This document shows, piece after piece, positions 1 through 64,000 of a stretch of DNA of 64,000 nt. The notes beneath the pieces were generated by a model that saw only the letters and a program-made list of their open reading frames with translations, had not been told where the DNA came from and did not search any database. Both the position numbers and the translations under genes were made by a program. The stretch lies in assembly GCA_036005125.1 (NCBI GenBank), contig DASYQV010000170.1, forward strand, positions 2,407 through 66,406. Direction: 5' to 3'. Positions within the stretch are counted from its first letter, which is position 1. Every line of letters begins with the position of its first letter. Source of the stretch: Vicinamibacterales bacterium (GTDB taxonomy: Bacteria; Acidobacteriota; Vicinamibacteria; Vicinamibacterales; UBA2999).

Positions 1-162
1 TCGGCTCTTCTCCGGGTAGATCAGACCATCGAAGCTGTCCTCGAGGCCGAGGACTTTCATGCCGGCGAGGTGTGCTCCTTTGACCACGGCGCGGATGACG
101 GCATTCAGGCCCGGAGCATCCCCGCCTCCGGTGAGTACGCCGATCTTCTTGACAGTTGGCAT
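1..162 (-). CDS. pfkA: ATP-dependent 6-phosphofructokinase, N-terminal 54 codons (gene continues beyond window start)
   Basis: Reverse translation from the ATG at 160-162 gives MPTVKKIGVLTGGGDAPGLNAVIRAVVKGAHLAGMKVLGLEDSFDGLI, the canonical PFK GGDAPG N-terminus. It is absent from the ORF track because it runs off the edge. Confidence 0.8.
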   Translation of the reverse strand, partial: MPTVKKIGVLTGGGDAPGLNAVIRAVVKGAHLAGMKVLGLEDSFDGLIYPEKSR

Positions 163-377
163 TCGTCGGACGTCGAAGGCGTGTGCGAAAGTGCAGCAGA
201 TCCAGCAGCAGGAACGAGTATAGCATCGCCATCTGGATGGGCCTCGCTGCGTTGCGGGGGTCTCATCTGCATGCTAGACTTGGAGTTCGTGTCGCGCGGT
301 CAGTCCGCCTCTGTTCTTCCGGAACGGCTTGACGCCGTTCCTTGTGTGAGGCCGCGTTGCACGTCGCAATCACAACC

Positions 378-453
<76 letters not shown>

Positions 454-465
454 AATTTGCTCAGG

Positions 466-492
466 AAAAAGTCGTCTTCGGACGGCTTTTTT
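466..492 (+). terminator. Rho-independent terminator after tRNA-Ala
   Basis: AAAAGTCGTC-TTCG-GACGGCTTTTTT hairpin (one G.U pair) followed by a T-tract, 13 nt after the CCA. Confidence 0.8.
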
Positions 493-588
493 GTGTGTAC
501 GGGATTGTTCGAGCGTTTTTGTGGCCAATTTGTGCCAGCGAATCGAACGTCTCGAGCGCGGCGATGCGGCGCTCGAGCGTGTTGCTTT

Positions 589-1107
589 TTATTTCTTCCG
601 CGTCGCGAGGTCGTAGATCAGACCGCCGAGGCCTCCGGCTGCAGCGCCGATGCCCGCGCCCTTCTTCCCGCCGGTGAGGGCGCCGACCGCGGTACCCGCG
701 CCGGCGCTGCCGCCGATGATGAGAAGCTCCTTTTCCCACGACCGATGCCGTGTTGGAGGCCGCTCGACTTGCCGTTCGACCACCACGGGTGCCTGGACGA
801 GCTGCTGGCGCGTCGCGCTCTGCTGCAGCGCAACGGGATGCAACGCGCCTCGATCATTTAGGTAGATGGCATGCGGTTCCGCCGCCTGTCGATCCGGAAT
901 GATCAGTTCGGCCCGACTACCGTCGGGTAGCGTCACAGGCACGACCGTGCCACGCAGCGCGCCGTCGGACGTGCGGATTTGACCCCGATACGCGTCCGTG
1001 ATGCCGTACTGCCGCTCGAGCTGCTGGGGTGATACCGCTTGGACATCGCGCGAGCAGCTCGAAGAGACGAGGCTTCCCAACAACAACAGCGACAGGGCTG
1101 CCCTCAT
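589..1107 (-). CDS. Lipoprotein with C-terminal glycine-zipper (YMGG-like) segment
   Basis: Start is placed at the internal ATG (MRAALSLLLLGSLVSSSC lipobox), preceded by GGAGGAG 8 nt upstream. The C-terminus is LLIIGGSAGAGTAVGALTGGKKGAGIGAAAGGLGGLIYDL. The longer track ORF (to 1242) has no support. Confidence 0.6.
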   Translation of the reverse strand: MRAALSLLLLGSLVSSSCSRDVQAVSPQQLERQYGITDAYRGQIRTSDGALRGTVVPVTLPDGSRAELIIPDRQAAEPHAIYLNDRGALHPVALQQSATRQQLVQAPVVVERQVERPPTRHRSWEKELLIIGGSAGAGTAVGALTGGKKGAGIGAAAGGLGGLIYDLATRKK

Positions 1108-1381
1108 GGCCACGCTCCTCCCGCCTGGTGTTGTGCACGTTATGTGCCGAGCGTCCTTGGAAGAAACGTCTCCGGGAGGGCCGCCGCGCGGCTCACCGGT
1201 TCTGCGGAACGACCTCCGGCCACCCGTCGTTCCTCGTGCCACGAGACCATGAATGCGGGGATGGCGGCCGTCACGATAAATGCCATCGACCGCGTCCTTA
1301 ACAAGTCGTCGTGACGATCTCCAGCGCGCGGGCCTCCGCCTTGCAATGATGAACGGACGTGCGTATTGCGGAGGCTAACAG

Positions 1382-1645
1382 ATGAGCATTCTCGGGTGGA
1401 TTCTCTTCGGTCTGATCGTCGGTGCCCTGGCCAAGTTGGTCATGCCCGGCCGCGACCCAGGCGGCATTATCGTGACGATGCTGCTTGGCATTGCCGGCGC
1501 ACTACTGGGCGGTTTCCTCGGGCGTGCCTTCGGCATGTACGGTGAGGGTGATGCGGCTGGTTTCGTGATGTCGTTCATCGGCGCCGTGATACTGCTCGCG
1601 CTTTACCGAATGGTGGTAGGCAGGAGCTCCGTCGCCCGGCCATAG
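1382..1645 (+). CDS. GlsB/YeaQ/YmgE family stress-response membrane protein (transglycosylase-associated)
   Basis: 87 aa with three Gly-rich TM helices. MSILGWILFGLIVGALAKLVMPGRDPGGIIVTMLLGIAGALLGGFLG is the family signature. Confidence 0.85.
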   Translation: MSILGWILFGLIVGALAKLVMPGRDPGGIIVTMLLGIAGALLGGFLGRAFGMYGEGDAAGFVMSFIGAVILLALYRMVVGRSSVARP

Positions 1646-1752
1646 CTGGCCGGGACTCCGGGCCCGCGGCCCGCGGGGGGGTGATTCACGCCACGAGTCC
1701 TCACACGCCACGTTCTTGACACCCCGGAATAGGCACGGCCAGAATAACGGCC

Positions 1753-2130
1753 GTGCCTGTTCCCCGCATCACTCGCGAAGATCTGAAAGCCAAGCTTGAA
1801 AGCGTCGACCCCGTGGCGCGGCCGGTGCTGCTCGACGTACGGCTGAAGTACCCGTTCGAGCACAGTACGATGAAGCTGCCCGGCGCGATCCGCATGCTGC
1901 CACCCGCGGTCGACCTGGCGCTGCTTCCTCGAGACCGCGAGATCGTGGCCTACGACTCCGACCCTGACGAGCTCGTCAGCTCCGGCGTTGCCGCCACACT
2001 CATCAAAGCGGGCTACCGCGCCAGCGCCCTCAAAGGGGGCATCGTCGATTGGCTCGCGGCGAACTTTCCTACCGAGTCGAAGGACGCGCCGAAGCAGGCC
2101 GCGCCCGAACCCGGTTCACTCAAGGGTTAG
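1753..2130 (+). CDS. Rhodanese-homology domain protein (catalytic Cys replaced by Asp)
   Basis: LLDVR...FEH..KLPGAIRM...EIVAYDSDPDELVSSGVAATLIKAGY...LKGGIVDW matches the rhodanese fold. The active-site position reads YD instead of YC. GTG start. Confidence 0.7.
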   Translation: MPVPRITREDLKAKLESVDPVARPVLLDVRLKYPFEHSTMKLPGAIRMLPPAVDLALLPRDREIVAYDSDPDELVSSGVAATLIKAGYRASALKGGIVDWLAANFPTESKDAPKQAAPEPGSLKG

Positions 2131-2162
2131 GTTGCCCGACAAGGGCGGATGGAAACCAGAAC

Positions 2163-2340
2163 CTTCGTGACACTAACGCGCTGAACTTTGTTTTTGACAA
2201 GAAGCGCGTTAGTGTCACTAGCGTGACAGCGCCCTTGGGGCACAGCGCGGCCAACGCAGGAGACGTTGTCATTGTTTGGTTGCGGCGTTGGCCGCGCTGT
2301 GCCCTTGGTGTGCTTCGTGGCTGATAAGCTTCGTGGTTGT
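2163..2340. repeat. REP-like element (CACAGCGCGGCCA family), copy a, plus 15-bp-stem hairpin
   Basis: Hairpin GTGACACTAACGCGC (2167-2181) / GCGCGTTAGTGTCAC (2204-2218). Inverted repeat CACAGCGCGGCCAACGC (2241-2257) / GCGTTGGCCGCGCTGTG (2285-2301) with a CAACCAAAC-type loop. CTTCGTGG tail. The reverse complement aligns with the copy at 44838-44990. Confidence 0.85.
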
Positions 2341-2370
2341 CGTCCCCGCGTCGCGCGCTAGCCTTCGGCG

Positions 2371-3660
2371 ATGTTCGACTCCTCAACCATCCCCCTCGGC
2401 CGCGCGCACGTACTGGCCTCCTCAATCCGGCGCGAAATGTGGGACGCGGGCGTCGATCCGGAACTGGTGACACCGGTCGGCAGGCTGCGGCGGTTCGCGC
2501 CGGCGGTCTCCGAAGTCTCGCTGCTGGCGACGGTCCCTGTGCCGGACCAGCCGCGCGTGTTGGACGCGTTCACCCGACTTCCGTCATCTCGACGCGTCGT
2601 GTCACGGGGTCCGACCAGCGTCACGGTGATGACGGATCGTGGGCCGACGACGCTGCACGTTGCGGACCACGAGGTAACGGGAGCCGCGCTCGTCTGGCTG
2701 ACCGGATCGCGGGCGCATGTCCACCAGCTCGCCGCACTGGCTGCCCGCGAGGGTCTCCGGTTTGCGGACGCCCGGCTGTTCGACCGCGATAACCGGATCG
2801 TGGAGATCGAATCCGAGGAGACGCTGTATGCGCGGGTCGGTCTGTCCTACATCGCGCCGGAGCTTCGGGAAGGACAGGGAGAGATCGAGGCCGCGCGCGA
2901 GGGATGGCTGCCGCAGCTCGTGACCGAGCTTCACATCCGGGGCGACCTGCACATGCACACGTCGTGGAGCGACGGACGCGACTCGTCCGAGCAGATGGTG
3001 CGGGCAAGCCTCGCGCTCGGGTACGAATACATCGCCATCACCGACCATTCCGAGCGCGCCTGGTCCAGCCGCAAGCTCTCGCTCGAGGACGTTCCCGCAC
3101 AACGTGCCGAGATCGAGGAGATTCGTGCACGCTATCCGACGATCCGGATCCTGCACGGCATCGAGGTCGACATCATGAAAGACGGGACACTCGATTTCGA
3201 TGATACGGTGCTGGCGGGTTTCGACATCGTGCTGGCGTCGCTGCACGATCACGGAGGCCAGTCGGGCCCTGAGCTCATGGAACGGTACCTGGGCGCGATG
3301 CGGAGCCCGTTTGTCGACGTGATCACGCACCCGGCTGGCCGCTCGCCCGGTCAATGGTCCGGGTACGATCTCGATTGGGAGATCCTGTTCGTTGCGGCCG
3401 CCGAGACGGGAACGGCCATGGAGATTGACGGTGCGCCGGGACACCTGGACATGGACGGCGCCGTTGCGCGGCGTGCCGCCGCCGCTGGCGTGACCGTCGT
3501 AATCGATAGTGACTGTCACCGCGCCGAGTGGCTGCGCCGTCAGATGCGATTCGGCGTCGGCACGGCCCGCCGCGGCTGGCTCGAGCCGCAGCACGTCCTG
3601 AACGCGCGCCCGGTCCAGCAGATCGAGGCGTTCGTAGCGCGCAAGCGCGCGCGTCGCTGA
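2371..3660 (+). CDS. PolX-like protein lacking the N-terminal 8-kDa/fingers region and polymerase catalytic Asp residues; intact PHP phosphoesterase domain
   Basis: Aligns by eye to residues ~190-570 of the full PolX at 18420-20159. GRLRRFAPAVSEVSLLA stands against GSLRRGCETCGDIDILA. Shared YIAPELREGQGEIEAA, GDLHMHTSWSDGRD, YIAITDHS, GIEVDI, SLH, HP and DSDCH PHP motifs. Confidence 0.85.
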   Translation: MFDSSTIPLGRAHVLASSIRREMWDAGVDPELVTPVGRLRRFAPAVSEVSLLATVPVPDQPRVLDAFTRLPSSRRVVSRGPTSVTVMTDRGPTTLHVADHEVTGAALVWLTGSRAHVHQLAALAAREGLRFADARLFDRDNRIVEIESEETLYARVGLSYIAPELREGQGEIEAAREGWLPQLVTELHIRGDLHMHTSWSDGRDSSEQMVRASLALGYEYIAITDHSERAWSSRKLSLEDVPAQRAEIEEIRARYPTIRILHGIEVDIMKDGTLDFDDTVLAGFDIVLASLHDHGGQSGPELMERYLGAMRSPFVDVITHPAGRSPGQWSGYDLDWEILFVAAAETGTAMEIDGAPGHLDMDGAVARRAAAAGVTVVIDSDCHRAEWLRRQMRFGVGTARRGWLEPQHVLNARPVQQIEAFVARKRARR

Positions 3661-3722
3661 CACAGCGCGGCCACGGCCGCAACCAAACCATAATCCGGTG
3701 AGCGGCCGTGGCCGCGCTGTGT
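3661..3722. repeat. REP-like element (CACAGCGCGGCCA family), copy b
   Basis: CACAGCGCGGCCACGGCCGCAACCAAACC...GGCCGTGGCCGCGCTGTG begins directly at the stop of the preceding gene. Confidence 0.85.
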
Positions 3723-3753
3723 CGAAACCTGCGTTTGCTAGAGATACTGTGCG

Positions 3754-3814
3754 GCAGCGAAGCGGAGCCTATTCGCCGCATGGTTCTCGGCGGTTTGAGG
3801 CGGAGCTTCGCTGC
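3754..3814. repeat. Hairpin module E (GCAGCGAAGCGGAGCC...GGCGGAGCTTCGCTGC)
   Basis: Stems of ~16 nt. The same module occurs at 36362-36419. Confidence 0.75.
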
Positions 3815-3916
3815 TTGTAATAACCCCGAGTCGCTGGCGATAATCGTAGCGGTACTCGGCCTCTGGGTCGGATCCCACTTCATCGGAATCGGGCTAGGGG
3901 GTTCAGGCTTCGGGCT

Positions 3917-4492
3917 CTACTCGGGAACATCTTCCCAGAGGAGGGACAGATCCAGATCGATTGCGTCAAACGGCTCCGCACGAACGACGGTGAGGCCAGA
4001 CCAGGTCGAGAGAATCATCCAGCGACCGCCTTCGAGACGGAGGACCTCGAGCGTCCGGGCGATCGGGTCGATCAACCAGGCGTGCGACACACCTTCGCGT
4101 GCATAAATCGGGAGCTTCTTGACACGGTCCATCCGTGCGGTCGACGGCGAGACGACCTCGCAGATCCAGTTTGGCGCCAGCGGAAAATACGCTTCCTCCG
4201 GGAGCCGCGGCATTCGTTCGCGTCGCCAGCCGGCGACATCCGGCACGAGGATATCGGCTCCGAGGTGCAGCTCGGGCTCGCCGAGGATTCGCCAACCTCC
4301 GGGACCGCTACGACCACGATCGAACGGGCCGTGCAACGCTCCAACAAGGCCTGAACTCGCCTCCGCATGCCGGGGTGCCGGACGCGGAGACGTGTAGAGC
4401 TCGCCGTCGAGAATCTCGGCCACGAGATGGTCGGGCACCTTCATGAGATCCTCATAGGTCGCCGGAGTGCGGGTCCGATCGGACTGCGCCAC
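3917..4492 (-). CDS. Uma2 family (DUF820) putative restriction-endonuclease-fold protein
   Basis: ATYEDLMKVPD...AEILDGELY, ILVPDVAGW, PNWICEVVSPST...D..KKLPIYAREGVSHAWLIDP. Start is taken at the GTG at 4492; ATG at 4444 or 4570 is also possible. Confidence 0.8.
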   Translation of the reverse strand: MAQSDRTRTPATYEDLMKVPDHLVAEILDGELYTSPRPAPRHAEASSGLVGALHGPFDRGRSGPGGWRILGEPELHLGADILVPDVAGWRRERMPRLPEEAYFPLAPNWICEVVSPSTARMDRVKKLPIYAREGVSHAWLIDPIARTLEVLRLEGGRWMILSTWSGLTVVRAEPFDAIDLDLSLLWEDVPE

Positions 4493-4527
4493 CCGGCGAG
4501 GATAGCACGCCAGAGTGATGGCACCGC

Positions 4528-6537
4528 ATGTCAGGCCTGAAACCTGAAGCCCGTAGCCTGAAGCCGGCACCCGACACCGACGCTGCCCACGTCGTCGTTG
4601 CCGCAGTGGTTACCACGATCGCTTTCTGGACGTACATGCGTACGCTCCTACCCGGCGTGGATCTTGGCGATACCGGCGGCTTCCAGGCGGCGGTGCTGTG
4701 GCCCGAGATCAGCGCGCGTCAGGCATACCCCCTCTACTATTTCCTCGCCAGGCCGTTTGTCCTCGCAACGGCCCCTCATCATCCGGCAATCGCCCTGAAC
4801 CTCTTTTCCGCGGTGTGCGCGGGGCTCGCCGTCGGCCTGCTCACCTGGGTGACGGCGGCTGTCTCTCGATCCGTAGCAGGCGGGGCGGTCGCGGGATTGT
4901 TCCTGCTGTTCTCGTACACCTTTTGGCACCAGGCGATCATTGCGGAAGTCTATGCCCTTCACCTGATGCTCGTCGGCATGTGCCTGGTCGCGTTGCTCGC
5001 GTACGAGCGGCGCCGGACTAGGGCGCGCCTTGCGGCCTTCTTCGTCATGTACGCGCTCTCGTTCGGCAACCACCTGTCGATGATCCTTCTGCTCGTGCCG
5101 TTCGCCGTGTTTCTGCTGATGACGATGAGCCGGCCGTCGGAGCTTTTCCGGCCGTCGACTGTTCGCATGGCGCTGCTCATCGCCGGCGCCGGGGCGCTGC
5201 AGTACCTGCCGAATCTGGTGGCGCTCTGGAGGGATCTCGACTCGCCCGAGCGGTGGACGGACAAGCTGGCAGCGTTCTGGTTCGACACAACCAAGGCGGA
5301 CTGGCGCGAGTTGATGGTGCTTGGCGTGGGCCCGGACCAGACGCTCGATCATCTGGCCATGTTCTTCTTCGACCTGCGCCAGCAATTCGGGATATCTGGC
5401 GTTCTGCTCGCCTTCGCGGGCGCCGTGGCGCTGTGGCGCACACGCAGGCCGTGGGGCGCACTCGTCGTGCTCGCGTATGGCATCAACACGATATTTGCGC
5501 TCACCTATAACGTGGGTGACGCCCACGTCTTCTTTCTGCCCGGCCACTACTTTGTCGCGCTTGCGGCGGGGTACGGCGTGGCGACGGTCGTGCGGATGCG
5601 GCGCGGTGGCGCAGCGCGGGCGGTGGCGATTGTCGCAACCCTCGCTGCAATCGGGTACATTGGCTGGCGCGCGTACGACACCTGGCCCGTGGCCGATCGT
5701 CACGCCGACCGGCGTGGCGAACAGCTCGCCGAACGACTGCTCTTCGGACTCGATGAGCGCCGCGACCTGCTCGTCACGCAGCTCGACTGGCAGGTTGAAA
5801 ACGCGATCCTGTACCGGACGCGCTATCACACGCGACATGTCGTCTGGATCCGCCTTCCAGACGTCATGCTGCACTTTCCCTTCCTCGTTCGAGACAATCA
5901 GGCCATCGGCCGCGACATCGTGCTGACGCCGGGTGCCGCCGCGCAGGTGGCCGAAGCGTTCGGACCCCTCTTCCCGCTGGCCATCGACGACACGCTTCCA
6001 ACGCCGACGCTGGCATCCGTTGCGGCGCGCATTCCCCGAGGGGCGCCGTACGTACTTGCGCTCTTGACGCCTCCGCGCGAAGAGCAGCTTGATCCGGAGA
6101 TGTTTGGAGCCGCATTGATACAACTCGCCGGCGGTCGTCCCCCGGCCCGGGATCCGTCGGTGTACGAGGTGGTTGCGGGTCTCGCGGGCGAGGCTCCGAC
6201 TTACTATCGGTCCGCAGCCCGGCCGTTCCGCGAACGGATCAGTTTGGAAGACGCGACGCTCGATGTACGCATGGAGTCGTGGCTTCCGACCGAGACCTTC
6301 CGGCGTGGCGGCTTCGGCCACGTCGTTCGCAACCACCGCCACGTGGCCGCGCTGGAGCGCGGGGTGAATCTCGTCTGGTTCGACGGCCGCGGCGAGCCCT
6401 CGACACCCTTCTATGCCGCCGGTCTCTACGCTCCCCAACCACGGCTGCGGCTCCTGGCCGAGGGTGCGCCGTCCGTTGCACGGCTGGCGTCGTCACAAGC
6501 AGTAGGTCAAAGGTCAAAGGGCAAAGGTCAAAGGTAA
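4528..6537 (+). CDS. DUF2723/TMEM260-like polytopic membrane protein (GT-C-type glycosyltransferase fold)
   Basis: N-terminal LLPGVDLGDTGGFQAAVLW...AYPLYYFLARPF motif followed by about 10 TM helices. The first 12 codons lie in CCTGAAR heptamers, so the start may be the GTG at 4606. The last ~12 codons (QRSKGKGQR) are read from the GGTCAAA repeat. Confidence 0.7.
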   Translation: MSGLKPEARSLKPAPDTDAAHVVVAAVVTTIAFWTYMRTLLPGVDLGDTGGFQAAVLWPEISARQAYPLYYFLARPFVLATAPHHPAIALNLFSAVCAGLAVGLLTWVTAAVSRSVAGGAVAGLFLLFSYTFWHQAIIAEVYALHLMLVGMCLVALLAYERRRTRARLAAFFVMYALSFGNHLSMILLLVPFAVFLLMTMSRPSELFRPSTVRMALLIAGAGALQYLPNLVALWRDLDSPERWTDKLAAFWFDTTKADWRELMVLGVGPDQTLDHLAMFFFDLRQQFGISGVLLAFAGAVALWRTRRPWGALVVLAYGINTIFALTYNVGDAHVFFLPGHYFVALAAGYGVATVVRMRRGGAARAVAIVATLAAIGYIGWRAYDTWPVADRHADRRGEQLAERLLFGLDERRDLLVTQLDWQVENAILYRTRYHTRHVVWIRLPDVMLHFPFLVRDNQAIGRDIVLTPGAAAQVAEAFGPLFPLAIDDTLPTPTLASVAARIPRGAPYVLALLTPPREEQLDPEMFGAALIQLAGGRPPARDPSVYEVVAGLAGEAPTYYRSAARPFRERISLEDATLDVRMESWLPTETFRRGGFGHVVRNHRHVAALERGVNLVWFDGRGEPSTPFYAAGLYAPQPRLRLLAEGAPSVARLASSQAVGQRSKGKGQR

Positions 6538-6751
6538 GGTCAAAGGTGTAAGTCAAAGGTCCAGCTAAAAGGTATAAGGTTAGGTCCAAGGCAACAGTCG
6601 GATCCTCTTGCGAGACGGCTGCGGCACGTACGCTGCCTTTGCCCTTTGCCCCTTTGACCTTTGAACCTTTGCCCTTTGACCTCTGACCCTTGACCTTTGA
6701 CCTTTGACCCTTGACCTTTGACCTCTGACCCTTGACCTTTGACCTTTGACC
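6505..6751. repeat. Tandem-heptamer palindrome, GGTCAAA type, locus R1
   Basis: Left arm is (GGTCAAA/GGGCAAA/GGTAAGG...)n to ~6590. After a ~45-nt spacer the right arm is (TTTGCCC/TTTGACC/CTTGACC)n from 6635 to 6751. Confidence 0.95.
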
Positions 6752-6753
6752 TC

Positions 6754-6777
6754 AGGCCGCATCTAAAGATGCGGCCT
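6754..6777. repeat. AGGCCGCATCT-N-AGATGCGGCCT hairpin family copy
   Basis: AGGCCGCATCTAAAGATGCGGCCT. Related copies are at 31323-31437 and 55578-55600. Confidence 0.85.
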
Positions 6778-6824
6778 GCGTGCTATCGTAGATTCAGCTT
6801 GCCTGTCTGATGCGAACCTGAGCC

Positions 6825-7529
6825 ATGGTGCGATACTTCCCCATTGTGCTGACGCTGTGTCTTCTGCCGATGGCGGCCGCCGGGGTCCCCAACGCGCGTG
6901 TTTTGCGCGCTGGGGTGGAAGGCGCGCAGTCGAGGCCCGCTCCCGAAGCGCTCGCGCGCTCGCTGCAGCAGCGATACGAAGGAATCAAGGATTTCTCGGC
7001 TGATTTCGTCCACACGTACCGAGGCGGCGTCCTGCGACAGCAGGCCAAGGAGCAGGGCACGGTCACGGTGAAGAAGCCCGGCAAGATGCGCTGGAACTAC
7101 ACGACCCCCGAAAAGAAGATGTTCGTCTCCGACGGGGTCAAGATCTATTCCTACGTCCCGCAGGACAAGCAGGTGATGGTCGCGAAGGTCCCGTCCGCCG
7201 ACGAAGCGACCACGCCGGCGATGTTCCTCGCGGGAAAGGGTGATATCGCCAGGGACTTCAAGGCGAGCTACGCGGACGACAGGGCCTCGGGCGGTCTATA
7301 TGCGTTGAAGCTGGTGCCCCGCCGGCCGGAGCCGGAATACGAATCCCTCATTGTCATCGTGGATCCCCAGTCGCTCCAGATTCGCGCGCTCACGACATTC
7401 GACACGCAGGGAGGCGAGTCGACGTTCACGTTCAACAACATGAAGGAAAACCAGGGAGTGTCCGATAAGGAGTTCGCGTTCCGCATTCCGCGCGGCGTCG
7501 ACGTGATTACCGATGGCGCATCGAGGTGA
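6825..7529 (+). CDS. lolA: Outer-membrane lipoprotein carrier protein LolA
   Basis: Signal peptide, then LQQRYEGIKDFSADF...GTVTVKKPGKMRWNYTTPEKKMFVSDGVKIYSYVPQDKQV...LKLVPR...FTFNNMKEN, the LolA domain pattern. Confidence 0.85.
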   Translation: MVRYFPIVLTLCLLPMAAAGVPNARVLRAGVEGAQSRPAPEALARSLQQRYEGIKDFSADFVHTYRGGVLRQQAKEQGTVTVKKPGKMRWNYTTPEKKMFVSDGVKIYSYVPQDKQVMVAKVPSADEATTPAMFLAGKGDIARDFKASYADDRASGGLYALKLVPRRPEPEYESLIVIVDPQSLQIRALTTFDTQGGESTFTFNNMKENQGVSDKEFAFRIPRGVDVITDGASR

Positions 7530-9570
7530 TAGGACCGCTATGCGGTCTCTCATTGGGATTTTGTACGCTTTGCGCCGCACCCGCATAGCGGTCCTCGGCG
7601 CGCGAAGCGCGCCAAAAAGATACTGTCCAACCAGACAAGCGCTCTGCCGGGCCGGGGCCCCCAACGCGCGTTTCCCAAGTCGCGGTCGCTTGCGACCGCG
7701 ACCCAGCCAGCGCTGGTTGTGCGGTCCGCCATCGGCGGACCGCCGGGGTGGAGATGGCAAGGGCAGAGCGCTTGTCTGGTTCGGTCTGATCGTGCTCGTG
7801 GCGGCCACTCTGTCCGCCTGCGCGTCAGCAACGTCGATGCGCAACGGCCGCTTTGCCGAGCAGGGGCGGGACTACGATCGCGCGGTTATCGAGTACACCA
7901 AGGCCCTGCGGGAGCATCCCACAGACAGCAACGCCCGGCAGGCGCTCGAGCGGATGAAGTTGCGGGCGGCGCAGGAGCACTTCACCCGCGCGCGCCGCCT
8001 GGCCACCGCCGGCAATCTGGACGAGGCGCTGATCGAATACCAGCTCGCCGCGGAATTGAATCCAGACAACCCGGACATCGAGGACGCGGTTCGAACGATC
8101 CGTTCACAGCTTCGCAACAAGATTGCTATCGCGCGTGAGGGCAAGACGCAGCTCGAGTCGCTCATCGAGCGCTCGAAGCTGCTCGCGCCGCCCGGACTCG
8201 ACCTGCCTCCGGATGTCAAGCTGCCGGAGTCGCTGACGTTTCGCGACGCGGGCTCCCGGGACGTCTACACGGCAATGGCGCGGTTCGCGAACATCAACGT
8301 GGTGTTCGATCCGCAATTCCGCGATCAGCCGGTCACCGTGGACCTGCGCAACACGACGCTCGCCGATGCGCTGACGTCGGTCTCGACGGCCACGCGCAAC
8401 TTCTATCGCGTCACCGCCGCGCGCACGATCACGATCATCCCGGACACCCCGGCCAAGCGGCGTGAGTACGAGGAAGAGGTCGTCCGCACGTTCTATCTCA
8501 GCAACGCCGACCTGAAGGAAACCATCGACCTCCTGCGCATCGTCATCGATGCCCGCCGCATCGCGCCGATCGCGGCGACCAACGCGCTGACGATCAAGGA
8601 CACGCCCGAACGCGTGGACGCCGCGGCGCGCGTCATCGCGGCCATCGACAAGGCCCGGCCCGAGGTCGTGATCGAGGTCGAGCTGCTCGAGGTCGATCGC
8701 ACGCGGCTGCTCGAATACGGCCTGCAGCTCGCCTCACCGGGCTCCGCGGGCATCAATGGGGGGGCGGACGCGAACCGAAAAGACCTCACCCAGCACGACC
8801 TGACGAATCTGTCGCCGCGCGATATCTTCCTCACGAACCTGCCCGCTCTCTATTACCGGCTGCTGAAGCGCGACAGCAACACGCGCACGCTGGCGAACCC
8901 GCAGCTCCGCACATCCGAGGGAATGCCTGCCCGGGCGAGATTCGGCGAACGCGTTCCCGTACCCGTCACGACGTTCTCGCCGATTGCTGCCGGCGGCGTC
9001 CAGCAGCAGCCGATCACCTCGTTCAACTACGAGAACATCGGCGTGAACCTGGATATCACGCCGCGTACGCATCACGACGACCAGGTGTCGCTGTCGCTGA
9101 GGGTCGAGGTCAGCAGCATTTCCGGCGCGGGTTTCGGCGGGCTCCCGACGTTCGGCAATCGCGAGATCAACACCGTGATCCGGCTGCGCGACGGGGAAAC
9201 CAACATGCTCGCCGGCCTCATCAGAGACGATGAGCGGCGCGTGCTCGAGGGCATCCCGGGCCTGAGCGACCTTCCGCTGATCGGGCGGCTGTTCGCGTTC
9301 AACCACAAGGAGACGCAGGAAACCGATATCGTCCTCACGCTGACGCCGAGGATTATCCGCGTGCTGGAGCTGACCGAGGCCGACCTGCGGCCGTTCCGCG
9401 TGGGCCGCGAAAGCGGGGCGACGATCATCGATCTGCCCGCGCCGCCTCCTCCCCTGCCGCCGGGACCGACTCCGCCGCCCCCGAAGCCGCCCGACGATAC
9501 CGCGCCGGTGGCGCCGCTTCAGCCGGCGGTCCCCGTGAAACCCCCGCCGATTAAGCCCCCGGCTCGGTAG
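7513..9570 (+). CDS. Secretin (GspD/PilQ superfamily) with N-terminal lipobox and TPR region; start codon unresolved
   Basis: LIVLVAATLSAC lipobox at ~7790-7825, TPR-like YDRAVIEYTKAL..., secretin N-domains, and a C-terminal secretin motif GETNMLAGLIRDDERRVLEGIPGLSDLPLIGRLF...TDIVLTLTPRIIR. The 7513 coordinate is the maximal ORF, which reads through repeat copy 1. An in-frame TTG at 7717 (inside module D) is an alternative start. Confidence 0.8.
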   Translation: MAHRGDRTAMRSLIGILYALRRTRIAVLGARSAPKRYCPTRQALCRAGAPNARFPSRGRLRPRPSQRWLCGPPSADRRGGDGKGRALVWFGLIVLVAATLSACASATSMRNGRFAEQGRDYDRAVIEYTKALREHPTDSNARQALERMKLRAAQEHFTRARRLATAGNLDEALIEYQLAAELNPDNPDIEDAVRTIRSQLRNKIAIAREGKTQLESLIERSKLLAPPGLDLPPDVKLPESLTFRDAGSRDVYTAMARFANINVVFDPQFRDQPVTVDLRNTTLADALTSVSTATRNFYRVTAARTITIIPDTPAKRREYEEEVVRTFYLSNADLKETIDLLRIVIDARRIAPIAATNALTIKDTPERVDAAARVIAAIDKARPEVVIEVELLEVDRTRLLEYGLQLASPGSAGINGGADANRKDLTQHDLTNLSPRDIFLTNLPALYYRLLKRDSNTRTLANPQLRTSEGMPARARFGERVPVPVTTFSPIAAGGVQQQPITSFNYENIGVNLDITPRTHHDDQVSLSLRVEVSSISGAGFGGLPTFGNREINTVIRLRDGETNMLAGLIRDDERRVLEGIPGLSDLPLIGRLFAFNHKETQETDIVLTLTPRIIRVLELTEADLRPFRVGRESGATIIDLPAPPPPLPPGPTPPPPKPPDDTAPVAPLQPAVPVKPPPIKPPAR
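7531..7784. repeat. Modular MITE-like composite element, copy 1 (modules A-B-C with module D nested at 7654-7752)
   Basis: A: AGGACCGCTATGCGG...CCGCATAGCGGTCCT. B: GGCGCGCGAAGCGCGCC. C: CCAGACAAGCGCTCTGCC...GGCAGAGCGCTTGTCTGG. D (99 bp) lies in the C loop. Starts 2 nt after the lolA stop. Confidence 0.85.
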
Positions 9571-9593
9571 TCACTCGAACGCCCGAAGCCTGC

Positions 9594-10850
9594 TCACTCG
9601 ACCTTCGCGACCTTCGCTCCCAGCGCAAGCAGCCGGTCGACTATCTGGCTGTACCCGCGCTCCACGGTTTCGAGGGGCGCGACGCGCGTCTGTCCCTCGG
9701 CGGCGAGCCCCGCGGCAATCAGTGACATGCCCGACCGCAGGTCGCGGCTGTCGAGCACGCGCCCGCCTCGGAGCCTGGTCGGCCCCGTCACGATGATCCG
9801 GTGCGCGTCGGCGAGGAACAGATCGGCGCCCATGCCGCTCAGCTGCTCCAACGCAAAGAGCCGGAGCTCGTACATCCAGTCGTGCACGAGGGAGCGGCCT
9901 TCCGCCTGCGTCGCCAGCACCGTGACGAGACTCACGAGATCGCTCGGAAAGCCGGGCCACAGACCGGTCGTTATCCGTCGAACCGCCGTCGGCTTCGACG
10001 GTTTCACGACGAACGTGCCATCGTGCATGACGCACTCGATGCTCATCCGTTTGAGGACGGCCGCCACGACTTCCATGTCCTGGCTCCGCGCGCCGCCGAT
10101 GGCGATCTCCCCACCCGTGATGGCACCCACCACCGCCCAGCTTCCCGCCTCGATGTAGTCGCCGCCCAACCGGTGCTCCGCGCCGCGCAGCTTCGCGCCC
10201 GTGATGCGGATTGTGCCGCTGCCGGCGCCCGACACCTCGGCGCCCATCTTCTGCAGGAACTCACAGAGCTCGACGACGTGCGGCTCCTCGGCCGCGTGAC
10301 GGATTTCTGTCGTTCCGTCTGCTGTTGCCGCGGCCAGCAGCGCTGTCTCCGTGCCGGTGACCGACGCCTCGTACAGGTACATCGAGCATGCCTTGACCCC
10401 ATCCGGCATTTCCAGCACGTGGTCGGGACCCTTGACCTCGTGCGCGCCCATCGCGAACAGTGCTTCGAGGTGCGTGGCGATCGTCCGGCGGGCGGGAAAG
10501 TCGCCGCCCGGCGGCGCGATGTGGGCCTTCCCCGTCCTCGCCAGCAGCGGTCCGAGCAGCAGGACCGACCCGCGCAGCCGTCCGACGAGCGCCCGATCGG
10601 GAGTCGACTTGGTGACCTTCGGCGTCCTGACGCGCAACGTGGTACTGCCGATGCCTTCGACGTGAGCGCCCACGTCGAGAAGAAGCCGCGCCATGACCTC
10701 CACGTCCCCGATTCGCGGGACGTTCGTGAGCACGCACTCCTCCTCGGTGAGCAGACACGCGGCCAGTAACGGAAGCGCCGCGTTCTTGTTTCCTTCGACC
10801 GAGACGCGGCCTTCGAGTCGGTGCCCGCCTTCGATCAGCAATGTGGCCAT
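9594..10850 (-). CDS. murA: UDP-N-acetylglucosamine 1-carboxyvinyltransferase
   Basis: MATLLIEGGHRLEGRVSVEGNKNAALPLLAACLL...NVPRIGDV. Full-length 418 aa with the typical MurA pattern. Confidence 0.95.
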   Translation of the reverse strand: MATLLIEGGHRLEGRVSVEGNKNAALPLLAACLLTEEECVLTNVPRIGDVEVMARLLLDVGAHVEGIGSTTLRVRTPKVTKSTPDRALVGRLRGSVLLLGPLLARTGKAHIAPPGGDFPARRTIATHLEALFAMGAHEVKGPDHVLEMPDGVKACSMYLYEASVTGTETALLAAATADGTTEIRHAAEEPHVVELCEFLQKMGAEVSGAGSGTIRITGAKLRGAEHRLGGDYIEAGSWAVVGAITGGEIAIGGARSQDMEVVAAVLKRMSIECVMHDGTFVVKPSKPTAVRRITTGLWPGFPSDLVSLVTVLATQAEGRSLVHDWMYELRLFALEQLSGMGADLFLADAHRIIVTGPTRLRGGRVLDSRDLRSGMSLIAAGLAAEGQTRVAPLETVERGYSQIVDRLLALGAKVAKVE

Positions 10851-11930
10851 TCAGCTCTTCGCTTTCTGCAGAAAGTCGACGTCCTCGCTTCCCGTGAAAC
10901 CAATGAAGACCGGTTCCGGTCTCAGCCAGATGCCGAATCGATTGATGACCGAGCGCTTGATTTCCGCGGCGAGGCGGACGATCTCGCGTGCCGACGCGCC
11001 GCCGCGATTGATGATGGCCAGCGGATGCTTGGACGATACTCCCGCGCGGCCGTGAACGTACCCTTTGCCGAAACCGGCGCGCTCGATCAGCCACGCCGCC
11101 GGCACCTTCACGTTGCCATCGCTCATGGCGAATCCCGGCGCGCACAGCTCGAGCTGCGTCGAGGCCGGCATGATCGGATTCATGAAGAACGAGCCGACAC
11201 TGCGAGTGTCCGAATCGTTCTCGTCGAGCACCATTCCCTTCCCTCGTCGAATGGCGAGAATGGCGCCGCGGATATCGGCGACCGTCGGCTCGCGCAACCC
11301 TTGGCGATCGACGTACGCGATGACGTCGGGATACGTCAAGGTTGGCGACCCTTCGTGCATGCGAAACACGACGCGGCACACGGTGAACCGGCTCGCATCC
11401 TGCTTGAAGCGGCTGTGTCGATACGTGAACCCGCAGTCCCACCCGTCGATCTCCACGATCTCGTTGGTGTTGCGATCCACAACCGTCACCGACGCGATCG
11501 TGTTCGCCACTTCCTGCCCGTACGCCCCTACGTTCTGGATCGGCGTGCCGCCCGTACTGCCGGGGATACCGGACAGGCATTCCACGCCGGCCAACCGCCT
11601 GGCGACCGCCCGCGCCACGAGATTGTCCCAAGGCTCGCCTGCGCCGGCATCGAAGATCGTCTCTCCTTCGTCCTGGCGGGTTTCAATCCCGCAGATCGCG
11701 ACCTGGAGGACGAGACCGCTTACGCCCTCGTCGGCCACAACGAGATTGCTTCCGCCTCCCAGCACGAAGAGCGGATGGCCTCTGTCTGCCGCCCAGTGAT
11801 GAGCGGCGCGTACCTCGTCCACTGTCGTGGCTCGTACGAACCAACGGGCCGTGCCGCCAACGCCGAGCGTGGTCAGCCGGTCGAGCGCGACGTTCTCCTG
11901 CACATGCAGGGTCGCGTTACCGGACGGCAA
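10851..11930 (-). CDS. murB: UDP-N-acetylenolpyruvoylglucosamine reductase
   Basis: LTTLGVGGTARWFV...HPLFVLGGGSNLVVADEG...GAYGQEV...RHSRFK. Start is placed at the TTG at 11930, 8 nt after AGGAAGG. The longer track ORF overlaps the upstream gene extensively. Confidence 0.9.
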   Translation of the reverse strand: MPSGNATLHVQENVALDRLTTLGVGGTARWFVRATTVDEVRAAHHWAADRGHPLFVLGGGSNLVVADEGVSGLVLQVAICGIETRQDEGETIFDAGAGEPWDNLVARAVARRLAGVECLSGIPGSTGGTPIQNVGAYGQEVANTIASVTVVDRNTNEIVEIDGWDCGFTYRHSRFKQDASRFTVCRVVFRMHEGSPTLTYPDVIAYVDRQGLREPTVADIRGAILAIRRGKGMVLDENDSDTRSVGSFFMNPIMPASTQLELCAPGFAMSDGNVKVPAAWLIERAGFGKGYVHGRAGVSSKHPLAIINRGGASAREIVRLAAEIKRSVINRFGIWLRPEPVFIGFTGSEDVDFLQKAKS

Positions 11931-13563
11931 GGAGCTTACCTTCCTGCCCGATGAGGGCCGCGAGCGCTTCGCGCCGCGTGCACATCGTGAACTCCACAGA
12001 GTCACCGGGCGCCATCTGCGCCGCCAGCGGCAGATCGGCGGTGATGACGGTCGCAATCTGAGGGTATCCACCGGTCGTCTGCCGGTCTGCCATCAACAGG
12101 ATCGGATCGCCCGCGGGCGGAATCTGAATCCCACCCATGAACGTCGCGTCAGAAATCATTTCCAGGTCCGACGTACGCTCGATCGTGCCGCCGGCCAGGC
12201 GATAGGCCATCCGGTTCGACCTGGGCGTGACCGTGAACCGGCTGCGTTCGAGCACATGCCACGCCGCCGGCCCGAAGAAATCATCCTGCGGGCCTGCGAG
12301 GACGCGCAGCCGCGCACCGCCGGCCGACGGCGCCGCATCCTGCGGAGCTGCCACGGGTGGAGCCGCGGCCAGCGCGCCCAGGCCCAGGCGGTCGCCTGCG
12401 GCAAGCGGGCGGCCGTCGAAGCCACCCATCGCGCTCGGGACATGCGTCGCACGGCTCCCGAGCACGGGGCGAACGTCGATCCCTCCCGCCACGCCGACGT
12501 ACGCGCGCGCCCCCTGACGACGATCGCCAAAGCGCAGCACCGAGCCGGGCCGCGCACGGACGGGTACGTTCAGCTTCACCATCTCGCGGTCCAGCGTTGC
12601 CGAGAGATCCGCACCCGCAACCGCCAGCACGATTTCGCGCTCGATGCGCAACTCGGGTCCGAGCAGCGTCACCTCGATCGTGGCGGCCTCCGGATGGTTG
12701 CCCACCACGATGTTGGCGAGCCGATGCGACACCGGGTCCATCGGACCGGCAACCGGGACACCGCGATCCTGGTGCCCCCAGCGACCGAGATCCTGAATCG
12801 TGGTCAGCAGACCCGGGCGCACCACGGTGATCGCGGGCTCGGGTGGCCGCGCATCGCGTGCAGGCTGCGCCCGAAGCTCCGGGCCGGTGTCGGCCAGCGT
12901 CGGTACCGGAACGAAGCGGACCTCGTCGCCCGCCTCGAACAGCGACGGAGGCGTGCGCGCCTCGTCGAACAGTCTCACGCGCGTCCGGCCGATGATCTGC
13001 CACCCTCCTGGAATGTCCTGCGGATAAATTGCTGTCTGGCGCCCCGCGATGCCGACGGATCCCGAAAGCACCCTGGCGCGCGGCGTCGGATGACGAGGAG
13101 CCGCGATTGACTCGTCCACAGGTCCCATGTACGTGAAGCCGGGAACGAATCCCAGCATGAACACGCGGTACGTCGTCGACGCGTGCCGCCGGACGACCTC
13201 CTGCTCCGACATGGAGGCATATCTCGCGACGGCAGGCAGGTCTGGTCCGTTCTCCCCGCCATAGACAACCGGAACCTCTGTCAATCGCGACCGCTCGACC
13301 GAAGCTGGACGATCGGACGCATCCTCGAGCGAGGCCGTGACCGATTCGAGCATCGTATGAAGGGGATCGAAGAAGACCGCCACAGAACGGTACGTCGGAA
13401 CGACGTCGCGAACGCCTGGGAGGGCCGCCCGCCGAAGCGCGCTCGCGATCGCAATCGCCAGGGCATTGACCTCGGCATCGATTCTCGGTGCGAGCTCGAG
13501 CAGGAGCGCCGAATCGCCCGCTTCGCGGAGCCGGCGCGCCCATGTCACGCGATTCGCGTTCAC
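11917..13563 (-). CDS. Fused 5-oxoprolinase subunits PxpB-PxpC (KipI-KipA / allophanate hydrolase subunit 1+2 homologs)
   Basis: N-terminal half: GDSALLLEL...VVPTYRSVAVFFDP (PxpB/KipI type). C-terminal half: ITVVRPGLLTTIQDLGRWGHQDRGVPVAGPMD...ANIVVGN...TTGGYPQIATVI (PxpC/KipA type). The GTG start overlaps the mpl stop (GTGA). Confidence 0.85.
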   Translation of the reverse strand: MNANRVTWARRLREAGDSALLLELAPRIDAEVNALAIAIASALRRAALPGVRDVVPTYRSVAVFFDPLHTMLESVTASLEDASDRPASVERSRLTEVPVVYGGENGPDLPAVARYASMSEQEVVRRHASTTYRVFMLGFVPGFTYMGPVDESIAAPRHPTPRARVLSGSVGIAGRQTAIYPQDIPGGWQIIGRTRVRLFDEARTPPSLFEAGDEVRFVPVPTLADTGPELRAQPARDARPPEPAITVVRPGLLTTIQDLGRWGHQDRGVPVAGPMDPVSHRLANIVVGNHPEAATIEVTLLGPELRIEREIVLAVAGADLSATLDREMVKLNVPVRARPGSVLRFGDRRQGARAYVGVAGGIDVRPVLGSRATHVPSAMGGFDGRPLAAGDRLGLGALAAAPPVAAPQDAAPSAGGARLRVLAGPQDDFFGPAAWHVLERSRFTVTPRSNRMAYRLAGGTIERTSDLEMISDATFMGGIQIPPAGDPILLMADRQTTGGYPQIATVITADLPLAAQMAPGDSVEFTMCTRREALAALIGQEGKLLAVR

Positions 13564-14960
13564 GCCGCCAGCGCTCGCAGCAGCTTCTGATGGATGCCGC
13601 CGAAACCGCCGTTCGACATCAGCACGACGATGTCCCCTTCGCGATGCTCCCGGACGATCGTGCTGATGATGTCATCCACTTCGGGAATGTAACGGGCGTG
13701 CTGACCCCCCTTGCCGAGGTCGCTCACGAGCTGCTCGGCCGAGAGGCGCTGATCTTCGGGCAGCGTCGATCGGAACACGGCCGCGACGATGACCTCGTCT
13801 GCGGCGCCGAACGCGCGGGCAAAGTCGTTCTGAAAGACACGGCGGCACGACGAGGCCGAGCGCGGTTCGAATACCGCCCAGAGACGACGGCCGGCGTGGC
13901 CATGCCGCAATGCGTTCAGCGTTTCGTGCACGGCCGTCGGATGGTGCGCGAAGTCGTCGAGGATGGTCACGCCTCGTGCGGTGCCTACGACCTCGAGCCG
14001 GCGCTTGATGCCCTTGAACGCGCGCAGCCCGTCGGCAAGTGTCGCAGCGTCGAGGCCGACGTACGATCCCACCGCGATGGCGGCAAGCGCGTTCCTGACG
14101 TTATGCTCGCCAAGGAGCGGCGACCTGAAGCGTCCGAACGGCTCGCTTCGCCGCCGCACGCTGAACGAGGTCACGCCGTCGGCTGTCTCGACATCGCGTC
14201 CCTCCCAGTCCGCGCCGTCGGAGGTCCCGAACGTCTCGACCGGGCTCACCGCATGTTTCGCGAGCGCCGCGGCTTCGGGGCTGTCGGCGCCGAGCAGCAG
14301 CAGACCGTTCCGCGGCACGAGGTTCACGAGCCGGCGGAATGCGAGCCGGACCGCATCGAGATCCGCGTAGATGTCCGCGTGATCGAATTCGATGTTGTTG
14401 ATGACCGCCACATCAGGCAGGTACTTGAGGAACTTCGCCGTCTTGTCGAAGAACGCGCTGTCGTACTCGTCGCCCTCGATCACGAAGTCGCGCCCGGCGC
14501 CGACCCGATAGCTCGAGCCGTGCTCCCCGAGATTGAGTGCGATGCCGCCGACGAGCACGGTCGGATCGAGCCTGCCGTGTGTGAGCAGCCACCCGGTGAG
14601 CGACGTCGTCGTGGTCTTGCCGTGGGTGCCGGCCAGCACGATCGAGCGAGAGCCCCAGAGGAACTGATCGCGAATCGCTTCGGGGAGCGAACAGTAGCGG
14701 ATCTTCCGCTCGAGCACCGACTCCAGCTCGGGGTTGCCGCGGGAGATGGCGTTGCCGACGATCACGAGATCGAGGTCGCTGGTGACGTGATCGGCCTGGT
14801 AGCCGATCATGGTCCGGATTCCTTCCGCCTTGAGGAAGTCGCTCATCGGCGGATAGATGTTCTGGTCCGAACCGCGGACGTCATGCCCCTTGCGCTTGAG
14901 CAGCGCCGCCAGGGTGGCCATTGCCGTGCCGCACACGCCGATCAGATGAATGCGTTGCAT
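13560..14960 (-). CDS. mpl: UDP-N-acetylmuramate:L-alanyl-gamma-D-glutamyl-meso-DAP ligase (murein peptide ligase)
   Basis: MQRIHLIGVCGTAMATLAALLKRKGHDVRGSDQNIYPPMSDFL closely parallels the E. coli Mpl N-terminus. GTHGKTTTTS P-loop. Confidence 0.9.
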   Translation of the reverse strand: MQRIHLIGVCGTAMATLAALLKRKGHDVRGSDQNIYPPMSDFLKAEGIRTMIGYQADHVTSDLDLVIVGNAISRGNPELESVLERKIRYCSLPEAIRDQFLWGSRSIVLAGTHGKTTTTSLTGWLLTHGRLDPTVLVGGIALNLGEHGSSYRVGAGRDFVIEGDEYDSAFFDKTAKFLKYLPDVAVINNIEFDHADIYADLDAVRLAFRRLVNLVPRNGLLLLGADSPEAAALAKHAVSPVETFGTSDGADWEGRDVETADGVTSFSVRRRSEPFGRFRSPLLGEHNVRNALAAIAVGSYVGLDAATLADGLRAFKGIKRRLEVVGTARGVTILDDFAHHPTAVHETLNALRHGHAGRRLWAVFEPRSASSCRRVFQNDFARAFGAADEVIVAAVFRSTLPEDQRLSAEQLVSDLGKGGQHARYIPEVDDIISTIVREHREGDIVVLMSNGGFGGIHQKLLRALAA

Positions 14961-14978
14961 GCGACAATCGCGAATCGA

Positions 14979-15235
14979 AGGTCAAAGGGCAAAGGGCAAA
15001 GGGCAAAGGGCAAATCGAAGGTCAAAGGTCAAAGGTCAAAGGTCAGGTCAAAGGTATAGGTGCAGGTCATAGGTCCAGGTCATAGGTACAGGTACAGGTT
15101 CAGGTTCAGGTTCAGGACCTGCACCTATGACCTGCACCTATGACCTATACCTATACCCAAACCTCTACCTTCGACCTGTACCTTTGCCCTGATACCTTTG
15201 CCCTGACTTTTGACCTTTGACCTTTGACCTTTGAC
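14979..15235. repeat. Tandem-heptamer palindrome, GGTCAAA type, locus R2
   Basis: Left arm 14979-15117 grades from GGTCAAA/GGGCAAA units into GGTCATA/GGTGCA/GGTACA/GGTTCA units. Right arm 15118-15235 mirrors the same gradient as reverse complements (ACCTGC, TATGACC, TTTGCCC, TTTGACC). Confidence 0.95.
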
Positions 15236-15253
15236 TGAGCTCCGTTAAGCAAA

Positions 15254-16177
15254 CTACGTGACCGCCGCCTCTTCAATCACCAACCGCGGACGCAGGTTGC
15301 CGACTACTCGCGCGGTCACGCCAAGCGGCACCGTCCAGCAGGGCCCAGTGGTATGCCCCGAAGGGAATCCGAACAGGACGGGTCCCGGAAAACCATTCAA
15401 CGGACCGGAAATGGCGTCGCGCGCCGTGGGACATCCACCCGGCTCGTCGCAGCCGGGCATCTCGCCGAAGACGATCCCGCGGGCGCGTGACAACACGCCG
15501 GACAGTCGCAATTGCGTCAGCATCCGATCGAGGCGATATGGACGCTCGTTCACGTCCTCGAGAAACAGGATGCATCCATCCGGTGGATCGAATGCAAACG
15601 GGGTGCTGAAGGACGCGAGCAACTGCGTCAGGGTGCCGCCCACGAGCGGACCCGAGGCCTCGCCGGGCCGGATGCTCTCCAGCCCGTCGGGAGCCATCTC
15701 ACCCGGTGGCTCGACCGACGTCAGGCACCGGAGCCATGACGTTCGATCGAACCCGTCCTTGCCGCGCGCCAGCCGTCCTTCGAGCATCGGACCGTGGAAA
15801 GAAGCGATGCCGCAGCCGATCGTGAGCCACGTCAAGATGGATGTGTTGTCGCTGTAGCCGATGAAGGCCTTGGGCGTTCGTCGCAGATCGTCCGGTTCGA
15901 GCAGCGGCAGCAACTGAACGCTCCCGTAGCCGCCGCGCGCGGCGACGAGCGCAGCCACCGACGGATCGCGCCACGCCTCCAGGAAGGCGGACGCGCGCAT
16001 CTCCGGCGGACCGGAGACATATCCGGTGCGGGCAAACACGGATTCGTCCCACACCGGCTCGAAGCCCTGCGCGCGCAACTCGTCGACGCCGCGATCGAAT
16101 TCGTCCCTGGCAAACGGGCTCGCCGGCGACACGACCGCTATGCGGTCGCCGGGCCTGAGCGCGCGCGGTTTCAGCAT
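15254..16177 (-). CDS. ldcA: Muramoyltetrapeptide LD-carboxypeptidase (peptidase S66)
   Basis: LRPGDRIAVVSPASP...GYVSG....RA..F......V.A....RGGYGS, plus a GYSD serine motif and a C-terminal FGFPSGH motif. Confidence 0.9.
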   Translation of the reverse strand: MLKPRALRPGDRIAVVSPASPFARDEFDRGVDELRAQGFEPVWDESVFARTGYVSGPPEMRASAFLEAWRDPSVAALVAARGGYGSVQLLPLLEPDDLRRTPKAFIGYSDNTSILTWLTIGCGIASFHGPMLEGRLARGKDGFDRTSWLRCLTSVEPPGEMAPDGLESIRPGEASGPLVGGTLTQLLASFSTPFAFDPPDGCILFLEDVNERPYRLDRMLTQLRLSGVLSRARGIVFGEMPGCDEPGGCPTARDAISGPLNGFPGPVLFGFPSGHTTGPCWTVPLGVTARVVGNLRPRLVIEEAAVT

Positions 16178-16181
16178 GCGA

Positions 16182-17267
16182 TTAAAGAAAACGGCTCATC
16201 TCGTCGGCGACACGGCGATGCTCGTCGCAGCCGAGGATCGCCCGGAGCGGCGTGCGTCCGGCGGCAACTGGGACGGCAAGGAACCGCTCCTTCGCGCGGC
16301 GATGCCGGGCCAGCGCGTCTTCCACTCTCTTGGTCGGCAGCCGGCGGTCCTCGGCCGCATGGATCACGGCTTCGAGCGTCGCGGCCTGCAGATCGACGTT
16401 GCCGCTGCAGATCAGAAGCCCGTCGCAGCCCGCGGCGAGCGCCTGGACGCCGGCGTCAGGGACGGTATAGCGTCCCGAGATCGCCTTCATCTCGAGATCG
16501 TCGCCGAGGATGACGCCGTCGAACCCCAACTCTTCGCGCAACAGGTCGCGCGTAATCCGAGGCGAGAGCGTCGCCGGGCGCTCCTCGTCAAAGGCCGGCA
16601 CGAGCACGTGTGCGGTCATCATGAACGCGACGTCCGCCTCGATCGCCGCGCGAAACGGCACGAATTCGACGCGGCGGAGCCGGTCTGGTGAATGCTCGAC
16701 CACCGGGAGATCCAGGTGCGAGTCAACCGAGGTGTCGCCGTGGCCTGGAAAATGTTTGCCGCACGCCGCCATGCCGTTGTCCTGCATCGACCGGACGATG
16801 ACCGCGCCGAGCCGTGCGACCGTGTCGGCGTCTTCGGCCAGCGCGCGATCGCCGATCACAGGGTTCTTTGGATTCGTGTGGATGTCGAGCACGGGCGCGT
16901 AGTCGAGCGTGATTCCGACGGCCCGCAGCTCTGTCGCCAGCGCCTTGGCGAACCGGCGCGCCAGACCGGTATCGCCGCTCCGGCCGAGCACGGCCATCGG
17001 CGGCCATTCGGTGAACGGCGCGCGCAGGCGCGCAACACGTCCGCCTTCCTGGTCCACGCTCACCCACAGCGGTGTGTCAGCGGCCAGCGTCTGCAGGTCG
17101 TGCGACAGCTCCGCCACCTGTTCGGGCGCCTCGATGTTGCGCGCGAAGAGGATGATCCCGCCGAGCTGGAACTCCTTCGCGAGCGAGCGGATTTCGGGTG
17201 TGATCGTCGTTCCCGGCAGGCTTCCGATGAGCAGCCGACCTATGTCGCGCCGAAGGGATGAAGCCAT
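16182..17267 (-). CDS. nagZ: Beta-N-acetylhexosaminidase (GH3)
   Basis: GGIILFARNI, VSVDQEGGRVARL and KHFPGHGDTSVDSHLDLP motifs. Confidence 0.9.
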   Translation of the reverse strand: MASSLRRDIGRLLIGSLPGTTITPEIRSLAKEFQLGGIILFARNIEAPEQVAELSHDLQTLAADTPLWVSVDQEGGRVARLRAPFTEWPPMAVLGRSGDTGLARRFAKALATELRAVGITLDYAPVLDIHTNPKNPVIGDRALAEDADTVARLGAVIVRSMQDNGMAACGKHFPGHGDTSVDSHLDLPVVEHSPDRLRRVEFVPFRAAIEADVAFMMTAHVLVPAFDEERPATLSPRITRDLLREELGFDGVILGDDLEMKAISGRYTVPDAGVQALAAGCDGLLICSGNVDLQAATLEAVIHAAEDRRLPTKRVEDALARHRRAKERFLAVPVAAGRTPLRAILGCDEHRRVADEMSRFL

Positions 17268-17291
17268 TCAGTCATTATAGCGATCGTGTCG

Positions 17292-17388
17292 TTCTCGGTT
17301 CTGTGTTCAACCTTCTCAGTTCGTGTTCACCTTCTGAGTTCGGTTCAGGTTCGGGCTTCTGTCTTCGGTTCAGCGTTCGGTTCTGGCT
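17292..17388. repeat. GTTC-rich period-7 tract in the nagZ / GHMP-kinase divergent spacer
   Basis: TCGGTTC TGTGTTC AACCTTC TCAGTTC ... TCGGTTC AGCGTTC GGTTCTG. Single arm with imperfect units. Confidence 0.5.
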
Positions 17389-17407
17389 GGGTCACTATAA
17401 TGCCAGA

Positions 17408-18427
17408 GTGCAGATTGACACCTCTGCGCCCACGCGCATCGACCTGGCAGGGGGGACCATCGACATCTGGCCCTTGTATCTGTTCCATTCCGGCGCGCAG
17501 ACGATCAACGCCGCCATCAGCCTCCGGGCCCGTGCGCGCATCGAGACGCGCAGCGATCAGCGCGTCGTCATCCGCTCCGAGGACACGAAACGCAGCGTGG
17601 ACGTCGCCGACTGGAGCGAGCTGCGGGAAGAAGGCGAGCTCCGGCTGCTGTCGCTGCTGACGTATTGGTTCCTCCGGGGGCCGGAGGCGCCGGCCCATGG
17701 ACGCAAGGAAGGCCTCACGCTCACCACGCGTTCGGAATCACCCGCGGGCGCCGGCATTGCCGGATCGTCTGCGCTGAATGTCGCCGTCTGCGCCGCGCTC
17801 GCCGAGTGGACCCGCCATCATTACGAGCCGGAGGCGCTGCTGCAGATCGCGATGAACGTCGAGGCCCAGGCGATCAACGTTCCGACGGGGCTGCAGGATT
17901 ACCGCCCCGCGATGTACGGCGGCGTCGCCGCGCTCGAGATGGACGTCGACGGCGTCCGCCGTGTCGCGCTCGACGTCAACGCGCGCGAGCTCGAAAGCCG
18001 CGTCGTGCTCTGCTACACCGGCGAGCCGCGAAACTCCGGCACGAACAACTGGGAGATTATGAAGAAGCACATCGACGGCGACCGCTACGTCTTCGACTGC
18101 TTCGAGCGCATCCGGGACACGGCAGCGCGCATGCGCGCGGCGCTTGCAGCCGACGACTGGGACGGGGTTGGGGGTGCCATTGCCGAGGAATGGGAGAACC
18201 GGAAGTGCCTCGCACCCGGCGTGACGACGCCCGTCATCGAGGATTTGATTGCCCGCGCACGGGCGGCTGGCGCCACGGCTGCCAAGGTATGCGGCGCGGG
18301 CGGCGGAGGGTGTCTCTTCTGCTATGGGCCGCCTCCCCAGCGCGCAGCGATCGCGGCCGCGCTCGATGCCGGCGGTGCGCGCGTGCTCGAGTATCGGATC
18401 GAGCGCCACGGCCTCACACGTGGATAA
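17408..18427 (+). CDS. GHMP-family sugar kinase (HddA/fucokinase-like, COG2605 type)
   Basis: VQIDTSAPTRIDLAGGTIDIWP (motif I at the N-terminus supports the GTG at 17408), ESPAGAGIAGSSALNVAV (motif II), KVCGAGGGGCLF (motif III). Confidence 0.75.
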   Translation: MQIDTSAPTRIDLAGGTIDIWPLYLFHSGAQTINAAISLRARARIETRSDQRVVIRSEDTKRSVDVADWSELREEGELRLLSLLTYWFLRGPEAPAHGRKEGLTLTTRSESPAGAGIAGSSALNVAVCAALAEWTRHHYEPEALLQIAMNVEAQAINVPTGLQDYRPAMYGGVAALEMDVDGVRRVALDVNARELESRVVLCYTGEPRNSGTNNWEIMKKHIDGDRYVFDCFERIRDTAARMRAALAADDWDGVGGAIAEEWENRKCLAPGVTTPVIEDLIARARAAGATAAKVCGAGGGGCLFCYGPPPQRAAIAAALDAGGARVLEYRIERHGLTRG

Positions 18428-20159
18428 CCAGGCAATTGCTCGGGTGTTCGCGGAAATCGCAGACCTGCTCGAGATCAAAGGCGAGAACGCGTTCAAGATT
18501 CGGGCGTACCGCACCGCATCCGACACGATTGCCGCCTGGGCCGACGGCGTCTCGCGTCTGGACGAGAAACAACTCCTCGAGCTGCCCGGCATCGGCAAGG
18601 ACCTCGCCAAGAAGATCCGTGAGCTTGCCGACAGCGGGACGTGCCGATTCCATCAGGATCTCCTGCTCGAGTTTCCGCCGACGATCCTCGACCTGCTTCG
18701 GCTCCAGGGCGTCGGGCCCAAGACGGTGGCACTCCTCTACTCTGCTCTCAACATCCGCACGCTGGACGATCTCGCTGCGGCGGCACGGGAAGGGCGCCTG
18801 CGCGAGCTGCGCGGCATGGGTACGAAGAAGGAAGCGCTCATCCTCAAAGCGCTCGACGAGCGACAGAAGGACGCCGGCCGGCACCTGTTGTCCGATAGCA
18901 TCTCGATTGCCGCAGAGCTCACGGGGTACCTTCGCGAGCGCGCGCCCGACGTCGAGTTCGTGCCGGTCGGCAGCCTGCGCCGCGGGTGCGAGACGTGTGG
19001 AGACATCGATATTCTCGCAGTGGGCCCCGACGTGGCCTCGGAACGCGCGGCGGCCCTGATGAGCGCGTTTCTCGAGTCGCCCAGGGTTGAACGAGTGCTG
19101 GGCCATGGCGACACGAAGAGCAGCATCCGTCTGTCGGGCGGCTACCAGGCCGACCTGCGACTCGTTCCGGCGGAAAGCCGCGGCGCGGCGATGCAGTACT
19201 TCACCGGCTCCAAGGCGCACAACATCGTCCTGCGCGACAGGGCGATTCAACGCGACTTGAAGCTGAACGAATACGGTCTGTTCCGCGTCAGCGACGACGG
19301 GCGGGTGGCAGGCGATACGGAGGAAGGAATTTACGAGGCGCTCGGCCTTCAGTACATCGAACCCGAGCTCCGCGAACAACGAGGCGAGATCGAAGCGGCG
19401 CTCGACGGCCGACTCCCGCGGCTGGTGGCGTTGACCGACCTGCGCGGCGACCTGCACATGCATACGACCGTCACCGACGGTCGCGACGACCTGGTGACGA
19501 TGGCGGAAGCGGCGCAGCGAGCTGGACACGAGTACATTGCCATCACCGATCACAGTCGTGCGCTGGCGATGGCCAACGGCCTCGACGAGCACCGCGCGCT
19601 GGAGCACGCCGCACGGATCCGCGATCTGAACGGTCGCTTCGAGGGCCTGACGCTGCTGGCCGGCATCGAGTGCGACATCCTGCCCGACGGCCGTCTCGAC
19701 CTCGCCGACGACTGCCTTGCCCAGCTCGATCTGGTGGTCGCCTCGATCCATTCGCACTTCAGCATGGACGAGTCGCAGATGACCGACCGCGTGTTGCACG
19801 CGCTCGAGTGCCCGTGGGTTGACGTACTCGGTCACCCGACAGGACGTCTGCTCCTCAAGCGCGAGGGCTACCGACTGAATATCGAACAGGTCGTCGCCGC
19901 CGCGGCCCGCGCCGGCGTGGCGATGGAGATCAACTGCCAGGTCGACCGGTTGGACCTGAACGACGCGCAGGCACGCCTGGCGCGTGAGCGCGAAGTACGG
20001 CTCGTTATTTCGACCGACGCACACTCTGCGCTGGCGTTGGGTAACTTGCGCTGGGGCATCCGTATGGCCCGGAGAGCCTGGGCCTCGCCGGACGATGTGC
20101 TGAACGCGCGAAGCCTCGAGGAGCTGCGCCCGCTTCTCAGACGGAATCGGAACAGGTGA
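18420..20159 (+). CDS. polX: DNA polymerase/3'-5' exonuclease PolX (Pol beta-like domain + PHP domain)
   Basis: VDNQAIARVFAEIADLLEIKGENAFKIRAYR (8-kDa domain), HhH LPGIGKDLAKKI, GSLRRGCETCGDIDIL catalytic motif, PHP motifs GDLHMHT..DG, ITDHS, STDAH. The GTG start overlaps the kinase stop by 8 nt. Confidence 0.9.
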   Translation: MDNQAIARVFAEIADLLEIKGENAFKIRAYRTASDTIAAWADGVSRLDEKQLLELPGIGKDLAKKIRELADSGTCRFHQDLLLEFPPTILDLLRLQGVGPKTVALLYSALNIRTLDDLAAAAREGRLRELRGMGTKKEALILKALDERQKDAGRHLLSDSISIAAELTGYLRERAPDVEFVPVGSLRRGCETCGDIDILAVGPDVASERAAALMSAFLESPRVERVLGHGDTKSSIRLSGGYQADLRLVPAESRGAAMQYFTGSKAHNIVLRDRAIQRDLKLNEYGLFRVSDDGRVAGDTEEGIYEALGLQYIEPELREQRGEIEAALDGRLPRLVALTDLRGDLHMHTTVTDGRDDLVTMAEAAQRAGHEYIAITDHSRALAMANGLDEHRALEHAARIRDLNGRFEGLTLLAGIECDILPDGRLDLADDCLAQLDLVVASIHSHFSMDESQMTDRVLHALECPWVDVLGHPTGRLLLKREGYRLNIEQVVAAAARAGVAMEINCQVDRLDLNDAQARLAREREVRLVISTDAHSALALGNLRWGIRMARRAWASPDDVLNARSLEELRPLLRRNRNR

Positions 20160-20461
20160 GCGTGGACGAGAAGACCGGGTTCGTGTCGCTCACGGCGTTG
20201 CGCGGCCAGGCACCGGACCCGGAGCAGGCGCTTGCCGAGATCCGGCGGATCTATTTCAAGACCACGCGCCAGACCATCGAGAACGATCTCGCGCACGCCA
20301 TCGAGCTGCTGAAGAGTCTCCCGACCGAGGAGGAGCGACAGAAGGCGGCCGTGTACATGGATGGTCTGGCGCAGATGCGATCCGACTGGGCGCGCCGCGA
20401 CAAACGGCGAGACAGACCCGCGACAGGGACTCGCGCGCCGAAGCCGCCGAAGAAGCCGTGA
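20156..20461 (+). CDS. Hypothetical small protein with basic C-terminal tail, translationally coupled to polX
   Basis: GTGA start/stop overlap with polX. 101 aa, ending RRDKRRDRPATGTRAPKPPKKP. No recognisable family. Confidence 0.5.
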   Translation: MSVDEKTGFVSLTALRGQAPDPEQALAEIRRIYFKTTRQTIENDLAHAIELLKSLPTEEERQKAAVYMDGLAQMRSDWARRDKRRDRPATGTRAPKPPKKP

Positions 20462-20615
20462 ATCATTTCCGCCTTCGGGCTCGGAGCATGAGGACATGAT
20501 GCTCTTCGCCACGTCTCGAGCGCGCCGCCTTGCATCTTCCCGGCGCATCTTGAGATGCGGCCCAGAGGAGTCACGACTCCCGGAGTAGAGTCAGTAGAAT
20601 CAGCAGAATCACGTC

Positions 20616-22400
20616 ATGCGTCTCCTCGCCGTGCTCGCGTTCGTCGCCGCGATATGGGCGCTCCTTGTCCGGCTGACTGGCGGCTTCGTCTTCTCGGTGG
20701 CCGGCGTACAGATCTCCTCGACCGATCCGATCCGCCCGCTCGTCGCAGCCCTCATTGCCATCGCTGCGTACGCCGTCCTGTCGGCCCTCGCGGGACGGCA
20801 TCCAGGTCTGTCGGCCTTGACGCGTCGCGTCGGTCCGCGCGGGCTTGCCGCCGTTCTCGCCCTCGGAAGCGTCGTCACCGCGCTGAGCCACGCCTCATGG
20901 ACGGCAGGTGGAGCGGACGAGTACTCGTACGTGAGCCAGGCGGATTTGTGGTTGCAACGGAAGCTCACTGTGCCGATGCCGATCGCGACGGCTGTCCCCT
21001 GGCCGGATGGGCTCGCGACGTTCACGCCGCTCGGCTACGGGCGCCCGGCGGAGGGTGCCGCGATCGCACCGGTGACCGGCCCCGGGCTCCCGTTGATGAT
21101 GGCCGCGCTGAAATCGGTGGCCGGTCACTGTGCGGCGTTCTGGATCGTGCCGCTGACGGCGGGCCTGCTCGTGTGGGCAACCTTCGCGTTGGGCCGCAAG
21201 GCGGGATCCGATGTCATCGCCTTGGGCGCGGCATGGCTCGTCGCCACGAGCCCGACGGTTCTCGCCATGGCGAAGTCGCCAATGAGCGACATCCCTGCGG
21301 CCGCGTTCTGGACCCAGGCAGCCGCGTGGGTTGTGGGCGCGTCGCTGCGGGCATCGATCGCGGCGGGTCTCGCGGCATCGATGGCGGTGCTCATCAGGCC
21401 GAATCTTGCACCGCTGGCGGCGGTGATGGCTGTGTGGCTCTTGTGGCGCGACCGTTCACCTGCTCGCGCGGTCGCGTTCGTGTGCGGGGTACTGCCCGGC
21501 TGTCTTGCGGTGGCGTTGTTGAACAACGTTTTGTACGGCTCCCCGTTCTCGTCCGGGTACGGAGATCTGAACAGTCTGTTATCGGTGGCGCACATCCCGG
21601 CCAATCTCGCTCGGTACGGCCGATGGCTGATCGAAACGCAGACGCCGCTGGCGGTTGCCGGGATGCTTGCGCTGGCCACGCCTACGCGCGTGGTCTGGCC
21701 GACGGACGACGCCCGACGCGCCGCCTTTCTGCTCGCGTCGATCACCGTTGTCGTCTGGGCCATGTACTGCGTCTACATCGCGTTCGACGCCTGGTGGTTT
21801 CTGCGTTTCCTCCTCCCATGCTGGGCGGCTATCAGCATCGGCACCGCTGCCCTGGTTGTCCGCCTCGGCGAATGGACAGGAGGGGGACAACGCGTGGCGG
21901 TTCTTGCCCTGATTGCGCTCGGACTCTACGCGGTCGTCACAGCGATTCGCCATGACGTGTTCCCCGCCGGCGAGGGCGATCGCCGGTACGCGACCATCGC
22001 GAGCCTCGTCGAGCGCACGACCGAACCTTCCAGCGTCATCCTCACGTCGCAGCATTCGGGGTCGATCCGCTACTACGCAGGCCGCTTGACCCTTCGATTC
22101 GACCTGCTCGATCCGGCGTGGCTCGACCGGGCCATTGCATGGCTGGACCAGCAGGGACGACGTCCTTACATTCTCGTCGAGGACTGGGAGATGAAGCCGT
22201 TCGAAGAGCGCTTCGCGGAACGGAACGCGCTCGGGCGCCTCGCACTTGCGCCCGTGCTTGCCTACCGCGCATACCGCATTCCCGGCACGATCTACTTGTT
22301 CGATCCGCGTCGCCCTGAAGGTCCGACCTTGGAACCGCCGCCCGTGCGGGATCCACGACCCCGGTGCGTGGCCCCGGCCGCCGAACCAGCGCCACGCTGA
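20616..22400 (+). CDS. Polytopic membrane glycosyltransferase, GT-C fold (ArnT/PMT, GT39/83-like)
   Basis: About 12 TM helices. First periplasmic loop carries ADEYSY (DE motif). Soluble C-terminal domain. The TGA stop is embedded in the first GATTCTT repeat unit. Confidence 0.7.
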   Translation: MRLLAVLAFVAAIWALLVRLTGGFVFSVAGVQISSTDPIRPLVAALIAIAAYAVLSALAGRHPGLSALTRRVGPRGLAAVLALGSVVTALSHASWTAGGADEYSYVSQADLWLQRKLTVPMPIATAVPWPDGLATFTPLGYGRPAEGAAIAPVTGPGLPLMMAALKSVAGHCAAFWIVPLTAGLLVWATFALGRKAGSDVIALGAAWLVATSPTVLAMAKSPMSDIPAAAFWTQAAAWVVGASLRASIAAGLAASMAVLIRPNLAPLAAVMAVWLLWRDRSPARAVAFVCGVLPGCLAVALLNNVLYGSPFSSGYGDLNSLLSVAHIPANLARYGRWLIETQTPLAVAGMLALATPTRVVWPTDDARRAAFLLASITVVVWAMYCVYIAFDAWWFLRFLLPCWAAISIGTAALVVRLGEWTGGGQRVAVLALIALGLYAVVTAIRHDVFPAGEGDRRYATIASLVERTTEPSSVILTSQHSGSIRYYAGRLTLRFDLLDPAWLDRAIAWLDQQGRRPYILVEDWEMKPFEERFAERNALGRLALAPVLAYRAYRIPGTIYLFDPRRPEGPTLEPPPVRDPRPRCVAPAAEPAPR

Positions 22401-22469
22401 TTCTTGATTGGATTCATGATTCCAATCGCAAATCATGAATCATGAATCACGAATCATGAATCATGAATC
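22399..22469. repeat. Tandem-heptamer palindrome, GATTYGT type, locus H1
   Basis: Left arm GATTCTTGATTGGATTCATGATTCC. Right arm AATCGCAAATCATGAATCATGAATCACGAATCATGAATCATGAATCG. Confidence 0.9.
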
Positions 22470-22539
22470 GACGGTCTGAGGTGCTACAGTATGCGGCTGC
22501 GTCGGGAGACGTTACTCGACGTGACTGGAGGAGAGAACG

Positions 22540-23232
22540 ATGCATCGCCAGCTTGCGTTCTGTTGTTTCCTGACCTGCGTAGTCGCCGTGCTGGGTGTCG
22601 TCGCCGCGCAGAATCAGGGGGCCGGTGCGGCGCCGCCGAATCCCAATGAGGTCCGCCTCGTCGGCAACCGCTTCGCGCCGCTCACATACCAGCAGATGAC
22701 CCCCACGCAGAAGAAGATGTTCGAGAACCTGCTCTCGGGCGAGCGGCGCGGGGCCGGTGGTCCGTTCAACGTCCTGCTGCGGAGCCCGGAAATGGGCGAC
22801 CTGGCACAGAAGTTCGGCGCCGCGATGCGCTTCCATTCGTCGATTCCGAAAAAGCTGAACGAGCTTGCGATCATCATCACGGCGCGCCACTGGACCGCGC
22901 AGTATGAGTGGTATGCACACCGCCGCCTTGCTCGAGAGGCGGGTCTGAGCGACGCGATCATCGATGCGATCGCCGCCGGACAGCGGCCCACCGCGATGCA
23001 GCCGGACGAAGAGGCCGTGTACACCTTCTGCACCGAGTTGATCACCACCAAGCAGGTGAGCGACAGGACGTTTCAGGCGGCCAAAGACAAATTTGGTGAG
23101 CGTGGCGTCGTCGACCTCATTGGCGTCACCGGCTATTACGGCCTCGTGTCGATGCTGTTGAACACGGATCGCTATCCGCTGCCGGAGGGCGTGCAGCCCC
23201 CACTGAAACCACTCGGCCAGTCATCGAGATGA
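22540..23232 (+). CDS. Carboxymuconolactone decarboxylase (AhpD-like) family protein, secreted
   Basis: Signal peptide, then ELAIIITARHWTAQYEWYAHRRLAREAGLSDAIIDAI and VDLIGVTGYYGLVSMLLN. Confidence 0.85.
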   Translation: MHRQLAFCCFLTCVVAVLGVVAAQNQGAGAAPPNPNEVRLVGNRFAPLTYQQMTPTQKKMFENLLSGERRGAGGPFNVLLRSPEMGDLAQKFGAAMRFHSSIPKKLNELAIIITARHWTAQYEWYAHRRLAREAGLSDAIIDAIAAGQRPTAMQPDEEAVYTFCTELITTKQVSDRTFQAAKDKFGERGVVDLIGVTGYYGLVSMLLNTDRYPLPEGVQPPLKPLGQSSR

Positions 23233-23237
23233 ATTGA

Positions 23238-23364
23238 CCTGATTCACGGGCGATTCTTGATTCTTGATTCTTGATTCATGATTGACCCGCCAACCAAATC
23301 AGGAATCAGGAATCAGGAATCAGGAATCAGGAATCAGGAATCGGGAATCAGGAATCAGGAATCA
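23238..23364. repeat. Tandem-heptamer palindrome, GATTCTT / AATCAGG type, locus H2
   Basis: (GATTCTT)x3-GATTCATGATT, a 14-nt spacer, then (AATCAGG)x10 with one AATCGGG variant. Lies between convergent genes. The minus-gene TGA (23362-23364) is inside the last unit. Confidence 0.95.
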
Positions 23365-24135
23365 CTTGTCGATCACGATCTTCTTCCTCGCCGTCACGCG
23401 CAGGATCTCCGGCACGTTGCGATCGGTCGAGAGCATCCGGAGGTCCTTGTCGTTGAGGCGCGGCAGGAGGTTCATCGAGAGCGCGACCGGTGTCTTCGGA
23501 TTCTTCGTCAGCGCGAGCATCACCGGGTAGTTCTTCACCCAGGCGCGCGTGTGGCCGATGATCCGCAGGATCTCGTCGGAGACGTTCGCCATCTTCGCGA
23601 TCGACTCCACCTCGGTTTCCGTCAGCTTGGGGCTGCTCAGCACGGCCACCGCGACGATCTTGTTCGGGTCGCGGATCAGGATTGCGCGCTCCTCGCGCGT
23701 GCCTTTCATGGCGAGCGAGATCCGCTGTGCCACCGATAGCGCCGCAATCTTCAGCATCGCGGTCTGCTGATCCTCCGACCCCTGCTCCACCGGCGCTGCC
23801 TCGGCGGCCGGCTCCGGTGTGGTATCGATCAGTGGCTGATCCGTCTCGCCGGACGGAAGCGCGGCGGGTTCAATGCCCCGTGCTGCGAAGAAGGCGCGGA
23901 TCTCGGCGGATGCATCGGCGCGCGCGAGGAAGGCGGCAAGCGACTCGCGAGGGACAGCCGCGAGCGTTGCCTCAGCCGCGCGCGCAATCTCAGGGTCGGA
24001 GTCGCTCACGAGCAACGTCAACAGCCCGAGCTGCTCGTGCGCCCGCGGGGCGAGCGCCCCGCGCGCCGCAAGCAGCCGGATGTCGTGCGCGACCTCGCCT
24101 CGCCGAAAAAAATCCAGAAGCGGCGTCGAAGTCAT
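23362..24135 (-). CDS. Hypothetical conserved protein (helical-repeat-like), downstream of the rodZ-like gene
   Basis: 257-aa ORF with clean codon structure. No family recognised by eye. Confidence 0.65.
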   Translation of the reverse strand: MTSTPLLDFFRRGEVAHDIRLLAARGALAPRAHEQLGLLTLLVSDSDPEIARAAEATLAAVPRESLAAFLARADASAEIRAFFAARGIEPAALPSGETDQPLIDTTPEPAAEAAPVEQGSEDQQTAMLKIAALSVAQRISLAMKGTREERAILIRDPNKIVAVAVLSSPKLTETEVESIAKMANVSDEILRIIGHTRAWVKNYPVMLALTKNPKTPVALSMNLLPRLNDKDLRMLSTDRNVPEILRVTARKKIVIDK

Positions 24136-24139
24136 CGCC

Positions 24140-24226
24140 TGATTCGTGATTTGTGATTCATGACTCGTGATTGGCGCTCGGTACGAGGCTCGGGATCCGG
24201 AATCGCGAACCGCGAATCACGAATCG
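24140..24226. repeat. Tandem-heptamer palindrome, GATTYGT type, locus H3
   Basis: Left arm TGATTCGTGATTTGTGATTCATGACTCGTGATTGG. Right arm CCGGAATCGCGAACCGCGAATCACGAATCG. Confidence 0.9.
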
Positions 24227-24228
24227 AC

Positions 24229-25026
24229 CTACTGAGACGCCAGGAAGGAACCGTAGTTCTGTCGGCCGATTTGCACGGTCCGTGCCTCGCCGGCCGCACC
24301 GAGCGACACGGCCGGCTGCCCGTTGATGGTCAGCTGCACTGCGCGGGCATCGCTCATCCCGAGCGTCATCTCGCGCTGTGCCTGGAAGACCAGACGTTCA
24401 CCCGCCGCAAACCCGCGCGACTCGCGGCGCGTGCCGTCAATCGTCACCTCCAGCGTGACGGGAGCGGTCGCCAGAATCTCGAATGAGAGCGGGACCACGG
24501 CCTCGCCGCCGGGAGGTGCCGGCGCGCCCGGCGCTGACGGGGATGGCTCAGAGGCGGTCGACGTCGCGGCGGCGCCGCTCTCCGCACGCGTGGCGGCGGC
24601 ACCGGCCGGCGGGCGCGCCGGCGGTTCCGACAGCGTCAGATAGAGAATGACGATGGCGAGCGGTACGGCGGCCGAGATGAGCTTGAGGGCGGTTTGAGCG
24701 CTCTGGCGATCGCTCTCGATGGCCTCGTGATCTTCCTGAGGCACGTGTGGACTGCCGGCCGTGACCGAATCGTGCGGAAACTGCGTGAGGAAATCGCGCA
24801 CGGTGTCTTCGGGATCGAGGCCCACTTCGATGGCATACGAGCGGACGAACGCACGGCTGAAAATACCGCCCGGCAGGCGTGAGATATCGTTGCGCTCGAG
24901 CGCCTCGAGCGCGGCAACCGAGATCTTGGTGGCCGTCGCGATCTGACGCAGCGAGACACCACGCGCCTCGCGCGCCCGCTTCATCTTCGTGCCGAAATCG
25001 ACCACGCGATGTTCAGCCATCAGCAT
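24229..25026 (-). CDS. rodZ: RodZ-like cytoskeleton protein (HTH + TM + DUF4115)
   Basis: FGTKMKRAREARGVSLRQIATATKISVAALEALERNDISRLPGGIFSRAFVRSYA, a single TM helix, and a C-terminal beta domain LEVTIDG...LTINGQP. Confidence 0.8.
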   Translation of the reverse strand: MLMAEHRVVDFGTKMKRAREARGVSLRQIATATKISVAALEALERNDISRLPGGIFSRAFVRSYAIEVGLDPEDTVRDFLTQFPHDSVTAGSPHVPQEDHEAIESDRQSAQTALKLISAAVPLAIVILYLTLSEPPARPPAGAAATRAESGAAATSTASEPSPSAPGAPAPPGGEAVVPLSFEILATAPVTLEVTIDGTRRESRGFAAGERLVFQAQREMTLGMSDARAVQLTINGQPAVSLGAAGEARTVQIGRQNYGSFLASQ

Positions 25027-25035
25027 CCGGGCCCT

Positions 25036-25180
25036 GTTAGGCCGTTATGCGGCCTCCAACGAGTGGTTTGTCCCCCTGTCCGACCGCATAACGGACCAGG
25101 CGCGCGGAGCGCGCCAAAGAGACGCTGTCGAACCAGGCAAGGGCGCTACCAGAGTATAAGACAGCGCCCTTGACTGGTTA
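25036..25180. repeat. Modular MITE-like composite element, copy 2 (A-B-C, no D insert)
   Basis: GGCCGTTATGCGG...CCGCATAACGG, GGCGCGCGGAGCGCGCC, AACCAGGCAAGGGCGCT...AGCGCCCTTGACTGGTT. The right end overlaps the thiE stop codon. Confidence 0.85.
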
Positions 25181-25834
25181 GGGAACGCTCAAAGGTGTGT
25201 CAAACGCCCGCGAGGCCTGCCGCACGATAACTTGCAGCCGGAAAAGTGAATCCGGACCGGTCGTGGCAAAGAGTCCGATGGCGGCAAATCCTGCTGCCCC
25301 GGCCGCGGCGATCCCGCTCAGTCGCTCGAGCGTCACACCGCCGATGGCCAGCACAGGCACCGGCACCGCATCAACCGTCGCACGAAGGGAGTGCAGGCCA
25401 ACCGCAGCCGCACCCGGCTTGGAAGAGGTCGGAAATACGGTGCCGAAGATCAGGTAATCAACTCCGCCATCAGCCGCCACGCGTGCCGCCTCATCAGCGT
25501 CGTGTACCGAGCGGCCGACGAGGAAGCCCGACGGCACGAGTCGTCTCAGGCGCGCCGGCGGCACGCCGTTCGCGGGGAGATGCACGCCGTGCGCCCCCGC
25601 GGCCAACGCAACATCGACGCGATCGTTGACGAGCACGCGCGTCGCGGTCCCACGCGCTGCCTCGACACATCGCCCAACGAGGTTCAGCAGGTCGCGCGTC
25701 GCGAGATCGCGCTCCCTCACCTGAACCAGGTGAACACCGGCCGCGGCGGCCGAGCCCACCTGCCGGACGAGTTCCTCCTCCGGTTCACGTGCGAACCGCG
25801 TGCGGTCGGTGACGAGGCAGATCACAGGGCGCAA
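25178..25834 (-). CDS. thiE: Thiamine-phosphate synthase
   Basis: ICLVTDR...GVHLVQVRERD...LVNDRVDVALAAGAHGVHL...DYLIFGTVFPTSSK. TTG start. Confidence 0.9.
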   Translation of the reverse strand: MRPVICLVTDRTRFAREPEEELVRQVGSAAAAGVHLVQVRERDLATRDLLNLVGRCVEAARGTATRVLVNDRVDVALAAGAHGVHLPANGVPPARLRRLVPSGFLVGRSVHDADEAARVAADGGVDYLIFGTVFPTSSKPGAAAVGLHSLRATVDAVPVPVLAIGGVTLERLSGIAAAGAAGFAAIGLFATTGPDSLFRLQVIVRQASRAFDTPLSVP

Positions 25835-25903
25835 GATGCGGGCTCCGGGCCCCAGGCTTCAGACTCCAGGGCTCCCACCCGAGCCAGCAGTCCGAATCCC
25901 GGT

Positions 25904-26179
25904 TTAATCCTTCGGCGTGATTTGCGAAGCACTGAACGGCGACGGTGGTCGATCCACGTGCCGCGATGCCAGCACCGAAACCAGCTCGGCAAGCCCGACG
26001 CAGACGTTGACCAGGCCCAGGCCTGAAACTGCGCCCCGAACGAAGTTGTTCCTGATCACGCCCTGCACGAGCGGCATGGCCTGGGCGAAGTAGTTCCGTT
26101 CCCAGAATGCCGACCACGGCACGACGATGAGCAGGAAACCGACCTCGAGGAAGAAGGCGACGAGGATGAGCCGCTTCAC
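25904..26179 (-). CDS. Small hypothetical membrane protein
   Basis: 91 aa with two predicted TM segments. Its start lies 7 nt after the TPR gene stop on the same strand. Confidence 0.5.
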   Translation of the reverse strand: MKRLILVAFFLEVGFLLIVVPWSAFWERNYFAQAMPLVQGVIRNNFVRGAVSGLGLVNVCVGLAELVSVLASRHVDRPPSPFSASQITPKD

Positions 26180-26185
26180 GTGGCC

Positions 26186-28264
26186 TCACCCCTCCGTCGG
26201 CAGTCGCGAGAGCCGCTCAATTCGGGATGCCACATCACGGTACTGCCCGGCATCGGCCTGGAGCTCCAGCAAGACCGCGAGCGCCCGCGCGCCCTCGCCC
26301 GACCGCTGGAGCGTGTCCGCGAGGTCGTACATCAACGCGTGTGCCTCGTCGAGGCTCGGCGCGGGCGCCTCGGCGGCGCGCTCCATCCAGTCGACGCCGC
26401 GGCCGAGCTCACCGTTCCGCGCGTACAGGCGCCCAAGCTCGGCAGATGCCTGGAAACGCATGAGAGGCGAGCGCGCCGCCACCTGAAGCGCGTCGATCGC
26501 CTCGGCGATGCGACCGTGACGCGCGTACTCGAGGCCGCCGGCGTACGCCTTCTCGGCATCCGTCGCCCGTCCCTCGCTGGCTGCCTTCGCTCGCAGGTCC
26601 TCGAAGACGCGCTCGAGATCCGGCGGCGGACCGACGGGTTCCGTCGTCGCCCCGCTCGTTTCCGCACTCAGACTGTCGAGGGCGGGCATCAGATCGGTCG
26701 AGTCGGGCACGCTCGACGGCGCCCTGCTGAGCTCGGCAAGCGCTTCGTTCAAATCAATCTCGGCCTCATCGAGCACGATTGCGCCGTCGGTGTCTGTCAG
26801 GACCGGCGTGTCGGTGGCCGCGTCATCGGATGGACCTGGACGATCGAGCCGACCTGCGGGGGTGGTGAACGGATTGTCGCCGCTCAAACGCTCGACGATG
26901 ACCGCATCCGGATCGAGCACGCCGAGCAGGAGCAGCGCGCGACGGAACCGGTCGACGTTCGCCGCAACCCACGGTTCGCGTGCGACGAGATCTTCGGCAA
27001 TCACCCTCGCCTCTGCGCCGAGTCCAGCCGCCAGGTAGGCATCGGCCAGTTGCGTCTGGGCCCTGTGCATTGTCGAGTCGAGCCCGCCGTCGACGCAGAT
27101 TTCGACGAGCTTCAACAGCGCAGGGATGTGAGTTGGCGCGTGAGACACGAACTCATCGAGCGCTGCCGCGGCCGCGGCCCAGTCCGCTTCGAGGAGCGCC
27201 GCATCGGCGGCTATCTCCACCGACGCGAACGCCGCATCCACGTGCTTCTGCTCAGCAAGGTCGCGGGCCAGCGCCACCAGATTCTGGCGCCGGTCGGGAT
27301 GCCGGGTCAGCAACCGCGTCAGCGCGGAGCGTCCCTGGTCGATTCGGCCGGTTTCGAGCTCGACGCGCGCAAGGGTCAACAGCAGTTCCGGATCGTCGCC
27401 AACGGCATCCGGGCTCAGGAACGTGCGGGCATGCTGCGGAAACCCCTCGGCAAGACACTCGCGCGCGAGCCGCGCCCGTAACGCGAGATCCTGTGGATCG
27501 AGCTGGGCCGCTTCGGTGAGCACTTCCAGCGCCTCCCGGCGTCGCCCCTGCTGCTCGAGCGCCTGTGCCACCTCCTGCAGTTCCCCAGAAGTCCGGGCGA
27601 CAGCCCTCGCCTGACCGATCTCTCCCTGGCACAGGAGCCCGCGGAGCAGCCGGCTGCGCAAGTCCCTGCGGTCCGGATCGAGACGCACCGCCTCGGCAAG
27701 CGCGGCGAGCGCATCGCCCCCGCGCTTCTGGTTGTCGAATGCCGCTGCCGCATCCTCGAGCAATGCACTGGCCCGTGACGTGTCGCCGAGGTGCACCGCC
27801 GCGCGCGCTGCGACCATCTTGCACTGGGCGTCGGCAGGGTCGATCTCGCCGACCCGCACAATCATCTCCGCGGCTCCCCGTTGATCGCCGCGCGTGCGAC
27901 GGAGCTCGGCGGCCTGCCGCAGGTAGGCCTTGGCGTCGACGAGCACGCCCTGCCGGGCCGCCAGGTCGGCGAGCCGCAGCATCGAATGCTCGTCGTCGGT
28001 GATCTTGAGAATCTTCTTGTAGAGGGCCGCGGCCTTCGAAAAGAACCCTTGCTCGAACAGATGGTCCGCCACGCTCGTGAAGCGCGCGACTGACTGTTCG
28101 AACTGCCCTGCGCGGAGATAGAGATCGCCGAGGGTATTCACCGAGCCCCAATCATGTGGCTGATCCGTGATGAGCTGGACGTACTCCGCGATGGCTCCGT
28201 CGAGCTTTCCCTGGCGAAGCAGCTTCTCCGCCCGTCTCAGCGTCTCGTCGCGGTCAACAGGCAC
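26186..28264 (-). CDS. Large tetratricopeptide-repeat protein
   Basis: Serial TPR-like helical pairs throughout. Start is placed at the GTG at 28264, immediately after the repeat arm. The track ORF start (TTG at 28363) would translate the heptamer repeat (KSQITNRKSQ). Confidence 0.7.
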   Translation of the reverse strand: MPVDRDETLRRAEKLLRQGKLDGAIAEYVQLITDQPHDWGSVNTLGDLYLRAGQFEQSVARFTSVADHLFEQGFFSKAAALYKKILKITDDEHSMLRLADLAARQGVLVDAKAYLRQAAELRRTRGDQRGAAEMIVRVGEIDPADAQCKMVAARAAVHLGDTSRASALLEDAAAAFDNQKRGGDALAALAEAVRLDPDRRDLRSRLLRGLLCQGEIGQARAVARTSGELQEVAQALEQQGRRREALEVLTEAAQLDPQDLALRARLARECLAEGFPQHARTFLSPDAVGDDPELLLTLARVELETGRIDQGRSALTRLLTRHPDRRQNLVALARDLAEQKHVDAAFASVEIAADAALLEADWAAAAAALDEFVSHAPTHIPALLKLVEICVDGGLDSTMHRAQTQLADAYLAAGLGAEARVIAEDLVAREPWVAANVDRFRRALLLLGVLDPDAVIVERLSGDNPFTTPAGRLDRPGPSDDAATDTPVLTDTDGAIVLDEAEIDLNEALAELSRAPSSVPDSTDLMPALDSLSAETSGATTEPVGPPPDLERVFEDLRAKAASEGRATDAEKAYAGGLEYARHGRIAEAIDALQVAARSPLMRFQASAELGRLYARNGELGRGVDWMERAAEAPAPSLDEAHALMYDLADTLQRSGEGARALAVLLELQADAGQYRDVASRIERLSRLPTEG

Positions 28265-28269
28265 CTTAT

Positions 28270-28365
28270 CAATTTGCGATTTGCGATTTGTGATCTGTGA
28301 TTTGATTGCTGATTTCTGATTTGAATCGCTGGCATCAATCACAAACCGCAAATCACCAATCAAAA
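28270..28365. repeat. Tandem-heptamer palindrome, GATTYGT type, locus H4
   Basis: Left arm is ~8 units (ATTTGCG ATTTGCG ATTTGTG ATCTGTG ATTTGAT TGCTGAT TTCTGAT TTGAATC). Right arm is ~4 units (ATCAATC ACAAACC GCAAATC ACCAATC). Confidence 0.9.
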
Positions 28366-28370
28366 ATGTT

Positions 28371-28994
28371 CTAGTCCATTGTATCGAACAGAGATGGAGG
28401 CCGGAACGAGCGGCGGTGGAGCGGCGAGTAACCGTAGCGGGCGACGGCGGCGAGGTGATCGGCGGTTGCGTAACCCTTGTGGTGATCGTATCCGTATCGC
28501 GGATCGGCGGCGTGGTGCCCCATCATCTCGCGATCGCGCGTCACCTTGGCGACGATGGAGGCGGCCGCAATGGCCGTGCAACGTCGATCGCCGTGGAGCA
28601 CGCCCCGCTGAGCGACATAGAGATTTGGAATCCGGAACGCGTCAACGAGCACCAGGTCGGGCAGCGGCGCGATTGCGAGGACCGCGCGGCGCATCGCCTC
28701 GAGCGATGCGCGATGAATGTTCAGCTCGTCGATTTCGGCGGGGTCGGCCGCAGCGACAGACCACGCCAGCGCCTTCCTGGTGATGACCTGGTAGAGCCGC
28801 TCACGCTCGGCGGCCGTGATCATCTTCGAATCACAGACGCGCGGGATGTACCGATCCGGATCCAGGATCACCGCGGCCGCCACCACCGGACCCGCAAGGC
28901 AGCCACGTCCGACCTCATCGCATCCGGCGACACGGTAGAACCCCCATCGCCGGACGGCGTTTTCGAGGGTTCGCATGGCTCGGATTCGGGGCAT
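28371..28994 (-). CDS. rnhB: Ribonuclease HII
   Basis: AGCDEVGRGCLAGPVVAAAVIL, DSK and HRRSF motifs. Confidence 0.9.
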   Translation of the reverse strand: MPRIRAMRTLENAVRRWGFYRVAGCDEVGRGCLAGPVVAAAVILDPDRYIPRVCDSKMITAAERERLYQVITRKALAWSVAAADPAEIDELNIHRASLEAMRRAVLAIAPLPDLVLVDAFRIPNLYVAQRGVLHGDRRCTAIAAASIVAKVTRDREMMGHHAADPRYGYDHHKGYATADHLAAVARYGYSPLHRRSFRPPSLFDTMD

Positions 28995-29007
28995 CTTCGC
29001 TGACCCT

Positions 29008-29090
29008 CAAGGTCAAAGGTCAAAAGTCAAAGGGCAAAGGTAAGGTCAAGACCTGACTTTTGACCTTTGCCCCTTTGACCTTTGACCTTG
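29008..29090. repeat. Tandem-heptamer palindrome, GGTCAAA type, locus R3
   Basis: CAAGGTCAAAGGTCAAAAGTCAAAGGGCAAAGGTAAGGTCAAG / ACCTGACTTTTGACCTTTGCCCCTTTGACCTTTGACCTTG. Fills the rplS-rnhB spacer. Confidence 0.95.
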
Positions 29091-29096
29091 CGCGCG

Positions 29097-29441
29097 TTAT
29101 GCGCGCTTGGTCTCTTTCATACGCGCAGCTTTGCCCTTCAGGTTGCGCAGGAAGTACAGCTTCGCGCGGCGGACGCGCGCGGATCGCACGACGTCGACCT
29201 TGGCGATCGTCGGGGAATGCAGCGGGAAGATCCGTTCGACGCCCTGGCCGAACGAAACCTTCCGGACCGTGAACGACGCCCGGGCGCCGCCTCGATGCAT
29301 CCCGATCACGATGCCCTCGAAGATCTGGATGCGCTCCTTGTCGCCTTCGCGCACCTTGACGTGGACGCGGACGGTATCTCCCGACTTCATGTTCGGCCGA
29401 TCGGTCATCTGCGACTTCTCGACCAGCTCAATCGCGCTCAT
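29097..29441 (-). CDS. rplS: 50S ribosomal protein L19
   Basis: [32 protein letters not shown]...[18 protein letters not shown]. Confidence 0.95.
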
Positions 29442-30193
29442 TTTGTCACCCCATCCTGCGACGCCGACTGCTTCAGCTCGTCCAACAGCTCGCGCTCTTC
29501 ATCGTCGAGCGTGGCGGTCGCGAGCAGATCGGGACGCCGCTCGAGCGTCCGCCGCAATGCCACGCGTTTTCGCCATCGCCGCACCTCGGCATGGTGCCCC
29601 GACAGCAGCACGTCCGGTACCTTGCGTCCGCCAAACTCGGCCGGCCGCGTGTAATGCGGGTGGTCGAGCAGCCCCCGCGAGAACGAGTCCTCTTCGACCG
29701 ACGTCGCGTCGCCGACAACGCCCGGCACGAGGCGGCTCACCGCGTCCAGGATCACCAGCGCTGGAAGCTCGCCGCCGCTCAGCACGTAGTCGCCGATCGA
29801 GAGCTCCTCGGTCGCGACGAGCTCGCGGACGCGCTCGTCCATGCCCTCGTATCGACCGCACAGAATCACCACGTGCTCCAGGCCGCTCAGTCGCACGGCC
29901 TCTGCCTGCGTGAACAGCCGTCCCTGGGGCGACAACAGCACCACCGTCGACGGGCTGCCGCGGTGCTGGCGAATCGCCTCCACTGCCTTCGCGAGCGGCT
30001 CCGGCTTCATCACCATCCCCGGTCCCCCGCCGTAGGGCACGTCGTCGACCGAACGATGCCGATCGGACGTGTGGTCGCGCAGGTCGTGGACCTTCACATC
30101 CAGCACGCCAGCCGCGACGGCCCGGCTCACGACGCCCTCGGTGAGGGCGGCCTGGACCATCCGCGGAAAGATGGTGACGATGTCGAACTTAAT
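29438..30193 (-). CDS. trmD: tRNA (guanine37-N1)-methyltransferase, probable ATT start codon
   Basis: [20 protein letters not shown] and YTRP...[10 protein letters not shown] motifs. The conserved N-terminal strand [12 protein letters not shown] lies upstream of the first ATG (30160). An in-frame ATT at 30193 sits 8 nt after GGAGG. Confidence 0.85.
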
Positions 30194-30198
30194 CTCCG

Positions 30199-30735
30199 TT
30201 ACCTCCGACTGACATTGAGATCCAGCAACCCCTCGGGCGGCTCGATTCGAATCCGCTTGGCGCCGACATCTATATCGACGCAGATCTCGGTGGCGAGCGG
30301 AACGAGGATCTCTCCGCGCCGGCCGTCAACTACAAGGCGGCTCCCGCCGAGGCCACCTTCAATACGCGACACCGTCCCGACGACAGCACCGTCCGGCATT
30401 TCAACCACACATCCGACCAGCTGATGGTGGTAGAAGAGCCCTGGCTCGAGCGCTGTGAGCTCCTCCTCCGGCACCCGCAGCTCCACTCCGGCCAGCCGCT
30501 CGACGTCCTCAACCCTCTCGAACCCCTCGAAGTCGATCACCGGACGACCGCCGTGGAACCGGACCGAGCCGATCGTCAGGCGTTCGTCACCCTGCGACGA
30601 TCGAATCCAGAACGATGCGCCCTTCCGGAATCGCTGCTCGGGGAAGTCCGTTTCAGGGTTGACGATCACCTGTCCCCGGATGCCATGCGGTCGGGCGATG
30701 CGTCCGACCACGGCCATGTCGTCCCACTGCGCCAT
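30199..30735 (-). CDS. rimM: 16S rRNA processing protein RimM
   Basis: [28 protein letters not shown] and a PRC-barrel C-terminus. Confidence 0.9.
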
Positions 30736-30767
30736 GGATTCCGTCCGTCACCGCCTCGACCGGCGCT

Positions 30768-31013
30768 TCAATCTCGAATGTCGAGAGATGCCTTCCGGCC
30801 ATGCTGCTCCGCCGTCACCGCAACGAGCGTACGCAGGGCAGCAGCCGTGCGCCCCTGCCGTCCGATAATCTTGCCGAGATCGCCGGGCGCGGTCGTCAAT
30901 TCGAGCACGGTCATGCCGCGACGCTCGTGCTCGGACACGGTCACGGCGTCTGGGCGATCGACGAGCGCCCGCGCCACGACCTCGACGACCGCACGCAACG
31001 GACTGGTCGCCAT
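30768..31013 (-). CDS. KH-domain RNA-binding protein (YlqC/UPF0109)
   Basis: LVDRPDAV.V......TVLEL...PGDLGKIIGRQGRTAAALRTLV. The ATG overlaps the rpsP stop. Confidence 0.85.
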   Translation of the reverse strand: MATSPLRAVVEVVARALVDRPDAVTVSEHERRGMTVLELTTAPGDLGKIIGRQGRTAAALRTLVAVTAEQHGRKASLDIRD

Positions 31014-31303
31014 CACTCGGCGGGCGCGGGCGCCGGCGCCTGGGCCGCCGGCTTGACGGCAAGGTCGCGCGTCAGATGTTTCGCGAGCAGCGTTCGTACC
31101 GAATCCGACGGCTTCGCGCCCTTGCCGATCCAGTGTTGGATCCGCTCCTTGTTGAGCTCGACCCGGGCCGGCTTCGTCTGCGGGTTGTACGTGCCCACAT
31201 TCTCGACGAAGCTGCTGTCGCGCGCGGACCGCGCCTCCACGACCACCACGCGAAAGAAGGGATTCTTCGTCGACCCCATCCGCCGCAAACGAATCGCGAG
31301 CAT
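31013..31303 (-). CDS. rpsP: 30S ribosomal protein S16
   Basis: [29 protein letters not shown]....E.VGTYNP. AGGAGGA Shine-Dalgarno upstream. Confidence 0.95.
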
Positions 31304-31322
31304 CTATCCTCCTGCTGTCCTT

Positions 31323-31437
31323 CGTAGGCCGCATCTTTAGATGCGGCGCAGTGCCATACGGCTTTTTCGTAGGCCGCATCTTTAGATGCGGCCCAGCAAA
31401 ATGTACTCGGGTCTAAAAACCCGGCCTACGTACGTCC
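31323..31437. repeat. Two tandem copies of the CGTAGGCCGCATCTTTAGATGCGGC hairpin element; second copy bounded by inverted CGTAGGCCG / CGGCCTACG
   Basis: Copies begin at 31323 and 31368. The unit 31368-31433 ends with CGGCCTACGTAC, the reverse complement of GTACGTAGGCCG seen at 55572 and 63181. Confidence 0.85.
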
Positions 31438-31439
31438 GA

Positions 31440-32867
31440 TCACCGGCTCTTGATCAGGCCCCACGGCCCTTTCTTCTTTTTCTTCCTCACGCCCGCAAAC
31501 CCGCCGCCACCGGCAGGCATCTGGGACAGCTTCGGCATGGCTTTCGTGCCTTTCATGCCCTTCATCGCAGGCAGTCCGCCCTGTCCCACCATCTTCAGGA
31601 CCTTCTGCATCTCGGTGAACTGTTTGAGGAGGCGGTTGACCTCCTCCACCGAGGTGCCGCTGCCCTTCGCAATCCGCTTGCGTCGGCTGCCGTTGATGAT
31701 GGTGTGTCGTTGCCGCTCCTCAGGCGTCATCGACAGGATGATCGCCTCGAGGCGCAGGAGCTGTTTCTCGTCCGGCTTGTTGTCGGCGATCTGCTTCAGG
31801 TTGCCGAGGCCGGGAATCATGCCGATGATGCTCTCGAGCGGTCCCATTCGCCGGATCGTCTTCAACTGCGATCGGAAGTCTTCCAGCGTGAACGCGTTCT
31901 TCCGCAGCTTCTCTTCGAGCGCCTCGGCTTCGTCCTCGTCGATCGCCTGCTCGGCCTTCTCGATGAGCGAGAGCACGTCGCCCATGCCGAGCATGCGCGA
32001 CACGATCCGGTCGGGATGAAAGAGCTCGAGATCCTCGAGCCGCTCGCCGCTGCCGACAAACGCGATGGGCACGCCGACGACCGACACGACCGAGAGCGCC
32101 GCGCCTCCGCGCGCATCGCCGTCGAGCTTGGTCAGCACCACCCCGGTGACGCCCACTCGCCGATTGAACTCGCCCGCGCTCTTGATCGCATCCTGCCCCG
32201 TCATGGCGTCGGCCACATACAGCAGGTCAGACGGCTTGACGGCGTTCTTAATCGACTGCAGCTCGTCCATCAGGTCGTCGTCGATGTGAAGCCGGCCGGC
32301 GGTGTCGACGATGACCGTGTCGAATCCCTTGCCCCTGGCTTCCCCCAGTGCGCCGGTCGCGCGCTCGACGGGATTCATCGTCGTCGGCGCGTGCACCCGG
32401 ATCGATGCCTGGTCGCCGAGTACAGAAAGCTGCTGGATCGCCGCCGGCCTCCGGACGTCAGTGGAAACCATCAACGGGTGACGGCCCTGGCGGGTCAACC
32501 ACTTCGCGAGCTTGGCAGCGGTCGTCGTCTTGCCGGACCCTTGCAAACCGAGCAGCAGGACCACGCGCGGCGTAGGAGCCGACTTCGTCAGACCGCCTTC
32601 GGCGTCGCCGAAGAGCGCCAGCATCTCGTCGCGCACGATCTTGATCACCTGCTGACCGGGTGAAAGGCTCTTGAGGACCGCCTGGTCCATTGCGTGGTCA
32701 CGGACGCGATCGATGAATGCCTTGACGACCCTGAAGTTGACGTCGGCCTCGAGCAGCGCCAGCCGGATCTCGCGCAGCGCCGTTTCGACGTGGTCCTCCG
32801 TCAGCCGCACCTCGCCGCGAAGCGACTTGAAGATGTCCTGGAGGCGTGTGCTCAGCGAATCGAACAT
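31440..32867 (-). CDS. ffh: Signal recognition particle protein Ffh
   Basis: MFDSLSTRLQDIFKSLRG start, GLQGSGKTTT, DTAGRL, a Met-rich M domain and a basic C-tail. Confidence 0.95.
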   Translation of the reverse strand: MFDSLSTRLQDIFKSLRGEVRLTEDHVETALREIRLALLEADVNFRVVKAFIDRVRDHAMDQAVLKSLSPGQQVIKIVRDEMLALFGDAEGGLTKSAPTPRVVLLLGLQGSGKTTTAAKLAKWLTRQGRHPLMVSTDVRRPAAIQQLSVLGDQASIRVHAPTTMNPVERATGALGEARGKGFDTVIVDTAGRLHIDDDLMDELQSIKNAVKPSDLLYVADAMTGQDAIKSAGEFNRRVGVTGVVLTKLDGDARGGAALSVVSVVGVPIAFVGSGERLEDLELFHPDRIVSRMLGMGDVLSLIEKAEQAIDEDEAEALEEKLRKNAFTLEDFRSQLKTIRRMGPLESIIGMIPGLGNLKQIADNKPDEKQLLRLEAIILSMTPEERQRHTIINGSRRKRIAKGSGTSVEEVNRLLKQFTEMQKVLKMVGQGGLPAMKGMKGTKAMPKLSQMPAGGGGFAGVRKKKKKGPWGLIKSR

Positions 32868-33010
32868 GATGGGAAACCGTTGGGCAGACTTGCCCCCTTC
32901 TGAAGCATGCGCCGGGTCGGTATTGACGACCCGCAACCGGCCTACACTGCCGCTAAGCCTAACGGACGCAAACTCTTATGCTAAGTCAGATGGGGTGATC
33001 CCGGCAACAT

Positions 33011-33172
33011 ATCAGGAATCAGGAATCAGGAATCAGGAATCAGGAATCAGGAATCAGGAATCAGGAGTCAGGAGTCAGGTCAGGAGTTAAAGGAAGGACG
33101 CATGCCTTTCGGGAAGAGCGGATTTTGCCCGGCTCGCTCTGACTCCTAGCTCCTACCTCCTAACTCCTGAGT
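33011..33172. repeat. Tandem-heptamer palindrome, AATCAGG/AGGAGTC type, locus H5
   Basis: (ATCAGGA)x7 grades into AGTCAGG units up to 33088. After a 51-nt spacer the right arm is TGACTCCTAGCTCCTACCTCCTAACTCCTGAGTTC, abutting the ribBA stop. Confidence 0.9.
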
Positions 33173-34414
33173 TCAGACTGACGACAGTTTATGGCCGAGT
33201 TTGTCCTTCTTCGCCTTCAGGTACTTGCGGGTGGACTCGTTGGCCGGTATCTCGAGCGGAACCGTGTCCGAGATCGCGAGGCCATACCCCTGCAGGCCGA
33301 CGAACTTGCGCGGGTTGTTCGTGAGCAGTCGCATCGTCTTGATGCCCAGGTCAGTCAGAATCTGCGCACCGATCCCGTAATCACGCTGGTCGGCCTTGAA
33401 TCCCAGGCGTTCATTGGCCTCGACGGTATCGAACCCCTGATCCTGCAGCTCGTACGCGCGGATCTTGTTCGCCAACCCGATCCCGCGTCCTTCCTGATTC
33501 AGATAGAGCAGCACGCCGCGCCCTTCCTGCGCGATCCGGATCATCGCGGTTTCCAGCTGCGCTCCGCAGTCGCAGCGCGCCGAATGAAACACATCGCCGG
33601 TCAGGCATTTCGAGTGCACGCGGACCAGTACGTCTTTCCCGTCGCCGATGTCGCCGCGCACGAGCGCGACATGCGTCTCGCCATCGATCTGGTTCTCGTA
33701 GCAGGCGATTCGAAACGCTCCATGTTCTGTCGGGAGCTCGGCGGTCGCCGCGCGCTTGACGAGCCGTTCGGTCCGCATGCGGTACTGGATCAGGTCTGCG
33801 ATGGTGATCATCAGCAGACCGTGCTTGCGCGTGACCTTCGTGAGCTCCGGCACGCGTGCCATCGTGCCGTCCTCGTTCATGATTTCGCAGATCACGCCGG
33901 CAGGATAGAGACCGGCGATCCGCGCCAGATCCACGGCCGCCTCGGTCTGTCCCGCCCGCACCATCACGCCACCGTCGCGCGCCCGAAGCGGGAACATATG
34001 ACCCGGGCGCGCGAGATCGGACGGCTTCGTCTCGGGATCGATCGCGGCGAGCACCGTCGCCGCGCGATCCGCCGCCGAGATTCCGGTGCTGACGTAATGC
34101 TTGGCCTCGATCGAGACACAGAACGCCGTGTTGAACTGCGTGGTGTTCTGATTGACCATCAGCGGGATCTCGAGCTGGTCGAGCCGCTCGCCGGTCATGG
34201 GCATGCAGATCAGACCGCGCCCGAACCTGGCCATGAAATTGATCGCCTCGGGCGTAATCTTCTCCGCCGCGATGGTGAGGTCGCCCTCGTTCTCCCGGTC
34301 CTCGTCGTCGACGACGATAATCATGCGGCCCGCACGGATCGCCTCGACGGCCTCCTCGATCGCGGCAAATGGTCCGCGGCGTGCGCCCTTGGCGATGCGA
34401 AGCTTCGATGGCAT
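33173..34414 (-). CDS. ribBA: Bifunctional 3,4-dihydroxy-2-butanone-4-phosphate synthase / GTP cyclohydrolase II
   Basis: [14 protein letters not shown] (RibB), [20 protein letters not shown] (RibA zinc site). Start at the ATG at 34414 (MPSKLR), 3 nt after the ribE stop. Confidence 0.95.
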
Positions 34415-34416
34415 GT

Positions 34417-35043
34417 CTAATGTGATTTGGTGCCGGTCCGACGCGCCGGGTCGATGCCCGCCAGTTCCACCGCACGGAGCACGTACTTGCCGATCATGTC
34501 GCATTCGAGATTCACGCGATCCCTGAGCCGCAGCGACCGGAGGCTCGTATTCGCCCAGGTGAACGGAACGATCATGACATCAAACTGCGACTCGCTCAGG
34601 CCCGCGATCGTCAAGCTGACGCCATCCACGGCGACCGAGCCGCGGCGGATGAAATAGGGCGCAAGCGACGGCGAGTACGAGATTGTCAACCAGTTCGAGT
34701 CGTCCTGACTCCGGATGTCCTCGACGGTACCCATGCCGTCCACGTGCCCCTGCACGAAGTGGCCGCCCATGCGGCTGTCTGCGCGGACGGGGCGCTCCAG
34801 GTTGACGGTCTGCGCCCGGCGAAGCGCGCCGAGCGTGGTGACGCGGGCCGTTTCGGGACCGATATCCGCGTGTACTTCCCCATCCTCCGACACAACCACG
34901 GTGAGGCACACACCGTTGACCGCGATGCTGTCGCCGGGTACGAGCTCCGACGCCAGTTCCGTTCGCATGCGCAGCCTCAGGGACGATCCCGTCGTCTTGG
35001 TTTCGATGATGTCGCCGACCGCTTCAATGAGGCCTGTGAACAT
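34417..35043 (-). CDS. ribE: Riboflavin synthase alpha chain
   Basis: [12 protein letters not shown]...[13 protein letters not shown] and the duplicated [12 protein letters not shown] motif. Confidence 0.9.
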
Positions 35044-36115
35044 AGCCTTCGATGATAACGTCCGGTCCGCGCACATCGATCCGGGAGTCGATGAGCGACG
35101 CCGGTGAAAACGCCCGGCCGTCGAGCAGTGGTAAGCCGGCTGGCCCGAGCACGTGAGGGGTTACGTACAACTGCACGTAATCCACAACGCCCTCGTCCCA
35201 CGCCGCACAGTGAATCGCGGCGCCCCCCTCGAGCAGTACGCTCTGGATATCGAATGAGATCAACTGTCGCAGCATCGGCGTCAGGCCCGGCTCGGCGACC
35301 GGCACGACCGCTGCCCCCGCGCGTTCGAGCGCTCGCGCATCAACCGCCTTCGCAGCCAGCGCCTCAATGGACGTCAATATTATGACCGGTCCTGTTTCAA
35401 CGGTCGAGAACAGCCGAGCTTCAGGCGGCGTCCTCAGACGCCGATCGAACACGACCCGGGCCAGGCGCCGTTCCCGGTAGACCTCCCGAACCGTGAGCAG
35501 AGGGTCGTCCACGAGCACGGTATCGGATCCGACGCCAATTGCATCAACCGTTGCCCGGACGAACTGTGCACGCCGGTTCGCCGGCGCCGAGGTCAGGAGC
35601 GTCCGCTCGCCCGCACGCGCCGCGATCCTTCCATCGATGCTCGTTGCCGCCTTCAGGATGACGAACGGCCGGCCCTCGCGGCGCGCCATGAAGAACGGCT
35701 GATTCAGCCGTGCGGCAGCCTCGTGTCCGACACCCACGTCGACCTGAATCCCATGCCTGCGAAGCTCCGCGAACCCGCGTCCCTTCACGCGCGAATCGGG
35801 GTCCTCGATTGCCCCGACCACGCGGCGGATTCCCGCAGCCACGATCCGCTGAGTGCAGGGACCGGTTCGTCCCGTGTGTACGCACGGTTCCAACGTGCAG
35901 TAGAGCGTCGCGCCGCGTGCCTTGTCGCGCGCCTGGTCGAGCGCGTGAACTTCGGCATGCGGCTCGCCCGCGCGCTCGTGGCAGCCCTGCCCGACGACAA
36001 CGCCTTCATCCGTGACGACGCACGCGCCGACCACCGGATTCGGAGTGGTGCGGCCGAGTCCCCGCTCGGCGAGCTGCAGAGCCCGCCGCATCCAGTCGTC
36101 GTCCTCGCGTGACAT
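35024..36115 (-). CDS. ribD: Bifunctional riboflavin biosynthesis protein RibD (deaminase/reductase)
   Basis: PNPVVGACVV, HAEVHAL and TLEPCVHTGRTGPC deaminase motifs, plus a reductase C-terminal domain. AGGAG Shine-Dalgarno. Confidence 0.9.
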   Translation of the reverse strand: MSREDDDWMRRALQLAERGLGRTTPNPVVGACVVTDEGVVVGQGCHERAGEPHAEVHALDQARDKARGATLYCTLEPCVHTGRTGPCTQRIVAAGIRRVVGAIEDPDSRVKGRGFAELRRHGIQVDVGVGHEAAARLNQPFFMARREGRPFVILKAATSIDGRIAARAGERTLLTSAPANRRAQFVRATVDAIGVGSDTVLVDDPLLTVREVYRERRLARVVFDRRLRTPPEARLFSTVETGPVIILTSIEALAAKAVDARALERAGAAVVPVAEPGLTPMLRQLISFDIQSVLLEGGAAIHCAAWDEGVVDYVQLYVTPHVLGPAGLPLLDGRAFSPASLIDSRIDVRGPDVIIEGYVHRPH

Positions 36116-36165
36116 CTCCTAAGGCCAGTATCGTGACGAATGAAGCAAAGCAAGGTTCTCGCTCG

Positions 36166-36420
36166 GCCTTAGCCCGTTATGCGGCCCGGAACGAGAATTT
36201 TGTACGCGCTGTGCGACCGCATAACGGGCTAGGCGCGCGAAGCGCGCCAAAAGATACTGCTCTAACCAGCCGAGGGGCTCTGCCTGGGATATCAAGGGGC
36301 AGAGCCCCTTGGCTGGTGGAGATGTCCAGTCCCCGCACAGCGGGGCCCAGACAACACTGCCGCAGCGAAGCGGAGCCTCTCCGAGGAACAGACCACTCGT
36401 CTCGGGCGGAGCTTCGCTGG
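36166..36420. repeat. Modular MITE-like composite element, copy 3 (A-B-C plus module E)
   Basis: AGCCCGTTATGCGG...CCGCATAACGGGCT, GGCGCGCGAAGCGCGCC, AACCAGCCGAGGGGCTCTGCC...GGCAGAGCCCCTTGGCTGGT, then CCCCGCACAGCGGGG and module E (36362-36419). Fills the ftsY-ribD spacer. Confidence 0.85.
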
Positions 36421-36423
36421 CCG

Positions 36424-37350
36424 TTACCACTTTTCCTGGAAGAGGGCATCGACATAGTCCTGCGCGGAGAAGGGGATCAGATCGTCGATGCCTTCACCAA
36501 CCCCCACGTAGCGGATCGGCAGTTTGAGATCGTGCGCGATGGCCACCGCAACGCCGCCCTTTGCCGTGCCATCGAGCTTGGTCAGCACGATGCCGTTGAC
36601 GCCCGCGACGCTCATGAACTCGCGCGCCTGCGCCACGCCGTTCTGGCCGACCGTGGCGTCGAGGACCAGAAGCACGTCGTGTGGCGCGCCTTCGGCCGCG
36701 CGACCGGCGACCCTTCGGATCTTCTCGAGCTCGTTCATGAGGTTCACGCGGTTGTGCAGCCGGCCCGCCGTATCGACGAGGATCGGGTCGCGTCCTTTGG
36801 CCTTGCCGGATTGAATGGCGTCGAAGACCAGCGCCGCCGGGTCCGACCCTTCACGCGCGCGGATGATGTCCACACCGGCCCGGTCGGCCCAGATCTCGAG
36901 CTGCTCCACCGCGGCCGCACGGAAGGTGTCGGCCGCGCAGATGAGTGGCGACTTGCCGGTGGACCTGAGCAGGTTCGCGAGCTTGCCGATGGTCGTCGTC
37001 TTGCCCGTGCCATTGACGCCGACAATCAACGTGACATGAGGCGTACGGCCGTTCGGTGCGGGGCTGGTGTCGGCGCCCTGGAAGATCCGGCGTATTTCTT
37101 CCTTGACCAGGTCGCGCAGGCTTTCACCGCGTCGCGCGCGGCTGCGCACGGCTTCGACAATGCGTTCGGTAGCGGCGATGCCGACGTCAGCCGAGATCAG
37201 AAGCTCCTCGAGCGCCTCGATAGTGTCGACATCGACCGGCCGTGTCCGCTGCTCGGGCTCGTCGGCACGTTGGACGATCTCCTCGAAGCGGTCGACGATC
37301 TGTTGTTTGGTGCGGCTGAGCCCGTCGCGTAGCCGGTCGAAGAAACCCAT
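36424..37350 (-). CDS. ftsY: Signal recognition particle receptor FtsY
   Basis: MGFFDRLRDGLSRTK, GVNGTGKTTT, DTAGRLHN, TKLDGTAKGG. Confidence 0.95.
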   Translation of the reverse strand: MGFFDRLRDGLSRTKQQIVDRFEEIVQRADEPEQRTRPVDVDTIEALEELLISADVGIAATERIVEAVRSRARRGESLRDLVKEEIRRIFQGADTSPAPNGRTPHVTLIVGVNGTGKTTTIGKLANLLRSTGKSPLICAADTFRAAAVEQLEIWADRAGVDIIRAREGSDPAALVFDAIQSGKAKGRDPILVDTAGRLHNRVNLMNELEKIRRVAGRAAEGAPHDVLLVLDATVGQNGVAQAREFMSVAGVNGIVLTKLDGTAKGGVAVAIAHDLKLPIRYVGVGEGIDDLIPFSAQDYVDALFQEKW

Positions 37351-37383
37351 GTTGCGATCTTAATTCACGGGGAGATCGAGGAC

Positions 37384-37435
37384 ATTCATGATTCATGATT
37401 CTTGATTTCAAGTCGAAACACCCAATCACGAATCC
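37384..37435. repeat. Tandem-heptamer palindrome, GATTYGT type, locus H6 (short)
   Basis: CATTCATGATTCATGATTCTTGATTTC / CAATCACGAATCC. Confidence 0.75.
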
Positions 37436-37453
37436 TCTCCACGGAGCTCGACG

Positions 37454-38449
37454 TTACGTCTCCGCGCGCTGCGGACGCAGCATCAGGTCGTACACGGCGG
37501 TTCGCGGGTCTTTTCTGCCGGCCAGAAGTTCCGCGACCTGACCGGCAATCGGCAGCTCCACGCCGTGGCGCGCGCCAAGGGCCAGCGCCGCATCGGTGGT
37601 GCGGACGCCTTCGGCCACCATCTTCATGCCGGCCAGCACCTCCTTCAACGTGCGGCCGCGTGCGAGCTCGAGGCCGACGTGGCGGTTCCGGCTCAACGTT
37701 CCCGTACACGTCAGCACCAGGTCGCCGAGTCCCGTCAGCCCCGAGAGCGTTTCGCGCCGGGCGCCGGCCGCGCACGCGAGGCGGGTGATCTCGGCAAGGC
37801 CCCGCGTGATGAGAGCAGCCAGGGCGTTGCGTCCCAGACCGAGGCCCTCGACCATGCCGGCGGCAATCGCGATGATGTTCTTGAGCGCACCGCCAATCTC
37901 GACACCAATCACGTCGTCGCTGCCGTAGAGGCGGAAGTACGCCGCACGGAAATCGCACTGGACGCGCTCGACGGTCGCAGCGTCTCTGGAGGCCACCGAC
38001 ACGGCCGTGGGCAGCTCGCGCGCGAACTCGGCCGCGAAGCTCGGGCCCGAGAGTACCGCGACGTTGTATCCGGGGCCTGCCTCCTGCTCGATAATCTCCG
38101 AGACCCGGAACAAGGTGTCCTGCTCGAGCCCCTTTGCTGTGCTGACGATCGTCACGCCCGCAGGAAGATACGCGGCCGCGCGGCGAATGACGTCGCGTGT
38201 GCCGTGCGAGGGAACGGCCGACACCACGAGCTCGGTCTCGCGAAGCGCGTCCTCGAAGCTCGACGTGACGAGGAGCTGGGGTGGGAAGGTGACGTCGGGC
38301 AGATAAATGGCATTGGCGCGACGGTTGACCATGTCGGCGACGAGCGCCGGATCGCGCGCCCAGAGCCGTACGTGATGTCCCAGCCGCGTGAGATGCACGG
38401 CCAGCGCGGTGCCCCAACTCCCCGATCCGAGAACCGCCACGCTCTTCAT
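37454..38449 (-). CDS. gpsA: NAD(P)H-dependent glycerol-3-phosphate dehydrogenase
   Basis: MKSVAVLGSGSWGTALA start. The track ORF N-terminal extension is repeat-encoded (HKSQITNPKSQ). Confidence 0.9.
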   Translation of the reverse strand: MKSVAVLGSGSWGTALAVHLTRLGHHVRLWARDPALVADMVNRRANAIYLPDVTFPPQLLVTSSFEDALRETELVVSAVPSHGTRDVIRRAAAYLPAGVTIVSTAKGLEQDTLFRVSEIIEQEAGPGYNVAVLSGPSFAAEFARELPTAVSVASRDAATVERVQCDFRAAYFRLYGSDDVIGVEIGGALKNIIAIAAGMVEGLGLGRNALAALITRGLAEITRLACAAGARRETLSGLTGLGDLVLTCTGTLSRNRHVGLELARGRTLKEVLAGMKMVAEGVRTTDAALALGARHGVELPIAGQVAELLAGRKDPRTAVYDLMLRPQRAET

Positions 38450-38574
38450 TTGTGATTTGGGATTTGTGATTTGTGATTTGTGACTGTGGGTTTCGACGCG
38501 CAGCGCGCCCGGGCGCAATGACCATGCTTTAAATCGCAAATCACAAATCGCAAATATCGCAAATCGCAAATCAT
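38450..38574. repeat. Tandem-heptamer palindrome, GATTTGT type, locus H7
   Basis: Left arm TTGTGATTTGGGATTTGTGATTTGTGATTTGTGACTGTGG. GC-rich 36-nt spacer. Right arm AAATCGCAAATCACAAATCGCAAATATCGCAAATCGCAAATCATGA. It abuts the gpsA ATG and contains the plsY TGA. Confidence 0.95.
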
Positions 38575-39161
38575 GAGAGTCGTTGGCCAATGCGGCGCTC
38601 GGTGCCGGAACGCAGACGCGAGATGTTTCCGCGATGACCGTAGATCACGAGGAGCGCCGTGAGCAGTGCGCCGACTATGACGGCGGGTGGCGCTCCACTG
38701 GCGGCCGTTGCGATCGCCAGTGTTATCACACCGGCCAGCGAGCCCACGGAGACGTACCGCGTCACCGAAACGCCGATGATGAAAACGCCGCTGGCAATGG
38801 CGAGCGCGGCGGGCGCAAGCACCGCGAACATGCCGGCGGAGGTGGCCACACCCTTTCCTCCGCGCCAGCCAAGCCAGATCGGGTAAATGTGTCCGACGAT
38901 CGCCGCCACGCCGGCCGCAACCGGCGGCGTGGGGCCTGTCGCGATGCGCTGTGCGACCAGTACCGCCACCGCACCCTTCACGCCGTCGAGACACATCGCC
39001 GCCGCCGCCATCCGCATGCCGCTCGTGCGAAGCACGTTGCTGGCGCCGACGTTGCCGCTCCCGACGGTGCGCAAATCGATCCCGCGCCGCCGCGAGAGCA
39101 GAAATGCGAACGGCACGGAACCGACGAGATAGCCGAGCAGAACGGCGAGAAGTATGACCAT
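38571..39161 (-). CDS. plsY: Glycerol-3-phosphate acyltransferase PlsY
   Basis: LLGYLVGSVPFAFLL...DLRTVGSGNVGASNVLR...GGKGVATS. GAGGAGG Shine-Dalgarno before the ATG at 39161. Confidence 0.9.
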   Translation of the reverse strand: MVILLAVLLGYLVGSVPFAFLLSRRRGIDLRTVGSGNVGASNVLRTSGMRMAAAAMCLDGVKGAVAVLVAQRIATGPTPPVAAGVAAIVGHIYPIWLGWRGGKGVATSAGMFAVLAPAALAIASGVFIIGVSVTRYVSVGSLAGVITLAIATAASGAPPAVIVGALLTALLVIYGHRGNISRLRSGTERRIGQRLS

Positions 39162-39172
39162 GCCTCCTCGAC

Positions 39173-39288
39173 GGCTTCGGGCTTCGGACTCCGGGCTTCG
39201 GTCCCGATTCTCGTCCACTCCGCCGAACGTCCCGGGCCATGCAGGAGAATCAGGACCGTCGCCTGGCGCCAGAAGCCCGGAGCCTGCC
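39173..39288. repeat. Weak GC-rich heptamer tract (GGCTTCG type) in the thpR-plsY spacer
   Basis: GGCTTCG GGCTTCG GACTCCG GGCTTCG GTCCCGA on the left. A partial complementary CCAGAAGCCCGGAGCC on the right. Confidence 0.4.
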
Positions 39289-39861
39289 TCAGCACCGCAA
39301 TGGCGTGCGCAGCATTGAGACGTACGTGGGGCCCTTCGACGACAGCTTGCTCTGGAACAGTGTAATCGCGTCCACGTTCGTCGTTCCGATCGACTGCCCG
39401 GCAATCCCTTCGAACAGCGGGATCGGTCGCAGGCCACCGGCCTCGCGGACGCGCGCCAGGGTGAGGTGAGGAGCGTAGGGGCGCGCCTCCCGCTCGATTC
39501 CGAGCGGCTCGAGCCGGTCGCTTACGGCCTTTTCGAGCTCCAGCACCGAGTCGCGCCCGCGTCCGGCAGCCACCCAGACCACGCGCGGCGGGCCCTTCGG
39601 TGGAAAGACCCCGAGCCCCTCCCATGCAACAGCGAACGGCTCCATGGGAATCGCATCGCGGAGCGCCCCGAGAACCTCGCTTGCCCGTTCGTCACTCACC
39701 TCGCCGAGAAACCTGAGAGTGAGGTGCATGCGATCCGGCGTCACCCACGTGAGCCGCGCGTTGCGCGTCCCGCGGTCGACACGTCGCCGCAACTCGGCGA
39801 CGAGCGCTGCGGCCTCGCGCAGGACCTCCGCGCCGAGCTCGATCGCGACGAACAATCTCAT
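39289..39861 (-). CDS. thpR: RNA 2',3'-cyclic phosphodiesterase (2H family, LigT/ThpR)
   Basis: MRLFVAIEL start and two H-x-T-x motifs (MHLTLRFLG, PHLTLARV). Confidence 0.85.
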   Translation of the reverse strand: MRLFVAIELGAEVLREAAALVAELRRRVDRGTRNARLTWVTPDRMHLTLRFLGEVSDERASEVLGALRDAIPMEPFAVAWEGLGVFPPKGPPRVVWVAAGRGRDSVLELEKAVSDRLEPLGIEREARPYAPHLTLARVREAGGLRPIPLFEGIAGQSIGTTNVDAITLFQSKLSSKGPTYVSMLRTPLRC

Positions 39862-39871
39862 ATGGAAGGCG

Positions 39872-41014
39872 TCAGACAATCACCTTGCTCTCGCGCAACG
39901 CTGTGATCTCGGCCGCGGAGAAACCCCAGCTCGCGAGCGCGGCCTCGCTGTTCTGTCCCAGTCGGCCCGGCGGGCGGGGTACCGCCGGCGGCGTCCGGCT
40001 CAGGCGTGGCGCGGGGGCCGGTTGGGTGACGCCCGCGACGTCGATGAAGGTACTGCGCTGTTTCAAGTGCGGGTGCTCGGGCGCCTCGCCCGGTGTGAGT
40101 ACGGGAGCAAAGCAGACATCGCTGCCCTCCATGATTGCGCACCACTCCTCCCGACTCTTGGTCTTGAAAACCGCTCGCAGGCGCTCCTTCAGCGCCGGCC
40201 ACTGGTCACGGTCCATCCGGTTGGGAAGGCTCTCTCCAGCAAGGCCGGTACGCTCCAGGAGCTGGAGATAGAACTGCGGCTCGAGCGACCCGATCGAGAT
40301 GTACTTTCCATCCTTCGTTCCGTAAACCTCGTAGAAGGGCGCGCCCGTGTCGAGGAGGTTGGCGCCTCGCTCGTCGGTCCAGGAGCCGACGGCGCGCATA
40401 CCGTGCAGCATGGCCGAAAGGAGGGCCGCGCCGTCGACCATGGCGGCGTCGACGACCTGGCCTCGACCCGAGCGGCCGCGCTCCACGAGGGCACAGAGGA
40501 TTCCGAAGGCCAGCAGCATGCCTCCGCCGCCGAAGTCGCCAAGCAGGTTGAGAGGAGGCACGGGAGTCTCGCCCGATCGTCCGATTGGATGGAGGACCCC
40601 GGCCAAGGCGATGTAGTTGATGTCATGCCCGGCGGCGTGAGCCAGGGGCCCATCCTGCCCCCAACCCGTGACCCGCCCGTATACGAGCCTCGGTTGGCGG
40701 GCCAGGCAGATGTCTGGCCCGAGGCCCAGCCGCTCCATCACTCCCGGCCGAAAACCTTCAATGAGCGCGTCGGCGCTCTCCACGAGGCGGAGAACGCTCT
40801 CCACTCCCTTCGGGCTCTTGAGGTCGATGCCCACGCTCGGACGTCCGCGACTGAGTACGTCTCCAACCCTCGGAAGGTCGTCATGCGCCCGAGCCTCCGG
40901 GAGACGATCGACACGCAGAACGTCCGCGCCCATGTCGGCCAGCACCATGGCGGCGAACGGCCCCGGGCCAATACCCGCGATCTCAATGACCTTCAAGCCT
41001 TGGAGTGGGCCCAT
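39872..41014 (-). CDS. Family III CoA-transferase, alpha-methylacyl-CoA racemase-like
   Basis: [63 protein letters not shown]. Collinear with AMACR/Mcr as recalled from memory. Confidence 0.85.
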
Positions 41015-41033
41015 GGGACTCTTGGGCGTGAAC

Positions 41034-42332
41034 CTACGACGTCGCGATCATCCGTCGCACCATGTCGAGCGCGGCCTGCGATGCCTGGAACTTGACCTGC
41101 TCACGCTCGCCCATGAATCGCACCGTACGGACACGGCTCGCCTCCGGCGTGATGACCGCGACGCAGACCGTCCCGACGGGCTTCTCCGGCGTCCCTCCAC
41201 CAGGGCCCGCGATTCCGGTCACGCCGATGCCGACCTCGAGTCGAGCGCTCACCCGGATGCCCTCCGCCATGGCCACGGCCACCGGTTCGCTCACGGCGCC
41301 GTGTTCGGCGATGAGCGCGGCTGGAACGCCGAGCATCTCGGTTTTGGCGTCGTTGCTGTAGGAGACGACAGACCGATCCACGTACCGGGAGCTGCCGGCC
41401 ACATCGGTCAGGCGCGAGGTAATCAGGCCGCCAGTGCACGATTCGGCGACGCCAATGCGCCAACCGCGCGCGAGCAGGAGGTCGCCGACGACTTCTTCGA
41501 GCGCCCGGCCGTCCGTGCTGTACGCGTCACGGCCGAGGACCGCTCGCACGTGTTCTGCTGCACGATCGAGCGCCGATTCCGCCGCCTCCGGCGTCTCGGC
41601 GCGCGCCGACAGGTGCAGCTCGATCTGTCCGAAGGCGGCCAGGATGGTCGCCGAGATTGGGACCGCCGCCGCGGCCCAGGCCGCATAGAGCGGCTGCACG
41701 GCTTCTTCCGTGTGGGATTCGGTCCGTCCCGTAATCCGGATGATGCGGCGGCGCAGCGTCGTCATCGCGGCGCGGGACTGCAACCGGCTCTCGACCAGAC
41801 CGCGGAGCATCGGCTTGAGCTCGCGCGGAGGCCCCGGCAGCAGCAGCACGACACGGTCTCCGTGCTCGATCCAGAGTCCCGGCGCGGTGCCGTTGGGGTT
41901 GTCGATCGGGTCGGCGCCTTCAGGCACCATGGCCTGCCGGCGGTTGATCTCCGGCATCTGCCATCCGCGCGCTGCAAATCGCTGGCGAAGGCGCTCGGTG
42001 ATCTCCTGCCGCTCGTGGAGCTTTCGCTGAAGGACGTCGGCGACCACCTCGCGCGTCACGTCGTCATCGGTGGGCCCGAGGCCGCCGCACAGCACGATCA
42101 GCCCGGCGCGTTCGAGCGCGCTCCGGACGAGATGCGCCAGCTCGGCCCGATCGTCGCCGACGACCCCCTTGAATACGACCTCGATCCCGAGGGTGTTCAA
42201 CTGCTCCGTGATGTACAGCGAGTTGGTGTCGATGCGCAGCGGCGTCAGAAGCTCGCTGCCCACGGCGATGATCGCCGCCCGCTCGAACGGGGCCGGTCGC
42301 TGCTGCGGCATGGCGGCGTTCATGTCAGCCAC
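41034..42332 (-). CDS. cinA: Competence/damage-inducible protein CinA (MoCF-binding + PncC nicotinamide-nucleotide amidase domains)
   Basis: [10 protein letters not shown].....DTNS.YI...L..LGIEV, LGPTDDD, and a C-terminal ESCTGGL motif. Confidence 0.9.
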
Positions 42333-42784
42333 CCGGGCATCGTCAGCAACAATGTCCGCATGACCAGATTGCCGTAAATGGCCGCCATGCCGTCGTCGGC
42401 CATCACGCCAAGGCCACCGGGCAAGCGTTCGAACCGTGCCGACGGAAAGGGTTTGATGACATCGAGGATCCGGAACACGACGAACCCGACGAACGCTCCA
42501 CGCACCGTGACCGGCAGCAGGAACAGCGTCACCAGCATGCCCACGACCTCGTCGAGCACGATCGGCCCCGGGTCGATGCCGCCGAAGTGATGCTCGGCCA
42601 CCGTCCCGCTCCAGATCCCGAGCGCGAACAGCGCGAGGATCACCACCACCTCGACAACCGTCGACCCCGTCGTCCGCACCGCAAAGAAGACGGCCAGGCC
42701 GGCGGCCGAGCCGAACGTGCCGGGTGCAACGGGTACGTACCCCACGTAGCCGAACGTGGCGATGAACAGCGCGAGACGGCGCAT
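42320..42784 (-). CDS. pgpA: Phosphatidylglycerophosphatase A
   Basis: MRRLALFIATFGYVGYVPVAPGTFGS...DEVVGM...FRILDVIKP. The track ORF N-terminal extension is repeat-encoded. Confidence 0.85.
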   Translation of the reverse strand: MRRLALFIATFGYVGYVPVAPGTFGSAAGLAVFFAVRTTGSTVVEVVVILALFALGIWSGTVAEHHFGGIDPGPIVLDEVVGMLVTLFLLPVTVRGAFVGFVVFRILDVIKPFPSARFERLPGGLGVMADDGMAAIYGNLVMRTLLLTMPGWLT

Positions 42785-42790
42785 CGGTCC

Positions 42791-42927
42791 CGATTCGTGA
42801 TTCGTGATCCGTGATTCGTGATTTGTGGTTCGTGAGTTTGCGATTCGCGATTTGTGGTTCGCGGCGAATCGCAAATCATTCCCACCAATCAGAATCACAA
42901 ACCAGTCACGAATCACAAATCACGAAT
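42791..42927. repeat. Tandem-heptamer palindrome, GATTCGT type, locus H8
   Basis: Left arm is ~10 units (GATTCGT GATTCGT GATCCGT GATTCGT GATTTGT GGTTCGT ...) to 42862. The right arm (GCGAATC GCAAATC ... ACGAATC ACAAATC ACGAATG) follows with no spacer. It contains the RDD-gene TGA and ends 6 nt from the pgpA ATG. Confidence 0.95.
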
Positions 42928-43942
42928 GCTTTTCGATGACGCGCGTACGGGTCAGGCGGTCGTGCACGGCGCGGCGGTCGGATCCGACGAGCGCGGGAAG
43001 GAACCCGAGGCCGAGCGACACGACCGACAGGGCGCCGGCAAGCGTGCGCTGAATCGCAATGCTTCCATCGAGCGAGTCGCGACCGTCGGCAATGACCCGG
43101 ATCCCGACAGCCATCTTGCCGATCGTCTGACCGCCCACGGCCGTAAACGCACTGAAGTACGAGAGCTTGAGCAGCAACAGGAACGTCAGCAGCGGCACCG
43201 GCGGAACGACTGCCCACTCGCTCATCGTCAGACCCGCGATGCGCAACGTGAAGTACACGATCGCCAGGTCGATGGCCAGGAGGAGCGCGTGATCAATCGC
43301 AAGCGCCGCGAGACGGCGACCGGCGATCCGGTCGACGCGCGTGCTGACACGCGGCACGGTCACGGGCTCGTGACGCGCAATCGTCGCGTCAGGAGGTGCA
43401 GCCGCCTCCTCGTGGAAGTCGAGCTCCATCTCGGGACGCGCAAGCTTCGATGCGGCACGTGGGCCGGGGTCCCCAACGCGCGTTTTTCCAGTCGCGGTCG
43501 CTCGCGACCGCGACCAGCCAGTGCTGGTTTCGCGGTCCGCCTGCGGCGGACCGCCGGGGTGGACGCGCGGTGAGTCGGGCGTCCGACGCACGGCCAGCGG
43601 TGGACGAGGCGCGCTCGGCAGCGCAATCAGCGGCGCGTCATCCGGACCGTAGGGACCGAATAACGGCAGTGCGACATCCGGTTTGCTCGGGGGCGGTGCG
43701 GCGGACGACGCGACCGGTGGTGGCGTCAGACGATCGCCGGCCGGCGACCGCGTTGCGGCGCGCCATCGATCCAGTTGGTCCAGCCAGACATCTGTCGAAG
43801 GAGCCTCGCCCTGATCCGGGTGAATTGTCACATCCGGGACTGCCGGCGCATCCTCACGCGCCATGAGCGAGAAATCGTATCCGCAGTTTTTGCACCGGTC
43901 GCCCGTCTCGAAGCCAAGATAACCGCACTTCGAGCACTTCAT
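42920..43942 (-). CDS. RDD-family membrane protein with N-terminal zinc-ribbon; repeat module D inserted in-frame in the linker
   Basis: MKCSKCGYLGFETGDRCKNCGY zinc ribbon, a Pro-rich linker, and a C-terminal RDD domain (AGRRLAALAIDHALL...VHDRLTRTRV). ATGA overlap with the upstream gene. Confidence 0.8.
   Translation of the reverse strand: MKCSKCGYLGFETGDRCKNCGYDFSLMAREDAPAVPDVTIHPDQGEAPSTDVWLDQLDRWRAATRSPAGDRLTPPPVASSAAPPPSKPDVALPLFGPYGPDDAPLIALPSAPRPPLAVRRTPDSPRVHPGGPPQADRETSTGWSRSRATATGKTRVGDPGPRAASKLARPEMELDFHEEAAAPPDATIARHEPVTVPRVSTRVDRIAGRRLAALAIDHALLLAIDLAIVYFTLRIAGLTMSEWAVVPPVPLLTFLLLLKLSYFSAFTAVGGQTIGKMAVGIRVIADGRDSLDGSIAIQRTLAGALSVVSLGLGFLPALVGSDRRAVHDRLTRTRVIEKHS
43466..43563. repeat. 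Repeat module D (98 bp), solitary copy inside the RDD-protein coding sequence
   Basis: GGGGTCCCCAACGCGCG...GTCGCGGTCGC-TC-GCGACCGCGAC...GCGGTCCGCC-TGC-GGCGGACCGC...CCGGGGTGGA. About 90% identical to 7654-7752. Confidence 0.9.
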
Positions 43943-44787
43943 GGATGTGCCTCGGGGTTGGACGCCGTGCCATCCCGGGCGGGCACGCCGGCCGTGGCAA
44001 GCAACTGCCGCTGAACGTCGGCGCGGAGGCGCTCGGCTTCGCCGCGAAGCGGGTCGGCGATACCAATCGCATCGAGCGCCCGGAGCGCGTCGCGGAGATG
44101 TCCATCGGCGTACAAAGTCCGGGCGCGCGCAAGCACTCTTTCCGATGATCGGGCTACCGGGAGCGGTTCCTCCGCCACCGCCGGCAGGCGCTCGCTGCGA
44201 GGCGCCGTGGGCATGTCCGCGAGCCACATGCCCATCGGGAATCCACCCAGCACCACGGCGGCAACCACGGCAACGAGCAGCGACGCGGCGAGGATCCACG
44301 GACCGCGGGCACCCGAGGCGGGGCGCGTACTTTCCCTGACACGGGCCGTCGCGCGCCGCTCCGTCGCGGCCCGCGGCACCTCGGCGACCGATGCCGGCGA
44401 GGCGGGCATACCCAATCGGTTCAGGCGCTCGAGAAACACGAGCGCGACATCGTGCGCCCCGCCCTGCTCGACCGCCTTGGTAATCAGCTCGCGGGCTTCG
44501 GCCGTTTCGCCGCGATTGAAGGCGGCGACTCCACGCTGCAACAGCTCCTCGGACTCCCGGTGACGCTCGGCCAGCGCGGTGCGCGCGCGCTCGATGTAGG
44601 CGCGAGCCCGATCGTGCCCGCGCTCGAGAAAGACGACCCGCGTCCAGACGTTGATGGCCTGCTCGAACTCGCCCGCAAAATACTGATCGAGACCCGAGAG
44701 AAGGAGCTGCTCGATCCGGGCTTCGCGGTCGGCCTCGCCTGGCTGGCCCGCGGGTTGGGATGGTTCGGTGCGCAACGGATCCGACAT
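43939..44787 (-). CDS. Hypothetical protein with TPR-like N-domain and one TM helix
   Basis: Start is placed at MSDPLRTEP (44787) because upstream codons lie in the REP element. A central hydrophobic segment WILAASLLVAVVAAVVLGGF. Confidence 0.6.
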   Translation of the reverse strand: MSDPLRTEPSQPAGQPGEADREARIEQLLLSGLDQYFAGEFEQAINVWTRVVFLERGHDRARAYIERARTALAERHRESEELLQRGVAAFNRGETAEARELITKAVEQGGAHDVALVFLERLNRLGMPASPASVAEVPRAATERRATARVRESTRPASGARGPWILAASLLVAVVAAVVLGGFPMGMWLADMPTAPRSERLPAVAEEPLPVARSSERVLARARTLYADGHLRDALRALDAIGIADPLRGEAERLRADVQRQLLATAGVPARDGTASNPEAHP

Positions 44788-44837
44788 CAGCCGCTCGCGA
44801 TTATCGCACGATCCGCCACGAAGCACACGACGATTGG

Positions 44838-44990
44838 CCACGAAGGACACAGCGCGGCCAACGTCGCAACCAAACATGACACGCGTTGCCTGGTTGGCCG
44901 CGCTGTGTCCCAAGGACGCTGTCACGCGACTGACACCGTGGCTGATCTTCGTGGCTGATCTTCGTGGCCTTCGTGGCGTTCGTTACGAGC
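44838..44990. repeat. REP-like element (CACAGCGCGGCCA family), copy c, with CTTCGTGG tandem tail
   Basis: CCACGAAGGACACAGCGCGGCCAACG-loop(CAACCAAAC)-TTGGCCGCGCTGTG...CGCTGTCACGC, then CTTCGTGGCTGAT x2 and CTTCGTGGC x2. Confidence 0.85.
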
Positions 44991-45008
44991 GTATGGTACA
45001 AGCAGCCG

Positions 45009-45908
45009 ATGGCCATCATCGAGTGCGTCCCGAATGTGAGCGAGGGGCGGCGGCCCGCTGTCGTTGAAGCGCTCGTCTCTGCAATCAGACGCGTGCCGGG
45101 CGTCCGCGTGCTCGATTACTCGTCGGACCCGTCACACAACCGCTCCGTGTTGACGCTGGCCGGTGAAGCGGCCCCACTCAAGGCGTCGATCCTTGCGCTG
45201 TTCGAACAGGCACTGACCGCCATCGATCTGCGGACGCACACCGGAGAGCACCCGCGACTCGGCGCGGTCGACGTGGTGCCGTTCGTGCCGATTGAAGGGG
45301 TAACGATGGCCGACTGCGTGGCGCTTGCCGGCGAGACGGCGAGAGCCGTCGCTGAACGCTTCGGCGTCCCGGTGTACCTGTACGAGGAAGCATCGACGAA
45401 CCCGGCACGCAGGAATCTCGAGGACATACGCCGCGGCGAGTTCGAAGGGCTTGCAGAAAAGATGCGGAAGCCCGAATGGGCGCCGGACTTCGGTCCCCCG
45501 ACACTGCACCCATCGGCCGGCGCGTCGGTCATCGGCGCGCGCATGCCGCTCATTGCCTACAACATCAACCTGGCAACCGATCGTCTGGACGTGGCGAAGA
45601 AGATTGCCTCGGCCATCCGTCAGAGCAGCGGCGGCTTCCGGTTCGTCAAGGCGATGGGCATCGCGCTCGAGGACCGCGGGATCGTGCAGGTGTCGATGAA
45701 CCTGACGAACTTCGAGAAGACGCCGATGTTCCGCGTCTTCGAGGTCGTCAAGCGCGAGGCGGCGCGCTACGGCGTGAACGTCCTGGAGAGCGAAATCGTC
45801 GGGTTGGTGCCGCAGGCCGCGCTCGTCGCCACAGCGGAATACTTTCTGCAACTCGCCGCGTTCAATCCTCACCAGGTGCTCGAAACGAAGCTCCGCACAA
45901 GCGAATAA
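45009..45908 (+). CDS. Glutamate formimidoyltransferase (FtcD N-terminal-domain type, no cyclodeaminase domain)
   Basis: MAIIECVPNVSEGRR...DPSHNRSVLTL...HPRLGAVDVVPFVP. Confidence 0.9.
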   Translation: MAIIECVPNVSEGRRPAVVEALVSAIRRVPGVRVLDYSSDPSHNRSVLTLAGEAAPLKASILALFEQALTAIDLRTHTGEHPRLGAVDVVPFVPIEGVTMADCVALAGETARAVAERFGVPVYLYEEASTNPARRNLEDIRRGEFEGLAEKMRKPEWAPDFGPPTLHPSAGASVIGARMPLIAYNINLATDRLDVAKKIASAIRQSSGGFRFVKAMGIALEDRGIVQVSMNLTNFEKTPMFRVFEVVKREAARYGVNVLESEIVGLVPQAALVATAEYFLQLAAFNPHQVLETKLRTSE

Positions 45909-45996
45909 GCGACACGTGATGAGGCTTGTACCTCATGTGTTGTCTTACCACACGCGCGAACACCCGAAACATCGCCGATTCGTGAACGTCCGTGAC

Positions 45997-46041
45997 GGGG
46001 TCAGAACGGGGTCAGACCGAGGTCAGACCGGGGTCAGACCC
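45997..46041. repeat. Four tandem 11-mers GGGGTCAGACC between convergent genes
   Basis: GGGGTCAGAAC GGGGTCAGACC GAGGTCAGACC GGGGTCAGACC. Each unit contains the near-palindrome GGTCAGACC. Confidence 0.9.
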
Positions 46042-46110
46042 TGATCATGGATCGACTCAAGGCATTGACACGGGTCGACTCAATGAACGGGCAGCTTGGA
46101 AGGTGTACCG

Positions 46111-47493
46111 TCAAACGGCTTCCTCATCGTCCACCCTGCGCGACGGGACGATGCCGAAGCCCCGCATCTTCCGGTACAGGTTGCTGCGCTCGATCCCGAG
46201 CACTTCCGCGGTTCGCGAGATATTGCCCTGCTGCGCGGCGAGCGCGCGCAGGATGTAGTCGCGCTCGAACCGGTCCCGGGCATCGTGAAGCGGGGCCATC
46301 GTCGACGGGCGGACCGCGTCGGACGCAGGCGGCATGCTCTGATCGAGGAAATGCAGGTCGCGCGACGTGATCCGTTCGCCGGGGACCATGATCATCAGCC
46401 GCTCGACCAGATTCCGCAGCTCGCGGACGTTGCCCGGCCACGGGTATTGCTGAAGGGCGATCACCGCGTCCGAGTCGAACACCTTCGGGCGACGGCCGTA
46501 CTCACGCGCCAGCCCGACCATGAAGTGGTCGGCGAGCAGCGCGATGTCCTCCTGGCGGTCGCGCAGCGGCGGCACGAAGATCGGCACCACGTTGAGGCGG
46601 AAGTAGAGATCCTCGCGGAACCGTCCGGCCCGGATCTCCGTCGGCAGGTCCTTGTTGGTGGCCGCCAGCACGCGGGCGTCGATCCGGATGCGCGCGGAGC
46701 CGCCGACAGCTTCCATCACCTGCTCTTGAAGCACGCGCAGCACCTTGGCTTGCGTCTTGAGGCTCATGTCGCCGATCTCGTCGAGAAAAATCGTCCCGCC
46801 GTGGGCGCCTTCGAACTTGCCCCGGCGATCCGCGACGGCGCCCGTGAAGGCGCCCCGGACGTGGCCGAACAGCTCGCTTTCGATCAGCTCCTCGGGAATC
46901 GCGGCGCAGTTCACCTCGACGAACGGACCGGCCCGTCGACGGCTGAGCGCGTGGATGTTTCTCGCAACGAGCTCCTTACCGGTGCCGTTCTCGCCGAAGA
47001 TGAGCACGCGCCCGTTGGTGGGCGCAGCCATGGCCACCTGTTCGCGGAGCTGCTGTATGACGTAGCTGTCGCCGACGAGCGTGTGCTGCACGTCGACGCG
47101 CGCACGCAGGGCTTGATTCTCCGCCTCGAGCCGCCGCTGCCGGAGGGCGTTCCGCACGACCAGCACCGTCTTGTCGAGCGAGAGCGGCTTCTCGACGAAG
47201 TCGAACGCACCCATCTTGATGGCACGCACTGCCGACTCGATGTTTCCGTGCCCGGAGATGATGACGACCTGAGCCTCGATCTGCCGCTCGCGCATGCGGG
47301 CCAGCGTCGCCAGGCCGTCCATGCCCGGCAGCCAGATGTCGAGCACGACCACGTCGTAGGTCTGCCTCGTCAACCGATCGAGGCAGGACTCGCCGCTCTC
47401 GACCGCGTCCACCTCATAACCTTCGTCGCGCAGCACGCCGCCGAGCGCGCTGCGGACACCGGGCTCGTCGTCAACGATTAGGATCGATGGCAT
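46111..47493 (-). CDS. ntrX: Sigma-54-dependent response regulator (NtrC family, NtrX-like)
   Basis: Receiver ILIVDDEPGVR...DIWLPGMDG, AAA+ GENGTGKE, GAFTGA loop (VRGAFTGA), and a C-terminal Fis-type HTH. Confidence 0.9.
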   Translation of the reverse strand: MPSILIVDDEPGVRSALGGVLRDEGYEVDAVESGESCLDRLTRQTYDVVVLDIWLPGMDGLATLARMRERQIEAQVVIISGHGNIESAVRAIKMGAFDFVEKPLSLDKTVLVVRNALRQRRLEAENQALRARVDVQHTLVGDSYVIQQLREQVAMAAPTNGRVLIFGENGTGKELVARNIHALSRRRAGPFVEVNCAAIPEELIESELFGHVRGAFTGAVADRRGKFEGAHGGTIFLDEIGDMSLKTQAKVLRVLQEQVMEAVGGSARIRIDARVLAATNKDLPTEIRAGRFREDLYFRLNVVPIFVPPLRDRQEDIALLADHFMVGLAREYGRRPKVFDSDAVIALQQYPWPGNVRELRNLVERLMIMVPGERITSRDLHFLDQSMPPASDAVRPSTMAPLHDARDRFERDYILRALAAQQGNISRTAEVLGIERSNLYRKMRGFGIVPSRRVDDEEAV

Positions 47494-47507
47494 CTGGTCT
47501 CTGTTGC

Positions 47508-47609
47508 CCGACTCGGGACTCGAGGCTCGGGGCCAGGGGCCTGATTCTCCTGCGCCTCGACGCAGCACAGGAGCAACATGACGCGAGCCCCGAGCGCCAA
47601 GCCCCGAGC
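47508..47609. repeat. GC-rich tandem-heptamer palindrome (CTCGGGG type), locus G1
   Basis: GCCCGACTCGGGACTCGAGGCTCGGGGCC ... GCGAGCCCCGAGCGCCAAGCCCCGAGCC. Fills the ntrY-ntrX spacer. Confidence 0.8.
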
Positions 47610-49895
47610 CTACGCCGGCAATTCAATCGCGAATCGCGTTCCGCGCGGTGTGTTGTCCGATACGTCAATGCTGCCGCCGTGCTCCGCCACGATGCGACGC
47701 ACGATCGCCAGGCCGAGACCGCTTCCACGCCGTTTCGTCGAATAGTACGGGAGGAACAGCTTCTCGCGCTCGGCCGGAGGGATCCCCGGGCCGTCGTCGG
47801 CCACGACGACGCGGACGAGATTGTTGACGCCGTCGTGATGCGCCTCGACATCGATCACGCCGCGCTGGTCCGTCGCTTCGATCGCGTTGTCGACGAGATT
47901 GATGATCACCCGCCGAATCTGCTCCGAATCGACGGAGACCGTCGGCAGCGGCTCCTCGAAGTGCCGCCGGATCTCGACCGCGGTGAAGATGCCGTTGTAG
48001 AGCGCCAGCGCTTCGGTGAGCAGCGCCAGCAGGTCCGTGGGAACGGCCCGGGGCACCGGCATCCGGGCGAACTGAGAGAACTCGTCCACCAGGCCCTTGA
48101 GCGATTCGACCTCGCCCACGATTGTCGAGGTGCACTCGTCGACCAGCTGCCGGGTCTGCTCCGCCGCGCCCCCGAAGTGCCGTCGGAGGCGCTCGGCGCA
48201 GAGCTGAATCGGCGTGAGCGGATTCTTGATCTCGTGCGCCAGCCGCCGGGCGACCTCGCGCCACGCGGCAACTTTCTGCGCCCGGATGAGCGGCGTCACG
48301 TCGTCGAAGACCACGACCATGCCTTCCGAGACGCCATCCTCGCGCTGGAGCGGCGTGGTCATCACGGCGAGGTGCATCTCACGGCCGTCGCGGGCGAGCG
48401 CCAGCTCCTGCGGACGGATCTCGCCGCGGCTGCGCGAGGCCTCGTCGAGCAGGATGGCAAGCGGCTTCAGCTCGGCACGGTTGAGCACGGTCGTCATCGG
48501 CAGACCCGAGGTGCTGGCATCGATACCGAGCATCCGGCCCGCGGCGCTGTTGACAGTGCCAATGCGGCCGGCAGCGTCGACCGACAGCACACCGGTCGCA
48601 ATCCGATCGAGAATCGTCTCCACGTACCGCCGCCGGCTCTCGACGTCGTGATGCTTGCGCTCCAGATCGACCGCCGAGCGCTCCAACCGGCGGCGGCTGG
48701 CGGCCAGCTCGCCCGCCATGCTGTTGAAGGCATCGATGAGCGATCCGAACTCGTCTGTCGTCTCGGGGACGACGCGGTGGTCGAGGTGCCCTGCACCGAT
48801 CTCTCTGGCAGCCGTGGAGAGCATCTGCACCGGTCGCGTAATGCGCTTGGCGAGGTACAAACCCATCCACGTAGCGCTCACGAGAATCATCAGCGTGAGC
48901 GTCAGGAAGAACGACAAGTACACGCCCGCCAGCGGCTGCTTGAGGACCCGCATCTGCTGATAGTCCTCGTACGCGTTCGTCATCTGCCGGGCGCGCGCGG
49001 CGAACTGACCGCTCAACGAATCGCTGGCAACAACGACGCCGCGCACCGGACTCTTCGGAGACGATCGAATTGGAACGGCGGCACGAACCAGCTCGGCGCC
49101 CCCCGCGGCGCGCTCGATGACCCACGACTCCCCTGTCCCTGCCGCAATACGCTCGGCGAGCCGGTCGGCGGACGCTCTGGTATAGCCGATCGAAATCGAC
49201 GGCGAGACCACGTCCACGACGGGCATGACCGCAGGAAGCGAGGTGCGACCGGGTGTCACGCGATACACCTCGACGAGACGCGCACGTTCCTGCAGCACTG
49301 AGGGCGTGACGAGATCGCGTACGGCCTGCAGATTTCCCGAGCCCAGATCGACGGCCGCCAGCGCGTCGGCCAGCTGCCGCGCCTGCGCGGAAACCAGATG
49401 CTGCCGCTCCTGGTAATAATCGCCGGCGATCGCGTTGGCCGTGCTCAGCACTTCGTCCATCGGCGCGTTGAACCATCGGTCCACGCTGGTTCGGATCAGC
49501 TCGCTCCCGACGATCAGGACGAGCACGGCAGGGATGAGCGTCATCCCCAGCAGCACCGCCACGAGCTTGGCGCGGAAACGCGCGAACGGCAGCGCGCGCC
49601 GGCGCTCGACAATCAGCTTGACGATATTGCGCGCCAGCACGAACGCGAGCACGACGAGCATCGTGAGATTCGTGATCGAGAGCGCGTAGAGCACGACCTC
49701 CGTGAGGAAGTCGGGGGCCAGTTTCGCCGAGCGATTGGCGAGCGTCAGCAGGCCGGCGAGCGCCCCGACCAGGACGAGGATGCCCACGAGCAACAGCCGC
49801 GTGTTGTCCTTGAACGGTCGTCTCCCCGAGGGCACAGACCTCCGCCGCCAGGGCGGAGCCGCTGGACGGGGCACGCGGCGCGCGACAGTGGACAT
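47610..49895 (-). CDS. ntrY: Sensor histidine kinase NtrY-like (TM-HAMP-PAS-HisKA-HATPase)
   Basis: N-terminal multi-TM region, HAMP, PAS, H-box LAHEIKNPLTPI, N/G boxes DNAIEA and DDGPGI, GSGLGLAIV. Confidence 0.85.
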   Translation of the reverse strand: MSTVARRVPRPAAPPWRRRSVPSGRRPFKDNTRLLLVGILVLVGALAGLLTLANRSAKLAPDFLTEVVLYALSITNLTMLVVLAFVLARNIVKLIVERRRALPFARFRAKLVAVLLGMTLIPAVLVLIVGSELIRTSVDRWFNAPMDEVLSTANAIAGDYYQERQHLVSAQARQLADALAAVDLGSGNLQAVRDLVTPSVLQERARLVEVYRVTPGRTSLPAVMPVVDVVSPSISIGYTRASADRLAERIAAGTGESWVIERAAGGAELVRAAVPIRSSPKSPVRGVVVASDSLSGQFAARARQMTNAYEDYQQMRVLKQPLAGVYLSFFLTLTLMILVSATWMGLYLAKRITRPVQMLSTAAREIGAGHLDHRVVPETTDEFGSLIDAFNSMAGELAASRRRLERSAVDLERKHHDVESRRRYVETILDRIATGVLSVDAAGRIGTVNSAAGRMLGIDASTSGLPMTTVLNRAELKPLAILLDEASRSRGEIRPQELALARDGREMHLAVMTTPLQREDGVSEGMVVVFDDVTPLIRAQKVAAWREVARRLAHEIKNPLTPIQLCAERLRRHFGGAAEQTRQLVDECTSTIVGEVESLKGLVDEFSQFARMPVPRAVPTDLLALLTEALALYNGIFTAVEIRRHFEEPLPTVSVDSEQIRRVIINLVDNAIEATDQRGVIDVEAHHDGVNNLVRVVVADDGPGIPPAEREKLFLPYYSTKRRGSGLGLAIVRRIVAEHGGSIDVSDNTPRGTRFAIELPA

Positions 49896-49908
49896 AGTAC
49901 GACCGTCT

Positions 49909-50006
49909 GGCTCAGGGCTTAAGGCTCAGGGCTCAAGGCCTGATCCCCTGCACGCTCGCGAGGAGTACGAGAATCGGGCCGTGAGCCCTAAGCCCTGAGC
50001 CTGAGA
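49909..50006. repeat. GC-rich tandem-heptamer palindrome (GGCTCAG type), locus G2
   Basis: GGCTCAG GGCTTAA GGCTCAG GGCTCAA GGCC ... GTGAGCC CTAAGCC CTGAGCC TGAG. Fills the nrdR-ntrY spacer. Confidence 0.85.
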
Positions 50007-50008
50007 CA

Positions 50009-50467
50009 TCAGTCTTTCGTATTCAACAGATCCTTCAACTCGTTCATGAACTCGCCGATGTCGCGGAAGTGACGGTACACGGACGCGAAGCGCACGTAGG
50101 CGACCTTGTCGAGCCGCTTCAGCTCCTCCATGACGACCTGTCCGACCTCGGCGGTCGCCATCTCCTTCTCGGGCCGGTCCTGCAGCATCGCCTCGACACG
50201 ATCCGCCACGGCCTCGACGGCGGCGACGCTGACCGGGCGTTTCTCGCACGCCTTGAGCAGGCCCGCAATAAGCTTCTGCCGCTCGAAGCGTTCACGCGTC
50301 CCGTCCTTCTTGATCACCATGTACGGGATCTCGTCGATCCGCTCGTAACTGGTGAACCGGCGACCGCATTCGAGACACTCGCGGCGACGGCGGATAACCT
50401 CGCCCTCCTTGCTTTCGCGGGAGTCGACGACCTTATCGCCGAGATGACCGCAGAACGGGCACTTCAT
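50009..50467 (-). CDS. nrdR: Transcriptional repressor NrdR
   Basis: [42 protein letters not shown] zinc ribbon plus an ATP-cone. Confidence 0.95.
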
Positions 50468-51587
50468 CGGTAACCGTCGTCTCCTCTCGCCGCGCGGCGC
50501 CGGCAAGGCGCCGCAGCCCGGCAAGGCTGAGGCCATCACGGACCATGAAGATCACTCCGGCGATCGTGACCGGCACGAATCCTATCGCCCACAGCACGAT
50601 GGCCGCCCCCACGGCCGCATCGTTGGATGCGCCGAAGAACGTCGTCACCCCGATGCGGTAGGCCTCGTGGAATCCGCCGATCCCGCCCGGCGTCGGCACG
50701 GCGATGCCGATGACGAGCAGCGCCTGCATCAGGAAGCTGCCCGCAAACGGCAGGTCGATGTCGAACGCGATGGTGATGAGCCATGTCTCGAGCGAGATGG
50801 CGATCCAGATGGGAAAGGACCACAGGAGCGCCATGATGACCGCCCGCGGCTCACGCGCGGCCGCGAAACCCTGGCTGAACGTTCGAGCCAGGGCCGAAAG
50901 GCCGTGCGCGACCCGTGGCGGCAGCATGCGTCCGCATCGCAACACGAGCCGGGCGACGCGCTCCGGGTGCGTCGCGAGCGTCCACATGACGCCGAACAGC
51001 ACGGCCGCGGCAAGGGCCGCCAGGGCCGCGGAGATCTCGATCGGACCGAGTAGCGGCGGCGGCACGGTTTGTCGACCGCCAAAGACCCAGACAAATGCCG
51101 CCAGCAGCGTGACGACGGCCACCATGTCGGTCACGCGTTCCATGACGATGGTCGCAAACGTCGAGCTTGTACTGAATCCCTCCTGCCGCGCCAGCAGGTA
51201 CGGCCTCAGCAGTTCCCCGGCGCGTGCGGGCAACACCTGGATTGCGGCAAAGCCAATGACCGTCGCCCTGAAGGCCGTGCGGAATCGAGTTTCGCCGATC
51301 GGCCGAAGGAGGTGCTGCCACCGCACCGTGCGCATGATGAACGTGACAGCAATAATAACCAGCGTCAGCAGGAGCAGATCGATCCGGGCGCGGCGGATGT
51401 GACTCCACACCCCGGCCATGTCCGCGTTCCGCAGGAACCACGCGAGCAGGGCGATCGCCAGAAGCGACAGTAATACCGTCTTCCATCCGAAGGCTTCATT
51501 GAAGCCCGAGCCTTGCCGAGGCCTGATGTCTGAAGCCCCCTGGGGCCTGATGCCTGAGGCCGGAGGCCTCGTGTTCTGTGTGCCCAT
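50433..51587 (-). CDS. Flippase-like / LPG-synthase-TM (UPF0104) family membrane protein
   Basis: [24 protein letters not shown]...[27 protein letters not shown]. The start is uncertain (ATG at 51587 or further down). N-terminal codons overlap GC-rich heptamers at 51480-51560. Confidence 0.7.
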
Positions 51588-51720
51588 CGAGATCGTGGTC
51601 GGGAAGGTCGCACACAATATATCAGGCCTTCGCGGACAAAGGGCCGGAACGCTTGCGTACGGTTGCGGGACGCCGGCCGTGCCGTTAAGATGACGCGTTC
51701 CCCGCAAGGATTCCTCCGAG

Positions 51721-51821
51721 GATTCGCGATTGGCGATTCATGATTCGTGATTTGACCTTGGGGCGACACCAACGTCACGAACCGGAATCACGAATCATGA
51801 GTCACGAATCATGAATCACGA
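51721..51821. repeat. Tandem-heptamer palindrome, GATTCGT type, locus H9
   Basis: Left arm GATTCGCGATTGGCGATTCATGATTCGTGATTTG. 20-nt spacer. Right arm TCACGAACCGGAATCACGAATCATGAGTCACGAATCATGAATCACGA. The next unit supplies the purC ATG. Confidence 0.95.
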
Positions 51822-52724
51822 ATGACCTTGTCCGCCGCTCCCCTGATCGAAACCCGACTCCACGGATTGGCGCCCGATCGCGTGGGGAAGGTGCGCGACA
51901 TCTACGAGCTCGAAGACGCGCTCCTGCTGGTGGCTACGGATCGCATCTCCGCGTTCGACTACGTGCTCGGGTCAGGCATTCCCGACAAGGGGAAGGTGCT
52001 GACGCAGCTCTCCACGTTCTGGTTCGAACAGACGCAGCACATTGTGCGCAATCACCTGATCACCGCCAACGTCCGCGACTATCCCGCGTCGCTTCAGGCC
52101 CACGCGGCGACGCTCGCCGGACGGTCGATGATCGTCCGCCGCACCGAACCCATCCCCGTCGAGTGCGTCGCGCGCGGATATCTCTCCGGCTCCGGCTGGA
52201 AGGAATACGTCACAACCGGCGCGGTCTGCGGCATCCGGCTGCCCGCCGGCCTGCGTGAGTCCGACCGTCTGCCTGAGCCGATCTTCACGCCGGCGACGAA
52301 AGCCACCAGCGGACACGATCTCAACGTCAGCGAGGACGAAGCAGGACGCCTCGTCGGACGCGAGCCCGTCGCGCGCCTCAAGACGCTGACGCTCCAACTC
52401 TATCGGTTCGGCGCGGCGCACGCCGAGGCGCATGGGATCATTCTCGCGGACACGAAGTTCGAGTTCGGCCTGCTGCCTTCCGGCGAACTGATTCTCATCG
52501 ACGAAGTGATGACGCCGGATTCCTCGCGCTACTGGCCGCAGGACTCGTATCGACCCGGCGGACCGCAACCGAGCTTCGACAAACAGTACGTGCGCGACTA
52601 CCTCGAGGCGATCCGCTGGAACAAGCAGCCACCGGTGCCCACGCTTCCGGACGAGGTGGTTTGGCGCACGCGGGAGAAGTATCTGGAAGCGCATCGCCGG
52701 TTGACCGGCCGCGAGCTCGACTGA
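51822..52724 (+). CDS. purC: Phosphoribosylaminoimidazole-succinocarboxamide synthase
   Basis: GKVRDIYE....LLLVATDRISAFD.....IPDKG..L...S.FWF. SAICAR synthetase long form. Confidence 0.95.
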   Translation: MTLSAAPLIETRLHGLAPDRVGKVRDIYELEDALLLVATDRISAFDYVLGSGIPDKGKVLTQLSTFWFEQTQHIVRNHLITANVRDYPASLQAHAATLAGRSMIVRRTEPIPVECVARGYLSGSGWKEYVTTGAVCGIRLPAGLRESDRLPEPIFTPATKATSGHDLNVSEDEAGRLVGREPVARLKTLTLQLYRFGAAHAEAHGIILADTKFEFGLLPSGELILIDEVMTPDSSRYWPQDSYRPGGPQPSFDKQYVRDYLEAIRWNKQPPVPTLPDEVVWRTREKYLEAHRRLTGRELD

Positions 52725-52939
52725 TGGCGATGCGTGACGAGCTCGACCGTCTGGTCGAGGAGATGATCACCAAGGGCATCCGCTACGAGGAGGCCCACCG
52801 CGAGTTCGAGAAACGGTTCATTTCACGTGTGCTGGTCAAGGTGGACGGCAACCTCTGCCGTGCGGCCGATCTGCTCGGCATGCACCGCAACACGCTCAGT
52901 CGCAAGCTTGCCGAGTATCGAATCCGGCGGACCGCTTGA
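52724..52939 (+). CDS. Small Fis-type HTH (HTH_8) DNA-binding protein
   Basis: 71 aa. C-terminal GNLCRAADLLGMHRNTLSRKLAEY. The ATG overlaps the purC TGA (TGATG). Confidence 0.75.
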   Translation: MAMRDELDRLVEEMITKGIRYEEAHREFEKRFISRVLVKVDGNLCRAADLLGMHRNTLSRKLAEYRIRRTA

Positions 52940-52964
52940 CGCGTTTTTTAACCCTCACTACAAT
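52936..52964 (+). promoter_or_regulatory. Sigma-70-type promoter for groES-groEL
   Basis: TTGACG (52936-52941), a 17-nt spacer, TACAAT (52959-52964). Confidence 0.65.
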
Positions 52965-53013
52965 TGGCAGTCGCGCACAGCGAGTGCTAGCACGCTGTGC
53001 ACCAGAGTGCCGA
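52964..53013 (+). promoter_or_regulatory. Two overlapping CIRCE-like (HrcA operator) inverted repeats
   Basis: TTGGCAGTC-N9-GAGTGCTAG (52964-52990) and CTAGCACGC-N9-GAGTGCCGA (52987-53013), compared with the consensus TTAGCACTC-N9-GAGTGCTAA. Confidence 0.75.
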
Positions 53014-53134
53014 TTTCCGTAGGTTCTCACAAACCCCGGGGCCCGGAATTTCCTGACGCGTCCTAGTTGCCGAATGTCTTCAGGGGGTTCCCTGGCGTCC
53101 CATTGCCACGACCAGACAGCTGGAGTCGACCGAG

Positions 53135-55107
<1,973 letters not shown>

Positions 55108-55109
<2 letters not shown>

Positions 55110-55170
55110 GTCAAAGGTCAAAGGTCAAAGGTCAAAAGGCGTCAAAGGTCAAAGGTCAAAGGTCCGTCAA
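55108..55170. repeat. GGTCAAA tandem heptamers, single arm, locus R4
   Basis: AGGTCAAAGGTCAAAGGTCAAAGGTCAAAAGGCGTCAAAGGTCAAAGGTCAAAGGTCC begins inside the groEL TAG stop. No complementary arm. Confidence 0.9.
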
Positions 55171-55210
55171 GGGCCGGCTCTCTCAGAGGGCCGGCCCTCG
55201 TGCGTTTTCA
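55170..55210 (+). terminator. Probable groESL terminator hairpin
   Basis: AGGGCCGGC(TCTCTCAGAGG)GCCGGCCCT has a 9-bp GC stem extendable by CTCT/AGAG, followed by CGTGCGTTTTC. Confidence 0.65.
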
Positions 55211-55571
55211 AGGCTGCAATTCGATTACGAGCCTGAGGTCGGCCCGGGAGCAGCCGCGCGCCGCACCGTGCAACGAACGGACACCATGGCAGGGCATGGC
55301 GCTTGCCCTTGGTGGCCCCGTGCCCCGGTTCGCCACCCCATTCGTCAAAGTGTTTGTCGTCCTGATCCCGCTGACGGTCGGTGCCGGGCGCATGCGGGCG
55401 CACGACTTTCCCACGAGTCCATCCGAGCTCAATCGCTGCCTCGCCGCTATCCGCGCCGTGTGCGCGCGCCGCATCCGGTCGCCACATCACTGCGACGAGC
55501 AGCCGGTGTCAGCCGCCGGCACCCAGCCGCTGCAGCCCCAGCGCATTCAGTTCCAATTGAATCTCAGCTAA

Positions 55572-55801
55572 GTACGTAGGCCGCATCTTTAGATGCGGCC
55601 CAGCGAATGTGCCCGGGTCTAGCCAGCCAAGGGGCTCTGCCCTTGATATCCCAGCAGAGCCGGGGTCCCCACCGCGCACGCTTGCGCGGTGGGGTGGAGA
55701 GCCCTCGCCTGGTTAGACCCAGTGTCTTTTTGGCGCGCTCCGCGCGCCTCGCCCGTCATGCGGTCGCACAACGAGTACAAAATTCGCGTGTGTGGCCCAC
55801 G
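55572..55801. repeat. Modular MITE-like composite element, copy 5 (inverted orientation; hairpin-family head, C with short D-like insert, B, degenerate A)
   Basis: GTACGTAGGCCGCATCTTTAGATGCGGCC head. CCAGCCAAGGGGCTCTGCC...CAGAGCC[GGGGTCCCCACCGCGCACGCTTGCGCGGTGGGGTGGAGAG]CCCTCGCCTGG. GGCGCGCTCCGCGCGCC. CCCGTCATGCGGTC. The reverse complement aligns with copy 3. Confidence 0.85.
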
Positions 55802-55835
55802 GGACCGGGGTTCGAATCCCCGTACCGGTACCATC
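55802..55835 (+). pseudogene. tRNA 3' fragment (variable region, T arm, acceptor 3' strand, CCA); no 5' half found
   Basis: GGGAC-CGGGG-TTCGAAT-CCCCG-TACCGGT-A-CCA. The complementary acceptor strand ACCGGTA (or a G.U variant in tRNA context) is absent within 100 nt upstream, where the repeat element lies. A terminator follows. Confidence 0.6.
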
Positions 55836-55889
55836 CTTATAGATTCTCGTGGTGGGAAAGCCCCGCGGAAACGCGGGGCTTTTTTCTTT
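55829..55889 (+). repeat. 61-bp direct repeat, copy 1 (includes terminator hairpin 55857-55886)
   Basis: TACCATCCTTATAGATTCTCGTGGTGGGAAAGCCCCGCGGAAACGCGGGGCTTTTTT. About 57/60 identical to 59401-59461. GCCCCGCG-GAAA-CGCGGGGC stem plus T6. Confidence 0.9.
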
Positions 55890-56147
55890 CGCGCCGAGAT
55901 CGGCTGCTTCAGCCCAGCTGTTGCCAAGACCGTGAGGGGATTCTTTACTCCAGCGGCGGTGCAGATCCGTTACCTTGGTCATTTCTCCAGCACGTCAGCT
56001 CTTTCGAGAGCCAGGTCGACATCACTGTTCGACGTCTTCTGCCGCGCGATACGATCCTTTGCTGGGCCAGCCCATCAGTTTCGCGAATCGGCTGGGCCTG
56101 CCTCTCGGGGAAACACACGCACGTTGATCCCCGGGGGATACACTATT

Positions 56148-56204
56148 GATGTCCGTGTTCGTGATGTCCGTGTTCGATGTTCCAGGGCTGGCCCTGGAAC
56201 ATCG
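56148..56204 (+). promoter_or_regulatory. 15-bp direct repeat x2 overlapping a perfect 13-bp inverted repeat upstream of the CheB-CheR-PAS gene
   Basis: GATGTCCGTGTTCGT / GATGTCCGTGTTCGA (56148-56177). CGATGTTCCAGGG-CTGG-CCCTGGAACATCG (56175-56204), 86 nt before the ATG. Confidence 0.5.
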
Positions 56205-56289
56205 TGAATGCACCGGGACGACTGTTTTGCGGCACATCGAGTCGCCCCCGTGTGATCTTTGAACTCAACCAACGAGCCCCGCACTCTCG

Positions 56290-59200
56290 ATGCAGGCTGC
56301 ACCAGACAACCGCGCAACGCGCAAGCAAGTCTCCAGGAAGCATTCGCGCCCGCGCAAAGAACGGGTGCGATCGCCGGAGCACAAGCAGCCGCCACCGCGC
56401 ACCGAGCGCCGCGCGGACACTCACCCTGACCCGTCCGCCCCGGAGGTGGCTCCGCAGCGGGAACGAGATTTCGGTATTGTTGGCGTGGGAGCCTCGGCCG
56501 GCGGTCTCGAGGCGTTTCAAGAACTGCTGTCGCACCTTCCGAACGATCTCCCGCTGGCGTTCGTCCTCATTCCTCATCTCGATCCGCACCACGCGAGCGG
56601 GCTCGTCGAGATCCTGGGCCGGGTGAGTCCACTCAAAGTGGTGGAGGCGGCCGACGGCATGGCGGCGCAGGTCGGACAGGTGGCGGTCATCCCGCCAAAT
56701 ACCACCCTCACGATCATTGATGGCGTCCTGCGCGTCACGCAACGACAGTCAGTTCATCGCCAGTCCCGGCCGATCGATCTCTTTCTGCGCTCCTTGGCCG
56801 AGGATGCTGGCAGCCGGGCGATCGGGGTGGTGTTGTCGGGCGGCCTGTCGGACGGGGCCCTCGGCGTGGCGGCGATCAAGGCGGCCGGAGGCGTGACCTT
56901 CGCCCAAGACCCGGACTCCGCCAAACACGACAGTATGCCGCGCAGCGCTATCTCCTCCGGCGCTATCGACTTCGTCCTGCCGCCCGCAGGGATCGCGCGA
57001 GAGCTGGCGCGAATCGGCGTCCATCCATACGTCGGTCGGCAACGCGGCGATCGCCAGCGCACGGAGGCGCCCGACGAGGAACGGGCGCTACAGGGCATCG
57101 TTCGGATGCTGCGCGGTGACGGCGGCATCGACTTCGCCCAGTACCGACAAACGACGTTTCGGCGGCGCATCGCGCGCCGGATGCTCATCCACCGCCTCGC
57201 CACGCTCGATGCGTACCAACGTCAGCTCAAGAAGAATCCGGCCGAGTTGCGGGCGCTCAGCCAGGACCTGCTCATCGACGTCACCCGTTTCTTCCGTGAC
57301 CCCGGGGCTTTTGAGGCGTTGCAGCGAGACGTCTTGCCGAGCCTGGTCAAGCGAGCGGTGGACGCGGATCAGCCGATCCGCTGTTGGGCGCCGGGCTGCG
57401 CCACCGGCGAGGAGACGTACTCCCTCGCGATCGCGCTCTTGGAAGTGCGGGGCGAGACACGCACGCAAGCGCCGATTTACCTCTTCGGCAGCGACGCCAG
57501 CGAGACTGCGATCCAGCGGGCGCGCCGCGGCGTGTATCCGAAAAATATCGAGGCCGACGTCTCGGAAGAACGGCTCCGGCGCTTCTTCGTCAGGACGGAT
57601 GATCAGTATCAAGTGCGGAAGAGCGTGCGTGATCTGTGTGTGTTCGCCCGGCACGACGTGCTGGCGGACCCGCCGTTCTCCAACGTAGACCTGGTCGCGT
57701 GCCGAAACCTCCTCATCTATCTCGAGCCCCCGGCTCAGAAACGCGTGATGCGAACGTTCCACTACGCGCTCAAGAATGAGGGGATTCTGCTGCTTGGCGG
57801 CTCGGAGACCGTGGGGGCGTTTGCCGATCTCTTCGGGGTCGTCGACAAGAAGCACAGGATCTACGCGAAGAAGGCGACGTCGGTGCGGCTCGAGCTGGGC
57901 GCCGTGGCTGGGCCCCGCGGCGCCGAACCGCTGCAGCCGACAGCCCCGGAGTCGCAACGGCCGGACGCGGGCCGGGGGGCCAGTGACGCCGTGTATCTCC
58001 AGCGGGAAGTCGATCGCATTCTCCTGGGCCGCTACGCGCCCGCCGCGGTGTTAGTGAATGAGGCCATGGAGGTGTTGCAGTTTCGCGGTCACACGAGTCC
58101 CTTTCTCGAGCCGGCGCCCGGGCATGCCACTTTCAATGTCCTGCGCATGGCGCGAGAAGGGCTGCTGATGCCCTTGCGTACGACGATCGCTGCCGTCCGG
58201 AAAGGAAAGACCGTTGTTCGGCACGACGGGCTGCGCGTCAAGCAGAATGGAACATTTCTCCCGGTCAACCTCGAGGTCCGTCCAGTCCGCAATGCGTCTG
58301 GTGGGCGTAACTACCTCGTTCTCTTCGAGGAGGCACACCGTCACGCGCGCGAGGGGCCGAAACAGGCTGGGCGATCCAAGCCGCCGAACGTGCGGGCGTC
58401 AGCGGCGGAGAACGAAACCCTCCGACACGAGCTCGCCTCGACAAAGGAATTCCTGCAGTCGCTCGTGGAAGAGCGGGAGGCGGCCAACGAGGAGCTCCGC
58501 TCGGCGAACGAAGAGATCCTCTCCAGCAACGAAGAGCTGCAGTCCACGAACGAGGAGCTGCAGACCGCGAAGGAGGAGCTCCAATCGACCAACGAGGAGC
58601 TCAACACCGTCAACGAAGAGCTGCAGCACCGCAACACGGAGCTGACCCAGCTCAACGACGACCTGACGAATGTGCTGGCGAGCGTCAGTCTCCCGATGGT
58701 CATCGCGGATAGTGCCGGCGCGGTTCGACGGTTCACTGCCCGCGCTGGGACGCTGTTCAACCTCACGGCCGCCGACGTCGGCCGGCCGCTCCGAACCGTC
58801 CGCCCGAACCTCGGCGACATCAGCGACCTACACGAGCTGTGCATGAAGGTGATCGACACCGCGATACCCACCGGTCGGGAGGCACAGGATCGCGACGGCA
58901 ACTGGTGGAATGTGACCGTACGGCCGTACAAGACCACCGAGAATCAGATCGTCGGCGCCGTGATCGTTTTGACGGATGTCACGATCCTGAAGGGAAAACT
59001 CGACGACATCACCATTGCCCGCGATTACGCCGAAGGCATCGTCGACACCGTTCGCAGCCCGCTGGTGGTGCTCAATGCAGACTTGTCCGTCATGTCGGCC
59101 AACCCCGCCTTCTACAAGGCCTTCAAGGTCGATCGGGAGGAGATCGTCGGGGCGTTTATCTATGACTTGGGGAACCGGCAGTGGAACATCCCTGCTCTGC

Positions 59201-59397
59201 GGCAGGCGCTCACTGCGGTCGGCGAGCAGGATGCGACGTTGACAGACTTTGAGGTGACGCACGAATTCAGAACGCTCGGCCGTCGGACAGTGGCCCTCAA
59301 CGCACGACAGATTCATTGGAAGGACCAACCGACCGGGACTATCCTTCTCAGTTTTGAAGACATCACCGAACGCCGAGAGTCCGAGCCACATGCGTGA
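56290..59397 (+). CDS. CheB methylesterase - CheR methyltransferase fusion protein with coiled coil and two PAS domains, no kinase/output domain
   Basis: CheB: IVGVGASAGGLEAFQELL...IPHLDPHH. CheR: FRDPGAFEAL...RCWAPGCATGEETYSLAI...VACRNLLIYL. Heptad coiled coil NEELRSANEEILSSNEELQSTNEELQTAKEELQSTNEELNTVNEELQ. Then PAS-like repeats to the stop. Confidence 0.85.
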   Translation: MQAAPDNRATRKQVSRKHSRPRKERVRSPEHKQPPPRTERRADTHPDPSAPEVAPQRERDFGIVGVGASAGGLEAFQELLSHLPNDLPLAFVLIPHLDPHHASGLVEILGRVSPLKVVEAADGMAAQVGQVAVIPPNTTLTIIDGVLRVTQRQSVHRQSRPIDLFLRSLAEDAGSRAIGVVLSGGLSDGALGVAAIKAAGGVTFAQDPDSAKHDSMPRSAISSGAIDFVLPPAGIARELARIGVHPYVGRQRGDRQRTEAPDEERALQGIVRMLRGDGGIDFAQYRQTTFRRRIARRMLIHRLATLDAYQRQLKKNPAELRALSQDLLIDVTRFFRDPGAFEALQRDVLPSLVKRAVDADQPIRCWAPGCATGEETYSLAIALLEVRGETRTQAPIYLFGSDASETAIQRARRGVYPKNIEADVSEERLRRFFVRTDDQYQVRKSVRDLCVFARHDVLADPPFSNVDLVACRNLLIYLEPPAQKRVMRTFHYALKNEGILLLGGSETVGAFADLFGVVDKKHRIYAKKATSVRLELGAVAGPRGAEPLQPTAPESQRPDAGRGASDAVYLQREVDRILLGRYAPAAVLVNEAMEVLQFRGHTSPFLEPAPGHATFNVLRMAREGLLMPLRTTIAAVRKGKTVVRHDGLRVKQNGTFLPVNLEVRPVRNASGGRNYLVLFEEAHRHAREGPKQAGRSKPPNVRASAAENETLRHELASTKEFLQSLVEEREAANEELRSANEEILSSNEELQSTNEELQTAKEELQSTNEELNTVNEELQHRNTELTQLNDDLTNVLASVSLPMVIADSAGAVRRFTARAGTLFNLTAADVGRPLRTVRPNLGDISDLHELCMKVIDTAIPTGREAQDRDGNWWNVTVRPYKTTENQIVGAVIVLTDVTILKGKLDDITIARDYAEGIVDTVRSPLVVLNADLSVMSANPAFYKAFKVDREEIVGAFIYDLGNRQWNIPALRQALTAVGEQDATLTDFEVTHEFRTLGRRTVALNARQIHWKDQPTGTILLSFEDITERRESEPHA

Positions 59398-59400
59398 AAT

Positions 59401-59461
59401 ACCATCCTTATAGATTCGCGTGGTTGGAAAGCCCCGCGGAAACGCGGAGCTTTTTTTTCTC
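59401..59461 (+). repeat. 61-bp direct repeat, copy 2 (includes terminator hairpin 59429-59459)
   Basis: TACCATCCTTATAGATTCGCGTGGTTGGAAAGCCCCGCGGAAACGCGGAGCTTTTTTTT starts 4 nt after the CheB-CheR stop codon. Confidence 0.9.
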
Positions 59462-59636
59462 GACGGCCCGGCGGTGTACGGAAGCCGCCAGGCGCACTGG
59501 GTGGGCTGCGGCGGGGCGAACGCATCCGAACCGGTTAAGTCGGGCCCAATCACGAGACAATGACTGGGTTCGCCTGAGGTAGGATCGCGTGACCGGTCAC
59601 CGGACGGTTCCGCGTATACTGCGAGAGGATCAGCTG

Positions 59637-59861
59637 ATGTCTCCGTCGCTCTCTGAGCTTCTGAAACTTCCGGCGGGCGAACGGGCCGAGCTCGCGATGG
59701 CGTTGTGGGAGAGCCTCTCAGAGGTCGAACGCGACGCCGAGCTCGAATTGACGCCTGAGGAGGCCGCTGAACTGGACCGCCGCTGGGCGGCGCACCTCGA
59801 GCGACCTGAATCCGCCATCCCCTGGAACAACCTCCGTCGAAAGCTGCTCGACCGGGAGTGA
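59637..59861 (+). CDS. Putative addiction-module antitoxin (TIGR02574-like component)
   Basis: MSPSLSELLKLPAGERAELAMALWESL...LTPEEAAELDRRWAAH. GAGAGGA Shine-Dalgarno 7 nt upstream. The stop overlaps the toxin GTG (GTGA). Confidence 0.75.
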   Translation: MSPSLSELLKLPAGERAELAMALWESLSEVERDAELELTPEEAAELDRRWAAHLERPESAIPWNNLRRKLLDRE

Positions 59862-60151
59862 ACCGACGGATCCTTTTTCGGCCCGAGGCCGAAGCGGAAA
59901 CGTTGGAAACGCGGGACTGGTATGAAAGCCGGCGGCCTGGGCTCGGCGCCGAATTCCGCGTAGCGCTCGAGGAAACACTCCAACGTGTCGGCGACAACCC
60001 GATGCTATTTCGAATCGTGCGAGGAGAAACTCGGCGCGCGATCCTGAACCGGTTTCCCTACGCGGTGTACTTCCGCGTGGTTGAGAACGAAATCGTCATC
60101 CTGGCCGTGCATGGGCGGCAGCATCCGCGACGATGGCAGTTGCGTGCGTGA
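59858..60151 (+). CDS. Type II toxin, RelE/ParE superfamily
   Basis: 97 aa. ILFRPEAEAETLETRDWY..........F........RV..NP..F......TRRAIL.RFPYAVYFRVVENEIVILAVHGRQHPRRW. Confidence 0.8.
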   Translation: MNRRILFRPEAEAETLETRDWYESRRPGLGAEFRVALEETLQRVGDNPMLFRIVRGETRRAILNRFPYAVYFRVVENEIVILAVHGRQHPRRWQLRA

Positions 60152-60198
60152 TTTCACGTTGTCTCGGCGAGGTCTCAGGACTCGAGCGCTCGATATGA

Positions 60199-61707
60199 TC
60201 ACGGTAACCGCGGCCGCTCCAGCGGCATCATCGTCCGGGAGATCCCAGATGCCGCAAATCTCCGGTTTGCTCCCGCGGTCCGCGGGACAGCGCGGCCGGC
60301 CGCCGAGGTGCCCCGCCGGCGCGCCGGCGCGAACACCGCGAGATCGGCTGCGCCGGCCATGGCCTTGTAGCCGGCATCGCTGCCATGCAGCCAGTCACCG
60401 GGATGAAATTCGGGCCGGAACTTCGAGGGATCGTTCGCGTCGCGCACGACGGCCTCGAAGTCGATGACGCCGTCGTACTCGGCGCCGGTGCGGATCCAGT
60501 CGTTCAACGCGCGGCGCTTCGCCTCGCCGGCGTCCGTCCAGTAGAACGCGCCCTTGAACGGCGTCAGCGTCCCTCCGTAGATCTTGAGCCCGCGCGCGTG
60601 CGCCCGCTGGATCAGCGCGCGATGGCCGGCGATCAGGTCTTTGACCGTCGGTGACGCGGCGTCGAAGGCCATTCCGATGTCGTTGATCGTCTCCAGCACG
60701 ATCACGTGGGTCACGCCAGGCTGCAACAGCACATCCTCGTCGAAACGCGACAGCCCGCTCGGCCCGAACAGGGCGTTCGGATCCTGGAGCGCATCCGACG
60801 CCGGCACGTTGAGGCCGGCACGCCGCAGGACATCCAGCCCCGCATTGTGGCTCAGCACCCGATTGCCGGCGATGCCGACATTGAGCACGGCGGGAGCCGA
60901 CGCGCCGTACGCGGCCACCAGCCGCCGCGCGAGAAAATCCGGCCAACGACTGTTCGTGTCGGGTGTCGAGCCGGTCCCGTCAGTGATCGAGTCGCCGATC
61001 GTCACGACCGCGCCGGGCGCCGCTCCGCTGAGGACGTCGACGCGAGCCAGATAGAACCATTGCTGGAACGTCGACCCGACTGGCATCCGGGCCGCGCCGC
61101 TGTGGTTGCCCGGCGGCGACAGATAGTTGGTCGTCAACGCCGATGGGTGATAGGTGGCCGGCGACGTCGCGTTCGACAGGTCGTCAGGCAAGTAGATATC
61201 GATCGCCAGATCGCTGAGCGCCGGTACGGCGAGGACAACCGGATCGCTGACCACCATGGATCGTGCCTCGACCGTGACCGATGGCTGCCCTCGAAACGTC
61301 AGGCGCGCGCTCAATCGCTCGACGATGGCGGATCCTTTCTCTCGGATGGCGACGTGAGCGCCGCCGATCCGCAGCGGTGTCGTGCCGAACCGGTTCGTCA
61401 GCGCCACCCGCACCTGCGAGCCGCCGATGCTGGTCCGCACGATCTGCCGCAGCGTCTGGTTGGCGATGCGCGGCGGATTCCCGAATGGCGATGCCTCGGG
61501 CGGATTCCCCGCTGGCGCTGCCGACGGAGGCAGCGCAACAGGACCGCTGGCCCAGGTCCCCACCCATTGGTTTCCTCTGCTCCCTTGTGCCTGTGCGGTG
61601 ACCGGCACGATCGGCGCGAGCAGGGCCACGGCCAGAGCGGTCGCGATGATGACATGACGATACCGGGACGGCTGGCGGCGTGTGTCACACCTCATGCTGG
61701 TTACCAT
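60199..61707 (-). CDS. Secreted SGNH/GDSL-family hydrolase with N-terminal beta-rich domain
   Basis: Signal peptide IIATALAVALLAPIVPVTAQA. Block I VVTIGDSITDG, block III GIAGN, block V DWLHGSDAGY. Start at 61707 or 61695. Confidence 0.75.
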   Translation of the reverse strand: MVTSMRCDTRRQPSRYRHVIIATALAVALLAPIVPVTAQAQGSRGNQWVGTWASGPVALPPSAAPAGNPPEASPFGNPPRIANQTLRQIVRTSIGGSQVRVALTNRFGTTPLRIGGAHVAIREKGSAIVERLSARLTFRGQPSVTVEARSMVVSDPVVLAVPALSDLAIDIYLPDDLSNATSPATYHPSALTTNYLSPPGNHSGAARMPVGSTFQQWFYLARVDVLSGAAPGAVVTIGDSITDGTGSTPDTNSRWPDFLARRLVAAYGASAPAVLNVGIAGNRVLSHNAGLDVLRRAGLNVPASDALQDPNALFGPSGLSRFDEDVLLQPGVTHVIVLETINDIGMAFDAASPTVKDLIAGHRALIQRAHARGLKIYGGTLTPFKGAFYWTDAGEAKRRALNDWIRTGAEYDGVIDFEAVVRDANDPSKFRPEFHPGDWLHGSDAGYKAMAGAADLAVFAPARRRGTSAAGRAVPRTAGANRRFAASGISRTMMPLERPRLP

Positions 61708-61876
61708 CCTCTGAACTTGACGAAGCAAGTCTGGATACTTGGAACAGGCAGGAAGCCCAGGCATCGACCTCAACCGCCGAGTGTGGGCGACATCCTACAC
61801 CGTCGCGCCCGCTGGAGCCGGGATTCTTGTCATACGGATTTGAGATCTTGGCGGGCGGCCAATTTCTTGGATCGGC

Positions 61877-62062
61877 ATGATGAGCGTCGTCGTGACCACG
61901 CCGTTCCGGTTCTGCACGATTGTGACGGGTCTGAGTCTTGCCGCCCTGTGCACGTGGCTGGTTGCGCCGATGCCGGCGCAGGGGGGAGCGTCCGGCGACT
62001 GGCCGCACGACCACGAGGTCCGCAACTCCCGTTTCTCGCCGCTCGACCAGCGTTCGGCCTGA
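61877..62062 (+). pseudogene. Possible remnant of a PQQ-dependent dehydrogenase N-terminus (61 codons)
   Basis: A signal-peptide-like segment followed by GDWPHDHEVRNSRFSPLDQ. This resembles the W-x-x-x-G-x-x-x-x-x-x-R-[YF]-SPL-x-QI entry motif of quinoprotein dehydrogenases. The ORF then stops, with no beta-propeller sequence downstream. Confidence 0.35.
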
Positions 62063-62154
62063 AGTAGTCACGGCCGGTGTCGTGGGGTCGCCAGGCGCTA
62101 TAATGCGGACCCTCGCGTACACCATTCGAGCTGCCCGAAGTAAGGGAGGCCGAC

Positions 62155-63162
62155 ATGAATCGTCTGCTGGCCGTGCCGCTGGCCATCGCGCTGAGCTCAA
62201 TTGCGCTCGGGGGACTCGTGGTCCGTGCCCAGGAGTCCGGGGCGCGGACCTGGCACGTGCCGATTACGCCGTGGGGGCATCCGGACCTGCAAGGCGTCTG
62301 GACGACCGACGCGGAAATAGGGATCCCCGTCGAACGGCCGGTGCAGTATGGCGAGAAGGCGCTGCTCACGGATCAGGAATTTCAGGAGAAGCTGAAGGGG
62401 CCAGCCGGGGGAAGCAGACGGCAGGCGACCGCTAACGAGAGCGTCAGTCCTGATTTGGAGCAGTGGTACGGGAAAACGGGGAACGCGTCGCGCAGAACCT
62501 CGCTGGTTGTGGATCCGCCCAATGGTCGTATTCCCGAATACACGGCCGAGGCAAAGCAGCGCGTGGTTCCGAAGGGAACGGTGCTCGGCTTCGTGGGCGG
62601 CAGCTTCACCGATGGTCCCTTCGACGGCCCCGAAGACCTGAATCTCTTCGACCGGTGCATCACGCGCGGCCTGCCCACGACCTGGTATCCCAGCCAGTAC
62701 AGCAACGGGTTCCAGATCGTCCAGGCCAGGGAGTATGTCGCGCTCCTCTACGAGCGCCTGCACGAAGCCAGGATTATCCCGCTCGACGGACGTCCACATC
62801 CTGATCCGTCAGCATCGGGTCGTTTGTTGGGCGATTCGCGAGGGCGGTGGGAAGGCACGACGCTCGTCGTGGACGTCGCGAACTTCAGCGACCAGACGAC
62901 GTTCATGAAATCGGGCCGTACCCTTCACTTGATCGAGCGCTACACGCGCGTCGATCCTGACACGTTGACCGTTTCGGTCACCGTCGATGACCCGACGACG
63001 TGGGTAAGGCCCTGGACGTTCATGGTCACCGGGAAGAGAGATGCGGACTACTGGCAGATCTTCGAAGGCGCGTGCCATGAGGGCAACTACGCGATGCAGC
63101 ACATCCTGAGTGCAGCCCGAGCCAAAGAAGCTGAAGCCACTGCTGCAAAGAAGAAAGATTGA
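62155..63162 (+). CDS. Hypothetical exported protein
   Basis: Signal peptide MNRLLAVPLAIALSSIALGGLVVRAQE. 335-aa ORF with coding-like composition. No family recognised. Confidence 0.6.
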   Translation: MNRLLAVPLAIALSSIALGGLVVRAQESGARTWHVPITPWGHPDLQGVWTTDAEIGIPVERPVQYGEKALLTDQEFQEKLKGPAGGSRRQATANESVSPDLEQWYGKTGNASRRTSLVVDPPNGRIPEYTAEAKQRVVPKGTVLGFVGGSFTDGPFDGPEDLNLFDRCITRGLPTTWYPSQYSNGFQIVQAREYVALLYERLHEARIIPLDGRPHPDPSASGRLLGDSRGRWEGTTLVVDVANFSDQTTFMKSGRTLHLIERYTRVDPDTLTVSVTVDDPTTWVRPWTFMVTGKRDADYWQIFEGACHEGNYAMQHILSAARAKEAEATAAKKKD

Positions 63163-63180
63163 CGCGGGCACGGCAAGATC

Positions 63181-64000
63181 GTACGTAGGCCGGCTCTTTA
63201 GTACTACTTTGTTAGATCCGAAGCTGAACTTCCCGCAATTTCAGCATCGTGTCGAGATAATGCGGATGCGTGACGAAGAAATGCGCCGTGAGAATCTCGG
63301 TGATCACCGCGCGCGCGACCGGCAGCGTCGGCAGGCGCGCACCGCGGCGTCCGCGTTCGTATTGCAGCCACGCGTAGGCCAAGGCCGTTAAGACGACATG
63401 CTTCTCCCAGCCCGGCAGCGAGCGGCCTTCGAAGTGATCGAGACCGAGTTCGTCTTTGAGCTCTTGGTACTGCTGCTCGATCGCCCAGCGCTGATGTGCC
63501 AACTGCACCAACTGCTGGAGCGAGGCCGTGACCGGCAGATTGACCAGATAGTACTTGGTGCGCGGCTGCGCGCCGAGGTCGCGTTCGCACAGCAGCCACA
63601 CTTCGGGCGCGAGCCGGCGTTGCCGCCAATCGTGGACCGGGGTGACGCGGATCGCGCAGAAGCGGGCGCGCCACGGGGGATTCGTCCCGTTGCGCCACGA
63701 GACGCGGCACCACTGCGGCGGCGCTTGTGTCGCGGCCCACGCGCGTGCCTCGATGGCCTGCGTGCCAGCCGGCAAGTGCGGGCGTGTACGTGGGCGTCCG
63801 GTGCGCGGTTGGTCCGTCGGGCCCTGCAACGCGGGCGTGCCGAGAAATACCTTCACATCGGACGCGACACCGAGCGCATACGGCAGCTGCGCGCGATGCA
63901 GCGTACGCCGGAACGTGGCGTTGTTGCCGAACTCGGCGTCGGCGAGGACCGCCGTGACCGTCAGGCCACTGGCGCGCACTTGCTGGAGGAGCGTCAGCGC
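63181..64000 (-). mobile_element. IS701/IS4-like insertion sequence, partial (continues past window end)
   Basis: Transposase ORF plus 31 bp beyond its stop. The proposed terminus GTACGTAGGCCGGCTCTTTAG at 63181 is shared with small repeats elsewhere in the window. Confidence 0.7.
63212..64000 (-). CDS. DDE transposase, IS701-like, C-terminal ~262 codons (5' end outside window)
   Basis: VLADAEFG....F........PYALGV, HQRWAIEQQYQELKDELGLDHFEGRSLPGWEKHV. The reading frame stays open to position 64000 (ALTLLQQVRASGLT...). Confidence 0.85.
   Translation of the reverse strand, partial: ALTLLQQVRASGLTVTAVLADAEFGNNATFRRTLHRAQLPYALGVASDVKVFLGTPALQGPTDQPRTGRPRTRPHLPAGTQAIEARAWAATQAPPQWCRVSWRNGTNPPWRARFCAIRVTPVHDWRQRRLAPEVWLLCERDLGAQPRTKYYLVNLPVTASLQQLVQLAHQRWAIEQQYQELKDELGLDHFEGRSLPGWEKHVVLTALAYAWLQYERGRRGARLPTLPVARAVITEILTAHFFVTHPHYLDTMLKLREVQLRI

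Follow-up and report, generated by a model that had tools for sequence, protein, structure and literature searches.

The spacer between ldcA and mpl in a genome of the Vicinamibacterales holds, at positions 14979–15235 of the 64,000-nt stretch of DNA that was analysed (the window), an imperfect palindrome of ~257 bp built of GGT-anchored units of six or seven nucleotides. It is probably a hypermutable palindromic simple-sequence repeat (SSR), in which slippage alters the length and inversion within the palindrome keeps the symmetry. The locus appears to be one copy of a genome-wide family of palindromic SSRs that settled at gene junctions of one Vicinamibacteria lineage.

The outer units of the palindrome are GGTCAAA/GGGCAAA heptamers, GGTATA/GGTCATA/GGTGCA units lie deeper, and GGTACA/GGTTCA hexamers make up the apex (Table 1). 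Tandem Repeats Finder (TRF) counts 16.7 period-7 copies in the left arm and 10.3 in the right arm, with the inner units being partly hexamers. The palindrome, first reported in a preliminary description made from the sequence, is real: the arms decompose into units, the inverted-repeat pairs are 84–100% complementary, and the folds of both strands are far below those of shuffled sequences. Computational folding of both strands, which that description had proposed, yields for RNA one strong hairpin of ~107–113 bp from either strand (−152.6 kcal/mol, z = −13.0, for the plus strand; −166.0 kcal/mol, z = −14.0, for the minus strand), and none of 200 shuffles reaches the native energy. The DNA fold has a z of −12.7.

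Table 1. Features of the ldcA–mpl junction and GGTCAAA-family arrays elsewhere in the window
Feature	Position	Strand	Remarks
mpl	13560–14960	−	UDP-N-acetylmuramate:L-Ala-gamma-D-Glu-meso-DAP ligase, downstream gene; TIGR01081, 415 bits, above curated cut-off
GATT-type heptamer remnant (GATTCGCGATTGTCGC)	14961–14978	−	directly upstream of the mpl ATG
Left arm	14979–15111	+ (3′ arm of the minus-strand mRNA)	unit decomposition, from outside to apex: GGTCAAA, GGGCAAA ×4, TCGAA punctuation, GGTCAAA ×3–4, GGTATA, GGTGCA, GGTCATA, GGTCCA, GGTCATA, GGTACA ×2, GGTTCA ×3
GGGCAAA ×4 block	14986–15014	+	G3-N4 ×4 quadruplex-type motif, mRNA template strand
Hairpin tip	15068–15128 (approximate)		~60 nt; inverted among alleles
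Right arm	15112–15235	+ (5′ arm of the mRNA)	unit decomposition, from apex outward: (TGCACC TATGACC) ×2, TATACC ×2, heterogeneous stretch, TTTGCCC ×2 interleaved, (C)TTTGAC ×4
Unique linker, 18 nt	15236–15253	−	ldcA stop codon to first repeat unit; mRNA sense TTTGCTTAACGGAGCTCA
ldcA	15254–16177	−	muramoyltetrapeptide carboxypeptidase (Peptidase_S66), upstream gene
GGTCAAA-family palindrome	6504–6752		unequal arms, ~8.7 and ~16.4 units, around a unique ~50-nt centre
GGTCAAA-family palindrome	29009–29089		fills the rplS–rnhB spacer
One-armed GGTCAAA array	55108–55170	+	begins at the groEL stop codon; then a separate GC-rich hairpin

As had been described, the ldcA–mpl junction is the sole long gap in the co-directional series nagZ-ldcA/mpl-pxpBC-murB-murA. 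It spans 293 nt, while nagZ and ldcA are 4 nt apart, mpl overlaps the next gene, and the genes further downstream overlap or abut (seen in the near-identical contig L081). If nagZ, ldcA and mpl are co-transcribed, as is likely, their mRNA should carry a hairpin of ~110 bp. On this mRNA the hairpin is followed by UUCGAUUCGCGAUUGUCGC-AUG, with no U-tract. A consensus scan of positions 14700–15500 finds neither an intrinsic terminator nor a promoter on either strand, and a search of the whole window with Rfam covariance models at the gathering threshold gives a tRNA at 378–450 as the sole match. Metatranscriptome contigs cover the junction too thinly to judge processing, with mpl at a depth of about 2 and ldcA uncovered. 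Two element classes were considered and rejected. A MITE would not have plain repeat units for ends, as found here, and no direct repeat flanks the palindrome, with the caveat that the 0–3 nt site in relatives precludes rigorous scoring of a duplication. A CRISPR array does not fit an array that has no spacers, defined ends or target-site duplication.

The preliminary description held that the two arms pair unit by unit, even as the unit sequence drifts. The mirrored order stands: a global alignment of the left arm and the reverse-complemented right arm reaches a score of 58, above the 37.7 ± 7.1 (maximum 59) obtained in 300 shuffles of the right-arm unit order. The exact pairing of every unit does not stand. 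Each GGGCAAA unit of the outer ×4 block has one mismatch to the GGTCAAA-type unit that it faces, the apex hexamers (GGTACA ×2 and GGTTCA ×3) have no mirror copies in the opposite arm, and the two GGGCAAA units of that arm are found at a depth unlike that of the ×4 block. The native fold energy (−140.3) is not beyond chance when compared with that of arms with shuffled unit order (−129.5 ± 9.7); because all units have the GGT/ACC anchor in common, any order pairs nearly as well as the native one. Selection on pairing is not needed to explain the strong fold, since arms with shuffled order fold about equally.

Six distinct full-length alleles of the palindrome, with flanks 97–100% identical to the window, were recovered; the population data are short-read metagenome assemblies throughout. 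The window allele is not an assembly artefact, as an independent assembly (L083) has a 100% identical spacer. Logan contigs (k = 31) break inside the arrays, and contig #13 of X2 locally confirms the tip orientation of the window. The alleles differ by one-arm unit indels in homogeneous tracts, by one deletion between CCTTCGATT direct repeats, by unmirrored point variants (e.g. CATGACC units with no GGTCATG partner) and by one inversion of the ~60-nt tip. The copy number of the GGGCAAA block is 0–4; the heterogeneous middle of the 5′ mRNA arm is invariant. No compensatory base-pair change is found among the six alleles. All of them hold a strong hairpin (−149 to −178 kcal/mol, 114–125 base pairs). 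The palindrome at 6504–6752 behaves likewise between strains: one arm has 16–17 units in the window strain vs 4–5 in another strain, and the other arm is unchanged. Independent evolution of the arms in related genomes, which the preliminary description had named as the observation that would speak against a maintained hairpin, is thus largely what the alleles of these two loci display.

The window, L082 and L083 carry the tip segment in one orientation and L081, L084, L206 and L169 in the other, with exact matches to the window antisense strand at 126–170 of L081 (23 + 32 nt) and 158–197 of L084 (40 nt). Both orientations occur in at least three independent assemblies each. The inverted repeat at the breakpoint is only ~15 nt long, shorter than any assembly k-mer, so the inversion junctions must exist in the reads. 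The inversion turned part of a one-arm (TGCACC TATGACC)n tract into (GGTCATA GGTGCA)2 on the other arm. It moved half of the tract across and thereby created much of the mirrored unit pattern. The proposed origin by inverted duplication of an array that was already heterogeneous comes close to the data. Across the window, eight hairpins fold better in the sense and three in the antisense orientation, but at the ldcA–mpl locus the better-folding strand switches with the inversion. For this reason a strand-specific G-U signature was rejected as evidence of selection at the RNA level.

The changes in length are whole-unit gains and losses that affect one arm at a time, and slipped-strand mispairing is their probable cause. 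Arm symmetry would be restored by DNA-level events inside the palindrome, of which the tip inversion is an observed case; recombination or replication template switching between the inverted arms may have produced it. Inversion and symmetrised arms are the expected outcome of either process when the two arms of a palindrome are not perfectly matched. Inversion carries expanded units to the opposite arm as their complement, so mirrored gradients can form with no selection on base pairs. Most of what is known about quasipalindrome correction and flip-flop inversion comes from reporter assays, plasmids and viral telomeres. Unlike these cases, the tip inversion is a natural polymorphism in a chromosomal repeat.

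The ldcA–mpl junction acquired the element after the lineage had diverged from relatives with 85% Mpl identity. In the latter (L232, L233 and P0002) ldcA and mpl overlap or abut with no array, and in L001–L008 (65–77% Mpl identity) they overlap or are at most a few nucleotides apart, again with no array. The syntenic 21-kb locus of L232 has short spacers and is almost free of heptamer arrays. It contains an incipient array of 2.9 CGGAACG units where the window has an expanded array of complementary units, which fits local growth. The 95% relative L231 carries a hairpin of a different unit family, (TGATTTG)n...(CAAATCA)n, at the ldcA–mpl junction. The GATT-type remnant next to mpl, in its L206 version (GATTTGTGATTGTCGC), agrees at 15 of 16 positions with the end of this hairpin's 5′ arm.

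The three further GGTCAAA loci of the preliminary description, two palindromes and a one-armed array, are present in the window (Table 1). The palindrome at 6504 contains the end of an upstream TMEM260-like ORF, which terminates within the array. Because a separate GC-rich hairpin follows the arrays at 6504 and 55108, the array is not itself the terminator there. The layout of an array, a centre and a complementary array recurs, with several unit families, in about 15 intergenic spacers of the window. TRF finds 20 period-7 arrays in these 64 kb vs 15 in about 700 kb of other genomes. In soil metagenomes, GGTCAAA arms reach roughly 50–300 times the depth of their flanks, and array words are abundant in metatranscriptomes. 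A G-rich 5′ arm was tried as a general rule and dropped: it is found in 12 of 15 window hairpins and in only two of four independent non-GGTCAAA pairs elsewhere.

In the first alternative to the SSR interpretation, the ~110-bp mRNA hairpin is a selected RNA element, kept to set the expression of nagZ-ldcA vs mpl-pxpBC-murB-murA by acting as a 3′-exonuclease barrier, an RNase III site, a factor-independent attenuator or a ribosome-stalling element just after the stop codon, much as REP elements of E. coli are described to act. The mRNA-strand fold (−166 kcal/mol, z = −14) and the 114–125 base pairs present in every allele agree with such a role, and the persistence of a strong hairpin in all alleles counts against the slippage account. 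The position of the arrays points the same way. About half of 40 metagenomic loci have an array start at most 10 nt from the upstream stop codon, which could reflect function and is likewise a point against slippage. The array behind groEL is transcribed, as RNA contig X25 #11 extends into it from the gene. Of the one-armed arrays, 15 read GGUCAAA on the sense strand of the upstream gene vs 5 on the antisense strand. However, no relative with 85% Mpl identity or less has the element, the two genes being overlapping and coupled there, and in the 95% relative a different unit family takes its place. The alleles lack compensatory changes, shuffling the unit order hardly alters the fold energy, and the better-folding strand depends on the orientation of the tip. 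There is no U-tract terminator, promoter consensus or Rfam match, and the arrays at 6504 and 55108 are followed by separate GC-rich hairpins. We thus consider a selected RNA unlikely. Of the two origins offered in the preliminary description, a hairpin under selection is not supported, given the one-arm changes, the absence of compensation, the relatives with no array and the replacement of the family in L231.

The second alternative is a mobile or enzyme-serviced element, i.e. heptamer palindromes that are copied and pasted into gene junctions or existing hairpin tips by a putative nuclease, transposase or polymerase, or by recombination with other copies, each unit family being an element lineage. 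A small set of unit families recurs across many loci, in very high copy number. Their polarity is fixed: about 16 GGTCAAA-family loci read 5′-(GGTCAAA)n...(TTTGACC)n-3′ with none in the opposite orientation, and the GATT family has one polarity at nine of its nine window loci. Recurrent families and fixed polarity are not predicted by local slippage combined with random inverted duplication; they count against the slippage account and hint at copy-and-paste spread or at a constraint. A bidirectional terminator, with an A-rich 5′ arm and a U-rich 3′ arm, was considered as the reason for the GGTCAAA polarity and rejected. It fails as a general account because the arms of the GATT family, found in the same genomic contexts, are of opposite composition. 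Further points in favour of mobility are the two families at the ldcA–mpl junction of sister lineages, with a GATT-type remnant beside the GGTCAAA palindrome, and the nested palindromes of L166, L091 and L136, in which one unit family is found within another. Against mobility, the copies share the repeat unit only; their centres, ends and array boundaries vary at every locus, and no conserved termini, target-site duplication, conserved core or loop are found among the copies compared. The incipient array of L232 fits local growth, and every difference observed between alleles is a local event. Spread by such an agent is accordingly quite improbable.

A bolder proposal, to which we give little credence, is that the vicinamibacterial heptamer palindromes are distinct self-renewing non-coding elements. 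Their families would be lineages of fixed polarity that colonise junctions, displace one another at a given site, build up layer by layer from the tip and stay symmetric through flip-flop inversion. If this were true, it would require either an enzyme responsible for their formation or spread, or a selective filter (e.g. transcription polarity) on the orientation that survives.

It is very improbable that the palindrome is a DNA-level site, whose units or cruciform bind a nucleoid, gyrase-like or replication protein or whose GGGCAAA ×4 block forms a G-quadruplex: a very stable DNA hairpin is predicted, the block has the G3-N4 ×4 motif and Xanthomonas heptamers form G-quadruplexes in vitro (PMC4692102), but near-identical strains have anywhere from 0 to 4 copies of the block, and unit families vary between loci and, at the same site, between sister lineages.

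The inverted pairs of GGGAATC heptamers in Xanthomonas are the nearest precedent, and the palindrome appears to be of a kind already described there. In X. campestris and X. axonopodis, 70–75 copies consist of two convergent GGGAATC arrays capable of forming a stem-loop (Rehm et al. 2015, PMC4692102). Their length varies between close relatives, and they are not linked to insertion sequences (PMC4692102). Tandem heptamers in intergenic DNA of a high-GC bacterium are common to both systems; the window palindrome has at least 3–4 tandem heptamers and convergent arrays with a stem-loop, and it is intergenic and multicopy. Some window families (AGGAATC, CGAATCA) also share the GAATC core of the Xanthomonas unit. 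Unlike in Xanthomonas, the host is an acidobacterium with GGTCAAA as the main unit, one genome contains several unit families, and the copy described here is much longer (257 bp), with 6- and 7-nt units in a layered gradient. Only the GGGCAAA ×4 block has the G-tracts of a Xanthomonas-type quadruplex, GGTCAAA having no G3 run. Most window units have no G-tract, so the quadruplex idea is not transferable. The tip inversion, the replacement of one family by another at the same site and the fixed polarity are features of the window element that are undescribed for Xanthomonas.

The functional analogy that we favour is with the REP/BIME elements of enterobacteria and pseudomonads, which are abundant, transcribed, intergenic hairpin repeats in 3′ UTRs or between cistrons. 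These elements shield upstream mRNA from 3′ exonucleases and, near a stop codon, can affect translation; BIMEs also bind IHF and gyrase. REPs are single imperfect palindromes of about 20–40 nt with a conserved sequence and a link to RAYT transposases. The window element differs from this short conserved palindrome in that it consists of paired tandem arrays with no conserved core. Effects of its hairpin on the mRNA are likely to be incidental, as in REP/BIME. The hairpin would break the ancestral translational coupling of ldcA and mpl and would serve as a 3′-exonuclease barrier or an RNase III substrate. We do not think that it is a dedicated regulator.

One unit of the cyanobacterial STRR is TTGGTCA, with a GGTCA core in common with GGTCAAA. 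The STRR and the TAACTGA repeats of Beggiatoaceae (PMC4679880) resemble the window family in that specific heptamers occur in tandem in intergenic DNA at many loci. In contrast to the window family, they are mostly one-armed direct arrays of 2–6 units, often located directly upstream of start codons. Inverted heptamer pairs are rare among them, with one in the Beggiatoaceae genome and only a few in Nostoc (PMC4679880). Literature searches turned up no earlier account of heptamer arrays from Acidobacteria or Vicinamibacteria.

Among the long simple-sequence repeats of bacterial genomes, heptamers have been reported to be the most over-represented. The window adds a soil phylum to the heptamer-rich lineages, which include cyanobacteria, Xanthomonas and Beggiatoaceae. 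The arrays have a practical effect as well, since they break short-read assemblies of abundant soil Acidobacteriota. Long stable intergenic hairpins in these genomes should not be taken for regulatory RNAs by default. The natural alleles of near-identical strains, lacking in earlier reports, reveal the ways in which such palindromes change: one arm at a time gains or loses whole units, an inversion of the tip makes the arms symmetric again, and one family replaces another at a single junction. Together they provide a concrete, testable path by which a tandem array may become a long mirrored palindrome with no selection on the hairpin.

Between ldcA and mpl lies a palindromic element made of two simple-sequence arrays, hypervariable and specific to this lineage. 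Its arms mutate independently by whole units, its tip inverts and its site is not conserved. Its left arm, read on the + strand from the outside inwards, consists of GGTCAAA, GGGCAAA x4, a TCGAA punctuation, GGTCAAA x3-4, GGTATA, GGTGCA, GGTCATA, GGTCCA, GGTCATA, GGTACA x2 and GGTTCA x3. The right arm, from the apex outwards, is composed of (TGCACC TATGACC) x2, TATACC x2, a heterogeneous stretch, TTTGCCC x2 and four TTTGAC-type units. Each strand of this 257-bp imperfect palindrome folds into a single long hairpin. The RNA folds have energies of −152.6 kcal/mol for the + strand (107 pairs, z = −13.0) and −166.0 kcal/mol for the − strand (113 pairs, z = −14.0), with none of 200 shuffles as stable as the native sequence on either strand; the + strand DNA fold gives −85.3 kcal/mol (z = −12.7). 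The unit decomposition and the folds bear out the palindrome of heptamer-type units seen in the preliminary description as highly non-random, and the other three GGTCAAA loci named there were all found.

The proposal that the arms pair unit by unit stands in part. When the right-arm units were permuted 300 times and the arm-to-arm alignment and folding rescored, the native alignment score (58) was higher than nearly all shuffled scores (37.7 ± 7.1, maximum 59), but the folding energy was not better than that of shuffled orders (−140.3 vs −129.5 ± 9.7). The outer GGGCAAA x4 block lies opposite GGTCAAA-type units with one mismatch per unit, and the apex hexamers have no mirror copies on the opposite arm. 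The mirroring of the units is genuine but not strict, and a strong hairpin forms whatever their order, as every unit has the GGT/ACC anchor.

Features of the window and their positions (gene calls outside the target palindrome are crude)
Feature	Position	Strand	Description
tRNA gene	378-450		Sole Rfam match in the whole window
TMEM260-like ORF	4528-6537		Membrane protein; 3' end (6504-6537) enters GGTCAAA array
GGTCAAA locus	6504-6752		Palindrome
mpl	13560-14960	minus	Followed by a fused pxpB/C-type gene, then murB, murA
Target palindrome	14979-15235		ldcA-mpl spacer
GGGCAAA x4 block	14986-15014	plus	G3-N4 x4 G-quadruplex-type motif on the mRNA template strand; 0-4 copies among near-identical strains
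ldcA	15254-16177	minus	
nagZ	16182-17267	minus	
GTTCGG/GGTTCA-type array	17292-17383		One-armed, about 110 nt, 6-nt units; divergent nagZ/GHMP-kinase spacer
GATTCNN/GAATCNN loci	22399-22469, 23252-23364, 24140-24226, 28272-28367		
Further GATTCNN/GAATCNN hairpins	37384-37407, 38448-38572, 42792-42927, 51721-51823		
GGTCAAA locus	29009-29089		rplS-rnhB spacer
ATCAGGA x10 array	33011-33168		Pairs, across a structured centre, with a short CTCCTA-type array; transcription of the + strand would give CAGGAAU in RNA; many GGA motifs, resembling CsrA/RsmA-binding sRNAs, but flanking genes on minus strand
Longer-unit palindrome	44808-44983		Left, 22-mers containing GCCACGAAG x2; right, 9-13-mers containing CTTCGTGGC x4; arrays flank a GC-rich central hairpin between divergent genes
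11-nt tandem repeat	45996-46040		CGGGGTCAGAC x4, one-armed, intergenic spacer
GGTCAAA array	55108-55170		One-armed, after groEL
1035-aa ORF	56290-59397		
21/42-nt tandem repeat	58484-58644		CCAACGAGGAGCTCCACTCCA-like, in frame in the 1035-aa ORF; coding, unrelated to the intergenic arrays

Judged by its Mpl relatives, the window (65% GC) belongs to Vicinamibacteria (Acidobacteriota subdivision 6), with best genome matches at 77% amino-acid identity. Its 64 kb contain 20 non-overlapping period-7 arrays (TRF) vs 15 in about 700 kb from 80 loci of other bacteria. Folding of the array-bearing spacers reveals about 15 intergenic hairpins built on one plan: array X, a centre and the reverse complement of X. 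The units belong to the GGTCAAA family (four loci), the GATTCNN/GAATCNN family (about nine loci), AGGAATC/GGAGTC and GGCTCNG, and some are longer (as at 44808-44983). GGTCAAA arm words reach a depth of 2,000-12,000 in soil metagenomes vs about 37 on the flanking genes, and the unit is therefore extremely abundant in those soil communities.

The array does split a tight operon at one junction. Within the nagZ-ldcA-mpl-pxpBC run, ldcA and mpl are 293 nt apart and the remaining two junctions measure +4 and −4 nt; genes further downstream overlap or abut, as read in the near-identical contig L081. A scan of the ldcA-mpl spacer found no promoter or terminator consensus and, since the operon is co-directional, the array is probably transcribed. 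The ldcA-mpl mRNA would then probably carry a hairpin of about 110 bp. A metatranscriptome contig spans the 3' end of groEL into the array at 55108, and RNA libraries are rich in words from the arrays; metatranscriptome coverage at ldcA-mpl is thin.

Exact-protein look-ups and a pattern scan of metagenomes, all of them short-read assemblies, yielded six distinct full-length spacer alleles of 254-313 nt with flanks 97.2-100% identical to the window: that of the window itself (shared by contig L083) and those of contigs L082, L081, L084, L206 and L169. A further, partial allele (L214) is more diverged. In the 5' arm of the mRNA sense, the heterogeneous middle is identical in all alleles. Copy-number changes are confined to homogeneous tracts (GGTCAAA, GGTATA, GGTACA, (TGCACC TATGACC), TTTGACC and TTTGCCC) and affect one arm at a time. 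L206 and L169 have lost the outer TTTGCCC block by deletion between a pair of CCTTCGATT direct repeats. Sister loci behave similarly: at 6504-6752, the window strain and another strain have the same left arm but 16-17 and 4-5 units, respectively, in the right one, and the rplS-rnhB hairpin shows single-unit changes between strains. Point variants are unmirrored, CATGACC units having spread within one arm with no GGTCATG on the other. The comparison across near-identical strains shows arms that change independently, and all alleles retain a strong hairpin (−149 to −178 kcal/mol, 114-125 pairs).

The hairpin tip, about 60 nt long, has one orientation in the window, L082 and L083 and the inverse one in L081, L084, L206 and L169. 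Positions 126-170 of L081 match the antisense strand of the window exactly over 23 + 32 nt, and positions 158-197 of L084 do so over 40 nt. The inversion is considered real: each orientation is present in at least three independent assemblies, that of the window has the support of a Logan contig of 90 nt from another run, and the inverted repeat at the breakpoints (GGTATAGGTATAGGT / ACCTATGACC...), at about 15 nt, is much shorter than assembly k-mers, so the junction words must exist in reads. More distant strains have the L081 orientation, and hence that of the window is derived. The inversion turned part of a (TGCACC TATGACC)n tract, expanded on one arm, into (GGTCATA GGTGCA)2 on the opposite arm, which are exactly the mirrored variants noticed in the preliminary description. 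The better-folding strand switches with it (sense −176 and antisense −158 in the window; −149 and −163 in L081).

Inverted duplication of an already heterogeneous array, one of the two readings suggested initially, comes close to these data, but the allele series refines it to slippage plus tip inversion. Slipped-strand mispairing would change the tract lengths, and the centre would flip when the inverted arms recombine or when replication switches template from one to the other. A flipped centre would move expansions of one arm onto the other and keep the palindrome without selection on base pairs.

Several regularities lie outside this explanation; the elements may instead have spread by copy-and-paste or be serviced by an enzyme, or selection may filter their orientation. 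First, a few unit families serve very many loci. Second, polarity is fixed: the order is always 5'-(GGTCAAA)n ... (TTTGACC)n-3' at about 16 loci in the window and metagenome contigs, with no case of the opposite order in a search able to detect it, and 5'-GATT ... AATC-3' at 9/9 loci of the GATT family in the window. A palindrome is identical on both strands, and neither transcription nor replication direction can therefore account for this polarity. A G-rich 5' arm was not adopted as a general rule, since it holds for 12/15 window hairpins and only 2/4 independent pairs of other families. Third, crude ORF calling on 40 high-GC metagenomic loci puts the array start ≤10 nt from the stop codon of the upstream gene in about half of them; read in that gene's sense, the array is GGUCAAA in 15 cases vs UUUGACC in 5. 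All three frames of the GGTCAAA strand are free of stop codons, and all three of the TTTGACC strand contain TGA. The array-encoded tail of the TMEM260-like ORF reads ...VGQRSKGKGQR*, its stop made by the degenerate unit GGTAAGG. Fourth, palindromes are layered or compound in four metagenome contigs (L166, L091, L136 and L146), the first three having one family nested within another: AGGTTCG-type arms lie outside GGTCAAA arms in L166, a GGCTCAG array is central within a GGTCAAA hairpin in L091, and L146 (52% GC) has GGTCAAA/AGTCAAA arrays of up to 245 nt and several complementary arrays.

Exact (GGTCAAA)4 arrays in metagenome contigs L086-L205 fall into GC classes of 0.35-0.48, about 0.52-0.55 and 0.58-0.71, so the unit is not confined to Vicinamibacteria. 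Low-GC copies are one-armed and some adjoin A-rich tracts; they may thus be eukaryotic.

The other initial reading is selection on the hairpin. In eight Vicinamibacteria/Acidobacteria genomes with Mpl identities of 65-77%, the stop codon of ldcA and the start of mpl overlap or are no more than a few nt apart, and three closer relatives, from contigs with closer Mpl homologues (L232, L233 and P0002; 85%), have an overlap or a 3-nt gap. The syntenic 21-kb block of L232 has spacers of −20 to 169 nt and almost no heptamer arrays, with 31 nt at the site of the window's 287-nt palindrome (6504-6752). Its nagZ-kinase spacer carries a 2.9-unit CGGAACG proto-array (L232 7844-7863), complementary to the units at the matching window site. 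The one relative at 95% Mpl identity (L231; flanks 87-90% identical in nucleotides) has a 114-nt ldcA-mpl spacer (L231 741-854), the hairpin of which is built from another unit family, (TGATTTG)n ... (CAAATCA)n. A GATT-type remnant persists in the window lineage immediately before the mpl ATG; its L206 version, GATTTGTGATTGTCGC, agrees with the end of the L231 5' arm at 15/16 positions. Absence from the 65-85% relatives and the different family in L231 indicate that the junction opened recently and was occupied by two repeat families. With a junction that is not conserved and arms that mutate independently, selection on the hairpin is not supported.

Unrelated heptamer arrays are found directly upstream of mpl elsewhere: AAGGATG/CATCCTT palindromes in a Pyrinomonadaceae MAG (L014 3900-3990 and 5406-5498), and AGTAGCC then CCCCTAG arrays in a MAG labelled Deltaproteobacteria (L028 3868-3993).

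The target has no defined ends or target duplication of a MITE, no U-tract of an intrinsic terminator (consensus scan) and no Rfam family match (whole-window search). Among long simple-sequence repeats in bacteria, heptamers are reported to be the most over-represented (work cited in PMC4679880 and PMC4692102), and those of cyanobacteria and Beggiatoaceae are mostly one-armed (PMC4679880). A literature search found no published report of heptamer arrays in Acidobacteria. Among published cases, the GGGAATC repeat of Xanthomonas campestris and X. axonopodis comes closest, with about 185 mostly intergenic arrays per genome, 70-75 of them in convergent inverted pairs able to make stem-loops; array lengths vary with the species, and the arrays are not linked to mobile elements and have no known function (PMC4692102). 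The target has the structural features of these pairs except the G-tract/quadruplex feature, and the GAATC core of the window's GATTCNN/GAATCNN family is common to both. In function it would be most like REP/BIME, as an analogy; it lacks their defining conserved core.

Repeats of this kind are already known and probably not regulatory. New and testable here are the series of natural alleles, the flip-flopping tip, the fixed polarity and the finding that two families have succeeded each other at a single junction. For the host lineage, the ancestral coupling of ldcA and mpl via overlapping stop and start codons would have been lost, and the hairpin is expected to have REP/BIME-like side effects at the RNA level, for example by blocking exonucleases or by attracting RNase III, rather than to be a dedicated switch.

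Follow-up and report, generated by a model that had tools for sequence, protein, structure and literature searches.

What occupies the spacer between an RDD-family gene and pgpA in this soil acidobacterium of the order Vicinamibacterales, and what could a palindrome built from seven-nucleotide units do there? We analysed the locus within a 64-kb stretch of DNA (the window) and in related genomes. The palindrome (42788-42927) consists of about ten GATTYGT units, forming an arm at 42791-42861, followed directly by an arm of about eight ACRAATC units. It takes up the whole 135-nt spacer between the RDD-family gene (42920-43942, - strand) and pgpA (42320-42784, - strand). On the sense (-) strand, the TGA stop codon of the RDD gene lies within the first unit, and comparison with relatives reveals that the array has overwritten the gene's C-terminal codons. 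Arrays of this type can extend into the 3' end of the coding sequence that precedes them. As sense RNA, the locus folds at -73.1 kcal/mol (z = -9.3; 0 of 200 shuffles fold as well), and as DNA it folds at -40.6 kcal/mol (z = -5.7).

Assembly from short reads is known to be error-prone at short tandem repeats, which is what could speak for an assembly or sequencing artefact; we found no evidence supporting one. Ten independent assemblies of one population that contain pgpA (from JGI, ENA and Logan) all carry an RDD-pgpA spacer of the same 135 nt, identical in sequence in seven and with one or two point changes in the other three. Long-read and chromosome-level genomes of relatives show the same architecture. 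The arrays' presence in the ten assemblies, a check proposed in the first-pass annotation of this DNA, rules out an assembly artefact, and the probability that the arrays are artefactual in any way is vanishingly small.

Using TRF and a period scan of our own, we detected 26 period-7 arrays in the window, compared to 0.3 expected from composition-preserving shuffles, whereas periods 8-12 yielded 0-1 arrays. The 7-nt units run head to tail in two to tens of copies. Arrays of several unit families occupy at least 16 spacers. Paired loci number at least 15, and two arrays, at 55106-55166 and 45996-46040, are solitary. The GC content of the arrays is 32-53% in surroundings of about 65%, and they fall in gaps between genes whose calls GC3 supports. 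All eight spacers listed in the first-pass annotation hold the repeats described there, its gene names are confirmed by Pfam, and the arms of paired loci are of unequal length, as it had stated. Its view of a single GATTYGT-type family proved too narrow, because five further unit families share the layout within the window.

Several other spacers carry GATT-containing units. In the plsY-gpsA spacer, which it fills, (GTGATTT)5 ... (AAATCGC)6 extends over 38446-38574. The two arms have been homogenised separately (GTG versus GCG), which results in a T.G wobble on the + strand only; it is the sense strand that bears the mismatches over 38446-38575 (-44 versus -58 kcal/mol), which counts against an RNA-level reading. 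The gpsA-ftsY spacer holds a short pair, GATTCAT x3 ... AATCAC/GAATC (37383-37435), that is the weakest locus of all (z = -0.5). About eight GATTTGY units followed by four AATCRCM units lie between rnhB and a TPR gene (28269-28367), and GATTYRT x5 ... GAATCRC x4 lies between rodZ and the next gene (24138-24226). In a convergent spacer (23250-23366), (GATTCTT)4-5 is followed by (AGGAATC)10, and the one differing position per unit forms a U.G wobble on the + strand. GATTNNT x4, then (AATCATG)6, lies in a co-directional (+) spacer (22399-22469). A divergent spacer carries GATTSRY x5 ... GAATCAYG x5 (51721-51826), with the purC start ATG (51822) within the last unit of the palindrome.

The AGGTCAA/TTGACCT pair appears at three loci: as (AGGTCAA)8 ... 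(TTGACCY)16 around a 75-nt loop between co-directional (+) genes (6504-6752; z = -7.2), as (AGGTCAA)6-(TTGACCT)5 between rplS and rnhB (29008-29089; z = -8.3), and as a compound palindrome (14975-15237) in which outer (AGGKCAA)n/(TTGMCCT)n arms enclose an inner AGGTMY/RKACCT palindrome. The compound form folds at -147 to -159 kcal/mol (z = -12.7). The ATCAGGA/TCCTRAC pair, (ATCAGGA)10 ... (CTCCTRA)4, adjoins the ribBA stop codon (33009-33170). The GACTCGG/CCGAGYC pair, (GRCTCGR)4 ... (CGAGCSC)4, fills the spacer between a histidine kinase and a response regulator gene (47510-47610); the GGCTYAR/YTRAGCC pair, in four and three copies, follows the nrdR stop codon (49906-50004); and the GGCTTCG/CGGAGCC pair fills the LigT-plsY spacer (39171-39287) with a sense-RNA minimum free energy of -84.8 kcal/mol. 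The solitary array at 55106-55166, (AGGTCAA)8 on the + strand, begins at the groEL stop codon and is followed by a distinct hairpin (55172-55212) that is GC-rich and has a T-run.

In 1.5 Mb of sequence from the window and its relatives, 181 of 196 arrays are intergenic. Among short spacers, those with an array make up 17.5% of the co-directional, 19% of the convergent and 10% of the divergent ones, the divergent deficit being weak; as noted before, most arrays lie between co-directional genes. In the relatives the layout recurs with different units, repeated every 7, 8 or 9 nt, including GGGATTC/GAATCCC pairs in L032, L052 and L060, so neither period 7 nor the GATT unit, both named earlier as conserved features, is essential. 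Among the 158 unit types of the window and relatives, 36 contain a GATT/AATC core (about 5% expected) and 47 contain GGG, which the units of the window lack. We rejected a GANTC methylation site as the common core, since only 19 of the 158 contain it.

At least 11 relatives carry a PF05635 gene (23S rRNA intervening-sequence protein) flanked by inverted arrays, whose arms share a period (7/7 or 8/8) or combine 8 and 9. These arrays are kept across genomes with 60-80% identical proteins, the inner flanks of the cassettes are conserved, and L018 has the arrays without the gene. In 23S rRNA intervening sequences, a terminal inverted-repeat stem encloses the PF05635 gene, which encodes a four-helix-bundle protein, and the family sits there inside stems processed by RNase III. 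The cassettes of the relatives, however, lie between protein-coding genes and not in rRNA. The window has no such gene, and tblastn found no PF05635 remnant in it, loops included.

To what extent do these palindromes fold, and on which strand? Of the 14 loci tested, 13 have more stable folds than their dinucleotide-shuffled versions, with z between -2.0 and -12.7, the sole exception being 37380-37440 (z = -0.5), so that the long hairpins with a slippable register that had been envisaged are possible at the arrays. A folding bias towards the sense strand cannot be taken as a sign of RNA-level selection: it occurs in 69 of 90 array spacers and in 283 of 420 array-free spacers, and is thus not array-specific. 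Likewise, solitary arrays are G-rich on the sense strand at a ratio of 43:20, which is not distinguishable from the 198:122 skew seen where arrays are absent (p = 0.39). The sense folds predicted for 11 co-directional spacers include six in which the start codon downstream is paired to bases beside the upstream stop codon. We rejected this flank pairing as evidence of translational coupling (matched flanks -5.2, swapped flanks -4.2 kcal/mol; permutation p = 0.07). Our scan showed no enrichment of terminator-like sites (7 found, 10.5 expected), and the only one of them that touches an array is a 5-bp stem ending at 22399, whose T-rich tail is the first repeat unit. The arrays are not intrinsic (Rho-independent) terminators either: their stems are AT-rich, span 20-70 bp and lack a T-run, and the groEL terminator is a separate element. 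Canonical promoters are not enriched at arrays, and no array matched Rfam, in which only one tRNA of the window reached the gathering score.

Comparison between genomes reveals how the arrays change. The strain comparison covers assemblies 98.8-99.9% identical to the window, of which only L081 and L082 span the other compared spacers. The left arm of the ATCAGGA locus (33011-33079) is 35 nt, or five units, shorter in the 99.9%-identical strain L081; the array at 47510 has one extra unit (+7 nt) in L082; and a period-11 array differs by +11 nt among the 98.8-99.9%-identical assemblies. In L091 and L092 (95% identical), the orthologous palindrome is kept with different unit numbers. These whole-unit differences between strains, together with the other unit numbers in relatives, demonstrate slippage-driven microsatellite dynamics: the arrays grow and shrink by whole units via slipped-strand mispairing. 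The copy-number dynamics predicted by the first-pass annotation are therefore seen at both distances. The equally related L095-L097 have no array and spacers of only 15-40 nt, so that the array is dispensable; arrays are gained or lost between related species. Each arm is homogenised independently, yet the arms co-vary between genomes: the RDD-pgpA arms are GATTCGT/ACGAATC in the lineage of the window and GATTGGT/ACCAATC in L093 and L099. Just after gpsA, at least 15 relatives carry arrays that differ in unit and period. Overall, position is kept and length is variable between related genomes, and a few unit families are re-used over many spacers within one genome, a pattern that in-situ slippage alone does not explain.

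The two arms follow a fixed order. The G-rich arm precedes the other in 41 of 46 pairs from the window and relatives, whichever strand is read (p = 4e-8), and it does so in every pair of the window. Ordinary hairpins show a ratio of 23:16 (Fisher p = 0.002 versus arrays). This chirality is the same for both strands and does not depend on how the flanking genes are oriented. The earlier statement that the GATT arm is always 5' applies to all eight loci concerned and is a special case of this wider G-rich-arm-first rule, which is new here. Stop codons in all three frames do not account for the chirality or for periods that are not multiples of three, since only about one G-rich arm in three has a stop codon; where the unit is AGGTCAA or ATCAGGA, it is the other arm that carries the stops.

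The first-pass annotation implied that the architecture had not been described; it had been, in two other phyla. Each Xanthomonas genome has 70-75 inverted pairs in which GGGAATC heptamer arrays converge; these lie between aligned ORFs, are transcribed and differ in length between species (Rehm et al. 2015, PLoS One, PMC4692102). The likeness to X. campestris and X. axonopodis (PMC4692102) comprises a genomic GC content of about 65%, tandem 7-nt units (2-26 copies), a strongly intergenic location, mostly between aligned ORFs and near the stop codon but rarely between divergent ones, convergent pairs with the G-rich arm first, and arrays that stay in place but change in length from one related genome to another. 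The window differs in host (an acidobacterium versus a gammaproteobacterium), in the coexistence of several unit families and in the periods of 8 and 9 used by its relatives. Moreover, its units (GATTYGT, AGGTCAA, ATCAGGA and others) lack G-tracts and cannot form G-quadruplexes, unlike the GGGNATC units of Xanthomonas, for which G-quadruplex formation is the basis of the interpretation by Rehm et al. (2015). In Geobacter metallireducens, paired opposite-strand sites each consist of three to five tandem 7-, 8- or 9-mers (Aklujkar et al. 2009, PMC2700814). The window shares with it opposite-strand pairs at variable distance, tandem units of 7-9 nt and several families per genome, some of which in Geobacter lie inside one operon (proBA). 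The Geobacter units (MTYCTGA, GTTGCTYN and TCTCCGTS[Y]) are unlike those of the window in sequence, there are fewer of them per arm, and chirality and strain-level dynamics are absent from that account. The sites were read, without a test, as IHF/HU "global regulator binding sites" (PMC2700814). Both papers leave function and generating mechanism unknown, and in this respect the earlier statement that neither has been described holds. We found no paper on tandem repeats in Vicinamibacter.

Other repeat classes share single traits with the arrays. Cyanobacterial STRR heptamers (Mazel 1990, as cited in PMC4692102) and TAACTGA repeats, with one inverted set among 170 (MacGregor 2015, PMC4679880), are also intergenic, lineage-specific tandem heptamers. 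They are overwhelmingly direct arrays of other units, many of them upstream of start codons in fixed orientation, whereas most arrays of the window are paired and inverted; we therefore rejected STRR membership. The REP/BIME elements of enterobacteria and pseudomonads likewise form hairpins within operons or convergent spacers, are rare in promoter spacers, have a species-specific consensus and are thought to stabilise upstream mRNA. They most plausibly offer the model of how the arrays would work. The arrays are not REPs themselves: a REP is a single imperfect palindrome of 20-40 nt that has a conserved GTAG/CGTC head, exists in many near-identical copies dispersed by RAYT transposases and is devoid of internal tandem structure or unit slippage, whereas here the arms are variable-number tandem arrays with no conserved head or flank. 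The window also has a REP-like 22-mer of its own, separate from the arrays. Drosophila foldback (FB) transposons have long inverted arms of short tandem sub-repeats, unequal and variable in length, around a variable and sometimes gene-bearing loop; their arms are of kilobase scale, and they are mobile and create target-site duplications. The inverted arms of tandem units and their unequal length are shared, but kilobase arms, mobility and target-site duplications are not seen here. Membership in MITE or foldback transposons was rejected, since loops and flanks are unique at every locus, which supports the earlier view that the arrays are not copies of one transposed sequence, and a comparison of filled and empty RDD-pgpA spacers revealed no target-site duplication.

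Since the arrays mostly fill co-directional spacers from stop codon to next start, they would be transcribed within polycistronic mRNAs, where they would fold into long imperfect stem-loops. We give about even chances to the reading that they are palindromic microsatellites forming transcribed operon-internal stem-loops, which would act like REP elements or the stems of rRNA intervening sequences. We infer this function from position and predicted structure: the stem-loops could be barriers to 3' exonucleases, RNase III processing sites, or both, could sequester the downstream start codon in some spacers, and would have a stability set by unit number. The excess of arrays, their position, folding, slippage, arm co-variation, recurrence and chirality, the PF05635 stems, the predicted pairing of start codons and the transcription reported by Rehm et al. 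(2015) support the stem-loop reading, whereas the lack of U-tracts after the stems, the separate terminator at groEL, the absence in L095-L097, a sense bias that is not array-specific, the non-significant flank pairing and the re-use of unit families count against it.

Alternatively, the arrays could be neutral or selfish by-products without cellular function, in which polymerase slippage prefers units close to 7 nt in length, the arms stay similar through hairpin-templated (quasi-palindrome) correction, and arrays swell any spacer that tolerates them. This is possible, although we consider it doubtful. It fits the presence or absence of arrays among equally related genomes, the changes in unit number between strains, arms that diverge by one position per unit, the unspecific sense folding bias and the overwritten C-terminal codons of the RDD gene, and heptamers are the commonest long simple-sequence repeats (Mrazek, as cited by later literature). 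However, a chirality of 41:5 that ordinary hairpins lack calls for a directional cause. The repeated occurrence of arrays with differing units and periods in the same spacer, their retention around PF05635 genes despite the divergence of the proteins and, as a weak difference, their lower frequency in divergent spacers also argue against neutrality. A cause of the chirality could lie in a more general version of the stem-loop reading, which we regard as rather unlikely: obligatory G-first palindromic arrays would be a sequence-independent, self-expanding intercistronic RNA stem tuned by unit slippage, or else would record a dedicated generating process. As an RNA stem, the order would exist because the C-rich arm pairs immediately upon being transcribed, which would hide long untranslated spacers from the termination factor Rho; in some spacers the stem would tie the start codon of the next gene to termination at the preceding stop codon. 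As a generating process, G-rich units would be added to both 3' ends at a break that is then joined, yielding a layout like a head-to-head telomere fusion.

The re-use of few unit families at many spacers of one genome, the occurrence of filled and empty spacers, and the PF05635 genes between inverted arrays, with L018 retaining arrays alone, would suit elements that are or were mobile, be they foldback-type, MITE-like or leftover stems of intervening-sequence-like cassettes after gene loss, spread by a putative transposase or by recombination; IS elements also lie at a fixed distance from the Geobacter sites (PMC2700814). We found neither target-site duplications nor conserved termini, loops and outer flanks are unique, unit numbers and variants vary from locus to locus, and the window holds no tblastn-detectable PF05635 remnant, all of which make this origin quite improbable. 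A role at the level of DNA, either as head-to-head arrays of sites bound by a regulatory or nucleoid-associated protein, or as cruciforms affecting supercoiling or replication, would agree with the strand-symmetric chirality, with the DNA fold of the RDD-pgpA locus, with the excess of GATT/AATC cores and with the IHF/HU binding guessed by Aklujkar et al. (2009). At least five unrelated unit families in 64 kb, and dozens in relatives at periods 7, 8 and 9, speak against one sequence-specific protein, the 7-bp spacing is out of step with the DNA helical repeat, and we identified no candidate protein; we rate this role as very improbable, slightly more so than mobility.

Heptamer repeats are the commonest long bacterial microsatellites and have no accepted function, and their paired inverted form is now found in a third distant phylum. 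Because the units of the window cannot form G-quadruplexes, the sole mechanistic idea so far, taken from Xanthomonas, is removed; what all cases have in common is the palindromic layout with strict G-rich-first chirality. In the Vicinamibacterales, which are abundant in soil, arrays are present in about one spacer in six. Should they be operon-internal stem-loops of strain-variable length, they would provide a widespread, heritable and quickly adjustable control of relative gene expression. They also call for caution in annotation: C-rich arms lack stop codons, except in the AGGTCAA and ATCAGGA families, so that gene callers read on through these arms and predict N-termini that are too long; an array can also overwrite the end of a gene.

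Tandem Repeats Finder returned a period-7 array at every spacer for which the first-pass annotation had described GATTYGT/ACRAATC palindromes and listed many further arrays; the overall observation is confirmed and extended. In our own scan, period 7 gave 177 windows with at least 24/28 matches, against 0-10 for other periods in 3-12. The window holds 26 period-7 arrays, compared with 0.3 in composition-preserving shuffles and 0-1 arrays at periods 8-12, and the GC content of the arrays is 32-53% in a window of about 65%. GATTYGT-type loci are present as proposed, but they are not the sole family, as the same layout recurs with AGGTCAA/TTGACCT (6504-6752, 14975-15237, 29008-29089), ATCAGGA/CTCCTRA (33009-33170), GGCTTCG/CGGAGCC (39171-39287), GACTCGG/CGAGCCC (47510-47610) and GGCTYAR/YTRAGCC (49906-50004). 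In total, the 64 kb contain at least 15 paired loci, in which tandem units are followed by tandem reverse-complement units, and two solitary arrays without an inverse partner. As described initially, the arrays are intergenic: gaps between GC3-supported genes hold all except one weak case. Pfam agrees with the gene names assigned earlier (rodZ, TPR protein, rnhB, rplS, ffh, ribBA, ftsY, gpsA, plsY, cinA, pgpA, RDD protein) and adds an NtrY-like kinase with its sigma-54 regulator, purC and groEL.

The elements are palindromic microsatellites. Hairpin folding, also anticipated, far exceeds that of dinucleotide shuffles at 13 of 14 loci (z -2.0 to -12.7), 37380-37440 being the sole weak folder. 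In the spacer between the RDD-family gene and pgpA (42791-42927, + strand), the first arm reads GATTCGT GATTCGT GATCCGT GATTCGT GATTTGT GGTTCGT ... GATTCGC GATTTGT GGTTCGC and is followed directly by GCGAATC GCAAATC ... ACGAATC ACAAATC ACGAAT. Folded as sense (-) RNA, this locus reaches -73.1 kcal/mol (z = -9.3; equalled by 0 of 200 shuffles), and folded as DNA -40.6 kcal/mol (z = -5.7). The first repeat unit contains the stop codon of the RDD gene, and the C-terminus reads ...IEKHS* in the window versus ...GLPSA* in array-free relatives; the end of the RDD gene is overwritten by the array.

Ten assemblies made independently (JGI, ENA and Logan) match the window at 98.8-99.9% identity and encode exactly the same PgpA protein. 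All ten carry the RDD-pgpA spacer at the same length of 135 nt (seven identical, three with 1-2 point changes), which excludes an assembly artefact. Unit-number variation between strains, which had been put forward for comparison, was found as whole-unit differences at three other arrays: near-identical strain assembly L081 has 5 units (35 nt) fewer at 33011-33079, L082 has one unit more at 47510, and L083 has one 11-nt unit more in a solitary period-11 array, (CGGGGTCAGAC)4, at 45996-46040. Using PgpA in a metagenome scan, we obtained relatives at graded distance. At 95% amino-acid identity (L091/L092) the orthologous palindrome keeps its tip with other unit numbers (~6 units in the 3' arm versus ~10 in the window), and at about 80% (L093/L094/L099) palindromes of GATTGGT/ACCAATC occur. 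In L095-L097 (80-81%) and every relative at 77% or below, the spacer is 15-40 nt and array-free. These presence/absence patterns and unit changes indicate that the arrays are lineage-specific, long-lived, fast-changing and dispensable.

By its GpsA protein, for which the top match shows 77% identity, the window belongs to the order Vicinamibacterales (Acidobacteriota, subdivision 6). Strict scans of 80 loci from relatives (1.47 Mb) yielded 58 arrays of period 7, 30 of period 8, 18 of period 9 and 1-4 each of periods 5, 6 and 10, many of them followed next by the inverse array. The unit sequence changes with the genome (GGGATTC, GGTCTTT, GAACTCA, GATTGACG, GGGTAATC and others), and array-bearing relatives include long-read and chromosome-level genomes. 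Most arrays of the window plus relatives (181/196) are intergenic; short spacers carry one in 17.5% of cases between co-directional genes, 19% between convergent genes and 10% between divergent genes. Just 3' of the gpsA stop codon, at least 15 closer relatives have an array with differing units and even periods; on comparison of these loci, the position recurs and the sequence is not conserved.

The order in which the GATT-type arm always lies 5', noted in the first-pass annotation, proved to be a special case of a chirality over all paired arrays: G exceeds C in the 5' arm of 41, and C exceeds G in 5 (p = 4e-8). This order is not automatic, because the opposite one is equally palindromic. 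The ratio is 33 to 5 in the relatives alone, 33 to 4 in co-directional, 3 to 1 in convergent and 4 to 0 in divergent spacers, whereas ordinary perfect stems of at least 9 bp in array-free spacers give 23 to 16, a significant difference (Fisher p = 0.002). Since the chirality is symmetric between strands, the direction of transcription or replication cannot be its source. One possible explanation is that the C-rich arm would pair once made, leaving no free C-rich RNA for Rho; another is that a break would receive G-rich units on its two 3' ends before being rejoined.

The arms are homogenised independently (GTGATTT vs GCGATTT at 38446-38574; GATTCTT vs GATTCCT at 23250-23366), and they co-vary between genomes: unit position 5, C/G in the window lineage, is G/C in L093/L099, and the two arms of the PF05635 cassette described below have their period in common. 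Such co-variation points to selection for pairing or to hairpin-templated correction, and either would require the hairpin to exist, to some extent, in vivo. The first-pass interpretation is supported in part. The data show the arrays to be slippage-driven and self-complementary; we give roughly even chances to a reading in which they would be transcribed within operons, fold into long stem-loops and play a part like that of REP elements or rRNA intervening-sequence stems. Its main rival, that the arrays are tolerated by-products of slippage and templated correction, we consider possible but rather less probable.

The best hint that paired arrays may act as RNA stems comes from at least 11 related genomes, in which inverted arrays, (AAGTGGAAAA)n ... 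(TTTTCCACTT)n, lie on either side of a PF05635 gene (E = 1.9e-10; L004:2762-3331; also L003, L019, L025, L033, L117, L129, L130, L153, L165 and L167). The gene encodes a small (about 125-150 aa) 23S-rRNA intervening-sequence protein, a four-helix bundle; in rRNA, PF05635-type genes are located within RNase III-cut stems. The cassette arrays have the G-rich arm first, conserved inner flanks and a period of 7, 8 or 9 by genome, shared by both arms (7 in L003, 8 in L004 and L153, an 8/9 mix in L025 and L033). L018 has the arrays and lacks the gene, and in the orthologous window spacer (45909-46110) cassette and gene are absent. The arrays may originate as cassette remnants.

Many arrays are exactly as long as their spacer, running from stop to start codon. 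In the predicted sense-strand fold of 6 of 11 co-directional spacers, the downstream start codon pairs with bases adjacent to the upstream stop (GCAU with AUGC at RDD-pgpA), a modelled layout that would allow translational coupling; however, the pairing does not reach significance when flanks are swapped between loci (p = 0.07). The purC start ATG (51822) belongs to the last unit (ACGAATG) of the 51721-51826 palindrome, so the predicted stem would cover the translation start. In 69/90 array spacers the sense RNA is the better-folding strand, a general bias because array-free spacers have it too (283/420). For solitary arrays the sense strand is the G-rich one at a ratio of 43:20, no excess over the array-free background of 198:122. 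Canonical terminators were rejected: U-tracts are missing from the arrays, and 7 terminator-like sites against 10.5 expected is no enrichment; at groEL, a separate GC hairpin with a T-run stands 3' of the array. Because stop codons are missing from the C-rich arms, ORFs and predicted genes extend through them (L082:5250-6746 vs window 46111-47493; window ORF 42320-42916), and the predicted response regulator is 498 aa long in L082 and 460 aa in L083, a hazard for annotation.

Comparable elements are known from two genera. Xanthomonas has GGGAATC heptamer arrays in 70-75 convergent pairs per genome, transcribed, lying between aligned ORFs near stop codons, with identical arm order and a position that is kept while length differs by species; Rehm et al. 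(2015, PMC4692102) read them via G-quadruplexes. In Geobacter metallireducens, sites made of 3-5 tandem 7/8/9-mers occur in pairs on opposite strands; Aklujkar et al. (2009, PMC2700814) guessed IHF/HU binding for them. The earlier statement that no function is described holds, as neither paper gives one, but the architecture has been described twice (PMC4692102, PMC2700814). Unlike the Xanthomonas repeats as so read, the window units are unable to form G-quadruplexes; thus palindromic layout and chirality, not G-quadruplexes, are what the cases share. Cyanobacterial STRR repeats and the TAACTGA repeats are direct heptamer arrays, unlike the inverted pairs here, and our literature search yielded no paper on repeats of this kind in Vicinamibacteria. 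New are the phylum, the units and the several families and periods; the kind itself is known but unexplained.

The window contains other repeats as well. A GC-rich 22-nt palindrome, GGCCGCATCT(TT/AA)AGATGCGGCC, occurs in five copies (6755-6776, 20541-20562, 31327-31348, 31372-31393, 55579-55600; 0.01 expected) and resembles REP elements as a dispersed hairpin family separate from the heptamer arrays. In the divergent spacer at 44808-44983, CGCCACGAAG.../...CTTCGTGGCG form an inverted pair whose sub-repeats measure 9-22 nt, similar to the heptamer pairs in architecture but with other periods. Another divergent spacer (17292-17383) has GTTC-rich direct repeats of periods 12, 19 and 25 without an inverse partner. 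A 72-nt segment at 45914-45985, adjoining the period-11 array, is missing in L082/L083, and strain assembly L084 lacks 55 nt inside cinA (window 41170-41224; called 407 aa, not 429), which could reflect either a true deletion or an assembly error. Finally, the in-frame 21-nt (7-codon) tandem repeat at 58484-58644, within a ~970-aa gene (56485-59397, +), is a coding heptad-type repeat unrelated to the spacer arrays.

Follow-up and report, generated by a model that had tools for sequence, protein, structure and literature searches.

An in-frame hairpin repeat in an RDD-family gene of Vicinamibacterales and its copies in other genes

Introduction

Whether a repeat found within an open reading frame is read as part of the protein, or lies in a gap between two shorter genes, is the question raised by a locus in a 64,000-nucleotide stretch of a Vicinamibacterales contig (hereafter, the window). 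A gene for a zinc-ribbon and RDD-family membrane protein is crossed there by a hairpin-rich module, designated D, which the original prediction likened to the palindromic elements of Rickettsia (families RPE-1 to RPE-10, for which PMC10969869 and PMC3733652 summarise the work of Ogata et al. 2000/2002). Our analysis indicates that D is very probably a small, non-autonomous, mostly hairpin repeat family of Vicinamibacterales and other Acidobacteriota, which entered the RDD gene in frame.

Results

The insert in the RDD gene

42920..43942, minus strand: host gene, encoding an RDD-family membrane protein of 340 aa with a zinc ribbon (ORF and translation)
43463..43564, minus strand: long-form D, 102-nt in-frame insert encoding VHPGGPPQADRETSTGWSRSRATATGKTRVGDPG, residues 127-160 (comparison with the empty allele L002 and the other alleles)

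The reading frame of the RDD gene runs uninterrupted through the module, with the translation that had been quoted for it. The solitary copy placed at 43466-43563 by the original prediction proved real, whereas its boundaries were moved to 43463-43564 (102 nt, uncertain by 1-2 nt) when set against the empty orthologous sites. As proposed, the insert lies between the N-terminal CxxC...CxxC zinc ribbon and the RDD domain (residues 127-160, against 207-331 for Pfam RDD). More than 3,000 homologs have the same architecture, and most of those among the matches listed are about 300-320 aa long. The linker around the insert is Pro/Ala-rich, and in an AlphaFold model of low confidence (mean pLDDT 51.7) residues 123-193 have pLDDT values below 50 and no secondary structure, a prediction consistent with placement of the insert in a disordered linker. 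Invariant arginines flank the insert on both sides (R126 and R162) and show that the linker is not featureless at this site. Read through, it would create the junctions SPR-VHPGG and GDPG-PRA, with TPDSPRVHPGGPPQADR and VGDPGPR as the expected junction peptides; no in-frame ATG, GTG or TTG occurs between the insert and the membrane domain. The locus was absent from the metatranscriptome runs.

Ortholog alignment, the check originally suggested, showed that the insertion is sharply bounded and lineage-specific: of the orthologs aligned, all nine distant ones and three closer ones (P0008, P0010 and P0013) are without the segment and read SPR|LRA. At the junction, the empty allele L002 has the DNA sequence GAGTCGCCACGC|CTGCGTGC. 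In soil-metagenome contigs the depth over 43464-43563 was 15-25 times that of the flanks, and contigs from other loci ended abruptly at 43463/4 and 43563.

Structure and coding potential of the repeat

The basic D unit is a palindrome of 40-42 nt, (C)TCCACCCC-AACGCGC-loop-GCGCGTTGGGG-ACCCCGG. The short form holds an 11-bp stem within 38-42 nt, and in the long form (~100 nt) hairpins X, Y and Z take the place of the left arm and loop while both ends are retained. Three stable hairpins were obtained in predicted folds, located in the RDD copy as follows:

43532..43554, no strand assigned: hairpin X, GCGGTCCGCC-TGC-GGCGGACCGC, 10-bp stem (sequence reading and fold)
43514..43527, no strand assigned: hairpin Y, CCAGC-CAGT-GCTGG, 5-bp stem (sequence reading and fold)
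43491..43514, no strand assigned: hairpin Z, GTCGCGGTCGC-TC-GCGACCGCGAC, 11-bp stem (fold)

By inspection, the ends of D are TCCACCCC... and ...GGGGACCCCGG, with TCCA at the 5' foot and ACCCCGG at the 3' foot (CCGGGGT and TGGA on the opposite strand), and with CGTC at neither foot. Stop codons are depleted in all six frames, as the original prediction had invited one to check: D copies, which are related to each other, had on average 5.17 of 6 frames open, compared with 3.82 +/- 0.24 in shuffled sequences, an excess explained in part by the G/C-only stems. D is indeed open in both orientations, which is partly a consequence of 75% G+C and of those same stems.

A search of the window with Rfam at gathering thresholds gave a single tRNA and no known RNA family on D. 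The 34-residue insert peptide, a short and compositionally biased query, returned zero phmmer matches against 1.84 billion representatives, its own RDD relatives included. An intron- or intein-like reading was rejected, given a size of ~100 nt, which is too small, the lack of an Rfam match and the lack of a catalytic ORF.

Copies in lolA, in the secretin gene and in mosaic repeats

The core GTCGCGGTCGCNNGCGACCGCGAC occurs twice in the window, versus 0.01 times expected by chance, and pattern matching gave a total of four D copies, three of them inside ORFs and two of these at signal peptides. Besides the RDD copy, the features concerned are:

6825..7529, plus strand: lolA, outer-membrane lipoprotein carrier, 234 aa (homologs with Pfam LolA PF03548)
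6879..6920, plus strand: short-form D, 42-nt in-frame insert in lolA, adding GVPNARVLRAGVEG (pattern match)
7513..9570, plus strand: secretin, GspD/PilQ-like with TPR N-domain; the span is that of the maximal ORF, which starts at the ancestral ATG (ortholog N-termini)
7528..7779, plus strand: entire A-B-C(D) mosaic, 252 nt (L167 DNA and window compared by eye)
7652..7752, minus strand: long-form D of 101 nt, enclosed by the hairpin C loop of the A-B-C mosaic (comparison with the RDD copy)
55660..55698, minus strand: intergenic short-form D with the hairpin CCCCACCGCGC-loop-GCGCGGTGGGG, enclosed by the module C loop of mosaic copy 5 (pattern match)

The copy nested in mosaic copy 1, already recognised in the original prediction, is ~90% identical over ~100 nt to the RDD copy (43464-43563). 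The shortened form in mosaic copy 5 was likewise real, although slightly to the right of the position given for it (about 55651-55690), and the 42-nt copy in lolA had been overlooked. The latter lies at the signal-peptide/mature junction, in the opposite orientation relative to its gene from the RDD copy; the insert was missing from 14 of the 15 LolA orthologs aligned, and the empty site in L167 reads ATCGCGGCC|GGCGCGCAG.

The A-B-C(D) mosaic takes the place of 6 nt of the orthologs (net +246 nt) and is located at the lolA stop codon and, in frame, within the secretin signal peptide. A gene caller started the secretin at TTG 7690, inside D. Secretin orthologs start with MAHRGSRF-ALIVLVAATLSAC (also given as MAHRGSRFALIVLVAATLSAC), indicating that the upstream ATG of the maximal ORF is ancestral and that the repeat lies within an old coding frame; the maximal ORF does read D, and the peptide previously quoted for it was correct.

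Six allele types at one codon junction

In a shallow clade of close relatives, the insert at the RDD junction was 0, 12, 42, 54, 102 or 138 nt long, representing, respectively, an empty allele, a 12-nt scar (CTCCACCCCGGC), a 42-nt short form, the scar plus one 42-nt unit, the 102-nt long form, and the scar plus three 42-nt units. All six lengths are multiples of three, which argues that the gene is read through the insert and is not split, a split gene being one of the refuting conditions named in the original prediction. Two pairs of independent assemblies agreed (L003 with L004, and L007 with L008). The alleles L002 (empty), L005 (short) and L009 (long) share 97-99% identity in the 240 nt upstream of the site, and among RDD genes the long copies, at 89-94% identity, differ from each other about as much as their flanks do. 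Hairpin Z is read in different frames in the window (SRSRATAT) and in L009 (VAVARDRD), owing to compensating 1-nt indels.

In the tree of RDD alleles, those carrying D formed one clade (support 80/94), with the empty allele P0008 nested within it (support 99/96). An empty allele among occupied ones is consistent with seamless loss. Simple deletion cannot account for the switch between the long and the short form at one site, for which gene conversion or a further insertion would be required. No joint skipping the element was present in the contigs of four soil metagenomes, contigs being assemblies that drop rare variants.

D in unrelated genes

D was found in frame in at least seven genes besides the RDD gene. 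Long-form copies were located in a squalene/phytoene synthase (SQS_PSY), an RND pump (ACR_tran), a GAF histidine kinase (GAF_2) and a DUF1587-DUF1595 protein (PSD3..PSD5), and a partial copy in a beta-eliminating lyase (Beta_elim_lyase); in a GT4 glycosyltransferase (L077), a short form occupies the linker joining the two domains. These six cases rest on Pfam context, and those of RDD, LolA and the secretin on orthologs. The in-frame copies occupy both orientations and at least four reading frames, and the host proteins, which are unrelated, carry them either inside a Pfam domain or between domains.

About 32 long-form copies were detected at other loci in soil metagenomes, as well as dozens of short ones among the matches listed. 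Around a quarter of the sampled long copies were intragenic; most short-form copies were intergenic, and the short form also nests in the module C loop of mosaics. For the 18-mer scan of genome contigs, only matches with a left arm were used, among the matches listed, many of the others being unrelated (for example, a conserved Micromonospora gene without the left arm). Most long ORFs across short-form copies were rejected as Arg-rich artefacts with no Pfam match, GT4 (L077) being the only one accepted, and those across the L126, L131, L136 and L164 copies were left uncounted for want of Pfam support. A lipoprotein-like ORF across the short form in L048 is a candidate, kept apart from the accepted cases.

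Insertion junctions

Comparison with empty sites resolved three junctions, where the overlap that stayed ambiguous came to 2, 1 and 0 nt; the insertion at the secretin replaced 6 nt. Neither a consistent target-site duplication nor a conserved target motif was observed at these three junctions, and the flanks of ~17 solo copies showed no target consensus, save a pyrimidine before TCCA. No inverted pair of D copies around a gene was seen in the 114 loci examined. Terminal inverted repeats with a fixed-length duplication, as expected of a DDE-type MITE, were not seen at these junctions. As regards features of the IS200/IS605 type, D has no duplication and one nested empty allele, and a conserved flank was absent among the ~17 solo copies.

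Discussion

Proposed history of the RDD site

The alleles suggest that one D copy entered the RDD gene between the ...SPR and LRA... codons, in the ancestor of the shallow clade. With a length of 102 nt and no stop codons, the insert would have left the gene open, and the protein would most likely have gained 34 additional linker residues without function of their own. An internal deletion between D's own CCCCGGC direct repeats could then have produced the 12-nt scar (CTCCACCCCGGC), and other changes at the site may have included seamless loss, replacement by or re-entry of a short unit, and tandem growth to three units. Selection would have retained only those variants whose length was a multiple of three, turnover at the site was possibly boosted by slippage and gene conversion, and the long form presumably spreads as a single unit.

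Alternative explanations

The variation at the RDD site could have arisen without transposition, from one old insertion, if replication slippage, deletion stimulated by the hairpins and ectopic gene conversion with other copies were the only later processes, and if D were a passive structured repeat and not a mobile one. Slippage between the CCCCGGC repeats would leave precisely this scar, the tandem 42-nt units resemble slippage products, a single original entry suffices because all occupied alleles fall in one clade, no target-site duplication was found at the resolved junctions, and no transposase has been linked to D. We nevertheless regard this account as unlikely, since the long and short copies at unrelated loci have sharp, identical ends and require a copying mechanism, the long form is dispersed as a composite of fixed structure, unrelated genes carry copies that their orthologs lack, and shared ends of 8 and ~20 nt offer little length for RecA-dependent conversion.

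It is quite improbable that the insert is a selected functional module, kept for its benefit as a linker peptide, a signal-peptide extension or an mRNA structure tuning translation, stability or export. Persistence of the long form across the depth of the RDD clade, the position of three of the four window copies in ORFs (two at signal peptides) and the depletion of stop codons in six frames speak for such a role, but the peptide is unconserved, as the two readings of hairpin Z illustrate, and very close relatives have no insert or quite different versions. The hosts are also unrelated, and the sites are linkers, domain junctions and signal-peptide junctions, as expected from tolerance.

Slightly less probable still is a split or dead gene. 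The zinc ribbon would then belong to a mini-ORF and the RDD domain to another ORF with its own start, the repeat would fill the non-coding gap between them, and the open frame would be an accident of high G+C. Long spurious ORFs are frequent in DNA of more than 70% G+C and D is open in most frames regardless, but the six allele lengths all preserve the frame, in the long copies of the window and L009 it is held by different 1-nt indels that compensate each other, conservation persists in the C-terminal domain and in the motif immediately upstream, no ATG, GTG or TTG is available in frame from the insert to the membrane domain, and D also lies inside single Pfam domains of other proteins.

Relation to known repeat families

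The interpretation of D as a dispersed family that inserts into genes invites comparison with several repeats. BIMEs and REPINs are mosaics of REPs mobilised by RAYT Y1 transposases. REPs are imperfect palindromes of 20-40 nt that occur singly and in mosaics, mostly just outside genes, and the short form of D resembles them; as in BIMEs and REPINs, several hairpin modules are joined in a mosaic, with units within the loops of other units, the DDE-type combination of terminal inverted repeats and duplication is absent, and loss is possibly seamless. D differs in having no inverted REP doublet, no GTAG tag and a high intragenic fraction.

Like ERIC, BOX, QMITE1 and the Anabaena MITEb/e, bacterial MITEs that make in-frame fusions (review PMC10969869), D is a small non-autonomous repeat able to stay open within ORFs, but those elements have the terminal inverted repeats and target-site duplications of DDE transposition, and the three resolved D junctions show no consistent duplication.

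The resemblance to RPEs is closer. Both are dispersed, multi-copy palindromic repeats (~100-150 nt in RPEs), both lie in frame in unrelated genes, at places where orthologs have no such segment, and both have intergenic copies as well and vary in presence among close relatives; many RPE copies lie in housekeeping genes, adding ~30-50 residues at tolerant positions, and D is similar. On the other hand, D shows, from inspection of its ends, no evident sequence relatedness to RPEs and no CGTC tag, it has short and long composite forms and nests in other mosaic repeats, and its encoded peptide is unconserved because the frame shifts inside the element. The RPE host is a reduced intracellular alphaproteobacterium, whereas that of D is a free-living, large-genome soil acidobacterium of 70% G+C, and expression of the decorated proteins was demonstrated for RPE-1, while the D insert is known from its sequence.

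The RPE-like behaviour proposed in the original prediction thus extends to unrelated genes in general, but is not unique to Rickettsia: the relevant passages of Di Nocera et al. 2013 (PMC3733652) describe intragenic palindromic repeats in the free-living Opitutus terrae, Thauera, Xanthomonas and Sphingopyxis. The GTAG/CGTC REPs treated in those passages are, like D, short GC-rich palindromic units, single, paired or clustered, in mainly extragenic families immediately after genes, and encode ~14-80 residues in ORFs of known proteins, often N-terminally; the same passages hold no counterpart to a six-state allelic series at one codon junction. The foot of the D palindrome has neither GTAG nor CGTC, and no RAYT or REPtron has been linked to D. 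We conclude that D is a new REP/MITE-like family with RPE-like behaviour, a behaviour already known.

Possible mobilisation

A tentative candidate for the mobiliser of D is a trans-acting HUH/Y1 transposase of the IS200/IS605-RAYT kind, acting on single strands and recognising hairpins. Class 3 Y1 genes exist in Acidobacteria, with a CnGA foot that does not match D (PMC6006769). More doubtful is the notion that D represents a third kind of hairpin repeat, with no GTAG/CGTC tag and no DDE-type duplication, moved by a putative Acidobacteriota single-strand enzyme, with units of 42 and ~102 nt and a sequence shaped for six-frame readability, colonising the coding DNA of gene-dense genomes and returning repeatedly to the same junctions. 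Were this third kind real, the element would leave and re-enter the RDD site, making it a genuine hot-spot of insertion, and D would continually supply a dominant soil clade with variation in linkers and signal peptides.

Consequences for genes and assemblies

Small hairpin repeats appear to remodel protein genes of abundant, uncultured soil Acidobacteriota, with linkers, domain junctions and signal peptides predicted to be lengthened by 14-80 residues, and a behaviour best known from Rickettsia is extended to a free-living, high-G+C phylum. The RDD site provides a natural allelic series (empty, scar, short, tandem and long) in near-identical backgrounds, making excision, re-insertion and tolerance directly testable. 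D repeats also break metagenome assemblies, mislead start-codon calls, as with the secretin start placed inside the repeat, and inflate the apparent variation in protein length.

The RDD gene carries a lineage-specific insert

The ORF at 42920-43942 (minus strand) translates into a 340-residue RDD-family protein with a CxxC...CxxC ribbon at its N-terminus and the Pfam RDD domain at residues 207-331; the names of its homologs place the host in the Vicinamibacterales, Acidobacteriota. The repeat stretch flagged in this gene is confirmed: its identity to 7652-7752 is about 90%, the core palindrome appears two times in the window where chance predicts 0.01 occurrences, and folding gives three G/C-rich hairpins (X, Y and Z). 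When 22 RDD proteins were aligned, ...RRTPESPR-LRA... ran on without an insert in each of the nine distant orthologs and in three closer ones, and the window protein has 34 additional residues exactly between SPR and LRA, bearing out the original prediction of a lineage-specific insertion with precise boundaries. An AlphaFold model from the same alignment, poor overall (mean pLDDT 51.7), is consistent with a linker here: residues 123-193, insert included, lack secondary structure and have a pLDDT under 50. The insert separates two invariant arginines, R126 and R162, beside a conserved PLAVRRTPxxPR motif, and the position is tolerant yet not featureless. GATTCGT/ACGAATC-type heptamer-array palindromes lie at 42786-42927, directly after the RDD stop codon.

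A scan of the window with the shared end of the repeat, hereafter D, GCGCGKTGGGGRCCCCGG, detected four copies:

6880-6919 (42-nt insert 6879-6920), short form, in lolA
7652-7752, long form, in copy 1 of the A-B-C mosaic, a composite repeat
43464-43563, long form, in the RDD gene
55660-55698, short form, in mosaic copy 5

The lolA copy had been left out of the earlier list, and the others were found again. Absolute orientation is shared by all four copies (CCGGGG...GGTGGA on the plus strand), with host genes on both strands; this uniformity could reflect a replication-strand bias as in single-strand transposons and, with n = 4, is not significant.

Six allelic states at one codon junction

The site was read in the DNA of eight related RDD genes (L-numbers denote loci from relatives and metagenomes) and compared with the window.

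Alleles at the RDD junction
L002: insert 0, empty site, GAGTCGCCACGC joined directly to CTGCGTGC
L006: insert 12 nt, scar CTCCACCCCGGC
L005: insert 42 nt, single short palindromic unit
L007/L008: insert 54 nt, scar plus one unit
L003/L004: insert 138 nt, scar plus three tandem units
Window, L001, L009: insert 102 nt, long form

All the insert lengths in these six states are multiples of three, and the L003/L004 and L007/L008 alleles are not assembly artefacts, since independent assemblies agree. In a protein tree built with the insert masked, the occupied alleles group together as a single clade (support 80/94), the outgroups are empty, and the empty allele P0008, the product of L002, is nested among long, short and scar alleles (support 99/96); the 240 nt upstream of the site are 97-99% identical among L002, L005 and L009. 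Identity among the long copies in RDD genes is 89-94%, a divergence close to that of their flanks, which suggests that the long form was probably the ancestral occupant. The scar CTCCACCCCGGC is the exact product expected from deletion between D's own CCCCGGC direct repeats. A change from long to short would be impossible by deletion, implying loss and re-entry or conversion from another copy.

In the window and L009, the frame is kept by different compensating 1-nt indels flanking hairpin Z, so that Z reads SRSRATAT in one long copy and VAVARDRD in the other, which we interpret as the signature of selection for frame rather than peptide. These indels argue strongly, from sequence, that the RDD gene is translated through the insert, in agreement with the earlier view of an open, unsplit gene.

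Stop-codon avoidance, also raised originally, was partly upheld: 24 distinct long copies had a mean of 5.17 of six frames open versus 3.82 +/- 0.24 in composition-matched shuffles, a real excess that should not be over-read, its weight being limited by the relatedness of the copies and by stems of almost pure G/C, with A/T only in loops.

Inserts in lolA and the secretin gene

The short D in lolA (6825-7529) lengthens the protein by 14 residues exactly where signal peptide and mature part meet and is absent from 14 of 15 aligned LolA orthologs; in L167, where the site is empty, ATCGCGGCC runs directly into GGCGCGCAG. Among the aligned orthologs, this insert is common only to the window gene and a 93%-identical relative, P0122.

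The secretin gene (7513-9570) retains the ancestral ATG at 7513. Its orthologs start MAHRGSRFALIVLVAATLSAC, and the window protein begins with MAHRGDR, 82 further residues and FGLIVLVAATLSAC. In the region 7513-7790, read by eye, the whole 252-nt A-B-C(D) mosaic including the long D replaces 6 nt in frame with this ATG, inside the signal peptide and just after the ancestral MAHRG start. It covers the stop codon of lolA, itself overlapping the start of the secretin gene. In the gene call for protein P0242 the start falls within hairpin Z, at TTG 7690. Between the D end and the signal peptide's hydrophobic core, no canonical start codon (ATG, GTG or TTG) lies in frame, which makes translation of D probable here too.

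Dispersal in other genomes and genes

Soil metagenome contigs cover 43464-43563 at 15-25 times the depth found over the gene on either side, and foreign contigs end at 43463/4 and 43563. Scanning metagenomes for hairpin Z yielded 43 stretches, about 32 of which contain a complete long form (TCCACCCC through CCCCGG, 100-104 nt); many of these are lodged in the mosaic's module C loop. Of the long copies sampled, about a quarter fall within genes, a status accepted where Pfam domains span or bracket the copy; these intragenic copies are found in either orientation and use at least four reading frames.

Intragenic D copies in other loci
L165: squalene/phytoene synthase, long D in the reading frame used in RDD
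L166: AcrB-type RND pump, in-frame D
L159: GAF domain of a HisKA_3 kinase, another frame
L143: beta-eliminating lyase domain, X-Y-Z part only (3693-3759)
L125: DUF1587...DUF1595 protein, opposite orientation
L077: inter-domain linker of a GT4 glycosyltransferase, short form

The X-Y-Z block stands alone, without D ends, at L143:3693-3759 and L149:1205-1271, the latter in a stop-free frame without gene support; the arrangement suggests a separable module that once entered a short D.

Among the genome-contig matches listed, the short palindrome and left arm recur in many Acidobacteriota MAGs, with carriers including gp6/Vicinamibacterales, Terriglobales and groundwater bins, and the short form is also present in one Acidimicrobiia MAG, which could represent horizontal spread or convergence. 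Near-perfect short palindromes (CCACCCCAACGCGCAAAGTCCGCGCGTTGGGGGCCCCGG) lie in L032 and L048, on megabase contigs CAWARO010000003.1 and CAWARO010000002.1 of that Actinomycetota MAG, outside Acidobacteriota; the L048 copy is within a plausible lipoprotein ORF for which a Pfam search gave no match.

Proposed mode of movement and relation to known repeats

Turnover at the RDD site is frame-preserving, with insertion at one exact junction; dispersed copies have sharp, constant ends and nest in the loops of other hairpins. A consistent target-site duplication was not seen at resolved junctions (0-2 nt overlap). We infer that a trans-acting enzyme would recognise two ends common to the short and long forms, the candidate mover being a single-strand HUH/Y1 transposase of the IS200/IS605-RAYT kind, which fits several features: no duplication, an empty allele that is seamless, tandem units joined head to tail and copies in uniform orientation. 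Against this, D shows neither the GTAG/CGTC tag of classical REPs (PMC3733652) nor the CnGA foot that has been reported for class 3 Y1 enzymes, which occur in Acidobacteria (PMC6006769). The scar and the tandem units point to slippage and gene conversion as clear contributors to turnover.

D matches the behaviour of Rickettsia palindromic elements (reviewed in PMC10969869). Intragenic palindromic repeats are a known phenomenon, since intragenic REPs had already been found in free-living bacteria, e.g. Opitutus terrae and Thauera (Di Nocera et al., PMC3733652). A literature search found no publication on the D family in Vicinamibacterales; the family itself is new here, as are the phylum that hosts it, its composite forms (short and long) and a series of six allelic states at a single codon junction.

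At L144:2100-2215 a short and then a long D unit lie directly in tandem at a contig end. In L015, L052 and L067 (MAG YP3.bin22), and in L027 and L100, two short units in the same orientation, 113 nt apart, lie within a larger conserved repeat (..attgcttggcgcgggccccagcgcggctgcCCACCCC..), another composite family.
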